In this document: positions 1 through 64,000 of the stretch, in pieces
Layout of the letters: each line of letters opens with the position of its first letter
Numbering within the stretch: position 1 is the first letter of the stretch
Assembly: GCA_965223855.1 (NCBI GenBank)
Contig: CBDCXM010000009.1
Span: forward strand, 704,001-768,000
Length of the DNA stretch: 64,000 nt
Source: Candidatus Multivoradales bacterium
GTDB taxonomy: Bacteria; Acidobacteriota; Thermoanaerobaculia; Multivoradales; JAHEKO01
Reading direction: 5' to 3'
Translations under genes and position numbers: made by a program
Notes under the pieces: generated by a model
Seen by the model: the letters and a program-made list of their open reading frames with translations, nothing else
Database searches by the model: none
Told to the model about the DNA's origin: nothing

Positions 1-2
1 GA

Positions 3-89
3 ACCTGGAAGAAGAAGGTCGACCCGATGGAGGTCGAAAAGCCGCCGATGAAAGACGTCACCCCGGGCGAGGACGGCAACCTCAACTGA
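3..89 (+). CDS. 3' end of a gene truncated by the window edge (function unknown)
   Basis: Open frame ...TWKKKVDPMEVEKPPMKDVTPGEDGNLN* ending at TGA 87-89, with typical high-GC3 codons. Confidence 0.6.
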   Translation, partial: TWKKKVDPMEVEKPPMKDVTPGEDGNLN

Positions 90-201
90 GCCCTCCGCGG
101 AAACCACGGCCGTTTCCGCGCGTAGAAGTCAACAAGACCGAATCCAGGACCCGGTGCGGCTCGATGCCGGCACCGCGGTCACCCCTGACAGGAGATCCAC
201 C

Positions 202-2040
202 ATGCGAAAAACCACCCTTCTGGCCGCGCTCGCCTTCGCGCTCGTCGCGATGCCGGGCGCCGCCGACGACCTCGACTCCCAACGCCAGTCGCTCTTCGAT
301 CGCGGGACGCGCCTGGAGCAGAACGCCGACAACCTCTCCGAGAGCGAGCGGCTGCAGGAGTTCCTCGACCTCTACTTCGAGTACGCGATGCTCGAGTTCC
401 CCGAGTTCGCCACCTTCATCGGCGTGCCGGGCGATCACGGGCGCTGGACCGACAACTCACTCGCCGCCGAGGAGCGGCGCGAGCAGGAAGAGATCCGCGC
501 CTACGAGATCCTCAAGTCGATCGACCGTGAGCAACTCGAAGGCGAAGACCGGCTCAACTACGACCTGCTCCACCACGACATGGGCGAGTCGATCGCCGGC
601 CAGAAGTTCATGAACGAGTTCCTGGTGCTCAACCAGATGAACGGCGTCCACCAGAACATCTCGCAGATGACCGCCATGATGCCCGGGCGCTCGGTCGGCG
701 ACTTCGAGAACATCCTCTCGCGCCTCGACGGTGTCGAGACGCTCGTGACCAACGCCATGGAACGGCTCCGCATGGGGCTCGAGAAGGGGGTCACGCCGCC
801 CAAGGTCACCCTGCGCGACGTACCCGGTCAGATCGAAGCGCTCCTGACGGAAGACCCGAAGCAGAGCGCCCTGCTCGCCTCGTTCCAGCGGATGCCCGAA
901 TCGATCGACGAGAGTGAGCGGGAACGGTTGATGGCGGAGGCCGTCGGCATCTACGAGCGCGAGCTCCGGCCGTCGTTTCAGGCACTCCACACCTTCCTCG
1001 TCGACGAGTACATCCCCGGCGCACGTGAGTCGATCGCCACCCGCGACCTTCCCGACGGCGCCGAGTGGTACGCCTTCAACGCCCGCCAGTCGACCACCAC
1101 CACCATGACGCCGCAGGAGATCCACGACATCGGCCTTTCCGAGGTCAAGCGGATCCGCGGCGAGATGGACCGGGTGATCGAGGAGTCGGGCTTCGAGGGC
1201 TCGTTCACCGAGTTCACCGACTTCCTGCGCACCGACCCGCAGTTCTACTTCGAGACCGCCGACGAGCTGCTGATGGCCTACCGCGACATCGCCAAGCGGG
1301 CCGACGCCAAGATGGTGAGCCTCTTCGGCACCCTGCCGCGCCTGCCCTACGGCATCGAGCCGGTGCCCGACTTCATGGCACCGTCGCAGACCACCGCGTA
1401 CTACCAGCCCGGCTCCCTCGAAGCGGGTCGCCCCGGCACCTACTTCGCCAACACCTACGCGCTCGACACGCGGCCGAAGTGGGAGATGGAGGCGCTCACC
1501 CTCCACGAGGCCGTCCCCGGCCACCACTTCCAGATCGCCCTCCAGCAGGAGATCGAGGACCTCGCCTGGTTCCGCCGCTTCGGCGGCTACGGCGCCTACA
1601 TCGAGGGCTGGGGCCTCTACTCCGAGAGCCTCGGCGAGGAGATCGGCTTCTACGAGGACCCGTACTCCAAGTTCGGCCAGCTCACCTACGAGATCTGGCG
1701 CGCCATCCGCCTCGTCGTCGATACCGGCATGCACTACCTCGGCTGGAGCCGTCAGGAGGCGATCGACTACTTCATCGCCAACACCGGCAAGCAGGAGCAC
1801 GACATCATCGTCGAAGTCGATCGCTACATCGTCTGGCCCGGCCAGGCGCTCTCGTACAAGATCGGCGAGCTCAAGATCAAAGAGCTCCGCAAGTGGGCCG
1901 AGACCGAGCTCGGCGACTCCTTCGACATCCGCGCCTTCCACGACGTCGTCCTCGGCAACGGCGCCCTCCCCCTCGACGTCCTCGAGATCCAGGTCAAGGA
2001 GTGGGTCGGCGGCGTCAAAGACGCCATGGCCTCCACCTGA
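202..2040 (+). CDS. DUF885-family secreted protein (putative metallopeptidase)
   Basis: Signal peptide MRKTTLLAALAFALVAMPGAA after GGAG RBS; motifs LHEAVPGHHFQ, EGWGLYSE, RAIRLVVDTGMH, PGQALSYKIG. Confidence 0.9.
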   Translation: MRKTTLLAALAFALVAMPGAADDLDSQRQSLFDRGTRLEQNADNLSESERLQEFLDLYFEYAMLEFPEFATFIGVPGDHGRWTDNSLAAEERREQEEIRAYEILKSIDREQLEGEDRLNYDLLHHDMGESIAGQKFMNEFLVLNQMNGVHQNISQMTAMMPGRSVGDFENILSRLDGVETLVTNAMERLRMGLEKGVTPPKVTLRDVPGQIEALLTEDPKQSALLASFQRMPESIDESERERLMAEAVGIYERELRPSFQALHTFLVDEYIPGARESIATRDLPDGAEWYAFNARQSTTTTMTPQEIHDIGLSEVKRIRGEMDRVIEESGFEGSFTEFTDFLRTDPQFYFETADELLMAYRDIAKRADAKMVSLFGTLPRLPYGIEPVPDFMAPSQTTAYYQPGSLEAGRPGTYFANTYALDTRPKWEMEALTLHEAVPGHHFQIALQQEIEDLAWFRRFGGYGAYIEGWGLYSESLGEEIGFYEDPYSKFGQLTYEIWRAIRLVVDTGMHYLGWSRQEAIDYFIANTGKQEHDIIVEVDRYIVWPGQALSYKIGELKIKELRKWAETELGDSFDIRAFHDVVLGNGALPLDVLEIQVKEWVGGVKDAMAST

Positions 2041-2064
2041 GCCCAGCTTCAAGAAGTCCTTTCC

Positions 2065-2097
2065 CGGCCGGCCCGCAAGGGCCGGCCGTTCTCTTTT
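2065..2097 (+). terminator. Intrinsic terminator
   Basis: CGGCCGGCCC-GCAA-GGGCCGGCCG perfect 10-bp stem with GNRA loop, followed by TTCTCTTTT. Confidence 0.85.
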
Positions 2098-2137
2098 CCC
2101 CTCCTTCCACCCGGGGTGGAGGCGTGCAACAACGCTA

Positions 2138-2310
2138 GGTCCGCGCCGGCCATTCGCGCTGAGAGCCGAGGGGGCTCGAACCGAGGCCCGAAAGCCTCGG
2201 CGACAGATCGCAGGCCGTCGGCCGAAGGTGAGAGAGCGCGCGTCGACGAGAGTCCTACCGAGTACGCGCGACGTCCCCCTCGGGCTCAGCGCGAATGGCC
2301 GGGGCGGACC
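2138..2310 (+). repeat. Repeat family A, copy 1 (conserved core inside a ~36-bp stem)
   Basis: Arms GGTCCGCGCCGGCCATTCGCGCTGAGAGCCGAGGGGG / CCCCCTCGGGCTCAGCGCGAATGGCCGGGGCGGACC; core matches copies at 10336, 10522 and 11113. Confidence 0.85.
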
Positions 2311-2352
2311 GGCTCCCACCACCATCCTGACGCTCCCCATAGACTCCACCCC

Positions 2353-4746
2353 ATGCCCACCCTCTCCCCAGCCACCGCCCGAGCCCTCGAGCTCCCGTCG
2401 CTGCTCGCGGTGCTGGCCGAGTTCACCACCACCGGCCCCGGTCGCGATCTAGTCCTCGCCCTGACTCCCGACCTCGCCGATGACGAGCTCGATCTGAGGC
2501 GTCGCCGCTACGAGGAAGCCCGCGTCGCCCTCGTCGACGCACCCCTGATCGGCGCCCTCGATGTCGACGTCCCGCTGCTGCTCGAGCGGGTGGCCGACCC
2601 GCGGGCGCTGCTCGAAACCGCCGACGTCCTCGCCGCCGCCGACCTGTTGCGGGTCGTCGGGCGCTGTGCCACCCGTCTGCGCATGGACGACGCCGACCGC
2701 TTCCCGCTCCTTGCCGAACTCGTCGCCGACCTCCCCGAGACCCGCCCCTTCACCCGCCGGGTCGCCCAGGTGCTCGACCCCCGCGGCCGGGTGCGCGACG
2801 ACGCTTCGCCGAAGCTCGGCAAGCTGCGCAACCGCGTCGGCAAGCTGCGCGACCGCGTCTACGGCGAGCTCCAGGGCGCGGTAGGCCGGCACGCCGCCCA
2901 CCTGTCGGAGGAGACCATCCCGCTCCACGAGGGGCGGCTGGTTCTGCTCTTGAAGAGCGGCGCCCGCGGGCAGGTCGACGGCCTCGTCCACGGCCGCTCC
3001 GGCAGCGGCCGCAGCTTCTACTTCGAGCCGCTCTCCGCGGTCGAGAGCAACAACGAGCTGCGCTCGGCGATCGACGACGAGGAGGCCGAGCGCGCCCGTC
3101 TCGTCGCCGAGCTGCTGGAGGCGCTGCGAGAACTCGCACCGGCGCTCGAAGAGGCGGCCCGGATCACCGCCGAGCTCGACGCGCTGCAGGCGCTGTCGCG
3201 CTTCGCCGAACGCAGCGCCGCACGGCTCGCGGAGCTCGGAGACGAACGAGAGTTGAAGCTCGTCGGCGCCCGCCATCCGCTGCTCGATCCCGAGCTGGCG
3301 CCGGAGCGCGAGCGCGCCCTCGGCAGCCCCGGCCACCTGGAGCCGGTCGTGCCGCTCGATCTCGAGCTCGGCGGCGACGGCCGGCTGCTGGTCGTCACCG
3401 GACCCAACGCCGGCGGCAAGACGGTAGCGCTCAAGACCCTGGGGCTGCTGGCCGCCGCCACCGCCTGCGGAGTGCCGGTGCCGTGCGAGCGCGGCACCCG
3501 GCTGCCGCGCCTCGACCATCTCGTCGCCACCGTCGGCGACGAACAGGATCTGCTGCACGACCGATCCACCTTCAGTGCCCGCCTGCTGCGACTCGCCGAA
3601 GCGTGGGAGGCGGCCGGCGAGCGGACCCTGGTCCTGCTCGACGAACTCGGCTCGGGGACCGACCCCGACGAGGGCGCGGCGCTCGCCATCGCGCTCCTGG
3701 CCCACCTCCACGAGTCGGGCTCGCTGACACTCGTCACCACCCACCTGACCCGCGTCGCCGCCATGGCACTAGAGACCGAAGGCGCCCGGTGCGCGGCGAT
3801 GGAGTTCGACGCCCAGCGAGGAGTGCCCACCTTTCGCCTGCGCCCCGGCCGTCCGGGGGCGAGCGAAGCGCTGGCGCTGGCGACCCGGCTCCGCCTTCCC
3901 CAGCGGTGGATCCGGGAGGCCGAGCGCCTCGTCGATCCCGAGCGCCGGCGCCTGCAGGCGGTGCTCGACGAAGTCGAGCGGGAACGCCAGGCACTCGAGC
4001 AGGAGCGAGAGGAGGTCCGTGAGGCCCTCGACGCGGCCGAGGCGACTCGCGCCGAGGCCGACGCCGAACGCGCGGCGCTCGAGAGCGAACGGCGCTCGCT
4101 CGCCCGCCGCCTGAAGGCGCGCTTCGCCGCCTTCGAGGAAGAGGTGCGGGGGCGCCTCACCGCCGCCGAGGCGAGCCTGCGTGAGGAGTTGGCGGCCGGC
4201 AGCCGCAAGGGGGCCGGCGCCCGGCGGGCCGCCGAGCTGCTCGACGAGGCACCGCTCGAACTGATCGAGGGGGAACGCCCCGCCACGGTGCCGATCGAGG
4301 TCGGCGGGCGGGTGCGCCACCGCGGTCTCGGCTGGGAGGGGACGCTCGTCAGGCTCTCGCGCGGCAAGGCCGAGGTCTCGGTGCGAGGCAAGACGATGCG
4401 TTGCGGCGAGAACGATCTCGAAGGTCTCGCAGCCGACGACGACTCGGCTGGGAAGCCGGCTCGTCGACCCGCGACGCCGAAGCCCTCGACCTCCGCCGCC
4501 GGCACCGCCGAGATCGATCTCATCGGTCGCCGCGTCGACGCCGGCCTCGACGAACTCGACCGCCAGCTCGATCGGGCGCTGCTCGCGGGTCACGACACCG
4601 TGCGGGTCATCCACGGCCACGGCACCGGTCAGCTGCGCAAAGCGGTGCGGAAGCATCTCGTCGAGCACCCCGCTGTCCACAGCCACCGCCCGGGGGGAGA
4701 GGAGGAGGGCGGCGATGGCGCGACGATCGTCACCCTGGCGGGGTAG
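2353..4746 (+). CDS. mutS2: MutS2 (MutS ATPase + coiled coil + KOW + Smr)
   Basis: Walker A TGPNAGGKT, STFS, LLDELGSGTDPDEG, TTH, C-terminal Smr IHGHGTGQLR...GGDGATIV. Confidence 0.92.
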   Translation: MPTLSPATARALELPSLLAVLAEFTTTGPGRDLVLALTPDLADDELDLRRRRYEEARVALVDAPLIGALDVDVPLLLERVADPRALLETADVLAAADLLRVVGRCATRLRMDDADRFPLLAELVADLPETRPFTRRVAQVLDPRGRVRDDASPKLGKLRNRVGKLRDRVYGELQGAVGRHAAHLSEETIPLHEGRLVLLLKSGARGQVDGLVHGRSGSGRSFYFEPLSAVESNNELRSAIDDEEAERARLVAELLEALRELAPALEEAARITAELDALQALSRFAERSAARLAELGDERELKLVGARHPLLDPELAPERERALGSPGHLEPVVPLDLELGGDGRLLVVTGPNAGGKTVALKTLGLLAAATACGVPVPCERGTRLPRLDHLVATVGDEQDLLHDRSTFSARLLRLAEAWEAAGERTLVLLDELGSGTDPDEGAALAIALLAHLHESGSLTLVTTHLTRVAAMALETEGARCAAMEFDAQRGVPTFRLRPGRPGASEALALATRLRLPQRWIREAERLVDPERRRLQAVLDEVERERQALEQEREEVREALDAAEATRAEADAERAALESERRSLARRLKARFAAFEEEVRGRLTAAEASLREELAAGSRKGAGARRAAELLDEAPLELIEGERPATVPIEVGGRVRHRGLGWEGTLVRLSRGKAEVSVRGKTMRCGENDLEGLAADDDSAGKPARRPATPKPSTSAAGTAEIDLIGRRVDAGLDELDRQLDRALLAGHDTVRVIHGHGTGQLRKAVRKHLVEHPAVHSHRPGGEEEGGDGATIVTLAG

Positions 4747-4869
4747 ACGAAGGGTGGCCGCGGACGAGAATAGGGCGCGCTCACGGGGCGTTGCGCTGTT
4801 ACGTCAGGACCACTTCGCTTTGATAGAAACGCCCCCGCCATGGCGGTAAGCCTGCTGACACGAGCCCCC

Positions 4870-6687
4870 ATGGGCCGCACCCTCGCCCTCCTGGTCGCCG
4901 TGCTCCTGGCAACGGCTTTCCTGGCAACGGCTTCCCCGGCGACGGCGTTCTCCTCCACCGCTCGCGCCGCGGACACGTGGTTGCGTCTCGACACGCCGTC
5001 GTTCACCTTCTTCAGCAACGCGGGCGACGGCGTCACCCGGCGCTATGCGGCCGAGCTCGAGACGTTCCGCCGCTTCGTCGCCCGGGCGCTCGGCAACGGC
5101 GCCGTCGAAAGCCCGCTGCCGACCCACGTCTATCTGTTCCGCGGCGGCTTCGACGAGGTCAGTCTCGGGGAGGGCAACGTCGGATGGTTCACCACCTCGC
5201 GGCAGGCCAACGTCATCGCCGTCGATACCTCCTCGGCCGAGGGGCTCGAGATCGCGTACCACGAGTACGTCCACTTCGTCGTCGAGAACTCCACTCCGGC
5301 GGTGCCGCTGTGGCTCAACGAGGGGCTGGCGGAGTTCTACTCGACCTTCCGGGTGAGCGACGGCAACGTCGAGTTCGGGCGCGAGGTCGACCGCCACGTC
5401 GACTACCTGCGGCGGCACCGACTGATCCCGTTCGCCGATCTCTTCGCCGTCACCCGCGACTCCGACGACTACACGGAGGAGCGGCGGCGCGGCGTGTTCT
5501 ACGCCCAGTCGTGGGCGTTCGTGCACTACCTGCTGGTCGGGCGGCACGAGTTCGACATCGAGGTCGACGACTTCCTCCGCCGGCTGCGCGACGGAGTCGA
5601 AGCAGAGGAGGCTTACCGCGCCGCCTTCGGCACCTCGACCGTCGGTCTGCGACGCGACCTCGAACACTACGTCTCGCGGCCGGCCTTCGACTTTCTGCGC
5701 CTCGACGGACGCCCGCCGACCCCCGAGACCCTCGGCTGGGCGGCGATGCTCGACGACGCGGAGGCGACCGCCCGCCTCGGACTGCTGCAGACCGCCGGAC
5801 GGGTCGATCTAGCCGCAGCGGCCGATCGATTCCGCGAAGCCCTGGACCTCGACCCGGCCAACGCCACCGCGATGCGCGGCATGGGCGAGTTGGCTCTCCT
5901 CGCGGGCGACGACCGCCAGGCCGAGAGCTGGCTCGCCGAGGCGCAGCGCCATCGCAGCGGCGATCCGGCGCTCTACGACCTTCACGGCCTCGCCCTGCTC
6001 CAGGGGGCGGAGAACCTTCAGGTTGCCGAAGGCGACGCCCAGCGCGCTGCCGAACGGCGCCGGCTCGCCGAGCGCGCCCGTCACAGCTTCGCCCGCGCGA
6101 TCGATCTGTTGCCGTCATTCGCCCCTGCGCTCTCCGGCTACGGCCGCTCGTTCTTCTGGGAGGACGACCCGAGCGAAGGGATCCAGGTGTCGGCGCGCGC
6201 CGTGCGACTGCTGCCGCGCAACCCCTATCTGCTGTCGACCCATCTGGCGCTGGTGGCGCAGGCGGGAGATGTCGAATCGGCGCGGCGCGTCTACGCCTGG
6301 CTCAGGCGGCCGGCGGTACGCGCCGAGCCGCAGGTGCTCGCCGATGCCGACCGCGCACTCTTCAACGCCGAGTATCAGGCGCTGGTGCGAACCCATACGA
6401 CCCCGGCGAGCTACGGCGCACTGCTGGAAGGTCTGGAAGAGCTGAGTCGTCGCGCTCCCGATGCCGAGCTCGCCCGGGACCTCGACGCCAGGCTGGACGA
6501 GCTGCGGACGGTGGTGGAGCGCAACCGCTGGGCCGACACCTACAATCGAGCCCTCGAGCTGCTGGCCGCCGGCGAGCGGCGCAGCGCCCGCCGGCTGCTC
6601 GAAGACGTCGCCGACCAGCAGATCGACCGAGAGATCGCCGACGAGGCGCGGCGGTTGCTGCGAAGCTCCGCCGCCAGCGGTCGCTGA
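4870..6687 (+). CDS. Secreted DUF1570/peptidase MA-like protein with TPR repeats
   Basis: Signal peptide; HEYVH and PLWLNEGLAEF motifs, FYAQSWAFVHYL, C-terminal TPR-like helices; start could be 4840. Confidence 0.75.
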   Translation: MGRTLALLVAVLLATAFLATASPATAFSSTARAADTWLRLDTPSFTFFSNAGDGVTRRYAAELETFRRFVARALGNGAVESPLPTHVYLFRGGFDEVSLGEGNVGWFTTSRQANVIAVDTSSAEGLEIAYHEYVHFVVENSTPAVPLWLNEGLAEFYSTFRVSDGNVEFGREVDRHVDYLRRHRLIPFADLFAVTRDSDDYTEERRRGVFYAQSWAFVHYLLVGRHEFDIEVDDFLRRLRDGVEAEEAYRAAFGTSTVGLRRDLEHYVSRPAFDFLRLDGRPPTPETLGWAAMLDDAEATARLGLLQTAGRVDLAAAADRFREALDLDPANATAMRGMGELALLAGDDRQAESWLAEAQRHRSGDPALYDLHGLALLQGAENLQVAEGDAQRAAERRRLAERARHSFARAIDLLPSFAPALSGYGRSFFWEDDPSEGIQVSARAVRLLPRNPYLLSTHLALVAQAGDVESARRVYAWLRRPAVRAEPQVLADADRALFNAEYQALVRTHTTPASYGALLEGLEELSRRAPDAELARDLDARLDELRTVVERNRWADTYNRALELLAAGERRSARRLLEDVADQQIDREIADEARRLLRSSAASGR

Positions 6688-6798
6688 CGCCGACAGCTTC
6701 ATGCGACCACGCTGCGGCGCGGCGCCGGTTGATACTCTGACGGGCCGACCGCGCCGGCCGACCGTGGACCGACCGGCCGACCGGCCGCCCACCCACCC

Positions 6799-8547
6799 AT
6801 GGCTCTCGGCAACATCCAGCTCACTCCGCAGTTCGTCCAGGCGGTCCGCGACGCTGTCGACATCGTCGACATCGCCGGCGAGCACACCCGGCTGACGAAG
6901 GCCGGCCAGCGCTACAAGGGCCTGTGTCCGCTCCACAAAGAGAAGACACCGTCGTTCTCGATCGAGCCGGTGCAGGGTCTCTACTACTGCTTCGGCTGCG
7001 GCGAGGGGGGCGACGCGATCGACCTCTACATGAAGACCTCCGGGGACGACTTCCCGGCGGCGATCGAGGCGCTGGCAGGGCGTTACGGCGTGCCGCTGCC
7101 GGCACGCTCGAGCGGCAGCCGCCGCAGCGACGAGCCCGACGTAGAGGGAGCGTTGGCGGCCGCCCAGGAGTTCTTCCGCGACCGGCTCTCCCGGCACGAG
7201 ATGCCGCGCCGCTACCTGGAAAAGCGCGGCTTCGACAAGGAGCTCGTGGAACGCTTCGGTCTCGGCTACGCCCCTCCCGGCTGGGAGAACCTGCTCGAAA
7301 CGCTCCAGGGCAAGGTGCCGGTCAAGACGCTCGTCGCCGCCGGCCTCGTCGGCATCTCGCGCAAGTCGGGCAAGCACTACGACCGCTTCCGCGAGCGGCT
7401 GATGTTCCCGATCCACTCGTTGTCGGGCCGCATTCTCGGCTTCGGCGGTCGCGCGCTCGACGACGACAAGGCGAAGTACGTCAACACCGCCGAGACCGAG
7501 CGCTTCCACAAGGGATCGCTGCTCTATGGCATGCACCACGCCAAGCGGGCGTTGCGCGACGGCGGCAGGGTGCTTCTGGTCGAGGGCTACTTCGACCTGC
7601 TCGGCGCGGTCGCCGCCGGCATCGACTGGGTGGTCGCCAGCATGGGGACGGCGCTCACCGAGGAGCAGGCGCGTCTCATGGCCCGCTACGCCGAAGAGGT
7701 CTATGTTGCCTATGACGGTGACGAGGCGGGTGAGCGCGCCGCGCGCAAGGCGCTGCCGCTCCTGCTGGCCCACAACCTCGGCGTGCGGCGACTGCGTCTC
7801 GGGGAGGGTCACGATCCCGACTCGCTGCGCCTCGAGAAGGGAGCCGAGGCGCTGCTCGCAGCGGTGGAAGAGGCGCCCGACGCCGTCCAGCTCGAGTTCC
7901 AGCGGCTCGCCCCGCCGGGAGTCGGACGCGAGCCGCGCAAGCAGGCGGCGGCGGCGCGCGCGATCACCGAACTGCTCGAGCCGATCCCCGACGGCGTGCT
8001 GCGCTTCGGCTACGCCCGCCAGGCGGCCGACCGTCTCGGCGTGCCGTCGGATCTGTTGTGGCGGCGTCTCGGCGGCCGCGCCGACCTCGAGCAGGCACAG
8101 GCGCAGCGCCCGCGCGACACCGTGGTGCGCAGCGAGGAGGAGAAGCTGCTGCGCCTCCTGATCGTCGAGCGGGCCGAGATCGGCGCCGAGGAGTGGCCCG
8201 AACCGGAGGAGTTCTTCGATCGCGAGCTGCGGCGGATCTACGAAGCGTGGCGCCAGCTCGCCGAGGAGGAAGGCGCCCCCGAGCTTCGACCGCTCCTGGA
8301 GGCGCTCGGCGAAGAGGGTTCAACGGTTGCGAGATGGGCTCAGGATGACGTACAATTCCCGGCTGCTCAGGTCGGCGACGAGTACGACGCCGCCCGGGCG
8401 AAGTTGCGTCGTCGTTGGCAGCGTCAACGAGCGCGGGAATTGACGGCGAAAATCGCCGAGGCCGAGCGTCAGGGAGACACGGACACCGTGACCGCCCTGC
8501 TACAGGAAAAGGCCACCCTCAGCCGCGCCCTCCATACACGCCACTAG
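6799..8547 (+). CDS. dnaG: DNA primase
   Basis: Zn finger [11 protein letters not shown]...CFGC, RLMFPI, FGGR, KYVN, TOPRIM EGYFD and YDGDEAG. Confidence 0.97.
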
Positions 8548-8590
8548 CGACCGCGTTCTCCCCCCACGGAATCGAAGGAGTCCAAAGAAC

Positions 8591-10288
<1,698 letters not shown>

Positions 10289-10335
10289 GCGTTCGAGCAG
10301 GACCTTCTCGGTAGGACCCGGCCCCCTGACGGCAG

Positions 10336-10472
10336 CGGATCGTTGCCGCCAGGGGTACGTCGCGCGTACTCGGTAGGCACCTTCAGCGCGCGCTCTTTCG
10401 GCGTCGGACGGCCTGCGGTCTAGCGCCGTGGCTTTCGGGCCTCGCCTCGAGCCCCCTGGCAACAACGATCCG
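10336..10472 (-). repeat. Repeat family A, copy 2
   Basis: Reverse complement of the core, closed by arms CGGATCGTTGCCGCCAGGGG / CCCCTGGCAACAACGATCCG. Confidence 0.85.
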
Positions 10473-10521
10473 ACTCTGTAGTCGCGGTGAGTATCAGCGG
10501 ACCGCCTTCGCGAAGGACCTG

Positions 10522-10603
10522 CTCAGTAGGACGAGGGTCAGCGCGCGCTCTTTCGGCGTCGGCCGACGGCCTGCGGTCTACCGGAGTGGCTTTCGGGTCT
10601 CGC
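10522..10603 (-). repeat. Repeat family A, copy 3 (partial core, no clear arms)
   Basis: CTCAGTAGGAC...GCGCGCGCTCTTTCGGCGTCGGCCGACGGCCTGCGGTCTA...GGCTTTCGGGTCTCGC parallels copy 2. Confidence 0.75.
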
Positions 10604-11112
10604 CATCGCCGACCGGAGGTCGGCGCAAGGACACAGCCCCCCAGGGCCGGCCCTGCCGGCCCCCAGGCAGCAGGGAGCCGCTGCCTGGCGATCTACCGCC
10701 TTCTTGCTCTCACGGCCTTCAAAGCAAGGGTCCCAAGGCAACGGGCCAAGCTGCAAGGTCACACAGCTACCCGAGTCGTAAGAGAGAGTGCAAGTCGATC
10801 GAAAGTAGCCGAGGAAGAACGACCGATCCTCTCGACCCAATCGAGAGCCCAAAGCTGCAAGGTCATCGCTCCCAAGAAGGCAAACGAAGCGCTTGCGGTC
10901 TCGTGCATTGAACCGGGCTAGAACCGTTTCGACGCCGAAGAGCGGGAGCGCCAACGCGAACGCAGAGCCAATCAAGGTTACTCGCCCATTGCTCAGCTCT
11001 GCTCGCGGGAACGGCCATGCCGGCCAGGACGAGGACACTCCGCTTGGATGGCTTTTCCGATCTTCCTGCCTAGCACTGCACCTAGCAGGTACTGTCGGGA
11101 GACCCTCAGATA

Positions 11113-11283
11113 GGCCTCGCCCGCCCGGCAACCGGGTGCTCAGGGGGCTCGAAGCGAGGCCCGAAAGCCGTCGTGCCAGATCGCAAGCCGTCGGCCGAAC
11201 GCTGAGAGAGTGCGCGCTGAAGGTCGTCCTACCCAGTACGCGCGACGTCCCCCTGGGCACCGGGTTGCCGGACGTGCGAGGCC
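11113..11283 (+). repeat. Repeat family A, copy 4
   Basis: Core closed by arms GGCCTCGCCCGCCCGGCAACCGGGTGCTCAGGGGG / CCCCCTGGGCACCGGGTTGCCGGACGTGCGAGGCC. Confidence 0.85.
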
Positions 11284-11315
11284 GGTCGTACCACCCAATC
11301 GACGCCCGGCGCTGA

Positions 11316-11344
11316 TTGACACAAGTGCCGCCCCTACTTAGGAT
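11316..11344 (+). promoter_or_regulatory. Sigma-70 promoter of tRNA-Asn
   Basis: TTGACA (11316-11321), 17-bp spacer, TAGGAT (11339-11344), then a GC-rich discriminator. Confidence 0.8.
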
Positions 11345-11380
11345 TGGCGGCCCGACAGCGGCGCGCGCGCCGCACGATTG

Positions 11381-11455
11381 TCCTCGGTAGCTCAGTGGTA
11401 GAGCGGTCGGCTGTTAACCGATTGGTCGGCGGTTCGAATCCGTCCCGGGGAGCCA
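11381..11455 (+). tRNA. tRNA-Asn (GTT)
   Basis: TCCTCGG acceptor stem, D arm TAGCTCAGTGGTAGAGC, anticodon loop CTGTTAA, GGTTCGAATCC T arm, encoded CCA. Confidence 0.97.
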
Positions 11456-11463
11456 TCTGATTC

Positions 11464-11495
11464 GCGGCCGCCCTTCACGGGCGGCCGCTTGCTTT
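11464..11495 (+). terminator. Terminator after tRNA
   Basis: GCGGCCGCCC-TTCAC-GGGCGGCCGC followed by TTGCTTT. Confidence 0.8.
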
Positions 11496-11534
11496 GAAGG
11501 CCCGATCTCCGAAGGCCGAAGAAAGCCACCACGG

Positions 11535-12329
11535 ATGCTCGACAGAATCGCCCACGACTCGATCACCGAGCTGCGACTGGCACGGCCGCCGGCGAATGCG
11601 CTCAATGCCGACCTGCTGGCGACGCTGAGGGAGGCGATCGCCGCCGAGGTGGAGGCGGGGACCGAAGCGATCGTGCTCTCGGGCCGTGAGGGGCTGTTTT
11701 CGGCCGGGCTCGACGTGCCGGAGCTGCTGACGCTCGATCGCGACGGCATCGCGCGGCTGTGGCGCGAGCTCTTCGGTGTCATCCGCGCCCTCGCCTCGTG
11801 CCCGGTACCGGTCGCCGCGGCGGTGACCGGGCACAGCCCGGCGGGGGGCGCCGTGCTGACGCTCTTCTGCGACTGGCGGGTGATGGCGGAAGGGCCCCCT
11901 TCAGAGACTCAGTTCCGGATCGGCCTCAACGAGGTGCAGGTCGGGCTGACTCTCTCGGAGTCGATCTACGGACCGCTGCGGCGCCTCGTCGGGCGGCGCT
12001 CGGCCGAGAAGCTGGCGGTGGCGGGCGCGCTGCTACCGGCAGCCGAGGCGCACCGGCTCGGATGGATCGACGAACTGGCGCCGGTCGGCGAGGTCGTCGA
12101 GCGGGCCGTCGGCTACCTGCGCGGCCTGCTGGCGCTGCCGCGCACGGCGATGCTCTCGACCCGTGCGTTGCTGCGCGCCGATCTGATGGCGATGATCGAC
12201 GAGGACGAAGGGGTCGAGGAGCGGGTGACGGAACTGTGGTTCAGCGACGAGACACAGGCCGCCATGAAGGCGATGGTCGCCCGCCTCGCCGATCGCAAGA
12301 AGGATCCATCGCAGAAGGAGTCGTCATGA
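11535..12329 (+). CDS. Enoyl-CoA hydratase/isomerase family (3,2-trans-enoyl-CoA isomerase-like)
   Basis: FSAGLDV, GHSPAGGAVL, IGLNEVQVG crotonase motifs. Confidence 0.88.
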   Translation: MLDRIAHDSITELRLARPPANALNADLLATLREAIAAEVEAGTEAIVLSGREGLFSAGLDVPELLTLDRDGIARLWRELFGVIRALASCPVPVAAAVTGHSPAGGAVLTLFCDWRVMAEGPPSETQFRIGLNEVQVGLTLSESIYGPLRRLVGRRSAEKLAVAGALLPAAEAHRLGWIDELAPVGEVVERAVGYLRGLLALPRTAMLSTRALLRADLMAMIDEDEGVEERVTELWFSDETQAAMKAMVARLADRKKDPSQKESS

Positions 12330-12664
12330 CGAAAGAACTGGCATCCCGCGAGTGCATCCCCTGCCGTGGGGCGGTCGAGCCGCTCACCGGCGACGCGCTC
12401 GACGCGCTGGCCGCCGAGCTCGACAACGGCTGGCAGGTGGTCGATGGACACCATCTCGAGAAGCGCTACACCTTCCCCGACTTCGCCTCGGCGCTCGAGT
12501 TCACCAACAAGGTCGGTGCGCTGGCCGAGGAGGTCGATCACCATCCCGTGATCGAGCTCACCTGGGGCCGGGTCGACGTCGAGATCTACACCCACAAGAT
12601 CGACGGCCTCCACGAGGCCGACTTCGTCTGGGCGGCGCGGGCCGACGCACTCCTCGACAGCTGA
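12326..12664 (+). CDS. phhB: Pterin-4a-carbinolamine dehydratase
   Basis: CIPCRG N-terminus, AEEVDHHP, YTHKIDGLHEADF; ATGA overlap with the upstream gene. Confidence 0.88.
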   Translation: MTKELASRECIPCRGAVEPLTGDALDALAAELDNGWQVVDGHHLEKRYTFPDFASALEFTNKVGALAEEVDHHPVIELTWGRVDVEIYTHKIDGLHEADFVWAARADALLDS

Positions 12665-12676
12665 GCCCCGGAGGTA

Positions 12677-12689
12677 GGGAATTTTTCCC
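12677..12689. promoter_or_regulatory. Putative enhancer-binding-protein site (left)
   Basis: GGGA-ATTTT-TCCC palindrome ~95 bp upstream of the + strand sigma-54 promoter. Confidence 0.5.
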
Positions 12690-12775
12690 GGGTTGCCCGC
12701 GGGTTGGACCGCCCGTGAGCTTCCTTCTTCGCCGCAGGGTCCGATCCCGGCAGGCTTCCGCGCGACGGTCCGCGC

Positions 12776-12791
12776 TGGCACGCAGGTTGCG
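12776..12791 (+). promoter_or_regulatory. Sigma-54 (-24/-12) promoter, + strand
   Basis: TGGCACGCAGGTTGCG matches TGGCAC-N5-TTGC. Confidence 0.7.
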
Positions 12792-12829
12792 CCGGAAGCG
12801 GTGCATGAGTGAGCCCCGACAGCGGCGCC

Positions 12830-12862
12830 GGGTCGGCGGCAGCACGCGGCGACCGCCGACCC
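12830..12862. terminator. GC hairpin between convergent transcripts (possible terminator)
   Basis: GGGTCGGCGG ... CCGCCGACCC 10-bp stem; no U tract. Confidence 0.45.
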
Positions 12863-12881
12863 GCCCCTCGCCGCGCGGCCG

Positions 12882-13277
12882 CTACGCCGGCTTGCTCTCG
12901 CCGATCGTCAGCAGCGCGATGCAGGTACCCTCCGTGCCCTCGAAGTCGAGCTGCCACGAGCCGGGCAGCGCCGCACTCAGGTCGAGATGCGCCAGGAGGT
13001 CGCCCACCAGAGCTTCCTCGGGCACCTCGAAGCCGATCACCTCGATGCCGCTCTCCTCTTCGGCACGCACTTCGGCGAGCGGGCCGGGATCGCGGCTGAA
13101 CTCGACTGTGAGCGACGAGGCTTCGGCTTCGATCAGCACCTCGGCGGGCGCCAGCGCGGCGCGGCAGAACGGTTCCTCCTCGGCCGCCGCGGCACGGTGG
13201 TCGACGGCGCCTCCCCAACTGGCAAGGGTCACCAGGACGGTGAGCAGGATGAAGGCGGTGGGGTCGAGACGTTTCAT
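12882..13277 (-). CDS. Small exported protein of unknown function
   Basis: MKRLDPTAFILLTVLVTLASWG signal/TM after GAAAGGAA RBS; acidic, beta-rich, two Cys; sigma-54 promoter upstream. Confidence 0.7.
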   Translation of the reverse strand: MKRLDPTAFILLTVLVTLASWGGAVDHRAAAAEEEPFCRAALAPAEVLIEAEASSLTVEFSRDPGPLAEVRAEEESGIEVIGFEVPEEALVGDLLAHLDLSAALPGSWQLDFEGTEGTCIALLTIGESKPA

Positions 13278-13325
13278 TTCGGTTCCTTTCCCGGGCTCCC
13301 CCAGGCACGGTCTGAGATACCCCTG

Positions 13326-13341
13326 CGCAACCCGCGTGCCA
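13326..13341 (-). promoter_or_regulatory. Sigma-54 (-24/-12) promoter, - strand
   Basis: Minus strand TGGCACGCGGGTTGCG, ~50 bp upstream of ATG 13277. Confidence 0.78.
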
Positions 13342-13432
13342 CGGGGGAGGCGACCGGCGACCGTCCAGACTTCGCCTGACGGGAGGCCCGACGGCCTGCC
13401 ACACCCGGCCCGGCGAAGCGAGAGATCTAACA

Positions 13433-13445
13433 GGGAGAACTTCCC
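13433..13445. promoter_or_regulatory. Putative enhancer-binding-protein site (right)
   Basis: CAGGGA-GAACT-TCCCTG palindrome ~100 bp upstream of the - strand sigma-54 promoter. Confidence 0.55.
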
Positions 13446-13469
13446 TGCTTCCTGCACACTGGTGGCTCG

Positions 13470-14843
13470 ATGAGGGACGCCCTTCGCTCCATCCTCGTGG
13501 TCGACGACGAGCCGGCGTTGCGCGAAGTGCTCGACGTGCGGCTGCGCGACGCGGGTTACGAGGTCGCTCTCGCCGGCAGCGGCGAGGAAGCGCGCTCGGC
13601 GCTCGACGCCGGCGACCCCGACCTGGTGCTCTCCGACGTCGTCCTGCCCGATGCGTCGGGACTCGACCTGCTCGATCTCCTCCGCGGGCCGGCGCCGGGG
13701 CGGCCGGTGATCCTGATGACCGCCTTCGGCAGCATCGACGTCGCCGTCGAGGCGATGAAGCGGGGCGCTTTCGACTTCCTCACCAAGCCGCTCGACTACG
13801 ACAAGTTGGCGGCGCTGCTCGAGGCGGCGCGCAGGACCCTCCATCGGCAGCTCGAGACCGAGGCGATCGAGCGCACGCTCGAACAGGAGGCCTCGGTCGC
13901 CGGGCTGATCGGGCGCAGCAAGCCGATGCGCAAGGTGCAGGAACTCCTGCGTACGGTAGCGGAGAGCGAGGCGTCGGTGATCCTGACGGGCGAGAGCGGT
14001 ACCGGCAAGGAGGTCGCCGCGCGGGCGATCCATCGGCTGAGCCGTCGCGCTCGCGGGCCGCTGGTGGCGGTCAACGCAGCAGCGCTCCCGGAAGGGCTGG
14101 TCGAGAGCGAGCTCTTCGGCCACCAGGCCGGAGCGTTCACCGGCGCGACGACCGCCCGCCCCGGCTGTTTCGAGATGGCGGACGGCGGCACGCTCTTCCT
14201 CGACGAGATCGCGGAGATGCCGGTCGAGCTCCAGCCGCGCTTCCTGCGTGTGCTCGAGGACGGCAGGGTGCGCCGGCTCGGGGCCCGCAACGAGATCGCC
14301 GTCGACGTGCGGGTTCTGACGGCCACCAATCGCGACCCGGAGGACGCCGTCCGTGCCGGCAAGCTGCGTGAGGATCTGTTCTACCGGCTCAACGTCTTTA
14401 CGGTCGAGCTGCCGCCGCTGCGCGACCGGCTCGACGATGTCGCGCTCCTCGCCCAGCACTTCATCGAGGCGTTCAACGACAAACATCGCGTCGAGGTCCG
14501 CGGCGTCGCCGCCGACGCGCTCGAGCTGATGACCGGCTATCACTGGCCGGGCAACGTACGCGAGCTGCGCAACGTCGTCGAGCGATCGATGATCCTCGCC
14601 CGCGAGGGATGGATCGAGAGCACCCACCTGCCGCCGTTCCTGCGCGACAGCTCTCTGGCGCGCGGCGCGCGCATCGTGCTGCCGCCGGACATCACCGCCC
14701 AGGAGGCCGAGCGCATCGTCATCCTCGAGACGCTCGAGCGCTGCGGCAACAACAAGTCGCAGGCCGCCCGTCGCCTCGGGCTCGACGTCAAGACGATCCG
14801 CAACAAGCTGCGTACCTACGGTGTGACCGCCGAGCGGCGCTGA
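13470..14843 (+). CDS. Sigma-54-dependent response regulator (NtrC/AtoC/GlrR family)
   Basis: Receiver domain, GESGTGKE, ESELFGH..GAFTGA, HWPGNVREL, Fis-type HTH. Confidence 0.95.
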   Translation: MRDALRSILVVDDEPALREVLDVRLRDAGYEVALAGSGEEARSALDAGDPDLVLSDVVLPDASGLDLLDLLRGPAPGRPVILMTAFGSIDVAVEAMKRGAFDFLTKPLDYDKLAALLEAARRTLHRQLETEAIERTLEQEASVAGLIGRSKPMRKVQELLRTVAESEASVILTGESGTGKEVAARAIHRLSRRARGPLVAVNAAALPEGLVESELFGHQAGAFTGATTARPGCFEMADGGTLFLDEIAEMPVELQPRFLRVLEDGRVRRLGARNEIAVDVRVLTATNRDPEDAVRAGKLREDLFYRLNVFTVELPPLRDRLDDVALLAQHFIEAFNDKHRVEVRGVAADALELMTGYHWPGNVRELRNVVERSMILAREGWIESTHLPPFLRDSSLARGARIVLPPDITAQEAERIVILETLERCGNNKSQAARRLGLDVKTIRNKLRTYGVTAERR

Positions 14844-14846
14844 ATC

Positions 14847-16451
14847 GTGAAGGTCGCGACCAAGATCGTCACCCTCGCCGGCACGCTGATCGTGCTGTTG
14901 ACCGTGGTGCTCGCGCTTCACGTCTGGTGGGTGCAGGAGCTCGCCCGGGCGACCCAGCGGCTGCCGCAGACGATCTTCCGCGTCGGCTCTTCGCAGCTCG
15001 AGATCGAGCGCGGACTCCACGAACTGATCCAGTTCTCGCGCAAGGCGGCGATCGTCCCCGACTGGGAAGAGGGAATCCCGGCGATTCGCGAGCGGGTACA
15101 GGCCGAGATGCGAACCCTCGCCACGTTCGAGCTCGACCCGGCCGAGCAGAACGCGCTCATCGAGCTGCAGAGCCAGTGGCAGACCTACGCCCGTCTCGAC
15201 CCGCTCACCGCCCAGCGGCTCGAGACCGACCCCGACCCGGCGGCCGACCGGACGGAAACCGCGGACCGTGAGGCCGCTCTCGAGGAGCCGGCGGTCGCCG
15301 GAGAGCCGGCCCCGGTCGATCTCGCTCTTCTCGCCGCCCACCTCGAGCAGCTCGGAGAGCTGCGCTCGCGGCTGCGCGAGTTCCAGGAGGCCACCGAGTT
15401 CCACGTCGGGGCACGGCGACGCGAGGCGGCGCGCACCGTGTCGCTCACCAAGCGCATCGCCTGGGCGACCGTCGTCGGGGTGCTCCTGCTGACGCTGCCG
15501 CTCCTGTGGTGGACGATCCGCTCGATTCATCGACCGCTGCGGCGGCTGACCGCCGGGACGCGCGACGTCGCCGAGGGTCGGTTCGCACTGCAGCTCGACA
15601 CTTCGAGCGGTGACGAGCTGGCCGAGGTGGCGGCGAGCTTCAATCGCATGGTCGGGCGGCTGCGGGAGCTCGACGAGCTCAAGCGGGACTTTCTCTCTCA
15701 TGTCTCGCACGAACTCAACACGCCGTTGGTGGCGATGCGCGAGACCAACGAGCTGCTGCTCGACGGGTTGGCGGGACCGCTGACCCGCGAACAGAGCCGC
15801 ATGCTCGAGCTCAATCGGGACGGCGCGATGAGACTGTCGGGAATGATCGGCAAGATCCTCGACTTGTCGCGGCTGGAAGCAGGAGCCATGGAATACGAGT
15901 TCACGACCGTCGATCTCAACGACCTGATCCGCCAGGTGGTCGAGGAGTTCGGCGCCGCGGCTCACGACCGCGACGTCACCTTCGACACCCGCCTCGCCGA
16001 GCCGCCGGTAAGGGCGACCTGCGACCGCGACCGGATGCTCCAGGTGCTCGAGAACCTGGTGTCGAACGCCCTCAAGTTCGCCCCCCGCTCGAGCGTCGTA
16101 CGGATCGAGGTCGAGCGCCCCGACAGGGGCCGCGGCCTGGCCGCGCGGTTGCAACGACCCGGGCGGCGCGCCGTCGTCACCGTCAGCGATCGCGGCCCGG
16201 GAGTGGAGGAGAGCGAGCGCGAGGCGATCTTCGAGCGCTTCCACCGCTCGGGCAGCGACTCGCCGCCCGGCTTCGGGCTCGGGTTGGCGATCAGCCGCGA
16301 GATCGTCGAAGCACACGGCGGCCGGATCTGGGTGCGCGACAACCCTCCCGGCGGGAGCACCTTCGGCGTCGAAGTCGCCGCCGCAAACGAGCCGGTGACG
16401 GCCGAGGTCGATCCGGGGACGCCCCGGGCGGCGGCGGGAGGAGCGTCATGA
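14847..16451 (+). CDS. HAMP sensor histidine kinase
   Basis: Two TMs, HAMP, SHELNTPL H-box, NALKF, DRGPG, GFGLGL. Confidence 0.93.
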   Translation: MKVATKIVTLAGTLIVLLTVVLALHVWWVQELARATQRLPQTIFRVGSSQLEIERGLHELIQFSRKAAIVPDWEEGIPAIRERVQAEMRTLATFELDPAEQNALIELQSQWQTYARLDPLTAQRLETDPDPAADRTETADREAALEEPAVAGEPAPVDLALLAAHLEQLGELRSRLREFQEATEFHVGARRREAARTVSLTKRIAWATVVGVLLLTLPLLWWTIRSIHRPLRRLTAGTRDVAEGRFALQLDTSSGDELAEVAASFNRMVGRLRELDELKRDFLSHVSHELNTPLVAMRETNELLLDGLAGPLTREQSRMLELNRDGAMRLSGMIGKILDLSRLEAGAMEYEFTTVDLNDLIRQVVEEFGAAAHDRDVTFDTRLAEPPVRATCDRDRMLQVLENLVSNALKFAPRSSVVRIEVERPDRGRGLAARLQRPGRRAVVTVSDRGPGVEESEREAIFERFHRSGSDSPPGFGLGLAISREIVEAHGGRIWVRDNPPGGSTFGVEVAAANEPVTAEVDPGTPRAAAGGAS

Positions 16452-17041
16452 GCCGCCGGACCATACTCGGCGCCGCCCTGATCGTCCTGGCGACGGCGTG
16501 CGTGCCACGGCACGCCGACCGGCTTTTCCTCGCGCAGGACTATCCTTCCGCGATCGCCGCCTACGAGGCGTATCTGGTGCGGCGCGGCGAGTTCTCGGCC
16601 GACGACGCGCCGATCCTGCTGCGTCTGGCGCTCGCCTACGATCGTGCCGAGGAGCCGCAACGCGACCTCGAGACTTCGCGCTACTACCTGCAGCTACTCT
16701 CCCGGCAGTTTCCCGACACCCAGGAGGGGATCGCGGCACAGATGCTGCTCGACGGAGCACGCGCCCGGGTCGAGGCCTCGCGGCTCGCGGTCCAGATCCG
16801 TCAGCGCGACGAGCGCCTCGCCGCCCTGCAGCGGGTGCTCGATCTCGTCGCCGAAGAAAAGCGCGAGCTCTCGGACGAGGTCGCCGGCCGCGAACGCGAG
16901 CAGCAGGACCTCGAGGGGCGGGTGCGCGAACTCACCCGGCAGGCACGGGTGCTCTCCTCCGAAATCGCCGAGCTCGAGGGGGAGCTCGAGGCGCTCAAGC
17001 AGATCGACCTCGAGAGCGTCGCCGGCGAGCCGCCTCCCTAG
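16448..17041 (+). CDS. Lipoprotein with TPR-like region and coiled coil (QseG/YfhG-like accessory factor)
   Basis: Lipobox LATAC, helical N-terminal domain, long coiled coil ending LEALKQIDLE; overlaps the kinase stop. Confidence 0.7.
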   Translation: MSRRTILGAALIVLATACVPRHADRLFLAQDYPSAIAAYEAYLVRRGEFSADDAPILLRLALAYDRAEEPQRDLETSRYYLQLLSRQFPDTQEGIAAQMLLDGARARVEASRLAVQIRQRDERLAALQRVLDLVAEEKRELSDEVAGREREQQDLEGRVRELTRQARVLSSEIAELEGELEALKQIDLESVAGEPPP

Positions 17042-17074
17042 CCCTGAGAACCGCTCAGCCCGCGCCGTCTGGCT

Positions 17075-17257
17075 CTAGCCTGCATAATTCACGAGTTCCC
17101 TCCTGCAAGGTCGATTTGCCCGCCATCTCGGGCCGTCCTCGCTCCTCGCCTCCTCGACGTGCTGCAAGTACGCCTGCGGGGCTCGTCGCTGCGAGTGGCC
17201 CGATCTGACGGACACCTCGACCTTGCGCGACGGGATCTCATGAATCATGCAGGCTAG
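17075..17257. mobile_element. 183-bp MITE-like element, family B copy 1
   Basis: CTAGCCTGCATAATTCACGAG ... CTCATGAATCATGCAGGCTAG terminal inverted repeats; inverted near-identical copy at 37817-37999 (2 differences by eye). Confidence 0.88.
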
Positions 17258-17943
17258 AGCCAGAAGCTGAAGCCGTCGCGCTCGAGCTGGCGGTAGCGCC
17301 GCCGGTCGAAGCGGTAGAGCCGCGGGGCGCGGTAGGCGACTCCCTGCTGCACCTCTCCGGTGTCGACGAGCAGCCCCATGGCGAGGATCTTGCGCCGGAA
17401 GTTGCGTTTGTCGAGCTTCTCGTCGAGGACCACCTCGTAGATCTGCTGGAGCTGCGTGAGGGTGAAGCGCCGCGGCAGCAGCTCGAAACCGAGCGGGGCG
17501 TAGCGCACCTTGCCCTGCAGGCGTTGATGGGCGACGTCCAGGATCCGATCGTGGTCGAAGGCGAGCGGCGGCGGCGCAGCCACCGGATGCCATGCGACCC
17601 GCGCCGCATCGGAGGCCGCCACCGGGCGCGCGCGACGGGAGTCGACCAGGGCATAGTAGGCGACGCTCACCACCCGGCCGCGCGGGTCGCGCTCGGGAGC
17701 GCCGAAGGTGTAGAGCTGCTCCAGGAAGACGTCCGTGAGGCCGGTCTCTTCCTCTAGCTCTCTGCGCGCGGCGCTCTCGAGGTCCTCGTCCATGTCGACG
17801 AAGCCTCCCGGCAATGCCCAGGCACCGGTGTGCGGCTCGTGCGCCCGCTCGATCAGCAGCACTTCGAGACCGTCCGCTCCGATCGCGAAGACGACACAGT
17901 CGACCGTCAGCGCCGGCCGCGGATGCTCGTAGGTGGGGCTCAC
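17254..17943 (-). CDS. nrtR: NrtR-family regulator (Nudix + winged HTH)
   Basis: WALPGGFV...[11 protein letters not shown] Nudix box, [27 protein letters not shown]; downstream of nadE. Confidence 0.88.
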
Positions 17944-19913
17944 TCCGCGGTCGCCGCTCTCAGCCGTTCGACCTCTCGCGCCAGTCTCTCGAGCTCACGC
18001 TCGAAGCCGCCGGAGAGGATCGGGAAGCGGCACCAGGTCTTCGGATCGAGGTTCTTGTCATCGAGGTGGAACGACGGCGCATAGCGCTCGCGCTTCCACT
18101 GGTTGCGGCACCACAGACGGAAGAAGCGGGTGACGTAACCGCCCAGCCGCGGCACCTCGATCTCCGGGAAGGCGGCTCTCATCTCGCGGAACACCTCGAG
18201 CGGCGTGTGCTTGTCACGAATCGCCGCCCCCTCGATCGCGTCGAGCAGCGGGTAGGGCATGAGATCGCCCTCGTCGGTCTGCTCCTCGCCGGGAGGCCGC
18301 AACTCCGCCGTCGGCGGCTGCGCGTTGACCGCCGCCAGCGCCGGGAGGCGCGGCTCGAGCCATGCGAGCCAGCGGCGCAGGAACGCCTTGTCGATGCCGG
18401 CGATCGGGGAGAGACCGCCGCAGGTGTCGCCGTCCATGGTCGCGTAGCCGACCGCCGCCTCCGAGCGGTTGGAGGTGGCGAGCAGCAGAGCATTCTCGAG
18501 GTTGGCCAGCATCCACACGGACGGGCCGCGGGCGCGCGCCTGGATGTTCTGGAGAGTCAGGTCGTCACGCTCCCAGCTGAGCTCCCGGCCGACCGCCGCC
18601 TCGACCCGCTCGCGATAGCCGGTCACCAGACCGTCGACGTCGATCTCGAAGTAGGTGGCGCCGATCGCCGCTGCGACCCCGCTCGCCGCGGCGCGCGTCG
18701 TCTCGGAGCTGTTGCGGGTCGGCTGGTAGACGCAGGTCAGAAGCCGGGCGACGATCTCGGCGGCGGACTTCGCGCCGCCCAGGTCGATCGACTCCAGACG
18801 GGCGTCGAGCCCGTCGCGGCCGAGCTCATCGAGCGCCAGCGCCACCATCTCGGCCACCAGGCACGCCACTGCCGCCGAGTCGGCGCCGCCCGAGAGCGAG
18901 ACGACGAAGCCGCCCGAGCGGCTCTTGCGCAGGTAGTCGAAGAGCCCCAGCGAGACGGTACGCCGGAACTCCTCTTCCTTGACAGCGTCGCCAGCCTCCC
19001 ACCCATCGGTGTCCGGCTGCGCCGGTTCCGGATCGAGGGCGGGGAAACGGATCGGCGCTGCCAACGGGGCCTCGTGGCGAGGCTTGAAGCCCGACGTCTG
19101 CGCCTGACGCATCCGATTCTCGGAGAGATCGACGACCGCGGTGGCGATGCCGTGATCGGCGAACGAGAAGCGCTCGGCGGCGGCGACGATCCGGCCGTCG
19201 TGAGCGATCAGCGTGCCGCCGTCGTAGATCACCCGCCCGGCCTCGTTGCCGAGGAGGTTGCTGTAGAGATAGGTGACGCCGAACGCTCTCGAACTCTCGG
19301 CGACGTAGCGTCTCCTCACCTCCTGCTTGCCGAACGCGAAGTGACTGGCGCTCGGATTGAGGATGACGTCGGCACCGGCCAGGGCGAGGTCGGTCCCGGG
19401 GCGATCGGCCACCCAGGCGTCTTCGCAGATCTCGAAGCCGACCAGCACGCCGCCGCAGTCGAACAGGAGGTCACCGAGCGGCAGGCGCCGACCGGCGATC
19501 TCGATCTCCTCGCGCAGATCGTCCGGCCAGGGCTTGAACCAGCGCGGCTCGTAGTGAACCCCGTCGCCCGGCAGGAACTGCTTCGCCACCACGCCGATCG
19601 GCTCGCCGTCGACCGCCACGCACATCACGTTGTAGATCGCTTTGCGGTGGAGGATCGGCAGCCCGAAGCAGGTGACGAGGCCGCGGGACGCCGGCAACAG
19701 CTCCTCGAGGACCTCGATCGCCGTCTCGTGGACACCGGTCGAGAAGAAGGCGTCCTCGCAGCCGTAGCCGCTGATCGCCAGCTCCGGCAGGCAGACGATC
19801 GAGGCGCCGATGCCGCGACACTCCTCGAGCGCCGCGACGATGCGATCGCGATTGCCGTCCCAGTCGAGCGGCGTCTGATTGAGAGAGGCGGTGGCGACGC
19901 GGATGAGCTGCAT
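17940..19913 (-). CDS. nadE: Glutamine-dependent NAD+ synthetase
   Basis: Nitrilase domain ([17 protein letters not shown]), [28 protein letters not shown]. Confidence 0.93.
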
Positions 19914-19940
19914 CAGGGGCTCCCGTGGAAGCGAACCCCC

Positions 19941-19962
19941 AAAGTGTACCATCCACACTCTT
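19941..19962. promoter_or_regulatory. Putative NrtR operator
   Basis: AAAGTGT-ACCATCC-ACACTCTT, an imperfect palindrome with the GT-N7-AC core of NrtR boxes, ~30 bp upstream of nadE. Confidence 0.65.
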
Positions 19963-19991
19963 GCGTCGAGCGGTGAGATACTGCCCCCGGC

Positions 19992-21272
19992 ATGGCCTCC
20001 GCACCGACCGCACTTCGCGTCGTCTCGCGCTGGCAGATCGTCGCCCTGGCGCTGAACGACGTCATCGGGTCGGGTATCTACCTGCTTCCCGCGGCGGCCG
20101 CCCTGCTGCTCGGCGGCGCCAGTATCGGGGCGGTGGTCGTGGCCGGCGTCGCGGTGCTTCTAGTGGTGCTGTGCTTCGCCGAGGCGTCGAGCCATTTCGA
20201 CCAGCCTGGGGGCGCCTATCTCTATGCCCGCGAGGCGTTCGGCGACTTCATCGGCTTCGAGGTCGGATGGATGACGTGGCTGGCCAGGGTCGCTTCGGTC
20301 GCGTCGCTCGCCGCCGGGTTCGCTCAGGCGCTCGGTTATCTGTGGCCGGCGGCCGACGGCGGTGCCGGGCGCGTCGTCGCGATCGTCGTGCCGACGCTCG
20401 TACTGACGGCACTCAATCTGATCGGGGTCCGCAGCGGAGTCCGCACCGCTGTCGTGCTGGTGGTGGGCAAGCTCGTCCCGCTAGCCTTCTTCGTCTTCGT
20501 CGGCTGGCGCTTCACGAGCGCCGACACGCTGGCGGCTCAGCCGGCCGGCAGCGGCGACCTCGGAGCGGCGGCGCTGCTGCTGCTCTATGCCTACGCCGGG
20601 TTCGAGAACACGACCGCCCCCGCCGGTGAATACCGCGACCCGCGCCGTGACCTGCCGTTCGCCCTGCTGGTCCACATCGCCGTCATCACCACGCTCTACG
20701 TCACGATCCAGTGGATCGCGCTCGCCACCCTGCCCGATGCCGGCGCTTCCGGGACGCCGCTCGCCGATGCGGCGCGGCGCTTCGGCGGCCCGGCGGCCGG
20801 TCTCCTGTTGACCGTCGGCGCGACGCTGTCGATCCTCGGTACCCAGAGCAACACGATCCTCATCGGGCCGCGCTACCTCTACGCTCTCGCTCGCGACGGC
20901 TACGGCCCGCGAGCGCTGGCCCGGCTCCACCCGCGCTTCCGCACACCGGCGGCGGCACTCGTCCTTCAGGTCGGGCTCGCTCTGCCATTGGCGCTCACCG
21001 GAAGTTTCGCCCGGCTGGCGATGCTCTCGGTCGTCGCCCGGCTGGCGACCTACTTCGGCACCATCGCCGCAGTGCCGGTGCTGCGACGGCGCGCCACCCC
21101 CGGGGCGTGGCGGCTGCCGGGAGGACTCGCGATTCCGCTCGCGGCCGCGGTGGTGACGGCGGGGCTGGCGGCAAGCGCCACCCGCGGCCACCTGCTGGCG
21201 GCCACCGCGGCCCTGCTCGTCGGCGCACTGCTTTTCCGATGGCGTCGCAGCGGCGAGACCGATCCCCCGTAG
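19992..21272 (+). CDS. APC-family amino acid permease
   Basis: IGSGIYLLP, GGAYLYAREAFG, YAYAGFE, HPRFRTP; about 12 TMs. Confidence 0.9.
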   Translation: MASAPTALRVVSRWQIVALALNDVIGSGIYLLPAAAALLLGGASIGAVVVAGVAVLLVVLCFAEASSHFDQPGGAYLYAREAFGDFIGFEVGWMTWLARVASVASLAAGFAQALGYLWPAADGGAGRVVAIVVPTLVLTALNLIGVRSGVRTAVVLVVGKLVPLAFFVFVGWRFTSADTLAAQPAGSGDLGAAALLLLYAYAGFENTTAPAGEYRDPRRDLPFALLVHIAVITTLYVTIQWIALATLPDAGASGTPLADAARRFGGPAAGLLLTVGATLSILGTQSNTILIGPRYLYALARDGYGPRALARLHPRFRTPAAALVLQVGLALPLALTGSFARLAMLSVVARLATYFGTIAAVPVLRRRATPGAWRLPGGLAIPLAAAVVTAGLAASATRGHLLAATAALLVGALLFRWRRSGETDPP

Positions 21273-21310
21273 CCCGAAGGCCGCGCGACAGGTTGCCGCA
21301 CGGCCGCGAC

Positions 21311-22516
21311 TCAGAGCGCGACGCGTGCCATTCGCAAGCCGCTGACGCGGTCGTCTTCGGTGGCGACCCAGACGACGAGCAGTGACTCACCGAGGCGGGC
21401 GAGGCGGGGGATGCCGCTCGCGCGCGACGCACCCGTGACGGCGACCTCATGTCGCTCGAGCTCGCCCGCTTCGGCGAGCCGCGCGATCATTACGCCACCA
21501 TCCTTCTCCCCCTGCTCGATCCAGCTCAGCCACAGCTCATCCCCCACCCCGTGAGCCAGATCGACTCGCCCGAGCGGTCGCACGTTGGCGAGCTCGAACG
21601 GCTCCGAGAAGGTGTCGCCGCCGTCCGTCGAACGCGCCCACCTGATGCGGGCATCTCCCTCCGGAGCGGTGAACCAGGCGATCGCCACCCGGTCGCCGTC
21701 CGCTACCGCCGCCGGCCCGTTGACCGGACAGCCGGGAATCGTCCAGCCGTCGTCCCACACCGCCGCCGGGTCGCTCCAGGTTTCGCCGCGCGCCGCGACT
21801 CGTGCGATGTTGCGCAGCTCTGTGTCACCTCGGTCACGGTAGAAGGCGACCGCGCCCCCGGCGGTCGCCACCAGCTCGGTCGGACAGCATTCGCAGACCC
21901 GCTCGTCCAGCACTTCCGACCCTCCGACCGTCGACCCGAGGACGGCGGTGCGCACCGCCATCGGCCCCTCGCGCTCCATCTCGCGGCCGTCGAGCCAGAC
22001 GGCGCGCAGGCTCTCGCCCTCGGCGGCGTAGGAGACGAACCCGTGCTCGGTCGGGCTGCTGTCCTCCGCGTGGAGGAGCCCCTGCGGCTCCCAGCTCTCG
22101 CCGCCGTCGTCGGAACGGGCGAGCTGAATGCCGTAGGCGTAGGTCGAGGCGCCGAGTTTGGCGAGCCAGTGCGCCCACAGGGTGCCGTCACCGGCGACGC
22201 CGATCTTCGGCACGTCGGCCCAGTTGGCGAAGAAGTCGTCCCCGCGCGCGATCTCCACCGGCGGCGACCATTGCCGGCCGTCGAAGCGCGCCGCCCGCAG
22301 GCTGTACCCCTCATCCGTCGGCTCCAACCAGCTCAGCCAGACGGCGCCGTCCGCCTCGACGAGCGAGGGAGCCATCGCGCCTGCCCCGGCCGGTGAATCG
22401 ATCGGTTGAAGCCTCGGTGCCGGCGTCACCGGCTCGCCGGCCGTAAGCTTCTCTCCCCGGTCGGGCGCCGAGCAGGCGAGCGCGAAGATCGCGAGCAGGG
22501 CCAGGCGGCGGCTCAC
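21311..22516 (-). CDS. Lipoprotein with BNR/Asp-box (sialidase-like) propeller
   Basis: Lipobox ALAC, FANWADVP, SDDGGESW and STDGGDTF Asp boxes, VCECC and GCPVNGP. Confidence 0.8.
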   Translation of the reverse strand: MSRRLALLAIFALACSAPDRGEKLTAGEPVTPAPRLQPIDSPAGAGAMAPSLVEADGAVWLSWLEPTDEGYSLRAARFDGRQWSPPVEIARGDDFFANWADVPKIGVAGDGTLWAHWLAKLGASTYAYGIQLARSDDGGESWEPQGLLHAEDSSPTEHGFVSYAAEGESLRAVWLDGREMEREGPMAVRTAVLGSTVGGSEVLDERVCECCPTELVATAGGAVAFYRDRGDTELRNIARVAARGETWSDPAAVWDDGWTIPGCPVNGPAAVADGDRVAIAWFTAPEGDARIRWARSTDGGDTFSEPFELANVRPLGRVDLAHGVGDELWLSWIEQGEKDGGVMIARLAEAGELERHEVAVTGASRASGIPRLARLGESLLVVWVATEDDRVSGLRMARVAL

Positions 22517-23184
22517 GGTTCGATCTCCAATCGCACCGTCGCCATCCTCCTCTCGAGGGCGATTTCGATCGGCGTCGCCCGGTCGTCATTGGCGAGATAG
22601 AGGTCGAGCTTACCCTTCCACAGACGCTCCCCCGGCACCTTGCGCGCGCGGATCGCATAGTGGCTGGCGAGATACGGACGACCGTTGACGGTTCGCTGTA
22701 CCGTGCCCCGTGGCTGAATGACGACCGGGTAGAGCTTGCCGTCGTTCCAGATCCGCAGCTTCCGGTCCTGAGTCGGCCTCTCGCGACGCAGCAGGATGAT
22801 GCCGGAGGCCGTGTCGATGACCTCCTCTTCTCCCAGCTCCGAGCGCTCGCTCTTCTCCTCGCCGCGGAACCGGTAGGAGCTCCACGCCCGCAGCGTGCGC
22901 TGGTCGGCGGGGTCGATCGCCGACCCGTAGCGCCAGTACTCCCCCTCCTCGGCACTCGACGCGGTGATGTCAAGCTCGACCTGGAGCTCCCCGCTCGGCG
23001 CCTGGCGGGTCGTCAGGGTTCCTTCTCCACGACCCGGCAGGAAGAGCCGCGCGAAGGTGCCGACGAAGCCGCCGAGCTTCCACGAGTAGCGGAGCACCTC
23101 GCTCTCGTCTGCGCGCACCGGTGCCGCCAGCGACGCCGCAAGAGCAAGCGACACGATTGCCGCTGTCACCGGGGCTCGATTCAT
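22513..23184 (-). CDS. Secreted DUF3108-like protein
   Basis: Signal peptide, EVLRYSW, DGKLYPV, C-terminal P-x-E-I beta strands. Confidence 0.6.
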   Translation of the reverse strand: MNRAPVTAAIVSLALAASLAAPVRADESEVLRYSWKLGGFVGTFARLFLPGRGEGTLTTRQAPSGELQVELDITASSAEEGEYWRYGSAIDPADQRTLRAWSSYRFRGEEKSERSELGEEEVIDTASGIILLRRERPTQDRKLRIWNDGKLYPVVIQPRGTVQRTVNGRPYLASHYAIRARKVPGERLWKGKLDLYLANDDRATPIEIALERRMATVRLEIEP

Positions 23185-23341
23185 GCTGCGCACTATAGCG
23201 TCGGGCCGCGGACCACGGCGCCGGGTCGGACTCCGGCAGGTCGAGAAGAAGCGGGTTGACGAGCGCTCACGCAGAGCCACAACCCCACCGACCCCTCGGG
23301 CTGTTCCCCACGGCGCTATGCTACTTTCGCCGGTCGAGCGC

Positions 23342-24031
23342 ATGAAACTCTCGGTCGCCATCCCCGTCTTCAACGAAGAGCGGACGCTCGAAGAGCTCGT
23401 CGGTCGCGTCCTCGCGACGCCGCACGACAAGGAGATCGTGCTGGTCAACGACGGTTCGAGCGACGGCTCGGCGGCGATCATCGACCGGCTGGCCGCCGAG
23501 CACCCCAACGTCCAGGCGTTCCACCACGACCGCAATCGCGGCAAGGGGGCGGCACTCGCCACCGCGTTCTCGAAGGTCAGCGGCGACGTTGTCGTCATTC
23601 AGGACGCCGACCTCGAGTACGACCCCGGTGACTACGACGCATTGCTCGAGCCGATCGTCAAGGCGAAGGCCGACGTCGTCTACGGCAGCCGCTTCCTCGG
23701 CGGGCGCTACAGCAGGGTGCACCTCTTCTGGCACTTCGTCGGCAACCGTTTCCTCACGACCCTGTCGAACGTCTTCACCAACCTCAATCTCAGCGACATG
23801 GAGACCTGCTACAAGGTCTTCCGGCGCGAGATCGCTCAACAGCTCGACATCCGGTCGAAGAGTTTCGCCGTCGAGCCGGAGATCACCGCCAAGGTGGCAC
23901 GGCTGAAGGCGAGGGTCTACGAGGTGCCGATCAGCTACTCGGGGCGCGACTACGGCGAGGGCAAGAAGATCGGGCCCAAGGACGCGGTGATCGCGGTGTT
24001 CGCGATCCTGCGCTGGGGCCTCTTCCGGTGA
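23342..24031 (+). CDS. GT2 glycosyltransferase (DPM1-like polyprenol-phosphate glycosyltransferase)
   Basis: IPVFNEE, VNDGSSDG, RGKGAAL, QDADLEYDP, YGSRF, DMETCYK. Confidence 0.92.
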   Translation: MKLSVAIPVFNEERTLEELVGRVLATPHDKEIVLVNDGSSDGSAAIIDRLAAEHPNVQAFHHDRNRGKGAALATAFSKVSGDVVVIQDADLEYDPGDYDALLEPIVKAKADVVYGSRFLGGRYSRVHLFWHFVGNRFLTTLSNVFTNLNLSDMETCYKVFRREIAQQLDIRSKSFAVEPEITAKVARLKARVYEVPISYSGRDYGEGKKIGPKDAVIAVFAILRWGLFR

Positions 24032-26691
24032 TCGGATCCCAGCGGTTCGGCCGGACGGGCCGGGCTCTCCTGGCGTTGCTGATCGCCGGCTGCGGCGCTC
24101 CTTCCGATGACCTCGGCCGTACGCGCATCGCCGCGCGGCTGATCACGGAGGCGTCACCCAGCCTCGCGGCGCGCGACCCCGGCGAGCTTTTCGACACCGC
24201 CACCTCCGTCGACTGGCGGTTCTCGCCCGAGATCGCGTCTCCGTGGAAGCTGTCGGACCCCGCGATCCCCGGCGAACTCAAGCCGGGCCGGCTGCAGTTC
24301 GACTGCGCCGTCTCGCCGTGCCGCCTCGAGGCGCAGGTCGATCTCGAGGCGCGCGAGATCGACGCCCTCGAGATCTCGCTCTCCGGCGCCAACAAGAGCA
24401 GCGCTCGCCTCCGCTGGGCGACCGACGGTGGACCCCTCGAGGAGGACCGGGTGCTGGTCGAACGGCTGCCGGCAGGGCGAGACAAGCTCGTACGCTTCGA
24501 CGTTGCCCGCCACCCCCAATGGCGCGGCCGCATTACGGCACTGTCGCTCGAGCCGACGAGGGTCGCCGATCAGAGGGTGTGGATCCAGCAGATCCGCGGT
24601 CTGCGCTACGCCCTCGACGGGGCGGACTCCGCCACCTTTGCCGACGCCTCCTGGTCGGTGCTCGTCGGTGACGAGGCGCGACCCTCACGACTGGCGATCC
24701 CGGGAAGGGCCTTCTCGTGGTCGATCGAGGTGCCCCCCGGCGGCCGGCTCCGCTTCGGCACCGCGGTTCCGCAGACCTGGTCCGAGCCCCTGACGTTCCA
24801 GGTCGCAGCCGTCTCCGGGGGCAGCGAGGTCGAAGTCTTCGAAGCGGCCCGGCAACCGGGGGCGGGGTGGGCCGAACACGAAGTCGATCTTTCACCGTTC
24901 GCCGGCGGCGAGCTCGAGCTGACCTTCGCGGCGGAGGGCTCCGGAGCGCCTCCGATCGCTGGCTTCGCCGCCTGGTCCGGCCCCGAGATCCACGTCGCCG
25001 ACCGCGAGGAGCGACCGCACGTCGTCCTGGTCTCCGTCGATACCCTGCGCGCCGACCATCTGTCGCTCTACGGCTATCACCGGCCGACGACCCCGAATCT
25101 CGACCGTTTCGTCGCCGAGCGCGGGGTGTGGTTTCGCAACACCGTCACCTCGGCCCCCTGGACGCTCCCGGCTCACGTCTCGATGCTGACGGGCATCGAC
25201 TCGCTCGCCCACGGCGTCAATCATCAGAGCCCGATGCCGGAGGCGCTGGTGACGGCGGCGCACCTCTTCCGCGCCGCCGGTTACCGCACCGTGGCCTATA
25301 CGGGTGGAGGCTGGCTCACCGATCGCTACGGCTTCGACCGCGCCTTCGATCGCTTCCACTCGTGGCCTCACGGCCGGCCGCGCGACAGCGAGCTCGCGAC
25401 CAGCATCGATCTGTTGCTCGAAACGTTCTACGAGGCGACGACACCGGTTTTCGCCTTCCTTCACACCTTCGAAGTCCACAGCCCTCACGACCGCCGCGAA
25501 CCGTTCCGGGAGGACTCTCCGTGGCCGGAGGGGACCCGGTTCTTCGACGCCTCGATCGAGACTCGCCGCGAAGCGGGCTACGCCGTCGAGAAGAAGCTCA
25601 TGCTCGGGACCCGCCCCGAGGACGCACGCCGGGTGGAGACCGAAGCCGACTGGCGACAGGCTCGCGCCGCCTACGACAACGGCATCGTCCACATGGACGC
25701 AGAGCTCGGGAGGCTGCTGACGGCGCTCGACACCTTCGGTCCGAACGCAGTCGCCGTCACCTCGGATCACGGCGAGGCGTTCGGCGAGCACGGACTCGCG
25801 TCGCACGGTTATCTCTACGACCACAACGTCCTCGTGCCGCTCGTCCTGGCACCACCGAACGGGGCCCGGGCGGGTGAGGGGCTCCCCGGCCGGGAGATCG
25901 AGCAGCAGGTGCGCGTCGTCGATCTGCTGCCGACGCTGCTCGACTACGCCGGGCTCCAGCCGCCGGCCGGTATCGACGGTCGCTCGCTCGCGACCCTGGT
26001 CGCCAACGGGCGCGACGACTCGCTGCCGCGCATCGCCACCACCTACGCCACGTCGAGCAACCTCGGCCTGGCACTGCGGACGGCCAACCGGATGAAGTAC
26101 GTCTTCAACAACTCGCCCTGGCCGCCGATCGCCGGCCAGCAGTCGCTCTTCGACCTGCGCGCCGACCCGGGCGAGCTCGACGACCTCTCGATCGGAGCCG
26201 ACGACGAGCTCGAGCGGATGCGCAGCCTCACCCGCAGCGCACAGACGACCCGTTCCGGAGTCGCGGTGCTGCGGCTCGCCAACGACGGTTCGTCCCCGCT
26301 TTCCGGAACCCTCGCCGGCCGCTGCCTGCAGCCGTTGAGAGTTACCTCCACCGAGGCCGGGGCGGGGGAGCTGCGCTGGCTCGGCACCCACGCCACCTTC
26401 GAGCTGCCCGCCGGGCGCTCGATGCCGCTCTTCTTCGAGGCTCCGAGCCAACCGTGCGTCACGATCACCCTCGAGCAGGGCGGCCGCACGTTCGAGTGGT
26501 CGATCGACGATCCCGATCAGCCGGCTGCCGGTCGTGCCCTGGGCGCCGACGGCCTCGTGGCGATCGATGCGGAGTCGGCGCTCGGCACCGGGCTGTGGTG
26601 GACACCTCCGTCCGCGCGCCTCGTCGATCTCGACCCGACGACCGACCCGGCGCTGCGAGCGGAACTCGAGGCGCTCGGCTACCTCAACTGA
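24028..26691 (+). CDS. Sulfatase-like (alkaline phosphatase superfamily) lipoprotein
   Basis: Lipobox IAGC, SVDTLRADH, WTLPAH, SDHGE, H-G, C-terminal LEALGYLN. Confidence 0.85.
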   Translation: MIGSQRFGRTGRALLALLIAGCGAPSDDLGRTRIAARLITEASPSLAARDPGELFDTATSVDWRFSPEIASPWKLSDPAIPGELKPGRLQFDCAVSPCRLEAQVDLEAREIDALEISLSGANKSSARLRWATDGGPLEEDRVLVERLPAGRDKLVRFDVARHPQWRGRITALSLEPTRVADQRVWIQQIRGLRYALDGADSATFADASWSVLVGDEARPSRLAIPGRAFSWSIEVPPGGRLRFGTAVPQTWSEPLTFQVAAVSGGSEVEVFEAARQPGAGWAEHEVDLSPFAGGELELTFAAEGSGAPPIAGFAAWSGPEIHVADREERPHVVLVSVDTLRADHLSLYGYHRPTTPNLDRFVAERGVWFRNTVTSAPWTLPAHVSMLTGIDSLAHGVNHQSPMPEALVTAAHLFRAAGYRTVAYTGGGWLTDRYGFDRAFDRFHSWPHGRPRDSELATSIDLLLETFYEATTPVFAFLHTFEVHSPHDRREPFREDSPWPEGTRFFDASIETRREAGYAVEKKLMLGTRPEDARRVETEADWRQARAAYDNGIVHMDAELGRLLTALDTFGPNAVAVTSDHGEAFGEHGLASHGYLYDHNVLVPLVLAPPNGARAGEGLPGREIEQQVRVVDLLPTLLDYAGLQPPAGIDGRSLATLVANGRDDSLPRIATTYATSSNLGLALRTANRMKYVFNNSPWPPIAGQQSLFDLRADPGELDDLSIGADDELERMRSLTRSAQTTRSGVAVLRLANDGSSPLSGTLAGRCLQPLRVTSTEAGAGELRWLGTHATFELPAGRSMPLFFEAPSQPCVTITLEQGGRTFEWSIDDPDQPAAGRALGADGLVAIDAESALGTGLWWTPPSARLVDLDPTTDPALRAELEALGYLN

Positions 26692-26709
26692 GCGTCACGG
26701 CGGCCCCTT

Positions 26710-28197
26710 CTACTGCGACCGGTCCCGCCGCGCCGGGGTGGTGACGAGCTGCGCCGGTTCGATCTTGCGCGCCTGGCCGAGAGCGATCGTGATCGCGTCA
26801 GCCGCGGGCGGACTCCTCTCGAGCTCTCGCCTTCGCCCGGCCTGGATGTCCACACCGGGCCGCGCCAGCATCGCCCAGGCGCGAATCGAGTACGGCGCGA
26901 GGACCGCGATCTGGCGATAGCGGTCGGGCACCGCCGCCCGCACCACGGAAGGATAGGGCCCCGCCTCGATGCGCGTTCCGGGCTCGGCCGCCGCGAGCTC
27001 AGGGCCGAGGGCGGAGAGGAACGTGGCCGATTCCGCCCCGGCGCGCCGGAGCTCGACCGTTCCCGCCCATTGCGGTGCGCCGATCAGCGCCCGGCCGACC
27101 AGCAACCCGACCGCCGCCACCAGGACGGCTGAGCGCAGGGGTGACTCCTGTCTGTGGGTAAGGGCGATCCTGGCGAGCGCCGCCAGAGCCAGGGCCAGCG
27201 GCGCGATGCCGGCATAGGCGTACCACGGGCTGAACCTGCCGGCGCTCGAGAGCAGCAGGGCAAGGGCCACGCCCCACCCGGAGGCGAGGAGCAGAAGACG
27301 GCGCCCACCCTCGCTCCCGCCTGCCAGCGACAGCGCAGCGGCCGCCGCCGTTGCAAGTGCCGCCCAGTGCCACCACGGTACGGCGTTCACCGACAGGAGC
27401 GCTTCGCACAGCTTGCGCACGTGCCCGGCCACGAGATCGGGATTCCAGCCGCTCGTCTTGTGGCCGCCGAGGCCGCCGAGCACCCACCAGCGCAGTCCTA
27501 CGTAGAGCCCCGCCGCGATCGCCGGTGCCGTGGCGAGCCGGAGGGCACGGCCGATGCGGCCTCGACTCGACAGCCGCTCCCGATCTTCCAGCAGACCGAC
27601 ACCAACGGCGACGACCGGCGCAATCAGACCGACTTCTTTCGCCAGCATCGCACCGAGCGCCAGGAGTCCTGCCCGGTAGCCACTGCTCGAGGCGTCGGCT
27701 CGCGAGAGAACACTCACCATCCACAGGAGCAGTGTCGCCGACAGCAGGTCCGGACGACGGGCGAGATAGGGCAGCACGGACCCCTGGGCCGGATGGAGCA
27801 CGAAGACCGTCGTCGCCAACGCCGCCGCCCACGGGGCGCCCGGCAGCCATCGCCGGACGATCCGGTAGAGCGCCAGTGCAGCGAGCGCCAGAAGGACCGC
27901 TCCGACGAGCGCGTTGGAGCGCGCCGTGCCGCCGAGCAGAGCACGGTCGAGCGCCACGCTGGCGGTCGTCAGCGGCCGGTAGAACTCGCCCGGATAGAAG
28001 CCGGGCATCAGCCGCCCGGCGGCGAGATCGATCAGATCGCTCCAGGAGGAGACGGCGGAGGTCAGCAGGATCGGATAGGTGTCCCAACCGAGATGACCGA
28101 CCTCTGCCAGCAGGTCGACCCAGAAGATCGCCGCCAGCGCCACGGCCGTGAACGCCACTCCGGCGCACAGGGTGCGGACGTTGCGCGACCCGCTCAC
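26710..28197 (-). CDS. Polytopic membrane protein, GT-C-like glycosyltransferase
   Basis: WDTYP, FYRPL, LHP, RPDL, AKE motifs; many TMs. Confidence 0.65.
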   Translation of the reverse strand: MSGSRNVRTLCAGVAFTAVALAAIFWVDLLAEVGHLGWDTYPILLTSAVSSWSDLIDLAAGRLMPGFYPGEFYRPLTTASVALDRALLGGTARSNALVGAVLLALAALALYRIVRRWLPGAPWAAALATTVFVLHPAQGSVLPYLARRPDLLSATLLLWMVSVLSRADASSSGYRAGLLALGAMLAKEVGLIAPVVAVGVGLLEDRERLSSRGRIGRALRLATAPAIAAGLYVGLRWWVLGGLGGHKTSGWNPDLVAGHVRKLCEALLSVNAVPWWHWAALATAAAAALSLAGGSEGGRRLLLLASGWGVALALLLSSAGRFSPWYAYAGIAPLALALAALARIALTHRQESPLRSAVLVAAVGLLVGRALIGAPQWAGTVELRRAGAESATFLSALGPELAAAEPGTRIEAGPYPSVVRAAVPDRYRQIAVLAPYSIRAWAMLARPGVDIQAGRRRELERSPPAADAITIALGQARKIEPAQLVTTPARRDRSQ

Positions 28198-29564
28198 AGG
28201 TAGCCGAGCGCCTCGAGCCGCTCCCGAGCCTCCTCGTCGAGCGGCTCCGGCTCGCTTCCCGGCTCCAGATCGAGCGCCTCCAGCAACGCGTCGAGTCTTG
28301 CCGCGAGCTCCGCGACGATCTCCGGGTGCTGCGCGGCCAGGTCGTGCTCCTCATCCGGGTCACGTTCGAAATCGAAGAGCCAGCGACGTCCCTGCACCCG
28401 GTCTTCGACCAGCTTGAGGCGTCGCTCGGCGTCGAGCCAGTAGTGGAGCGAGCGCTCGGAGCGCCGCGTCTCGCCATAGACGCTCGGTACACGAACCCTG
28501 CCGCCTTCGAGCGCCGCGGCAAGACTGGTGCCGTGGAACTCCTCCGGCGCCTCGAGGCCGATGAGATCGAGAATCGTCGGCGCGACGTCGATCAGCCGCA
28601 CCGGATCATCGATCCGGCGCCCACCCTCGGCGCCCGCCGGCAGGCGAATCATCAACGGCACCCGTACCAGCGCATTGGTGACCGACTTCGAATGACCCCA
28701 GCGGCCCTTCTCGTCGAACTCCTCTCCGTGGTCGCCGACGAGGACGACGAGGTAGCGATCGAGATCGACCCGCTCGGCAGCGGCGGCGAAGAAGCGCCGG
28801 ATCGAGTCGTCGGTCGCGCGGAGCTTGCGGTCGTAGTCGCGCTTCGTGCTCGCGACCGGATCCGGCAACTCCTCGTCGCCGAACATCTCGCCGTAGCCCG
28901 CCGGGGGGCGGTAGATCGGCGGCGCGCCCGCCTTGTCGAAGTGAGGGTCGAAGAGATGCACCCACAGCAGATGGCGCTCGCTCTCGAAACGCTCCAGCTC
29001 GGCCAGCGCCACTTCGAAGGCGCAGGCGGCCGTGCCCCACATGCAGCTTGTTTCGTCGAAGCGGTCGAACCCCTGGGAGAAGCCCTGGCGTTCGATGAGG
29101 TGACCGTTGGTCGAGATGCCGGCGGTCTCGTAGCCCGCCTTCTGCAAGGCCTCCGTCAAGGTCGGGTGGCTCTCCGAGAAGCGCTCCACCTCGACCCCGG
29201 CGACGCCGCCCCGGCGGCCACGTGGCGCGGGCCTGACGCCGTCGTGAACCCCGAGCGCGGGGGTGTCGAGCCCCGAGAAGAGCGACAGCATCGACGGCAG
29301 CGTCCAGGAGCTCTGTGCGAGGGCGGCGTCGAAGACCACCGACTCGCGCGCCAGCTCCTCGAGGAACGGCGTGGTGTCGCGCTCGTACCCGAAGAGGGAG
29401 AAGTGGTCGGCACGCGTCGTGTCGAGCGTCACGAGAAGGATCGGAGCTCCGTCGGCACCGGGTGCCGCTGCGGCGACCGAGCCCTCCTCCACCCGTCGGT
29501 CGCAGCCCGCCGTCACGACGAGCAGCATCGCCGCCGGAACTCGCCACATCCTCATGGACGGCAT
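28194..29564 (-). CDS. Sulfatase-like lipoprotein
   Basis: TAGC lipobox, TLDTTRADH, WTLPS, FDPH, GDHGEEF, C-terminal LEALGYL; start may be 29555. Confidence 0.85.
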   Translation of the reverse strand: MPSMRMWRVPAAMLLVVTAGCDRRVEEGSVAAAAPGADGAPILLVTLDTTRADHFSLFGYERDTTPFLEELARESVVFDAALAQSSWTLPSMLSLFSGLDTPALGVHDGVRPAPRGRRGGVAGVEVERFSESHPTLTEALQKAGYETAGISTNGHLIERQGFSQGFDRFDETSCMWGTAACAFEVALAELERFESERHLLWVHLFDPHFDKAGAPPIYRPPAGYGEMFGDEELPDPVASTKRDYDRKLRATDDSIRRFFAAAAERVDLDRYLVVLVGDHGEEFDEKGRWGHSKSVTNALVRVPLMIRLPAGAEGGRRIDDPVRLIDVAPTILDLIGLEAPEEFHGTSLAAALEGGRVRVPSVYGETRRSERSLHYWLDAERRLKLVEDRVQGRRWLFDFERDPDEEHDLAAQHPEIVAELAARLDALLEALDLEPGSEPEPLDEEARERLEALGYL

Positions 29565-29610
29565 CCTGTCAGATCCTCCACCTGTCGCCGGCCGGGGCAG
29601 ATCGACGTGC

Positions 29611-29648
29611 AAACGAAAACGGGTAGCCCGTGAGGACTACCCGTTTCG
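29611..29648 (-). terminator. Strong intrinsic terminator for the 29682-30308 gene
   Basis: Minus strand AAACGGGTAGTCC-TCAC-GGGCTACCCGTTT followed by TCGTTT. Confidence 0.85.
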
Positions 29649-29681
29649 CGCCGCTCAAGGCGGCGAGCTGTCGCGCTCCGC

Positions 29682-30308
29682 TTAGCGGGTCGCGACGTAG
29701 CTGTCGAGAGCGTAGGTGCCGCTGGTCGTGGTGTCGGGGCCCTGAGCGGCTCCGAGACGGACGACATCGACGACCGTACCGAAGTTCGGAATGTCGAGCT
29801 TCTCGTACTGCACCGTGTCGCCCTTGATGAGGCGGAAGAAACCGTCGTCCGCACCGGCACCGCTCGCACGGCCCCACTCGTAGCCGACGCGGCCACGGTT
29901 GGTCGCCGGGTTGATCGTGAACTTGCCGGCCCAGCGGAAGGCGCCGTTCTCGCGCTTCACGAAGGCGACGATCTTGAACTCGTTGTTCTGGCGAACCAGG
30001 TTGACCTTGATCACGTTGTCGCCGGGCTGACGGGACATGTGAACCGTGTGATTGGTGAACTCGGCCATCGTGAGGTCGTCGGCATCGATACGGAACTCGA
30101 TGTTGTGGGTGACCTCACTGTTGTGAGCCGTGTTCTCTGCCACGTAGGTCGTGTTGGTACCGCTGTTCATCTGCATCTCGAGACCGAAGCTTCCCTCGAT
30201 CGCTGCAGCGGCGGTCACCGCCAGGGTGTTGGCGCCCGCATGGGCTACGCCGGCCGTCGTGAGCACTCCCAACCCGATCACGGCTACCGAAAGCAGGACT
30301 TTACGCAT
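29682..30308 (-). CDS. Secreted beta-rich protein (ConA/LamG-like sandwich), probably abundant
   Basis: Strong RBS GAAAGGGAGAG, signal peptide ending AHA, own terminator, Asn/Thr-rich beta strands. Confidence 0.85.
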   Translation of the reverse strand: MRKVLLSVAVIGLGVLTTAGVAHAGANTLAVTAAAAIEGSFGLEMQMNSGTNTTYVAENTAHNSEVTHNIEFRIDADDLTMAEFTNHTVHMSRQPGDNVIKVNLVRQNNEFKIVAFVKRENGAFRWAGKFTINPATNRGRVGYEWGRASGAGADDGFFRLIKGDTVQYEKLDIPNFGTVVDVVRLGAAQGPDTTTSGTYALDSYVATR

Positions 30309-30516
30309 CTTGAACTCTCCCTTTCTTGGGCCTATCTCGAGGCTCACGCCCCAGTGGTCTCTTAACCGCTCAGGCACCGTAGCAAAGGAACCAGGCGAGG
30401 GCAAGTGACTTTTTCAACGGACGTCAGAGGTTAGCACAGGCTTCGAGGGGGTCGTTGGGCACCCTTCCGCCGCCGCGATAGGCTCTCCCGGTCCAGCGCG
30501 CCGTCAGGGCCTTCCG

Positions 30517-33243
30517 ATGCAGACTCCGCATTCCAAGCTCCTGTCCGCCGCGAAACCGGCTCGCGGCGCCGCAACGCCCGTCCGTCTCGCCGCCGCCGTG
30601 CTGTTCGGCCTGCTGAGCGCGGCCTGCGACGTCTCGGACGGCGTCCCGCCCTCCGAGAGGTTTCTAGCCGAGCGCATGGCCGCGGCTCCTCCCTCCTCCC
30701 GCGTCGCCAGAGAGGCGGTCCTCACGCCGGTGCCTCTGCTTTCGTGGAACTTCGGCGTCGAGGCCGATCGACGCCCCTGGAAGGTGATCGGAGACGACAG
30801 CGTCGAGGAGACCGCGGGGGGCTTTCTTATCGAGTCGCGGTCCGGCGAGGGCCAGGGGCGGGTCCGCTTCCACCTGCCGCTGACGGTGCCGGCGACCCGG
30901 ATCGACACGATCACCTTCGCCTTCACCGGCGAGCAGACGCCGATGATGCGCCTCGACTGGGCGCGTGCCGACGAGCCCTGCCGCCTCGGACAGCTTCGAA
31001 CCCGGCAGCAGCTCACCGAGCCCGGGGAGCCGGCCGTCGTCCGCTTTTTCGTCGCCGACGATCCGGACTGGGACGATCGCGTCGAGCGCATCTGCCTCGC
31101 GATCCTCTCGTACGCCGTGCCCGCCGAGCTGCAGCGGGCGGCGCTGATTCAGGAGCGCCACCGCCCCGGCGAGCACGCGGGCGACGTCTCTTTCGCCCGC
31201 GTCCAGGTCGCCGGCGAAACACGCCCCGGTTGGGTCGGCTCCACGGCGACGACCCCGTCCTGGGAGGTCGAGGTGCCCGCGACGGGCAGGCTCGAGTTCG
31301 GCTTCGGCACCACCGCCCACTCTGCCGGCTCGGTCGAGGTCCGGGTGCGGGACCGCTCCGGCGAGCAGGAGGTGTTCGATGCCGACGTCGGATCGGCCGA
31401 CGGCCTGGCCGCCAACCGGTGGCACGATCGAACCCTCGACCTCGGTCGCTGGGCCGGCGGTTCGGTCGAGCTGCTCTTCGCCACCAGCAGGCAACAGGAC
31501 GCCCGGGGCCTGCTGTTGTGGAGCGAGCCGAAGATCTGGGTCGAGGCCGAGCGGTCACGACCCGACCTGCCGAACCTGGTGGTGGTGTCGATCGACACCC
31601 TGCGCCCCGACCACCTGCCGTTCTACGGCTACCCGACCGACACCGCGCCGAATCTCACCCGGTGGGCGAACGGCGCGGTGGTGTTCGAGAACGCCGTCTC
31701 TTCCTCTCCCTGGACCCTTCCGGCACATCTGTCGATGTTCACCGGCCTCGACGCTTTGCGTCACGGAGTCAACCATCGCGCCTCCGTCCCGGCGAGCCTC
31801 GATCTGCTCGCTCCGCGGCTCCAGGCGCTCGGATACGAGACCCTCGCGGTGACCGGCGGAGGCTACATGCACGCCGATCTCGGTCTGGACCGCGGTTTCG
31901 ATCGCTACCGCTCCTGGGCCGACCGCAAGGACTCCGCCCGCGAGATCGACAGCACGGTGGCGACCGCGCTGCGCTGGCTCGAGGAGAAGCCCGACCGGCC
32001 GATCTTCCTCCTCGTTCACACCTATGAGGTGCACCACCCGTTCCGCCAGCGGGAGCCGTACTTCAGTCGCTTCAGCGACATCGACCTCGCGGACACCGCG
32101 TCGCTCTCCTACCTGTCGAACGGCAAGACCGTCGGCCCGGACACCCTGCTGGCGAAATGGCCGACGATCCGGATGGAGGCGGGAGCCGCGAGAACCGACC
32201 TCCCCCGGGATCTCGTGCCCGCCTGGATCGCCGCCTACGACAGCGGCATCGCCCACGCGGACGATCGGCTCGGGCCGCTCTTCTCGAAGCTCGACGACGA
32301 CCTCTGGTCGGCCCGCACGGCCTCGGTGCTCATCTCGGACCACGGAGAGGCGCTCGGCGAGCACGGGCTCGCCAGCCACATGTACCTCGACGACTTCAAC
32401 GCCCTCGTTCCGCTGGTCGTCAAGCCGCCAGGCGCATCGGGCCGCGGCCACCGGGTGCCGGACCAGGTGCGCCTGGTCGATCTATTCCCGACGCTGCTGG
32501 AGCTCTCCGGTGCCGCGATACCCGACGGCCTCGACGGCGCGTCGCTGCTGCCGCTCGTTCGCGGCGAGCCGGACCCGGTCTCCGAACGACCCGCCTGGAC
32601 CTACGCCGCCTTCTCGCGCCGCGGCATGGCGCTGCGCCTCGACAACCGGTGGAAGTACCGCTTCAACAACAGCGCAGCACAGGAGCTCCTCGGTCGGGAG
32701 CAGCTCCACGATCTCGTCGCCGACCCGGACGAGACCGTCGATCTGGCTCCTTCGAGCGCCGAGACACCACGCCTGCGACGCCGCATGCTGCGCTATCTCA
32801 TGGAGCACGGCACCGGGGTCCGGTTGCGGTTGAGCAACCCCACCGAAGAGCCGATCGCGCTCGTCTTCGTCGGCCCCGATCTCCAGTTCGTGACGCTCAA
32901 GGCGGTACCGCAGGAGGGCGCCAGTCTCCATTGGTCCCATCACCTCCTGCGGGTCGATCTGGAGCCGGGGGGCCGACTCGCGCTGTTCGTCGAGCGCCTG
33001 CTGGAGGTCCGCCTCACCGCACGCATCCGTGGGGGGCCGGACGATCGCCGCCAGTGGGCGCTGGGGGACGACCAGCTGGGAGACGCGCTCGTCTGGGGCG
33101 GCGACGGCGTCGCCTGGTCATCCGATGTGGGATCGGGGGCGCCGATCCTCGAAATCGACCGCTTCGGCCCCAGCGCCGCCGCCGAGTCGGGAGATCAGAG
33201 CGTCCTTCAGCAACAGCTCGAAGCGCTGGGGTACCTCAATTGA
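30517..33243 (+). CDS. Sulfatase-like lipoprotein (paralog of 24028-26691)
   Basis: SAAC lipobox, SIDTLRPDH, WTLPAH, HTYEVH, SDHGE, C-terminal LEALGYLN. Confidence 0.85.
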   Translation: MQTPHSKLLSAAKPARGAATPVRLAAAVLFGLLSAACDVSDGVPPSERFLAERMAAAPPSSRVAREAVLTPVPLLSWNFGVEADRRPWKVIGDDSVEETAGGFLIESRSGEGQGRVRFHLPLTVPATRIDTITFAFTGEQTPMMRLDWARADEPCRLGQLRTRQQLTEPGEPAVVRFFVADDPDWDDRVERICLAILSYAVPAELQRAALIQERHRPGEHAGDVSFARVQVAGETRPGWVGSTATTPSWEVEVPATGRLEFGFGTTAHSAGSVEVRVRDRSGEQEVFDADVGSADGLAANRWHDRTLDLGRWAGGSVELLFATSRQQDARGLLLWSEPKIWVEAERSRPDLPNLVVVSIDTLRPDHLPFYGYPTDTAPNLTRWANGAVVFENAVSSSPWTLPAHLSMFTGLDALRHGVNHRASVPASLDLLAPRLQALGYETLAVTGGGYMHADLGLDRGFDRYRSWADRKDSAREIDSTVATALRWLEEKPDRPIFLLVHTYEVHHPFRQREPYFSRFSDIDLADTASLSYLSNGKTVGPDTLLAKWPTIRMEAGAARTDLPRDLVPAWIAAYDSGIAHADDRLGPLFSKLDDDLWSARTASVLISDHGEALGEHGLASHMYLDDFNALVPLVVKPPGASGRGHRVPDQVRLVDLFPTLLELSGAAIPDGLDGASLLPLVRGEPDPVSERPAWTYAAFSRRGMALRLDNRWKYRFNNSAAQELLGREQLHDLVADPDETVDLAPSSAETPRLRRRMLRYLMEHGTGVRLRLSNPTEEPIALVFVGPDLQFVTLKAVPQEGASLHWSHHLLRVDLEPGGRLALFVERLLEVRLTARIRGGPDDRRQWALGDDQLGDALVWGGDGVAWSSDVGSGAPILEIDRFGPSAAAESGDQSVLQQQLEALGYLN

Positions 33244-33248
33244 GCGGC

Positions 33249-33710
33249 ATGCCCTCTTCGCTCCGGCAGCGGCTCCTCCTGGGCACGGTGGCTCTCGCGG
33301 TAGGGGTCGGCGGCTACCGCACGGTGCGCGGATTCGAGCCGCGTTCGAGCGAGCCGCCCCTGAGCGAGCCCAGGGAGCTGCACTGGATCGCCCGCTACGA
33401 GCGCGCCGCGCCGGCGCTGCGTCACGATGAGCGCGCCCTCTTCCTTCATTCGCGTGAGAGCAAGGGCAAGACCCGCTTCTTCCGAGCGCAGCTGATCCTC
33501 ACGCCGACGCGGCTCGTACCGCGGTCGGACGTCACGCGGGTGCTGAACGAGGAGTGGCCGGAGATGCCGATCCTTCTCGATTTCCGCCGTCAGGACGAGT
33601 TCCGCAACGTCGCCGCGCTGCTGCGCAGTCGCGCGAAGGCGCTGCGGCTCGAGGTCGAGGTCGAGCACCTCGATCGCGGCCTGCTGCTGATGCGACGAGC
33701 GGCGCCGTGA
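33249..33710 (+). CDS. Small membrane-anchored hypothetical protein
   Basis: N-terminal TM, FFRAQLILTP motif; GTGA overlap with the next gene. Confidence 0.65.
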   Translation: MPSSLRQRLLLGTVALAVGVGGYRTVRGFEPRSSEPPLSEPRELHWIARYERAAPALRHDERALFLHSRESKGKTRFFRAQLILTPTRLVPRSDVTRVLNEEWPEMPILLDFRRQDEFRNVAALLRSRAKALRLEVEVEHLDRGLLLMRRAAP

Positions 33711-35077
33711 CGATCGTCCTGCCGCTCTTGATCGCCCTCTCGGGGGTTGCCGCGGTCGCCTGGTGCACGCGACCGCCGGATCGGGTGCCGCTCGCCGTAC
33801 TGTGGGGCCCGGCGATCGGCTTCGGCTGGATCTCTCTCCTCTTCTACAGCTGGCGACTCGCCGGTGGCGGCTCTTCGTTTTTTCCGTGGGTGCTGCTCGC
33901 CCTGACTCCCTTGCTCCTCTGGTGGTGTACCCGCCGGGCGCCTCTATCGCTACGGGAGCCGCGTCCCCCGACCGCGGCTCCGTCGCTTCTGAGCGGATGC
34001 GTGGCGTTGGTCGCCCTGGTCCTGGCGAGCCTCGAGCTCCACCAGGAGTACCTGCGACTGCCGCTCGGCACCTTCGACGCCAAAGCGATCTGGAACCCTC
34101 ACGCGCTCCTGCTCTACCGCGCGGAGGACGACCTCGCCGCGCGTTTCTCCACTCTCGTCTACGGCCACCCCAGCTACCCGCTGCTGCTGTGCGCCGGGTT
34201 GAGCGCACAGTTCGCCCTGCTCGGCGGCGACAATTTCCTGACTCCGGCGGTGCAGAGCTATCTGTTCACCGTCGTCACCGCCGGCGCGATCGTCGCCGCC
34301 CTCTACTGCCTCGGGGCCGGGCGCTGGGGAGCGTGGGCCGCGGCCCTCTATCTGTTGACGCCGGCGCTTCATCGCTGGGGGGTGTCGCAGTGCGCCGACA
34401 TCCCGCTGTCCTATCTGGTTGTCGTCGCCGCGACGAGTCTCGCCCTCTATCTGACCCGCGGCTCCCGCAGCGCCGGCGTCGGAGCGCTCGCCGGCCTCGC
34501 CACCGGCATGCTCCCGTGGACCAAGAACGAGGGCCTGCTCCTCGCCGGCATTCTCGCCCTCTCCTGGATGTTCGTGCGCTGGCGCTTCCTCGCCCCCGCC
34601 GATCGGCCGCGCCTTCGCCCGGTCGCCCTCGGGGTGATTCCCGGCCTCGCGAGCCTCGTTCTCTTCAAGGCTCTGTGGTCGCCGCGCGACGAGCTCGCCG
34701 ACTTCGCCGGCAGCGCGCTGCCGAACATCCTCGACCTCGAGCGCTGGAGAATCGTCACGGCAGCCTTCCGGCAGGAGCTCTCTCCCGTCGGCGGGCTGGC
34801 ACAATGGGGCATCGTCTGGATCATGCTCGTCGGCGTCGCGCTGGCGGTCCGGTCCGCCTGGCGGGGCAACGCCGCGGTTTCCTTCCTCGGGATCGTCAGC
34901 GCGCTCGTTCTCCTCACCTGGTTCGGCGTCTACCTCGGAACGCTCCACGACCCGCAATGGCACCTCGACACGTCCTTCCGCCGGCTGCTGTTGCAACTGC
35001 TCCCGGTTGCGCTCGTCGCCGTCTTCGCCGCAGCGGGCCGCTCCATCGGCTCGCCGACCACCGCCGGGCGCTCATGA
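33707..35077 (+). CDS. GT-C-fold (ArnT/PMT-like) membrane glycosyltransferase
   Basis: FDAKAIW, HPSYPLL, ADIPL, WTKNEG; many TMs. Confidence 0.72.
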   Translation: MTIVLPLLIALSGVAAVAWCTRPPDRVPLAVLWGPAIGFGWISLLFYSWRLAGGGSSFFPWVLLALTPLLLWWCTRRAPLSLREPRPPTAAPSLLSGCVALVALVLASLELHQEYLRLPLGTFDAKAIWNPHALLLYRAEDDLAARFSTLVYGHPSYPLLLCAGLSAQFALLGGDNFLTPAVQSYLFTVVTAGAIVAALYCLGAGRWGAWAAALYLLTPALHRWGVSQCADIPLSYLVVVAATSLALYLTRGSRSAGVGALAGLATGMLPWTKNEGLLLAGILALSWMFVRWRFLAPADRPRLRPVALGVIPGLASLVLFKALWSPRDELADFAGSALPNILDLERWRIVTAAFRQELSPVGGLAQWGIVWIMLVGVALAVRSAWRGNAAVSFLGIVSALVLLTWFGVYLGTLHDPQWHLDTSFRRLLLQLLPVALVAVFAAAGRSIGSPTTAGRS

Positions 35078-36539
35078 CGGCCGCGCCGGCAGCGCTCCTG
35101 GGGCTCGCGCTTTTCGTCGGCGCCGTGGCGCTCGAAGGCCAGGTTCCGGAGCCGGTAGACCCTCCTTCCGAAACCGCAAACGAGGCTCGCGTTGCCGGCG
35201 AGAGCGCCGCCGAGGGGGGCGCTGCCGAAGCGGCCACCGGCGAGGCTCCCGCCACCGAGGCTGCGAAGGGATTCCAGCCGGTCGAGGCTTCGCTGGCAAT
35301 CGTCGCGGAGGTGGGGGCCCCGCTCACCGGCGGCGATCCGAAGCGGATCGTGACCAATCTCGGCCTGCCGGTGACCGACGCGCTCGGCCGACTCTCCTTC
35401 ACCGGCACCTGGGCCCCGGTGGCGGAGGACGGCACCCCCACAGCCGTGGAGGAGGGCTTTGTGTGGCAGAACGGTGCCGTGACCTGGCGGCACGGCGACG
35501 CTCCCGAGGCAAAGCTGCTGGGAACCTCCCCGCAGATGGGCAGCTCCGAGCCGGGCCGCTTTCTGTTCCGCACTCAGATCGACGGTGAGGCGGGTCTGTG
35601 GTCACAGGAGGGGAGGGTGCTGCGCAACGGCGAGCCGGCCCCCGGCTTCGGACCCGACTCCAGGGTGCTCTTTCTTCGCCGGCCCAGGGTGATCCCCTCG
35701 GGCGACGCCTACTGGATCGCCGAGGTGCGCGACCGCAAGGGCCCCCGAGGAAAGGTGCGGGCGCTCTTTCGCCGCAGCGCCTCCGGCACGACCGCGGTCC
35801 TGCTGCGCTCGGACGACGCGCTCGGCGACGCCGTGGTCGATCGGCCCCGCGGGCTCGACCTCGCCTACGACGTCAGTCCGAGCGGCAGCCATTGGGCCCA
35901 GGTCGCCTACCTGACGAAGGAGGATGGCAAGTCGCGGCAGGTGGTGGTCGTCGACGGCGTGGCGGCGCTGTGGCAGGGCGACGCGACAGGAGACCTCGAC
36001 CGGCAGATCTGGGGGCGGTTCCACAGTGTGAGCATCGACGATGCCGGGCGCACCCTGGTGAGCGCTTCGACCTCCGGCTCGCCTGTCGACTCGGTCGTCG
36101 CGCTCGACGGCAGGGTGCTGATGAGGGAAGGAGAGCAGGTCGCCGGCCGCACCCTGCGCCCGCCCGCCAAGGGGTTGGCGATCTCCTCACGGACGGGCGG
36201 GCGAGCGACGATCGTCTGGTCGGTCGGCGGCATGGGTGAGGAGCTGGTTTCGACCTGTGCGATGTCGAGGACCCGGCGACCGCCACGCTGGTCCTCGAGT
36301 CGCGCACTCGCATCGACCTGGACGGCGACGGCGCGGTCGACGGCTCGATCGAGCGCCTCGCCGATCTGGGGCACGGCGACCCGTTGGCAGCGATCACCGA
36401 CACCCACCTCTTTCTCGCCGTGCAGCTCGATCGCGCCGACGCAGCCGGCATGCACGAGGCGATCGTCTCCTTACCGCTGCCTGCCTGCCCTCCCGAGGAG
36501 GACGGTGCAGCGCCACCGCAGAGCACGACACCGGGTTGA
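35074..36539 (+). CDS. Secreted repeat (propeller-like) protein, frameshifted near 36260
   Basis: Signal peptide from ATG 35074; after ~36260 the -1 frame continues DVEDPATATLV...EAIVSLPLPAC, matching the paralog's C-terminus DAIVEIDLPSCD. Confidence 0.65.
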
Positions 36540-37820
36540 GTGCACCTACGGCAAGACGTTGCGCACTCCTGATCGCGCTGGCGATCGCCGCGTTGCCGGC
36601 GACCGTCGGAGAGAACCGATGCCGGTCCGCCCGAGCGGGCTGGCAACGCGGCTCGATCCGATCACTTCCGAGTGCTCTTCCGTGCCGGACAACGTCTCCC
36701 CGGCGCCCAACTGCCGATCGCGAGTCTCGGACTGCCGACGAGCGACGGCGACGGCCGTTTCGCCTTCACCGGTCTGCTCGCGGACGGCGACGGCTTCGTC
36801 TGGCGCGACGGCTCGCTGCGATGGCTCAACAGCTCGGCCCCTCCGCCCGCACCGACGGGCGCCGCTCCATCGATGGGGCTCGGAGACGCGGACCAGTTCG
36901 TCTTCAGAACACAGCTGCAGGGAGCGGACACGCTGTGGTCGGGTTCGGGCCCGCTCCTCAGCGCCGGAGATCCGGCGCCCGGGATCGCCGGCGCCACCAT
37001 CGACTTCAACCGGCGCCCGACGATGGCCCCCGACGGCACGGCCTTCTGGCTCTCCGGTTATACCGCCACGGCCACCGGCGCCCTCGGGCGGGCGCTCTAC
37101 GCCAGCCCCGGCACCGACCCGGGCACGATCGTTCCGCTACTGCGCTCCGGAGATCTGGTCGACGGTGTTCCGATCGCCGGCAATCTCGGTCTGGCTCTCG
37201 GTTTCCGCGTGTCCCGCAATCTCGCCCATCTCATCCATGCCATCCGGCTCGCCACCGGCGGTGCAGGCGTCGAAGAGGCGATCTACGTCGACGGAACGAT
37301 CGCCGCGCGTGAGGGGGACAAGGCAGGCCCCGGCGAACACTGGACGCGATTCTTCGAGGTGACGATCAACAACAACGGCGACTACCTCTTCAGCGCCTCG
37401 ACCGATGCCGACGACGACAGCGATCAGGTTCTCGCCCACAACGGCGAGGTGGTCCTGCGAGAGGGCGATCGGGTCGACGGGTTCCTGCTGACTCCGGGCG
37501 CGCGCGTTCTGAGCGTCGATCTCGACGACGACGGGCGAGTCGCCCATCTGTGGCTGACCGACAACTTCGGCCCGGAGCATCTCTTCTTCGCCTGCTCCGT
37601 CGACGAGATTCACCAGTCGGTGCGCCTCTTCTCCGCCGCCCGCAACACCCTGAGCGTGCGCCCGTTCGTGCGCTTCGCCGACATCGCCTTCGGCCCCGCC
37701 CTGTGGCTCGCGACCGGTTCCGATCGGCTGTGGGTGCAGGTCGAGGTCGGCAAGCGCACACCGGACGGCTTCGTCCTGGTGGACGCGATCGTCGAGATCG
37801 ACCTGCCGAGCTGCGACTAG
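36536..37820 (+). CDS. Secreted repeat (propeller-like) protein, paralog; apparent frameshift near 36610
   Basis: Signal peptide MSAPTARRCALLIALAIAALPA from TTG 36536 is in a different frame from the body (36672-37820), which has LLSAGDPAPG, LLRSGD, REGD and INNNG repeats. Confidence 0.65.
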
Positions 37821-37999
37821 CCTGCATGATTCATGAGATCCCGTCGCGAAAGGTCGAGGTGTCCGTCAGATCGGGCCACTCGCAGCGACGAGCCCCGCAG
37901 GCGTACTTGCAGCACGTCGAGGAGGCGAGGAGCGAGGACGGCCCGAGATGGCGGGCAAATCGACCTTGCAGCAGGGAACTCGTGAATTATGCAGGCTAG
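37817..37999. mobile_element. 183-bp MITE-like element, family B copy 2
   Basis: Inverted copy of 17075-17257, bounded by CTAG. Confidence 0.88.
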
Positions 38000-38008
38000 C
38001 TCGGCCCG

Positions 38009-38599
38009 CTACTCGGTTGCGGACGCCGGCTCGGCGGTGACACGGCGCGCCGTCTCGACGATGACCGGCTCGACCGGGACGTCCGACATCCGCCCGACCC
38101 GCTGTGTCGGCACGGCGGCGATCGCGTCGATCACCTCCATCCCTTCGACCACGTGGGCGAAGACCGTGTAGCCCCAACCGTCATAGCTCGGCGGATCGAG
38201 CTGTGTGTTGTCGACCACGTTGACGAAGAACTGCGAGGTCGCGCTGTGCGGCGCCTGGGTGCGAGCCAGCGCGACGCTGCCGCGCACGTTGCTCAGCCCG
38301 TTCGCCGCCTCGTTCTCGACCCCGGCGCCGGTCGCCTTCTTGTCCATCTTGGTGTCGAAGCCGCCCGTCTGGACCATGAAGTCGGCGATCACGCGATGAA
38401 AGACCGTGCCGTCGTAGAAGCCGTCGTCGACGTATCCGAGGATGTTGGCGACCGACTTCGGCGCCTTGTCGGCCTCGAGCTCGATCACGAAGCGGCCCAT
38501 CGACGTTTCGAAGGCGACACGCGGATTCGCATCCTTGGCGACCGCGGCCGCCGCGAAGAGCAGCAGGAAGACCATCGTCAGGGTGGGCTTTCGGTTCAT
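38009..38599 (-). CDS. ppiA: Periplasmic cyclophilin-type peptidyl-prolyl isomerase
   Basis: Signal peptide, FYDGTVFHRVI, MVQTGG, SATSQFFVN, GYTVF. Confidence 0.9.
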   Translation of the reverse strand: MNRKPTLTMVFLLLFAAAAVAKDANPRVAFETSMGRFVIELEADKAPKSVANILGYVDDGFYDGTVFHRVIADFMVQTGGFDTKMDKKATGAGVENEAANGLSNVRGSVALARTQAPHSATSQFFVNVVDNTQLDPPSYDGWGYTVFAHVVEGMEVIDAIAAVPTQRVGRMSDVPVEPVIVETARRVTAEPASATE

Positions 38600-38931
38600 C
38601 ACGGCTTCTCCTCGGGTTCGTCGCCGGCCCGCTTCGCGAGCTGGCGCAGGAAGTCGAAACGGTAGATCCCCGTGGCATGACCGTCCGACCACTGGATCGA
38701 GATCGCGTAGTTGCCGACCGGAGTGATGGTCAGCGCTTCGACGCCCTGGCTCGGGGCGTGGAAGCTCACCTCTTCGGCCCAGTGGCCCTGACAGCCGGCG
38801 CACGGACAGTAGCCGCGCAGGGTCCGGTAATCGAGCTCGGCATCGAAGCCGTCCGCCCACCCCAGGTGGAGCGAAGATCGCTCGGGCTGCCGGCGCACTT
38901 CGGTGAGGACAGGTTCTGTGCTCATCGCCAT
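38599..38931 (-). CDS. DUF971 / GBBH-like N-terminal domain protein
   Basis: LRGYCPCAGC, VGNYAI, WSDGHATGIY. Confidence 0.88.
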   Translation of the reverse strand: MAMSTEPVLTEVRRQPERSSLHLGWADGFDAELDYRTLRGYCPCAGCQGHWAEEVSFHAPSQGVEALTITPVGNYAISIQWSDGHATGIYRFDFLRQLAKRAGDEPEEKP

Positions 38932-38968
38932 CGCTCTGCGTCCCGAGCCCGCGCCCGGGAGGCGAATG

Positions 38969-39313
38969 CTACCCCACGAGGGAAGTCGGAGGAGGAGGGT
39001 CGACCGTGCCGGCTGGCGTCCACGGTCCGCAACGCAGGATCCTCCACACCGCCCTCAGGCCGCCCCCGAGGGCGCCATGGCTTTCCAGCACGGCGAGCCC
39101 GTAGTGGCTGCAGGTCGGCTCGAAGCGGCACTCGACGCCACTCGACGCGAGCCACGGCGAAAGGGTCCGCTGATAGAGCCTGACACCGGCGACCAGGGTG
39201 CGGCCGCTCCACTGCCGTTCAGGAGCGGCCCCCAGGTCGAGGCCGGCGAGAAAGCCGGCGACCACGACCGCGATCGCCAGCCCTCTCCTGCGCGACCTCC
39301 CGGCGGGGCTCAA
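38969..39313 (-). CDS. yidD: Membrane protein insertion efficiency factor
   Basis: LYQRTLSP, CRFEPTCSHY, RILRCGPW..G..DP. Confidence 0.85.
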   Translation of the reverse strand: MSPAGRSRRRGLAIAVVVAGFLAGLDLGAAPERQWSGRTLVAGVRLYQRTLSPWLASSGVECRFEPTCSHYGLAVLESHGALGGGLRAVWRILRCGPWTPAGTVDPPPPTSLVG

Positions 39314-39353
39314 GGCGCTCCCACCGGCAAGGCCGCGACGCGCGGAAGGCGCG

Positions 39354-39731
39354 TCAGAACTTGTCGGCGTACTGGCTGATGCCGGGAATCATGACGCGCT
39401 CGCCGTTGAGCGCCTTGACGATGCAGTAGATGTGCAGCGCCAGGCCGGCGAGAGGAATCAGGAGACCGAGGATCGCCACGGCGCATCCGAGCACCGGCAC
39501 CATCGAGACGATCGAGAAGACGATGCTCAATGCGATCCACATCACCAGCAGCACGATGCCGTGCTTGGCGTGCCACTGGACTTCGGCGTCGTCCTTCTCG
39601 ACCAGCAGCGGTACCAGGGCGAGGATGCCCAGGTACGACAGGATCAACATCAGGGTCCTGTTGGACGAGCCGCCTTCGGGGGCGGCGGGTGCCGGCTCGC
39701 TCGGCGGCGGCGGCGGGGTCGGTTCGCTCAT
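39354..39731 (-). CDS. DUF4870-like small membrane protein
   Basis: LSYLG, EKDD..VQWHAK, three TMs, KALNGE...IP. Confidence 0.8.
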   Translation of the reverse strand: MSEPTPPPPPSEPAPAAPEGGSSNRTLMLILSYLGILALVPLLVEKDDAEVQWHAKHGIVLLVMWIALSIVFSIVSMVPVLGCAVAILGLLIPLAGLALHIYCIVKALNGERVMIPGISQYADKF

Positions 39732-39839
39732 TCCACGCTCTCCTTGTCGAACAACGACCGCAGGGTGCTTCGCGGTATTGGGTTGATGGGGTCATGCTAG
39801 CAGCTTGCCCGGAAAGAGGCGCACGGCCGCGGGTGGCCG

Positions 39840-40430
39840 TTACAACAGCATCACGCCGAGAGCTCGCAGCCGCTCGCGAGTGGCCGGCAGTCGCGACGGT
39901 GCGACCCTCAGCACGCAGCGCACCCGCTCCTCGAAGATCGTCTCGCCGACTTCGATCGCAGGCGGGGTGACGAGTCGCTCGACCGCCCCCCAGGTGGCAT
40001 AGTCGACCGTCAGGCGAAGCTCCTCGTAGCGCCAGCGACGCGCGACCTCGAGCGCGGCCAACGCCTCGCGCACGGCACCGCCGTAGGCACGAACGAGACC
40101 GCCCCTGCCGAGCTTCGTGCCGCCGAACCAGCGCGCGACGACAGCGCTCACGTCCGACACTCCGGCCCCGACCAGCGCCTGGAGAATCGGCGCTCCGGCG
40201 GTGCCGCTCGGCTCCCCGTCGTCGCTCGAGCGCTCCCGTGGCGGGTCACCGAGCCGCCACGCCCAGCAATGATGGGTCGCCGCCGGGTGCTGCTCGCGCC
40301 GGCGATCGAGGTGGGCGCGAGCCTCCTCTTCGCTCCGCACCGGCTCCAGCCAGGCGACGAAGCGCGAGCCGCGATCGACGAGCCCACCCTCGGCCGCGCC
40401 GCCGGCGATCGGGTAGCTGTCGTCAGTCAC
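39840..40430 (-). CDS. yigZ: YigZ/IMPACT family protein
   Basis: SRFVA, ATHHCWA, DDGEPSGTAG, RWFGGTKLGRGGLVRAY. Confidence 0.9.
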   Translation of the reverse strand: MTDDSYPIAGGAAEGGLVDRGSRFVAWLEPVRSEEEARAHLDRRREQHPAATHHCWAWRLGDPPRERSSDDGEPSGTAGAPILQALVGAGVSDVSAVVARWFGGTKLGRGGLVRAYGGAVREALAALEVARRWRYEELRLTVDYATWGAVERLVTPPAIEVGETIFEERVRCVLRVAPSRLPATRERLRALGVMLL

Positions 40431-41547
40431 TCTCGAGGGTGCGGCGGTAGAGCTGCCGGTAGCGCTCGACGATCGCGTCCTCCGAGAATCGCTCGACGGC
40501 GGTCGTCCGCGCCGCCCGGCTGACCGTATCCCAGCGCTCGGCATCGCCGAGCAACGCGAGCGCCGCTTCGGCCATGCCGTCGACATCTCCCACCGGCCGC
40601 AGGAACCCGGTCACCCCCTCCTCGACCACCTCCGGCAGTCCGCCGACCCGGGTGGCGACGACCGGCACGGCGCAAGACATCGCCTCGAGCGCGGCGAGAC
40701 CGAACGACTCGGTCTCCGAAGGCAGCAGGAAGAGGTCGGCACCGACGAGCACCTCTTCGATCGCCTCGGTCGCGCCGACGAAGCTCACCCGGTCGCAGGT
40801 TTCGCTCTGGCGGCAGCGCTGCTCGACCAGCGCCCGGTCGGGGCCGTCACCGACCAGCAGCAGGCGGCAATCGACCTGCTCCACGACGCGCTCGAACACC
40901 CGCAGCACGTCGAGCACCCGCTTGACCGGACGGAAGTTGGAGACGTGCACCAGCAGCCGCTCGCCGTCGCGCGCCCAGCGCCTCGCGCCGGCGCCGACAC
41001 GTGCCGTCTCGTAGCGGTCGGGGTCGATGAAATTGGGGATCACGTCGATCTCCCGCATGGTGGCGAAGTGCTCGACGGTGTCGCGACGCAGCGACTCCGA
41101 CACGGTCGTCACCGTATCGCTCCTCTCGATGCCGTAACGGGTGGTGGCGAGGTAGTTCGGGTCGTTGCCGACGAGCGTGATGTCGGTCCCGTGAAGCGTC
41201 GTCACCACCTTGAGGTGGTTGCCGCCGACGATGTCGCGCGCCAGCACCGCCGACACCGCGTTGGGCACCGCGTAGTGCACGTGGAGCAGATCGAGCTCCT
41301 GGTAGCGCGCCACCTCGGCCATCTTGGTCGCCAGGGCGAGGCTGTAGGGCGGATACTCGAACAGCGGGTAGTGCGGCACCACCACCTCGTGAAAGGCGAG
41401 GTTCGGATCGACCAGCCGCAGGCGCGACGGCATGGCGTAGCTGATGACGTGTACCTCGTCGCCGAGGCGTGCCAGCGCCATCGCCAACTCGGTGGCGACG
41501 ACACCCGAGCCGCCGAGCGTCGGGTAGCAGCTGATGCCGATCTTCAC
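40423..41547 (-). CDS. bshA: N-acetylglucosaminyl-L-malate synthase
   Basis: MKIGISCYPTLGGSGVVATELA, HVHYAVP, TTLHGTDITLVG, SNFRPVKR, ESFGLAALEA. Confidence 0.95.
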   Translation of the reverse strand: MKIGISCYPTLGGSGVVATELAMALARLGDEVHVISYAMPSRLRLVDPNLAFHEVVVPHYPLFEYPPYSLALATKMAEVARYQELDLLHVHYAVPNAVSAVLARDIVGGNHLKVVTTLHGTDITLVGNDPNYLATTRYGIERSDTVTTVSESLRRDTVEHFATMREIDVIPNFIDPDRYETARVGAGARRWARDGERLLVHVSNFRPVKRVLDVLRVFERVVEQVDCRLLLVGDGPDRALVEQRCRQSETCDRVSFVGATEAIEEVLVGADLFLLPSETESFGLAALEAMSCAVPVVATRVGGLPEVVEEGVTGFLRPVGDVDGMAEAALALLGDAERWDTVSRAARTTAVERFSEDAIVERYRQLYRRTLESD

Positions 41548-42269
41548 CGCAGTCCTCGCGGCAACAGGTCGAGCGGGTCGGTCACGGCGAGCGGAAGAGG
41601 CGTCCAGAAGGGCTCTCCGAACTCGGCACCGATCGTCAGCCCGAAGTGGCGCGCGCGCCCCTCCACGGCGTGGCGAAACTCCTCCGAGGCGACCTTGGTC
41701 GCCGGCTCGTCGCGCGACTCTCCCGGCTGATGAAGCTGGCTTCGGTAGGCGCCGAGCGCGGCGAGCTTGCGCTCCCAGACCGGCGTCACGTCGACGACGA
41801 AGCGCGGCTCGAACGGGTCGTGCTGCATGTACGAATGGACCGCCGCCGGGCGATGCGGCTCGCCGGTACCGCGTCGCGCCAGGCCGGCATAGAAGGCCGC
41901 GTCGGCGACCAGCCGGTGAGCGCGCCCGTGGTCGGGGTGACGGTCCGCCGGTGAAGGCCCGAGGACGAGGTCGGGCCGCCAGCGGCGCAGCACCGCGATC
42001 AACGCATCCTCCTCGTCGCGACCGCGACGCAGCCCGCCGTCGCCGCAGTGCAGGAACTCGATCGCCTCGACACCGAGCTCGGCGGCGGCGGCGCGCGCCT
42101 CGAGCTCGCGCTCTTCAGGAGTCCCGCGAGTGCCCGCCTCGCCGCGGGTCAGGTGAACGATGCCGACCGCGCGGCCGCTACCGGTCAACCGGGCGACCGT
42201 GCCCCCGCAGCCGAGTTCGACATCGTCGGGGTGGGCACCGATCGCCACCACATCCAGTTTCTCGCTCAT
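41544..42269 (-). CDS. bshB1: GlcNAc-malate deacetylase
   Basis: AHPDDVELGCGG, TRGEAGTRG, DRHPDH, YRSQ, GEPF; lies between bshC and bshA. Confidence 0.9.
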   Translation of the reverse strand: MSEKLDVVAIGAHPDDVELGCGGTVARLTGSGRAVGIVHLTRGEAGTRGTPEERELEARAAAAELGVEAIEFLHCGDGGLRRGRDEEDALIAVLRRWRPDLVLGPSPADRHPDHGRAHRLVADAAFYAGLARRGTGEPHRPAAVHSYMQHDPFEPRFVVDVTPVWERKLAALGAYRSQLHQPGESRDEPATKVASEEFRHAVEGRARHFGLTIGAEFGEPFWTPLPLAVTDPLDLLPRGLR

Positions 42270-42274
42270 CCGTC

Positions 42275-43897
42275 TCACCACTCCACGATCGTCATACGGC
42301 TGCCGTCGAGCTGCAGTTGCTCCCACAGCGCGTCGACACACGCCTCGCCGTAGCGCCCCGGCAGGTCGGCGGTCGAGAGCGCCCGCTCCTGGAGCCCGTC
42401 GGGGCGCACCCAGCGCGCGAGCGCCTCCAGGCGGTTGCGCCGCACCTCGTCGGCTCGCCCGAGGGCACCGGTGAGGCGGCCGCCGAACGCCTCGACGCCG
42501 CGGCGCGCCTGCTGGAGCGTCTTCTCGATGGCGCTCTTCATCTCCGCCGCGACCGGCTCCGCCGCCGTGGTCAGCGTCTCTTCGAGCCGGTCGAGCGCCG
42601 CCCGGGCAGGCTCGAGCCGCGCCACGCTGTCCTCGCCGGCGAGCAGCGCGTCGGGGTCGAAGTCGGCGGCGACCAGCGCTTCGATGTCGAGCCCGGTCTG
42701 TTCGAGCTTCTTCGCCTGAGCGGCAGGCAGCATCAGCGCCTGAGGCCGCAGCGCCGTGGCCGGTGCCGGCACGTCGAGGACCTCGTAGAGCGGCGCAAGC
42801 TGCGGCAGATAGGACATCTCGCCGGGACCCATCACCTGGAGCGTCGAACCGAGGATCGCGTCCTGGATGACCGGACGCACCAGAACTCCGGGCATCACCA
42901 CGGCGGGGTTCTCGGCGATCGCCTCCTCCAGCTCCGCGACCGGCCGGCAGAGCTCGTCGTCGCCTCGCAGGCTCCACTCGTCTGCGCTCTGCCAGCCGAT
43001 GCGGCGCCGCTCCCGGCCCTCGAGGAAAAACAGCGGGCTCATCCCCGGTTGCGGCGTCACCTGGAGCGGCAGCCCTCGCGCCTCGACCTTCGCCGAGGCG
43101 GCAGCGAGCGCGTCCTCGATCTCGGCCCGAAGCTCGACGGTACGGGCCAACCATCGCCGCTCGGCCGTCTTGACCGCCGGCAGCATCGCGTCGAGGATCA
43201 GCGGGCAGCGCTCGCCCAGCAGATGGGCGAGGAGTCTGGCGAACGCCTCGCCGAAGCGCGCCGTCGGGCGGTACCAGGTGGCGAGCGTGTCGCACCATCC
43301 GGCGAAGCGTTCGCCGGGCATCGACTCCCGGAGTTCCCCGAACGCCGTTTCGACGGCAGGCCCGAGGCTCCGCACGCCGAGCGGCATCAGGGGGTCGGGG
43401 TCGTCGCCGAGGCCGACCCGGCCGAAACGGTCGGGGAACTGAAAGCCCGCCCACGAGCTCTCGCGGAAGTCGTGATCCTCGGTCGCCATCCAGAACACCG
43501 CCACCGCAGGAGTGCCGGCCGCTTCGAGCGCCGCCGCCCAGCGGCCGGCAGCGACCGCCTTCGACAACGTGTAGAGGGGGCCGCCGAAGAGCCCCGGCTG
43601 CTGGCCGGTGACGACGACCGCGGTCCCGGGTTCGGCCAGCTTCGCGCCCAACTCCTCGGCACCCGGGTGACCGTAGGAGGCGTTGGCGGCCGCCAGACCG
43701 GCGGCGAGATCACGACGTTCCGGGGCCTCTCCGGCAGCGCGCGGCAGCTCCCCCGGCCGCAGCCAGGTGAGCGGTGCCAGCAGGTCGAGCTCCCGTCCTT
43801 CGACGAACGCGCCGGGCAGCGGCGGCAGCAGACCGGCGGCCGCCAGGTCGACGCTACGCCCGGCGGGCGACGAAGATGTGGCGTTCGCTGGTGCCAT
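42275..43897 (-). CDS. bshC: Bacillithiol cysteine-adding enzyme
   Basis: VVTGQQPGLFGGPLYT, FWMATEDHD, GPGEMSY, LQER. Confidence 0.92.
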   Translation of the reverse strand: MAPANATSSSPAGRSVDLAAAGLLPPLPGAFVEGRELDLLAPLTWLRPGELPRAAGEAPERRDLAAGLAAANASYGHPGAEELGAKLAEPGTAVVVTGQQPGLFGGPLYTLSKAVAAGRWAAALEAAGTPAVAVFWMATEDHDFRESSWAGFQFPDRFGRVGLGDDPDPLMPLGVRSLGPAVETAFGELRESMPGERFAGWCDTLATWYRPTARFGEAFARLLAHLLGERCPLILDAMLPAVKTAERRWLARTVELRAEIEDALAAASAKVEARGLPLQVTPQPGMSPLFFLEGRERRRIGWQSADEWSLRGDDELCRPVAELEEAIAENPAVVMPGVLVRPVIQDAILGSTLQVMGPGEMSYLPQLAPLYEVLDVPAPATALRPQALMLPAAQAKKLEQTGLDIEALVAADFDPDALLAGEDSVARLEPARAALDRLEETLTTAAEPVAAEMKSAIEKTLQQARRGVEAFGGRLTGALGRADEVRRNRLEALARWVRPDGLQERALSTADLPGRYGEACVDALWEQLQLDGSRMTIVEW

Positions 43898-44570
43898 CCC
43901 CTTCCCTCCCTTCGAAATCTCCGTAGACCGCCTCGACTTCGAGCCCGGCGGCCTCGAGTCCCGCTTCCACCTCGGTACGGTCGTAGGCACGCACGCTCTC
44001 GAGGTAGGTTCGTGTCGGTTCGCCTCGGCGCTCGAGGCAGATGCGCTTGTTGATGCGGCGGGTCGCGGTGTCGTACCAGCGACGGATCTCCACCGTCTGC
44101 CCCGGCGACTCCTGCCGATCACGCGGCGCGAGGGTCGCGATCACCCGCTCGCTGTTGAAGAGGTCGATCAGGAGCCGCCCCCCCGGGGCGAGCACCCGCG
44201 CCACCTCGTGGAGCACCCGCTCGTTCTCCCGCTCGCTCTCGAAATAGCCGAACGAGGTGAAGAAGTTGAGCACCCAGTCAAAGGTGCCGGCGGCGAACGG
44301 CAGGTCGCGCATGTCCGCTCCGACCCGCGGCAGGTCGGCCCCCTGCGCGAGCAGCGTCAGCGACAGGTCGGTGCCGAGCGCCCGGTAGCCGCGCGAGCGC
44401 AGTTCGCGGGTATGCCGGCCGGCGCCGCACGCGAGATCGAGCACCGCGCGCGGCCGGTTTCCCTCCAGAGCCTGCTCGACGAAGTCGATGTGGCCGCTGG
44501 CTTCGCCGGCGTCGCGGTGCGAATAGAGCTCGAGGTAGTCCTCGCCGAACCACTCCTTGTACCACGCCAC
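43854..44570 (-). CDS. Class I SAM methyltransferase, probable bacillithiol N-methyltransferase (NmbA-like)
   Basis: WYKEWF...YLELYSHRD..EA, LDLACGAGRH, FTSFGYF, ESVRAY; first gene of the bsh operon, overlapping bshC. Confidence 0.75.
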   Translation of the reverse strand: MAWYKEWFGEDYLELYSHRDAGEASGHIDFVEQALEGNRPRAVLDLACGAGRHTRELRSRGYRALGTDLSLTLLAQGADLPRVGADMRDLPFAAGTFDWVLNFFTSFGYFESERENERVLHEVARVLAPGGRLLIDLFNSERVIATLAPRDRQESPGQTVEIRRWYDTATRRINKRICLERRGEPTRTYLESVRAYDRTEVEAGLEAAGLEVEAVYGDFEGREGDGTSERHIFVARRA

Positions 44571-44659
44571 CGCGCGATGATACCCACCCTCGGGCTTCCG
44601 CCGGTCGGCATCGGACCGAACCGCTGTGCGACGAGGAACGGGGCGGCTAGAATCGGCTC

Positions 44660-45562
44660 ATGCGAACGTCACTGGCGTCATTCCTTCTCGTCGTCGCACT
44701 GTCGATCTGCAGCGCGGCGACGGCGCAGGACGGCGAGGGGGGCGCGCTCTTCGCCGACGGTTTCGAGAGCGGCAACACCCTCGCCTGGGACAACAGGGTG
44801 CCACCGCTACCCGCGCCGGACGCCTTTCGGATCGTTTCGCTCGAGCTGCGGGATCCGCACGTGTTCGTCGACCTGCCGGTGTTCGGCTGCGTCGACTTCA
44901 CCGACGACCCGCTGCCGGCGGGCCTCGGCCCGTCGTTCAACGACTCTCTGGCGACGGCGATCGACGGCGACGACGACGGCGACGGCTTCCTCGACCTCAG
45001 TCTGATCCTCGCCTTCCGTCCGTTCGACGCGACGGCGAGCGACGAGCGACTCGACGCCGGCTGCGGGCTGTGTACCGACCCCGCCGCGACGACCGTGTGT
45101 GACTGGGACCTCGAGGTCGCGATTCCCCGTACCTCGCCTTACGACGGTCTCGCCGCCGGGACCTGTCTCGAGCCGCTGGCGGGTACCACTTCGGGGTACT
45201 CACCACCGGTGCCGACCACCGTCGCTCCATGCGTCGTCAGCGAGATCTCGCCGGCGCCGCTGCTCGTGCTGGTGATCGACGGTGTGCCGATCGTGCTCGA
45301 GGAGAGCCAGCTCTCCGGCAGCCTCGTCGGCGCGCCGGTCTTCCGCCTCGAGGACGGCCTGGTGCGCGGCTTTCTCAGCGAGGCGGTCGCCGACACGATC
45401 CAGCTCCCCGGCCCTGCCGGGCCGATCACGCTCTCGTCGCTGCTGCCTGGAGGCACCGACAGCTGTGCTCCCGGAAACGACCGGGACCTGCTCGACGGCG
45501 TCTCCGGCTGGTGGTTCTACCTCGAGCAGGACGCCGAGGCGGTCCCCTTCATCGGCGACTGA
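44660..45562 (+). CDS. Secreted acidic Cys-rich protein with N-terminal LFADGFESGNTLAW motif
   Basis: Signal peptide, FxDGFESG motif, DGDDDGDG Ca-binding-like loop, several Cys. Confidence 0.8.
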   Translation: MRTSLASFLLVVALSICSAATAQDGEGGALFADGFESGNTLAWDNRVPPLPAPDAFRIVSLELRDPHVFVDLPVFGCVDFTDDPLPAGLGPSFNDSLATAIDGDDDGDGFLDLSLILAFRPFDATASDERLDAGCGLCTDPAATTVCDWDLEVAIPRTSPYDGLAAGTCLEPLAGTTSGYSPPVPTTVAPCVVSEISPAPLLVLVIDGVPIVLEESQLSGSLVGAPVFRLEDGLVRGFLSEAVADTIQLPGPAGPITLSSLLPGGTDSCAPGNDRDLLDGVSGWWFYLEQDAEAVPFIGD

Positions 45563-45573
45563 GTGGGTCGGGG

Positions 45574-45993
45574 TTGGATTCCGTCTTGACTCCGGCCGCG
45601 CTGAGCCCGACGGAACAAGGGGCGGTCGTCTTCGCCCTGGTGCACCTCGTCGTCATGGGGGTGTCTCACGTCCTCGCGCCGCGCGCCTGGATCGACTTCT
45701 TCGTCCGTCTGCGGGAGCGAGGCGAGAGCGGCGTCTTCAACGTCGGCCTCCTCAGCCTGGGGTTCGGCTCGGTGATCGTCGCCTTTCACAACGTCTGGTC
45801 GGGTTGGAGTCTCGTCCTGACGCTGCTGGGCTGGGCGCAGGTGACGAAGGCGGGGCTCTACTTCGCTTTCCCGCGCTTCGGCCTGCGGCAGCTCGCGCGG
45901 GTCTCCCCCGAGCGCCCGCGCGACTTCGTCGTCGCCGGTTGCGGGCTGATCGTCATCGCTTGCCTCGTCGCCCTCCCTCTGCTCGGCCTCTGA
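45574..45993 (+). CDS. Small four-TM membrane protein
   Basis: Hydrophobic; FHNVWSGW..VLTLLGW motif; start uncertain. Confidence 0.65.
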   Translation: MDSVLTPAALSPTEQGAVVFALVHLVVMGVSHVLAPRAWIDFFVRLRERGESGVFNVGLLSLGFGSVIVAFHNVWSGWSLVLTLLGWAQVTKAGLYFAFPRFGLRQLARVSPERPRDFVVAGCGLIVIACLVALPLLGL

Positions 45994-46006
45994 CCCGCCG
46001 GCAGCC

Positions 46007-46542
46007 TCAGGCGCGGCCGCCGAGGATCCGCATGTAGGCGCTCCACGGACCGACCTCGTCGCGCCACTGGTGGGCGATCACACGGTTGATCTGCGACAGG
46101 TGCGACAGGTCGTGGACCATCCAGGCGGCGATGAGCTGCCTTGCGGTAACGGGTCCGAGCTCCGGGTGGCGGGCGGTGCGGTCGAGTGCCGCCTCGTCGA
46201 GCGCCAGGTCACCGAGCCTCGCCAGGTTGGCGGTGCGCAGCTCCTCGAACTCGTCGAGCAGGTCGGCGAGCGACTTGCCGCGGCTCTCCTCGCGCTGGGC
46301 GAAGCGATCGTACGGCTCGAAGGTGACGTCCGGGCCGTGCTCGAGCAGCAGCTCGAGGCGCGGAATCCAGTCGGCCCGCTCGCCGTGCACCAGATGACCG
46401 ACGACCTCGAACGGAGAGAAGGTGTCGACGCCCTCGTCGGCGCCTTCCCAGTCCGGCGGCAGCCCGGCGAGCCGCGTCCTCAGCAGCTCCGGCGTGTGCG
46501 CGAGCAGAGCGCGGGCGCGCTCGAGGTCGAACGGCCGCGCCG

Positions 46543-46546
<4 letters not shown>
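46007..46546 (-). CDS. DinB/YfiT-family protein (possible thiol S-transferase)
   Basis: FSPFEVVGHL, ARHPELG, WMVHDLSHLSQI. Confidence 0.82.
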
Positions 46547-48353
<1,807 letters not shown>

Positions 48354-48354
<1 letters not shown>

Positions 48355-49673
48355 CAGAGCAGCAGCCGCCGCAGGTCGGCGAGGACCTCACCGAGATAGC
48401 TCGTGAAGCGCACCCCCAGCGCGCCGTCGATCACCCGGTGGTCGTAGGAGAGCGACAGCGGCAGCATCAGGCGCGGCTCGAACTCGCTGCCGTTCCACAC
48501 CGGCTGCAGGACGTGGCGCGCGACGCCGAGGATCGCCACCTCCGGGGTGTTGACGATCGGCGTGAAGTGGCTGCCGCCGATGCCGCCGAGGCTCGAGATC
48601 GTGAAGCTGGCGCCGCGCAGCTGGTCGGGCTTGAGCTTGCCCTCGCGGGTCGCCACGCTCACCTCGCCGAGCTCGCGCGCCAGGTCGAAGAGCCCCTTGG
48701 TGTCGACGTCGCGGATCACCGGCACCATCAGCCCGTCGTCGGTATCGACGGCGATGCCGAGGTGGTAGTACCCCTTGAGCACCAGGTTCTCGCCGTCCGG
48801 GTCGAGCGACGAGTTGACCGTCGGGAACTTCCGCAGTGCCGCCACTGCCGCCTTCATCAGGAAGGCGAGCGGGGTGAGGCTGAACCCCTGCTGCTTCGCC
48901 TCGTCCTTGTGCGCCTGGCGGAACGCCTCGAGCTCGGTGATGTCGGCCCAGTCGTGCTGGGTGACGTGCGGCGCGTGGAGCCAGCTGCGCTGCAGGTTGG
49001 GGCCGGAGATCTTCTGGATCCGGGTGAGTTTGCGGCGCTCGATCGGACCGAACTTCGAGAAATCGATCACCGGCATCGGCGGCAGTGCGCCGCCGCCGCT
49101 CTCGCCGCCGCCTTCCGACAGCACCCTCTTGACGTAGCCCTGCACGTCCTCGCGCAGGATCCGCTCCTTGCGCCCGGTCCCCTTGACCCGCGTCAGATCG
49201 ACGCCGAGTTCACGGGCGTAGCGCCGCACGGCGGGGGATGCGTAGACGTTCGAGAAGTCCTCGTCGATGTGGGCGGGGCCGCCCGTTGCCGGAGCCGCCG
49301 GTGCGGGCCCGGCCTCCGGTTCCGCCTTTGCGGCCGGCTCCGGAGAAGGCGGCTCCGGAGAAGGCGGCTTTTCCTCCACGGCCGTCTCGGGCACGGACGG
49401 CTCCTCAGCCGCCTCCTTCTCTTCCTCGGCGGGCGCCGACGCTTCGAGCGTGAGGATGAGGTCACCCTCGCCGACGCTGTCCCCTGCCTTGACCTTGACG
49501 TCGTTCACCTTGCCGGCGGCGGGCGAAGGCACGTCCATCGACGCCTTCTCACTCTCGAGGGTAACGAGCGAGTCCTCGACCGCCACCGCGTCGCCGGGGT
49601 TGACGAGCACTTCGACGACGTCGGCGGCTTCGTCGCCGATGTCGGGAATCCGGACTTCGATCAGATCGGCCAT
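48354..49673 (-). CDS. aceF: Pyruvate dehydrogenase E2 (one lipoyl domain)
   Basis: ESEKASM, ASPAVRRYARE, SYDHRVIDG. Confidence 0.95.
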
Positions 49674-49675
49674 CG

Positions 49676-52390
<2,715 letters not shown>

Positions 52391-52554
52391 GCGCGCTCCG
52401 TGCTGCCTGCCGCCCGCGGTCGCTGCTCGACGCAGTCGCTCCACCGCGGTGCCGGGGGTGAGCGGCGTATTGTACGCGCTCGTCGTGCACGCCGCCGGTC
52501 GACCGCGGACGCCTGCAACCCCGGTGGTAGGCTGACAGCGGCTTCCGGAGAGAG

Positions 52555-53262
52555 ACGATCGACGCTGAACGACTGCTGGGTTCGCTGGTCCGCAACGCCC
52601 TCGGGAGACGTGGCAGAAGGCGCGGACGAGGCCGCCGACGGGGCGGCCTCAGCGGGCGCCTCGGGTCCTTGGGCCTCGGCCGCGGAGCCCTCGGCATGGG
52701 AGCTCTCGGCGTCGCCATCGCCGCCTTCGAGCACCTGACCGGTCAGGAAAAGGCGGCCGCACGCCCTTCCGCTGCACCTGCGGCCGCACCTCCCGCCGGC
52801 GGGAACCCGGCCTCGCCGCCCCTGCCACCGTTGCCGGGAGCGCCACCAGCCGGTTCGCCCCCCCTGCCACCGTTGCCCTCGGAGAGCGCAGCGGCCGAGA
52901 CCCGGCCGGCCGAAGCGCTGCTGCTGGTGCGGGCGATGATCGCCGCCGCCTACGCCGACCACCAGCTCGACGAAGCCGAGCGCGGCCGCATCGCGGCGGC
53001 GATCAACGACGCTTCCGAGACCCCCGAGGAGCGCGAGACGCTGCTGGCGGAGCTCGAGCGGCCGCTCGATCTCGACGCCCTTGCCGCCGCGGTCACCGGC
53101 CCCGAGATCGCCGAGCAGGTCTATCTGGCGTCGAAGATGGCGATCGACGTCGATTCCCCCTCCGAGGAGCACTACCTGCGCCGACTGGCGACGAAGCTCG
53201 GGCTCGACGAGTCACGACTCCAGGAGTTGGACCGGGCCCTCGAAGCCGACGAGGAGCCGTGA
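52555..53262 (+). CDS. DUF533/TerB-like protein (true start lacks a canonical codon)
   Basis: LLVRAMIAAAYADH, QVYLAS, E..YL..LA..LGL; the frame extends 5' to (ACG)IDAERLLGSLV after GGAG, while the first canonical start is TTG 52669. Confidence 0.72.
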   Translation, partial: TIDAERLLGSLVRNALGRRGRRRGRGRRRGGLSGRLGSLGLGRGALGMGALGVAIAAFEHLTGQEKAAARPSAAPAAAPPAGGNPASPPLPPLPGAPPAGSPPLPPLPSESAAAETRPAEALLLVRAMIAAAYADHQLDEAERGRIAAAINDASETPEERETLLAELERPLDLDALAAAVTGPEIAEQVYLASKMAIDVDSPSEEHYLRRLATKLGLDESRLQELDRALEADEEP

Positions 53263-54503
53263 CCTCGCGCCGACGGTCGGCTGCGGTGTTGGCATTCGCG
53301 GCTGTCGCACTCGTTGCCGCCGAGCTCGGCGGGCCGCCGCCCGAGGTCGTGCCACAGGGGCCTGAGTTCCCGCTCGTCGGCGGCGACACCAGCTTCAACC
53401 CGCGGGTTGCGGTGGATGAACAGGGGACATTTCTCGCTCTCTTCCACAACGTCTTCTCGGGGTTCGCCGACCTGCGAGGCGGGATCGGCGACCTCCTCAT
53501 GCCACCCTTCGCGATCGGTGGTGGAACTCGCGGCGTCGATCTCGACAGCTCCGGGCTCACTGAGTTCGTCGTCAGCTGGACCCAGACCACCTATCCGCTC
53601 GTCGGACCGCCGGAGTACGACGTGCAGCTGGCGCGCTATCTGGTGGACGGCACCAAGATCGTGGCTCCCACCGTCGTCAGCGACGTGCCGGCCTCCCACA
53701 TCACCGCCCTGACCGCCGTCGGGGCGCGCGACGACGACTTCCTCGTCGTCTGGGAGGCCGACCAGCTTCGCCTGAGGTCGATCCCGCGCTCGGGACCACC
53801 CGCAGCATCGGTTCCACTCAACAGCTGGACCACCGGCAGTTCGGGGTTTCCGCGCATCGCCGTCGCCGACGACGGCTCGGCGTTGGTCGCCTGGCGTACG
53901 ACCGACTGCGCGCCACTGGATGATTCCGGTGGCTGCATCCGCGGACGGAAGATCGATCCCGGCGGCGTCCCGACCGGCCCGGATTTTCAGATCAACACCA
54001 TCACCGCCGGCGTCCAGGGCGCCCCTGTGGTCGCCGCACGCGGATCGACGTTCGTCGTCGCCTGGAACAACACCGAGTGTCCCGGCGAGTGCATCCGCGC
54101 GCGGATGATCGACCCTGCTCCCCTCGGCGGCGGCGACGACTTCCGCGTCGATGAACCTGGAGCGGCCGCGGTCGGCGAACCCGGCATCGCAGCCAACGAG
54201 CACGGTTTCATCGTCAGCTGGCGGCGCTTCGGCGGCAGCGCGGCGCAAGACGGAATCAGCCGTGCCTTCGCACGCGCCTTCAACGCGAGCGGCGTTGCGT
54301 TCGGGGGCGAGTTCGAGGTCAACACTGCGGCGACCAGCGAGTCCTACCAGACCGATGCAGGCATCAACGCCGATGGCACGTTCGTCGTCGTCTGGAGCAA
54401 CGCCTACGACTTGTGGGGGCGGCGGTTCGTCTTCGATCCGTCAATCTTCGAAGACGGCTTCGAAAGCGGCGACACGGGCGCCTGGAGCGTCACCGTCGAC
54501 TGA
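53259..54503 (+). CDS. Secreted repeat protein with C-terminal IFEDGFESGDTGAW tail
   Basis: Signal peptide, repeats FQINT/FEVNT...FVVxW, terminal motif. Confidence 0.82.
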   Translation: MTSRRRSAAVLAFAAVALVAAELGGPPPEVVPQGPEFPLVGGDTSFNPRVAVDEQGTFLALFHNVFSGFADLRGGIGDLLMPPFAIGGGTRGVDLDSSGLTEFVVSWTQTTYPLVGPPEYDVQLARYLVDGTKIVAPTVVSDVPASHITALTAVGARDDDFLVVWEADQLRLRSIPRSGPPAASVPLNSWTTGSSGFPRIAVADDGSALVAWRTTDCAPLDDSGGCIRGRKIDPGGVPTGPDFQINTITAGVQGAPVVAARGSTFVVAWNNTECPGECIRARMIDPAPLGGGDDFRVDEPGAAAVGEPGIAANEHGFIVSWRRFGGSAAQDGISRAFARAFNASGVAFGGEFEVNTAATSESYQTDAGINADGTFVVVWSNAYDLWGRRFVFDPSIFEDGFESGDTGAWSVTVD

Positions 54504-54551
54504 CACCGGCAGTCGATTCGACCGACGCTGACAGTGCGCTACAGTCCCCGG

Positions 54552-56785
54552 ATGCCTCGACAAGCTGCGTTGATCCTGACGGCGGTGCTCCTCACGACCG
54601 CCGCCTTCGCCCAGGCCCCTTCGACCGATCTCTTCCTGCTGCCGATCGACGGCTCCTCCGTCGGCGAGCCGACGCGGCTGACGGATCGCGACGGCTACGA
54701 CAACCAGCCACAGTTCCTCGCCGACGGCAGCGCGATCGTCTACAGCTCGATCGAGGCGGACGGATCGACCGACATCGTCCTCCACGACCTCGCCTCGGGC
54801 GCGGCGCGGAAGTTCACCGACACCGCCGAAAGCGAGTACTCACCGACCCCGATGCCGGACGGCGAGGCGATCTCGGTGGTGCGCGACTACGGCGACCTGG
54901 TGCAGCAGCTGTGGCGCTTCCCGCTCGACGGCGGCGAGCCGGAGCTGCTGCTCGGCGAGGTCGGGCCGATCGGCTACCACGCGTGGATCGACGACGACGA
55001 GCTGATCCTCTTCATCCTCGGCGAGACGATGACCCTGCAGCGGGCGGCCGTCGGCGCCGCCGAGGGGACGGTGCTCGGCGAGTCGCCCGGCCGCGCGCTC
55101 GCCCGCATCCCCGACAGCACCGAGATGAGTTACGTCGACAAGAGCTCCGAGCGGTGGCGGCTGACCGCGATCGATGCCGCGAGCGGCGAGCGGCGGGCGC
55201 TGGTCGAGACCCGGCCGGGGCGCGAAGACTACGCCTGGGCGCCCGACGGCAGCGCCTGGATGGGGGACGGCAGCCGCCTCTACCGCTGGCAGCCGGGAGG
55301 CGAAGCGTTCACCGAGGTCGCCGATCTCGAAGCCCACGGCATCTACGGCATCACCCGACTCGCGTTCTCTCCGGGAGGCGACCGTCTCGTCGTCGTCGGC
55401 AACCGAGCGCCGGCCGATCTCGAGGCGGCCTACCGGCGCGATGCCGGCCGCATCCTCGGCGCCGCTCTCACCGATGCCGAAGGGTGGGAGAAGATCACTC
55501 ACCTCGCCACCGTCATCGGCCCGCGGCTCTCCGGCTCGGACGCCCTCGAAGAGGCGATCGACTGGGCCGCCGGCCGGATGGAGGCCGAAGGGCTCACCGT
55601 GCGCAAGCAGCCGGTGATGGTGCCGCACTGGGTGCGCGGCTCGGAGCGGGCCGCGGTCGTCTCGCCGATCGAGCGCGAGCTCGAGATCCTCGGTCTCGGC
55701 AACAGTGTCGGCACCCCGGAGGGGGCATCACCGCGCCGGTGGTCGTCGTCGAGAGCTTCGAGGAGCTCGAGGCGCTCGGGCGTGAAGGGGTCGAAGGCAA
55801 GATCGTCGTCTACGCCGTCCAGTGGGAAGGGTACGGGCGCACCGTGCAGTTCAGGAGCCGCGGGCCGTCGCGGGCGGCGGCGCTCGGCGCGGTCGCGGCG
55901 ATGACGCGTTCGGCGACCGGCCACAGCCTCTACACCCCACACACCGGGGCGCTGCGCTACGACGAGGAGCAGCCGCAGATCCCGGCGGCGGCGCTCACCG
56001 TCGAGGACTCCGAGTGGCTGCGCCGGATGGCCGAGCTCGGCCACGAGGTCACCGTGCACCTCGAGATGGGGGCCGAGATGCTCCCCGACCGCCGGTCCTA
56101 CAACCTGATCGCCGAGATCGAGGGGAGCGAGCGGCCCGAAGAAGTCGTCGTGATGGGGGGCCACTACGACTCGTGGGACGTCGGTCAGGGGGTGCACGAC
56201 GACGGTGCCGCCTGTATCGCCGCGTGGCAGGCGCTCAGACTGATCCACCAGCTCGGCCTCCAGCCGCGACGCACCCTGCGGGTCGTCCTGTGGACCAACG
56301 AGGAGAACGGCCTGCGAGGCGGGCGCGACTACCACGACCTGCTCAGCGCCGACGAGCTCGCCAATCACGTCGCCGCGATCGAGATGGACGGCGGCGCCGA
56401 GCGCCCGCTCGGCTTCGGTTTCGGCCTGCTGGGGACCGACCCCAACGCCGCGGAGCCGGACCCGGTCTACGAGCGCGCCTACGGCATGCTCTCGCAGGTC
56501 GCCCGGCTCACCAGCGCGATCGACGCCGACGAAACCTTCCGCGGCGGCGGCGGCGCCGACATCGGGCCGCTGATGCGCTCGGGCGTGCCCGGCCTCGGTC
56601 TGCGCACCGTCGGCGAGCACTACTTCGACTGGCATCACACCCACGCCGACACCCTCGACAAGCTCGATCTTCAGGAGTTCCGCAAGGCGATCGCGCTCCT
56701 GGGAATCACCGGCTACGTGCTGGCCGACATGCCTGAGAGGCTGGTGGAGGAGCGCGCCCATGTTCGCGAGCCCGAGGCTCCGTAG
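54552..56785 (+). CDS. TolB-like propeller fused to an M28 (carboxypeptidase Q-like) peptidase; frameshift in G-run 55721-55725
   Basis: DGYDNQP and ESEYSPTP propeller, then GPRLSGS, VPHWVRG, LGNSVGTP; the -1 frame continues GITAPVVVV, GGHYDSWDVG, HDDG, NEENG, HHTHADT. Confidence 0.8.
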
Positions 56786-56809
56786 CGCTCCGGCCACGAG
56801 GTTCCTGTC

Positions 56810-57385
56810 GTGACGAGTTGGATCGACTCGGTCGACCCCGCCGACGCCGACGGCGAGCTCGCGCGGCTCTATGCCGAGGTGGTCGACCCGGTCAGCGGCG
56901 AGGTCGACAACGTGCTGCGGGTTCATTCCCTCCACCCGGAGGGGATGGCCGCCCACTGGCGGCTCTACCGTGCCGTCATGCGGCCGACCCGCACGCTGCG
57001 CAAGGCGGAGCGCGAGATGATCGCGCTGGTGGTGAGCACGCTCAACGGCTGCCACTACTGAATGCACCACCACCGTCGCGGTCTGCGGCGGCTGCTGGGT
57101 GACGACACGACGGGCGCGACGCTCGTCGCCGACTATCGCGAGGCGACGCTCGAGCCTCGCACTCGGGCGATGCTCGACTACGTCGCCCGTCTCACCCGCG
57201 AGCCCGCGAACCTCACCCGGCGCGATCTCGAGGCGCTTCGCCGGCACGGCTGGAGCGATCGCGACCTGCTCGAGATCGTCGAGGTCGCCGCCTACTACGC
57301 CTACGCCAACCGGATCGCCGACGGGCTCGGTGTCGAGTTGGAGGAGCACGCGACGGGCGAAGAGACGGAGCCGGGACGCGAGTAG
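56810..57385 (+). CDS. AhpD/carboxymuconolactone decarboxylase-like peroxidase-related selenoprotein (UGA=Sec at 57059-57061)
   Basis: Two in-frame ORFs joined by TGA in REMIALVVSTLNGCHY-U-MHHH (CxxU); the second half ends YANRIADGLG; hairpin directly downstream. Confidence 0.85.
57065..57101 (+). promoter_or_regulatory. Putative bacterial SECIS element
   Basis: CCGTCGC-GGTCT-GCGGCGG stem-loop; apical G 19 nt after the UGA. Confidence 0.7.
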
Positions 57386-57434
57386 AATCGAAGCCGGAAC
57401 CTCGCCCGCTCCCAGGCGCAGGACCCGCCCGCAC

Positions 57435-57818
57435 ATGAGAAATCGAGTCTGGCCGTTCGCCGCCCTGCTGGGGGTGGCGAGCGTCAGCGCCGCCGCCACG
57501 CTGTGGCCGCGCAAGTTCCTGTGGGTCTACCGTCTTCCGGGCGCCGACAAGACCGGTCACTTCTTCCTCACCGGCCTCTTCTGTGTGGTGCTGGTGCTGT
57601 CGCTCGGCGGCACCGAATGGCTCGGCCGCCGCATCGGCGGTTGGGGGTGGGTCGGCATCGTGCTCGTCCTGGCGGCGCTCGAGGAGGCGATGCAGCGCTT
57701 CCTCCCCGGGCGTACTCTGTCGTGGCTCGATCTCCTGTGGAGCTGGGCGGGAGCGCTGAGTCTCGGCGGCCTGGCGGCCGAGTGGCGACGCAGGACGAGG
57801 CGCCGGGAGCCCGGGTGA
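57435..57818 (+). CDS. VanZ-like membrane protein
   Basis: DKTGHFFL, EEAMQRFLPGRT.SWLDL. Confidence 0.82.
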   Translation: MRNRVWPFAALLGVASVSAAATLWPRKFLWVYRLPGADKTGHFFLTGLFCVVLVLSLGGTEWLGRRIGGWGWVGIVLVLAALEEAMQRFLPGRTLSWLDLLWSWAGALSLGGLAAEWRRRTRRREPG

Positions 57819-58174
57819 TTCAGATCGACGTCAGGCACTGTCGCGAATGCCGCGGCGAGTTCGTCGCCACCGTCGAGACGTGTCCCGACTGCGGCGTGCC
57901 GCTGACCTGGGCACCGGCCGTCGACGAGCGCTTCGCGCCAACGGCCGACGACACTCCGGGCCCGGTCCTGGTAGCGACCGTCTTCGACGTCGTCGAGGTC
58001 GGCCTCCTGCGAGCCGCGCTGGAGGAGGCCGGTATCGAGTTCACGACGGTCGATCGCTTCTCGCCGCGGGCGATCTTCGGCTCGGTGGAGCGCGAGACCG
58101 ACATCCTCGTCGCGCCGGGCGATGCCGAGCACGCCCTCGAAGTCGTCGGCGCGCTCGATCTGGGGGAGCGGTGA
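57815..58174 (+). CDS. Zn-ribbon + DUF2007 (PII-like) protein
   Basis: CRECRGEF...CPDCGVPL, LEEAGI, ILV...DAEHA. Confidence 0.78.
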   Translation: MIQIDVRHCRECRGEFVATVETCPDCGVPLTWAPAVDERFAPTADDTPGPVLVATVFDVVEVGLLRAALEEAGIEFTTVDRFSPRAIFGSVERETDILVAPGDAEHALEVVGALDLGER

Positions 58175-58686
58175 AGGTACGCAGCGAGAACCGCACCGAC
58201 TTCGAAGCGGTCGCTCAGGTCGTCACGGCAGCCTTCGGGGCTCGCGGCGAGGCCGACCTCGTCGCCGCATTGCGCGCCACGGTCGAGCCGTACGTCTCAC
58301 TGGTGGCCGAGCGCGACGGCGAGGTCGTCGGCCACGTCTTCGTCTCGCCGGTGACGCTCGAGAGATCGGACGAAGAGGTGGCATGGGGCGGCCTCGCACC
58401 GGTCGCCGTCACCCCCGCCTGTCAGAACTGCGGCATCGGCTCGGCGCTCATGCGCGCGGCTCTCGACGAGAGTCGCAAACTCGGGTGGCAGGCGGTTTTC
58501 CTGCTGGGAGACCCGCTCTACTACCGCCGCTTCGGCTTCGAGCTGGCGGCGCCGAAGGGCTTCCATTACGCGAGCTACGAGTTCGACTCGGCGTTTCAGT
58601 CGATCGAGCTCATGCCCGGGGCGCTCGAAGGCCGTTCCGGCTGGATCCTCTACCCGCCGGCCTTCGACGCGCTGGGCGAAGGGTGA
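58171..58686 (+). CDS. GNAT N-acetyltransferase (YhbS-like)
   Basis: EADLVAALR, LAPVAV.P..Q..GIGSALM, LGDPLYYRRFGF. Confidence 0.88.
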   Translation: MKVRSENRTDFEAVAQVVTAAFGARGEADLVAALRATVEPYVSLVAERDGEVVGHVFVSPVTLERSDEEVAWGGLAPVAVTPACQNCGIGSALMRAALDESRKLGWQAVFLLGDPLYYRRFGFELAAPKGFHYASYEFDSAFQSIELMPGALEGRSGWILYPPAFDALGEG

Positions 58687-59165
58687 GCTCCGAGTCCTCG
58701 CTCGCCGAGAGTCTGGAACGCCGGGTCGATCACTGGCTGTGGGCCGATCGGCGCGTCGCCGACGCTCTCGGGTCGCTGCCGGCAGAGGAACGGCGCGAGG
58801 CGCTGCGGCTCTTCGCTCACGTCGTGACGACCGAGAGGATCTACTACGAGCGCCTCGGCGGCCTCGACCCGTGGCCGCAGGACTTCTGGCCGACACTCGA
58901 CATCGGTGACTGTCTCGAGATCGCCGAGAGGGCCGCCGCGAACTACCGCGGTTATCTGGCGGCAGCGACGGAGGACGCGCTGCAACGACCGGTGGCCTAC
59001 CGCGACAGCTCCGGTCGCGCCCACCGCACCGCACCGGCGCAGATGATCGAGCACGTCTCGCTTCACGGCTCCTATCACCGTGGGCAGATCGCCTCGCTGC
59101 TTCGAGTGCACGGTTCCTCGCCGGTGGCGACCGACTTCATCCTCTTCGTCCGCGGCGACGACTGA
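58683..59165 (+). CDS. DinB-family protein
   Basis: WADRR, FAHV, HVSLHGSYHRGQI, ATDFI. Confidence 0.85.
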   Translation: MSSESSLAESLERRVDHWLWADRRVADALGSLPAEERREALRLFAHVVTTERIYYERLGGLDPWPQDFWPTLDIGDCLEIAERAAANYRGYLAAATEDALQRPVAYRDSSGRAHRTAPAQMIEHVSLHGSYHRGQIASLLRVHGSSPVATDFILFVRGDD

Positions 59166-59173
59166 GGCGACCG

Positions 59174-59503
59174 TCAGGAGGGGGCGTCTTTGCCGCCGTC
59201 CGCTTCGCGCGCCTCGAGCTCGCGCAGCCGCTGCCGATCGAAGGTCTCGACGAGCGCAATCCTGAAGTCGCCGAAGTCACGCCGCAGGACGCTCCTCATC
59301 GCCCACACGCCGGCGGCTCCGCCCAGGGCGATGCCGAGGACGGTACCCAGGACGCCCTCGAGCCAGGCGGACTCGGTGCGACCGATCGCCAGCAGGAACA
59401 CGGCGACCACCACGCCTGCCAGGAGGTAGGCGAGGAACGCCCGCCACGCCCAGGCGACGAACACCCGCCCGGCGCGCACCCAGGTCGCCTTGAGGGTCTC
59501 CAT
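59174..59503 (-). CDS. Small two-TM protein
   Basis: AWAWR, two hydrophobic segments, DFGDFRIALV. Confidence 0.6.
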   Translation of the reverse strand: METLKATWVRAGRVFVAWAWRAFLAYLLAGVVVAVFLLAIGRTESAWLEGVLGTVLGIALGGAAGVWAMRSVLRRDFGDFRIALVETFDRQRLRELEAREADGGKDAPS

Positions 59504-59513
59504 GCCCCCGAGC

Positions 59514-60188
59514 CTACCGCGCGGCAGCGAGCCGGCCGCCCTGAGCGAGCCATCCGGGCAGGTCGACAACGCTTTCGAGGATCGCCTCGTGGCGCACCTG
59601 CTCGAAATCCTCGCGCCCATGCGAACCGGTCAACACGCCGACGCCGGAGACTCCGGCGTTGCCGGCCATCTCGAGATCGTGGGTGGTATCGCCGATGACG
59701 AGCGTGCGGCCCGGCGTCACACCCAACTCGAAGACGAGGGACTCGACCATCCCCGGATGGGGCTTGGCCGGCGCCTCGTCGACGGTGCGGCTGTCGTGGA
59801 AGCACGGCCCGAGGCGGGTGCGCTCGAAGTCGGCCCGCAGTCCGCGGCGGCTCTTGGCGGTCGCTACCGCCAGCAGGTAGCCGTCCGACCGCAGCGCCGT
59901 CAGCAGTTCGGCCACCCCTTCGAACGGCCGATGGCGGGTGCCGAAGCCGCCGAACCAGCGCTCGCGGTAGGCCAGGCAGATGCGCTCGAAGAGGTCGTCG
60001 TCACAACCCGGGACGATGGTCTCCATCATCTCGCGAATGCCGAGGCCGATCGCTCCGCGGATCACCGCCCGGTCGCTCCCTTCGACACCGCAATCCTCGA
60101 GCGCCAGCGCGGTGCAATCGACGATCGAGCCGATCGAATCGACGATCGTGCCGTCCCAGTCGAAGATCAGCAGCTCGAAGCGCTTCAT
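59514..60188 (-). CDS. HAD-IA hydrolase (phosphoglycolate phosphatase-like)
   Basis: FDWDGTIVDS, VATAKS, KPHP, IGDTTHD. Confidence 0.9.
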   Translation of the reverse strand: MKRFELLIFDWDGTIVDSIGSIVDCTALALEDCGVEGSDRAVIRGAIGLGIREMMETIVPGCDDDLFERICLAYRERWFGGFGTRHRPFEGVAELLTALRSDGYLLAVATAKSRRGLRADFERTRLGPCFHDSRTVDEAPAKPHPGMVESLVFELGVTPGRTLVIGDTTHDLEMAGNAGVSGVGVLTGSHGREDFEQVRHEAILESVVDLPGWLAQGGRLAAAR

Positions 60189-61243
60189 CGCGAACCCTCG
60201 AGCCGGGAGACGACGAGCCCGCCGACGATCGAGTCACCGGCACGAAGCGCCACGCCGGCGCGCGCCGTCGTCACCATGCGATCCTGAATCCGCGACGCCG
60301 GCGGCACCTCGACGTGCGGGCCGACGAGCGCCCTTCGCAGCCGGCTGCCGGCGCCGATGCGAGCCCCCGGGAGGACGAGTGACTTGTGGACCTTGCACCC
60401 GGCCTCGACGGTTGCACCGCGCTCGATCACCGAACCGTGCACCGACGCCTCGCGGCTGACGTCGGTCCCCGGCGCCAGCCAGTTACTGCGCCAGAAGCGC
60501 CGCGGCCAACGACCGAGCCCCCAGTTGCGCGCTCCGGCCATGTAGCGCTTCGGGGTACCGAGATCGTGCCAGTGACGCCCGCTCTCGACCCCCTGGAGAT
60601 GGGCGCCCTCGGCGAGCAGCGGCTCGTAGAGATCGGTGACGAAGTCAGCGGCTTCGCCCTCCTCGCCCTGCCAGCGCTCCAGCAGACGCGGCGAGAACAC
60701 GTGCGCGCCGGCGAACACCCGTCGCCGGTCGCGCTCCCCGCGCCGTCTCTCACCCCCTCTGAGCGACAGAATGCGGCCGTCGCGCGCGACGATCACGCCG
60801 CCGCCGAACGCCTTCGGGTCGGGCCGCGTCGCCAGGAGCAGCGACGAGTGGGCGCCGGCCGACCGGTGTTTGCGCAGCAGCACACCGAGCGGCCAGCGAC
60901 TGAGGCTGTCGCCGTTGACGACCAGGAAGAGGTCGGCTCGCATGGCGAAGTCCTCGAGCGGGCCCAGGGCGCCGAGAGTGCCGAGCAGCGTCGGTTCCTG
61001 CGAGTAGACGAGGCGCATGCCGTGGTAGGCCCCGCCAAGGTGGCTCTCGATCGCCTCGCCGAGGTGGTGGAGGTTGAGCGCGACCGCCTCGCAGCCGACC
61101 GCCGCGAGCGCGTCGAGCGTGTGTTCCACCACCGGCCGGCCGAGCACCGGCAGCAACGGTTTGGGCACCGCATCGGTCAGCGGACGCAGCCGCATCCCGT
61201 GGCCGGCTGCGAGCACGAGGGCGCGCAACCGGGTGCGGGCCAC
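60185..61243 (-). CDS. NDP-sugar pyrophosphorylase (mannose-1-P guanylyltransferase-like)
   Basis: LAAGHGMRLRPLT..PKPL, NGD, WHDLGTP, C-terminal left-handed beta helix. Confidence 0.88.
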   Translation of the reverse strand: MARTRLRALVLAAGHGMRLRPLTDAVPKPLLPVLGRPVVEHTLDALAAVGCEAVALNLHHLGEAIESHLGGAYHGMRLVYSQEPTLLGTLGALGPLEDFAMRADLFLVVNGDSLSRWPLGVLLRKHRSAGAHSSLLLATRPDPKAFGGGVIVARDGRILSLRGGERRRGERDRRRVFAGAHVFSPRLLERWQGEEGEAADFVTDLYEPLLAEGAHLQGVESGRHWHDLGTPKRYMAGARNWGLGRWPRRFWRSNWLAPGTDVSREASVHGSVIERGATVEAGCKVHKSLVLPGARIGAGSRLRRALVGPHVEVPPASRIQDRMVTTARAGVALRAGDSIVGGLVVSRLEGSR

Positions 61244-61813
61244 TCAGGCCTCCTCTCGATCGTCGTGCACGCTTTCCTCGAACACCATGTCCCGTCCGCT
61301 TTCCGGCGATTGTGCGCGAAAGCTCCGCCACAGCGTTAGGTAGCTTTCCGCCAGCGCCTCGCAGGCCTCGAAGCCGCACGCCGCGGCGGCGTTCGCCGCG
61401 CCCTCGCCCTCGAACTCGACGAAGTCCCCCATCGGGGTGCGATCGAGCTCCACGCTCACCCCGTCGAGTTTCCAGCTCTCGCGGTACTTCTGGTACCGCA
61501 CCGCGACCCGGTAGCCGAGCGCGGTCAGGAGCTGAGCCGCGATCGTGGCGTCGCCGACGGAGGTCTCGAGTTCACGGCGCGACTTGACTCCCTCGTCGAA
61601 GGTCGCCACCCCCTTGTAGGTCAGGCGGCCGCCCCGCGCGTCGGTCCGCAGGCGCAGCAGCCGCCCGCCGGTTTCCAACTCGCCGGCGCGATCCCACACC
61701 GAGTTGTCCTCGAACGACTCCGGGTGAACGAGCTTCGCCCCGAGTTCGGCGAGCCGGTCGGTGAGCGCAGAGCGATCGGAAAGGTGGAACTTGAGCTCGC
61801 GCTCGATCGTCAC
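61244..61813 (-). CDS. CYTH / class IV adenylyl cyclase-like protein
   Basis: ERELKF, LRLR, LTYKG, SRRELE, KYRE, FVEFEG, SY. Confidence 0.87.
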   Translation of the reverse strand: MTIERELKFHLSDRSALTDRLAELGAKLVHPESFEDNSVWDRAGELETGGRLLRLRTDARGGRLTYKGVATFDEGVKSRRELETSVGDATIAAQLLTALGYRVAVRYQKYRESWKLDGVSVELDRTPMGDFVEFEGEGAANAAAACGFEACEALAESYLTLWRSFRAQSPESGRDMVFEESVHDDREEA

Positions 61814-63192
61814 TCGCCGCCGGCTCGATCGAGCAGGCGCACGATGGTGCGGATGCCGTTGTAGAAGTGGCTGATGTTGAACTTCTCGTTCGGCGAGTGC
61901 AGCCGATCGTCGGGCAGGCCGAACCCGACCAGCAGGATCGGCTTCTCGAGCACCTCCGAGAAGGTGCCGACGATCGGGATCGAACCCCCCTCGCGCAGCT
62001 TGAAGGGGGGCTTCCCCCAGACGTCTTCCTGCGCCGCCATCGCCGCCTCGGCGAGCGGGCCGTCGATCGCCACGAGAACCGGCGGCGCACCATGGATTGC
62101 CTGGACATCGACCGTCACGCCGCGCGGGGCGATCGACTCGACGAACTCCTTGAAGAGCGCGGCGATCTCCTCCGGGTCCTGATCGGGGACGAGCCGCATC
62201 GACACCTTCGCGCCGGCGGTTCCCGGCAGCACAGTCTTCGCACCCTCGCCCTGGTAGCCGCTCCACATGCCGTTGACGTCGCACGTCGGCCGCGCCCAGG
62301 CGCGCTCGAGCGTCGTGAACCCCTCTTCGCCGAACACGTCGTCGATGCCGAGCTCGCGCTTGTAAGCCTCTTCATCGAACGGCAGGTTGCCGAACTCCTC
62401 GCGCTCCCACGCCGCGAGCTCTTTCACCCTGTCGTAGAAGCCGGGGATCTGGATCCTGCCGGTCTCGCTGTCGCGCAGTCGACCGAGGATGTAGCCGAGC
62501 GCGTTGGCGGGGTTGGCGACCGCACCGCCGAACACCCCCGAGTGAAGGTCGCGGTTGGGGCCGGTGACCTCGATCTGCATGTACTGCAGACCCTTGAGCC
62601 CGTAGAGAAGCGACGGCTGCCCGGGGCCGAACATCGAGGTGTCGGACACCACGACGGCGTCGCAAGCCAGGCGCTCGCCGCCGTCGGCGCGAACATAGGC
62701 ATCGATCGCCTCGCCACCCGACTCCTCTTCCCCTTCGACGAGGAACTTGACGTTCACCGGCAGCGAGCCGCGCTCAGCGAGCATCGCCGCCACCCCCTTG
62801 AGCTGGGCGTAGGACTGACCCTTGTCGTCGGTGGCACCGCGCGCGACCAGCTCGTCCCCCTCCTCGGTCGGCTCAAACGGATCGTTGCGCCACAGCTCGA
62901 TCGGATCGACCGGCTGAACGTCGTAGTGGCCGTAGAAGAGCAGCGTCGGCTTGCCAGGTGCTCCGAGCCACTCGCCGTAGACGAGCGGGTAGCCGTCGCT
63001 CTCGATCAGCTCCGCCTCGAGGCCGGCGTCGGCCATCCGCTCGCGCACGAAGTCCGCGCACCTGAGGACGTCGTCCCGATACTGCGGGTCGGTCGAGATC
63101 GACGGGATCCGGATGTAGTCCTTGAGCTCCTCGAGGTAACTCTCTTTGTCGCGATCGACTCGCGCCAGGACGTCGCTGCTGTCAGGTGCCAT
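61810..63192 (-). CDS. M20 dipeptidase
   Basis: YGHYDVQP, RGATDDKG, EGEEE, DLHSG, GGSIP, HSPNE. Confidence 0.92.
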   Translation of the reverse strand: MAPDSSDVLARVDRDKESYLEELKDYIRIPSISTDPQYRDDVLRCADFVRERMADAGLEAELIESDGYPLVYGEWLGAPGKPTLLFYGHYDVQPVDPIELWRNDPFEPTEEGDELVARGATDDKGQSYAQLKGVAAMLAERGSLPVNVKFLVEGEEESGGEAIDAYVRADGGERLACDAVVVSDTSMFGPGQPSLLYGLKGLQYMQIEVTGPNRDLHSGVFGGAVANPANALGYILGRLRDSETGRIQIPGFYDRVKELAAWEREEFGNLPFDEEAYKRELGIDDVFGEEGFTTLERAWARPTCDVNGMWSGYQGEGAKTVLPGTAGAKVSMRLVPDQDPEEIAALFKEFVESIAPRGVTVDVQAIHGAPPVLVAIDGPLAEAAMAAQEDVWGKPPFKLREGGSIPIVGTFSEVLEKPILLVGFGLPDDRLHSPNEKFNISHFYNGIRTIVRLLDRAGGE

Positions 63193-63320
63193 CGCTGCCG
63201 TTCCTTCCGCTCTTGAATCTCAGATTGGCGCAGCAGTTTAGCTTGTCCTCTCCCGACATTCCCGCTGCGAGCGCGACCTCCTCGCCCGAGTACCTCCATC
63301 CATGGCTCCGAGCAAAGGCC

Positions 63321-64000
63321 GTGAGAATCAAAGACCCCCCAGACCCCCGCCTTGTGTTCCCCGTCGGGCGCATTCTCGCGGGCGCTACGTCGCTGCACGG
63401 CAAGCCGTGGCCCGAGGTGCGGTTCGAAGAGGTTCTCTGTGCACCGAGGGAACGTTCGACGTTGAAGACTCAGCCAGCACTGCGGGTCGCGTCGTTGCTC
63501 CAGCTAGATGGGACCACGCACAACGCCGTGCACGAGCCGCTGCGTGGCCAGCCACGAACCGGTGTTGGCCAGATCGACAACTGCAGCGGCTACCTTGTGG
63601 GCCCCGACCGCGTCATGACTGCCGGGCACTGTGTGGATGACGACGGTGACGCAGAGTCCATTGAGTACAGTTGCGTCGAACTCTACTCGGTGATCTTCGA
63701 CTGGGCGGACCAGGGACCGATCACCGAGTCCGGGACTCTCACGATCGATGCGGACGACGTCTATCACTGCGAGTACGTCGAGTTCGACGGTTACAACGAT
63801 CCCTCGATCACGCTGCCTACGTTCAATCCACAGGGCGCTGGAGACTATGCTGTTCTCAGGCTCGCAGTACCGGTACAGGGGCGTCTCCCCCTTATCACCG
63901 AACGTGTCGCTCGGACGGACGGAGATGACGAAGTACTGGTCCTGGGCCACCCGCTCGGACTGCCCCTAAAAGCGGAGTTCACGGTGCGAGAGCCCGGAAC
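63321..64000 (+). CDS. Trypsin-like serine protease, running off the window end (absent from the ORF track; start uncertain)
   Basis: Frame of ATG 63615 reads CSGYLVGPDRVMTAGHC...GDYAVLRL...VLGHPLGLPLK, giving the catalytic His and Asp motifs. Confidence 0.78.
   Translation, partial: MRIKDPPDPRLVFPVGRILAGATSLHGKPWPEVRFEEVLCAPRERSTLKTQPALRVASLLQLDGTTHNAVHEPLRGQPRTGVGQIDNCSGYLVGPDRVMTAGHCVDDDGDAESIEYSCVELYSVIFDWADQGPITESGTLTIDADDVYHCEYVEFDGYNDPSITLPTFNPQGAGDYAVLRLAVPVQGRLPLITERVARTDGDDEVLVLGHPLGLPLKAEFTVREPG

Follow-up and report, generated by a model that had tools for sequence, protein, structure and literature searches.

The secreted protein P0001 is probably the common body of a ConA-like (PL20-like) jelly-roll domain whose parts lie in separate genes, and as such would dock the tails of exported cargo proteins. 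It is encoded by one gene in the window, the 64,000-nucleotide stretch of Candidatus Multivoradales DNA that was analysed. In many bacteria, large exported proteins end in a complete domain of about 200 residues. Here the cargo would retain only the first β-hairpin of that domain, and P0001, the product of one separate gene, would supply residues 23–204 behind a signal peptide. Once exported, the tail would insert as two antiparallel strands, with IFxDGF lying on the last strand of the receptor (D202–T207) and AWSxTV on Y55–E58. Insertion of the hairpin would complete the sandwich and couple about 78 unrelated exo-proteins to one receptor, and the completed domain would most likely tether the cargo to an envelope or matrix glycan. 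A split domain had been put forward in a sequence-only reading of the window, and the idea is supported by sequence comparison and structure prediction: all the computational tests that were named and run came out in its favour.

The putative strand-less receptor and its domain family

The P0001 gene (29682..30308, minus strand) is an open reading frame of 208 residues, with its ATG at 30308 and its stop codon at 29682–29684, and its local features are as first described. The signal peptide, Sec-type as read by eye, comprises residues 1–24 (MRKVLLSVAVIGLGVLTTAGVAHA; 30237..30308, minus strand) with predicted cleavage between AHA and G; it lines up with the signal peptides of 38 stand-alone homologs and is helical in the AF2 model, with a pLDDT of about 53. 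A Shine–Dalgarno-like GGGAGAG, also read by eye, lies 6 nucleotides upstream of the ATG (30315..30321, minus strand). About 50 nucleotides past the stop codon there is a terminator-like hairpin followed by TTTCGTTTG (29619..29631, minus strand), the one site found by a search that gave a mean of 0.6 in shuffles. P0001 belongs to no Pfam or NCBIfam family, finds no meaningful match even with Pfam at E ≤ 1, and contains no SLH repeat, dockerin, cohesin, lipobox or membrane helix. It carries no anchoring module of its own and may be attached through the sugar-binding face of the jelly roll.

The gene had been placed in a glycosyltransferase locus, a description that the immediate neighbours contradict. 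These are three sulfatase-family genes: one downstream of the receptor gene (28194..29612, minus strand; PF00884, 2.6e-37), one of 908 residues that is divergent from it (30517..33243, plus strand) and a third of 1019 residues (23632..26691, plus strand). One GT4 gene lies 10 kb from P0001 (40423–41547).

In a HMMER scan of 1.84 billion representatives, 730 representative clusters match the P0001 domain at E ≤ 1e-3; a word-indexed protein search with P0001 returned only 4 close relatives. Sorting 154 proteins taken from the HMMER scan gave two classes of homolog. In about 42 stand-alone homologs of 200–230 residues, the domain match begins directly behind the signal peptide. The long homologs contain 1–6 copies of the domain, each with IFxDGFESGxLSAWSxxxTDGGDLSVTxAAAL in front, so that the longer domain opening with FxDGFESG, put forward in the sequence-only reading, is real. 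In some long proteins the whole domain also forms 2–6 tandem internal copies, and 58 of the 104 multidomain representatives have a last copy that stops no more than 15 residues short of the C-terminus.

A whole-domain profile of 204 positions was built from 124 whole copies. P0001 covers positions 23–204 of this profile (E 8e-32), starting directly after its signal peptide, and the N-terminal hairpin found in cis, FxDGFESGxxSxW, is absent from it; it is of the strand-less subtype, like about 42 representative clusters. The earlier description of P0001 as the domain minus its first strand was correct in that the N-terminal part is missing, and needs amending in that the missing piece is a two-strand hairpin, not one strand.

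The AF2 model of P0001, made with 39 strand-less homologs, has a pLDDT of 90.9 and shows a ConA-like jelly roll. Its best structural match is the PL20 glucuronan lyase 2zzj (Foldseek E 2.2e-7; VIA Z 15.7, rmsd 2.5 Å over 174 aligned residues at 11% identity), followed by PL7, PL14 and PL18 lyases and toxin HCN domains. In the VIA alignment the P0001 model begins at residue 25 and the solved chains at residue 20 or later, which fits the missing N-terminal strands, weakly since entry numbering varies. The jelly-roll fold is common to P0001, the PL20 lyase 2zzj, PF14099 and PF21340. P0001 differs from PL20 and PF14099 in having no Pfam match at the relaxed threshold given above, and its family occurs as tandem or C-terminal modules, not as enzymes; some whole-domain relatives have weak matches to Polysacc_lyase (PF14099). 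The Atlas neighbours of P0001 are unnamed or labelled 'LamG-like / Polysacc_lyase-like', and they suggest that stand-alone strand-less homologs may occur in other phyla too. A metagenome search for relatives of the receptor returned three contigs of 1.2–2.1 kb, too short for gene context.

C-terminal tails and their genomic distribution

The profile positions that P0001 lacks, 3–22, read IFxDGFESGDTSAWSxTVP and form the exact C-terminal end of 78 open reading frames in the window genome (4.52 Mb, 9 contigs). On the profile the tail (positions 3–22) and P0001 (23–204) neither overlap nor leave a gap; because the two ranges adjoin, with the split point at 22/23, tail and mature receptor are exact complements, divided in the loop after the first hairpin. 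The tail consensus has 19 residues, [ILV]FxDGFESGDTSAWSxT[VIL]P-COOH, and every one of the 78 tails keeps its F, D, G, F, E, G and W. Exactly 12 residues follow GFE in 77 of the 78, and proline is last in 65. At the DNA level, the exact pattern of tail plus stop codon has 77 copies genome-wide and a reversed control pattern none, a difference that chance does not explain. Six-frame ORFs of the genome contain 88 short matches to profile positions 3/4–21/22. By a crude rule, 71 of the 78 tail-ended ORFs have a signal-peptide-like start.

Both tails quoted in the sequence-only reading exist, and the system is about 40 times the size of those 2. The first tail, IFEDGFESGDTGAWSVTVD (54444..54500, plus strand), makes up the last 19 residues of a 414-residue ORF (53259..54503, plus strand) that has a signal-peptide-like start and no Pfam family; it is the donor hairpin in the complex model described below. 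The second, LFADGFESGNTLAW (44747..44788, plus strand), is an N-terminal copy that follows the signal peptide of a 300-residue exported protein (44660..45562, plus strand) with no Pfam or NCBIfam family. In addition to the 78 tail-ended ORFs, two proteins bear the tag at the N-terminus in this manner, directly behind the signal peptide.

A Pfam family was assigned at E ≤ 1e-5 to 50 of the 78 cargo proteins and to none of the other 28. The cargo includes seven peptidases (S8, M36, M28, M14, two M12B-like and one trypsin-like), a GH39/GH5-like hydrolase, a sulfatase, two GDSL lipases, three GSDH proteins and a cytochrome c peroxidase. It further comprises eleven FG-GAP and five BNR/sortilin proteins as well as CHRD, LamG_3, DUF11, DUF7933 and β-helix proteins. 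Judged by this range of families, the tag is a general one of the exoproteome. None of the 78 proteins matches PF18962 (Por_Secre_tail) at E ≤ 1e-5 or carries a cohesin or dockerin, and the tails, which end in ...AWSxTVP-COOH, are devoid of a hydrophobic helix and basic cluster of the PEP-CTERM type. Genome searches for the T9SS C-terminal domain and machinery, and with the PEP-CTERM model PF07589, gave no matches, but equally none in the control genomes.

Apart from P0001, one divergent whole domain (C9:2131011-2131877) is the sole body-like sequence in the window genome; a six-frame profile search found no further body of the domain and tblastn no paralog. With no other body present, the tails cannot run on into a concealed one through read-through or a frameshift, and this candidate was rejected.

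A relative from the same family as the window genome, G131, shows the undivided state. Exact tails and a strand-less gene are both missing from it, it has just 5 DGFESGxxxxW motifs, and its 7 domain matches lie inside ORFs of 219–1329 residues, mostly at the C-terminus. One of these, a 606-residue ORF, aligns over residues 21–424 with residues 1–411 of a tagged protein (L089, 415 residues, GSDH) at 46% identity; the alignment passes through the tag, and the body of the domain then follows. Further pairs of G131 proteins and tagged cargo are L021 (676 residues) and L077 (506 residues), at 45% identity, and L017 and L062, at 57% identity up to residue 1061 of 1064. This either/or pattern, a cis domain versus a tag plus receptor, recurs within single families. 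By alignment, the tag is a cut-down cis domain, homologous to the cis hairpin. The split would have originated by fission of an ordinary C-terminal anchoring domain in cis, the fused form of which persists in same-family relatives.

Tails and strand-less genes occur together across genomes, as the sequence-only reading had proposed to check. In a sample of 401 genomes of the phylum, exact tails are present in 10, six of which have at least three (77, 67, 41, 15, 12 and 3 tails), and a strand-less homolog with a signal peptide is found in 6 of these 6; one of the remaining 395 genomes (G282) has a strand-less gene and no motif at all. Within the class, 64 of 301 genomes have tails and 61 have at least three; the strand-less gene is present in 52 of these 61 versus 3 of the 240 genomes with 0–1 tails, counts that overstate independence because the genomes are related to each other. 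In this cross-tabulation, strand-less was defined as a match starting at model position 12 or earlier, inside the signal peptide, with the G276/G505 type checked by sequence; the sequences of strand-less genes were read for 22 genomes. The two closest named relatives, both labelled 'MAG: Thermoanaerobaculia bacterium', come with 71 and 29 tails. At least two orders of Thermoanaerobaculia have the system.

Exceptions go both ways. Five genomes have tails and no detectable receptor (G526, 42 tails; G554, 36; G542, 20; G522 and G534, 3 each); all are MAGs in 180–740 contigs at 91–95% completeness, and a search with a closer query was also empty. Two genomes with 3 tails each (G614 and G618) have internal-domain matches only, and two tail-rich genomes (G489 and G634) only partial or contig-edge matches. 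Among the 240 genomes with 0–1 tails, the strand-less gene occurs in G490, G403 and G409, about 10 have only whole or internal domains and 227 have nothing. Strand-less homologs are thereby found with few or no canonical tails in G403 (0 motifs), G409 (1), G282 (0) and G490 (1 exact tail).

Modelled docking and the proposed role of the completed domain

Residues 25–208 of P0001 were modelled in complex with the last 32 residues of the 414-residue cargo. The models have ipSAE values of 0.90, 0.89 and 0.86, against 0.01 for the best of 3 controls; of 80 solved complexes, 58 pass the ipSAE mark applied, as do 2 of 110 mismatched pairs. The runs share at least 83% of their contacts, and the pLDDT of the partner is 74–77. 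The check proposed for the tail, whether it would be placed confidently, came out positive: at 0.89 versus 0.01 for the best control, it is placed as two strands. The modelled tail forms a hairpin of two β-strands between receptor strands 202–207 and 55–58, in which cargo residues I396–F401 pair antiparallel with D202–T207 and W409–T412 pair with Y55–E58. F401 contacts receptor residues 31, 42, 43 and 202, and the cargo side of the interface comprises residues 392–406 and 409–414.

The receptor surface that would face the hairpin is conserved in proteins that do not have one. In the 39 strand-less homologs, the 33 interface residues score 2.92 bits versus 1.93 for the rest (Mann–Whitney p 1.7e-8), and 12 of the 20 most conserved positions are interface residues. 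The complex score may owe something to what the model has learned of the whole domain; it measures how well the two halves fit, rather than whether they meet or bind in the cell. Physical binding of the tail to P0001 is likely. The notion that the tail is a donor completing the fold in trans draws support from the profile, the model and the co-occurrence; it is altered in that the donor is a two-strand hairpin in place of one strand, and binding is a prediction.

Relatives of the receptor carry modules that bear on its role. SLH repeats (PF00395) lie behind the strand-less domain in three genomes (G276, G505 and G490; 44.8–46.1 bits against a cut-off of 20.8), a similar extension in the homolog of G438 is not called SLH by Pfam, and the homolog of G409 has a type I dockerin (Dockerin_1; 29.4 bits against a cut-off of 22.9). 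At the sequence level, the SLH and dockerin fusions point to an anchoring adaptor. The SLH-fused receptor gene of G276 adjoins a GT1 gene and a gene for polysaccharide pyruvyl transferase; SLH domains bind pyruvylated cell-wall polymers. The receptor had also been suspected to be glycosylated or glycan-anchored. Nothing supports glycosylation, and anchoring to an envelope glycan gains indirect support from these fusions and from the pyruvyl-transferase neighbour in relatives.

Genes for sulfatase-family proteins adjoin the receptor gene in the window genome (G000) and in G401, G402, G165, G119, G276 and G005. The arrangement with a sulfatase downstream of the receptor is kept across lineages (L027, L028, G165 and G119), and the divergent sulfatase-family gene has homologous positions in L027 and L028. 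A sulfotransferase gene adjoins the receptor gene in G165 and G176, and GT1, GT2 and Wzy-like genes lie near it in G176, G005, G119 and G276, the Wzy-like one in G176.

The chances that tethering is the purpose of the split domain are about evenly balanced. The main rival of anchoring accepts the same binding and assigns it another purpose: P0001 would be a periplasmic pilot or chaperone that passes cargo to an outer-membrane translocon, with the rebuilt domain marking it for export in the way that the T9SS C-terminal domain does in cis. The cargo does resemble the substrate set of a secretion system, with its seven peptidases, glycosidases, lipases, sulfatase and many β-propeller proteins; relatives usually have the whole domain at the C-terminus (58 of 104), and P0001 has a Sec signal peptide only and no anchor. 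Yet two proteins are tagged at the N-terminus, which is easier to reconcile with a docking peptide than with an export signal at the C-terminus, and SLH repeats and dockerins are anchoring modules, not transport modules. Nor does a conserved translocon gene lie beside the receptor in any of the 9 neighbourhoods read, and the whole domain is also found in 2–6 tandem internal copies. We regard a role in export as unlikely.

Still less likely is a reading in which tail and receptor are functionally separate. The tail would be a sorting or processing signal for other machinery, such as a protease, a sortase-like enzyme or a transporter, and P0001 an N-terminally shortened lectin or polysaccharide lyase that acts alone on the local polysaccharide, their likeness being one of descent. 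P0001 might indeed be stable and functional alone, because its apo AF2 model is confident; its nearest folds are PL20, PL7 and PL14 lyases, its gene stands among sulfatase-family genes, and the co-occurrence has its exceptions both ways. Split-domain docking also has a point against it, in that one receptor gene would have to be enough for 78 cargo genes. Against functional separation stand the exact split at 22/23, the co-occurrence (52/61 versus 3/240) and the state of G131, which has whole domains yet neither tails nor a strand-less gene. The hairpin-facing surface, moreover, is best conserved in the very proteins that are hairpin-less, the complex scores 0.89 versus 0.01, and P0001 has no Pfam lyase match at E ≤ 1.

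A last reading, highly improbable, has whole C-terminal domains decaying again and again to leave the tails as inert remnants, with P0001 an unrelated survivor. Homologous cargo in G131 does still have the whole domain, but decay would leave ragged ends and drifting sequence, whereas all but one of the 78 tails have the stop codon at the identical position, seven residues vary in none of them, and the tail has the same length in 64 of 301 genomes of the class.

Under split-domain docking, then, the system could be a natural form of 'tag and catcher' sorting, in which completion of a fold is the docking reaction that loads exo-enzymes onto the envelope or matrix and about 2% of the proteome is tagged; we give this an even chance of being right.

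Relation to known systems

A split tag and receptor that dock in this way would be an undescribed mode of attaching many enzymes to one receptor. A literature search at the level of abstracts, covering the motif, sorting in Thermoanaerobaculia and strand complementation or split domains, returned nothing on the motif or the system. If confirmed, the system would introduce a new principle by which diderm bacteria sort or display proteins. It would explain an abundant unannotated motif of Acidobacteriota secretomes, provide a simple rule for predicting sets of exo-enzymes and put a name to a large unnamed domain family (730 representative clusters). Should the complex prove as tight as other fold complementations, it would yield a new orthogonal peptide–receptor pair for protein engineering. 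The presence of cis and trans forms in one bacterial family offers a clean system for studying how domains are split between genes.

The proteome-wide sorting tags known to us, such as LPXTG, PEP-CTERM, dockerin and the T9SS C-terminal domain, are complete modules or membrane anchors that are read by dedicated enzymes or partner folds. In the present system the tag seems to be a fragment of the fold that receives it; being recognised would then amount to folding, and a single small gene could do the work of about 78 copies of a domain of 200 residues.

The T9SS C-terminal domain (Por_Secre_tail) is similar in that, within one genome, dozens of varied exo-enzymes end in a conserved signal, and in relatives the whole β-sandwich is likewise present there in cis. 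It is, however, an Ig-like domain of 70–100 residues, whereas the domain considered here is ConA-like, has about 200 residues, is cut to 19 with the rest supplied in trans, and belongs to an Acidobacteriota lineage. The cohesin–dockerin pairs of cellulosomes, with their SLH-anchored scaffoldins, resemble it in that a short module on many enzymes meets a common receptor that can bear SLH repeats, as in G276, G505 and G490. The two systems are unrelated in sequence and fold, the tag here is no folded module but what the receptor's own fold lacks, and in G409 it is the receptor homolog that bears the dockerin.

In chaperone–usher pili, by donor-strand complementation, and in type V pili, by strand exchange, an incomplete β-sandwich is completed in trans by a short foreign strand. 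The likeness to chaperone–usher systems lies in a fold completed in trans by a segment of another polypeptide. Their pilins are Ig-like, whereas P0001 is a ConA-like jelly roll whose donor is a two-strand hairpin, and no chaperone or usher genes were found among the receptor neighbours scanned. The arrangement here is one of hub and spokes, with one receptor for about 78 unrelated cargo proteins and no polymer. The engineered SpyTag/SpyCatcher and split-GFP pairs, in which a peptide tag completes a β-rich fold supplied as a separate catcher, differ in turn from the present system, which is natural and proteome-wide and gives no sign of a covalent isopeptide bond.

Distribution of tails and receptor

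Across the class sample of 301 Thermoanaerobaculia genomes, the presence of tails (the C-terminal FxDGFESG hairpins) and receptor is sharply family-dependent. Both occur in 35 of the 47 genomes of family f11 and in all 8 of f6, and in none of those of f8 (0/72), f7 (0/43), f9 (0/27) or f12 (0/26). Within family f4, the 31 genomes of genus g7 carry neither tails nor receptor; both are present in its two other genera.

In other genomes, for example G165 and G005, variants of the tail are encoded near the receptor gene. In the former (locus L108, G165:C1), a protein encoded at 12936–13673 (minus strand) ends in ...FRNGFETGGSSLWQVTP-COOH, and in the latter (L110, G005:C62) a PD40/GEVED protein encoded at 11016–12899 (plus strand) ends in ...LFADGFESGDMTAW. 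Tails are thus undercounted by the exact DNA pattern.

Other forms of the receptor domain

Besides the receptor, P0001, its genome holds only one copy of the domain, a divergent 288-residue ORF outside the window (L107, G000 C9:2131011–2131877, minus strand), with a signal peptide and the hairpin in cis (IFDDDFESGDLSAWS), and after these a low-complexity tail; no Pfam family was found in this ORF. In G409, where canonical tails are nearly absent, ORF 1351–2298 (plus strand) of L126 (G409:C117:29000–32800) joins a strand-less receptor homologue to a type I dockerin (PF00404, 29.4 bits), which implies a putative cohesin-bearing partner in an acidobacterial genome.

Other genes in the window

Two long ORFs overlap in different frames at 54534–56785 (plus strand). 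The first, 54534–55904, encodes a signal peptide, and its N-terminal part matches no Pfam family; the second half of the other, 54413–56785, is an M28 peptidase. The pair resembles a single gene interrupted by a frameshift near 55.8 kb, which would be a sequencing error or the mark of a pseudogene. The exported-looking proteins encoded at 36573–37820 and 33458–35077 (plus strand), downstream of the sulfatase cluster, lack the tail and have no family or only a weak match (DUF7453 at 1e-7).

The sulfatase-family proteins adjoining the receptor, encoded at 28194–29612 (minus strand), 30517–33243 and 23632–26691 (both plus strand), share a conserved C terminus, ...L[RK]ALGY[LVI]x, also seen at loci L108, L110, L111 and L112. 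Sulfatases usually carry a C/S-x-P-x-R motif; read by eye, these proteins have W-T-L-P-[SA]-x-L at that site instead, a substitution that suggests a candidate Thr nucleophile and perhaps a role as transferase or as hydrolase other than in sulfate ester cleavage.
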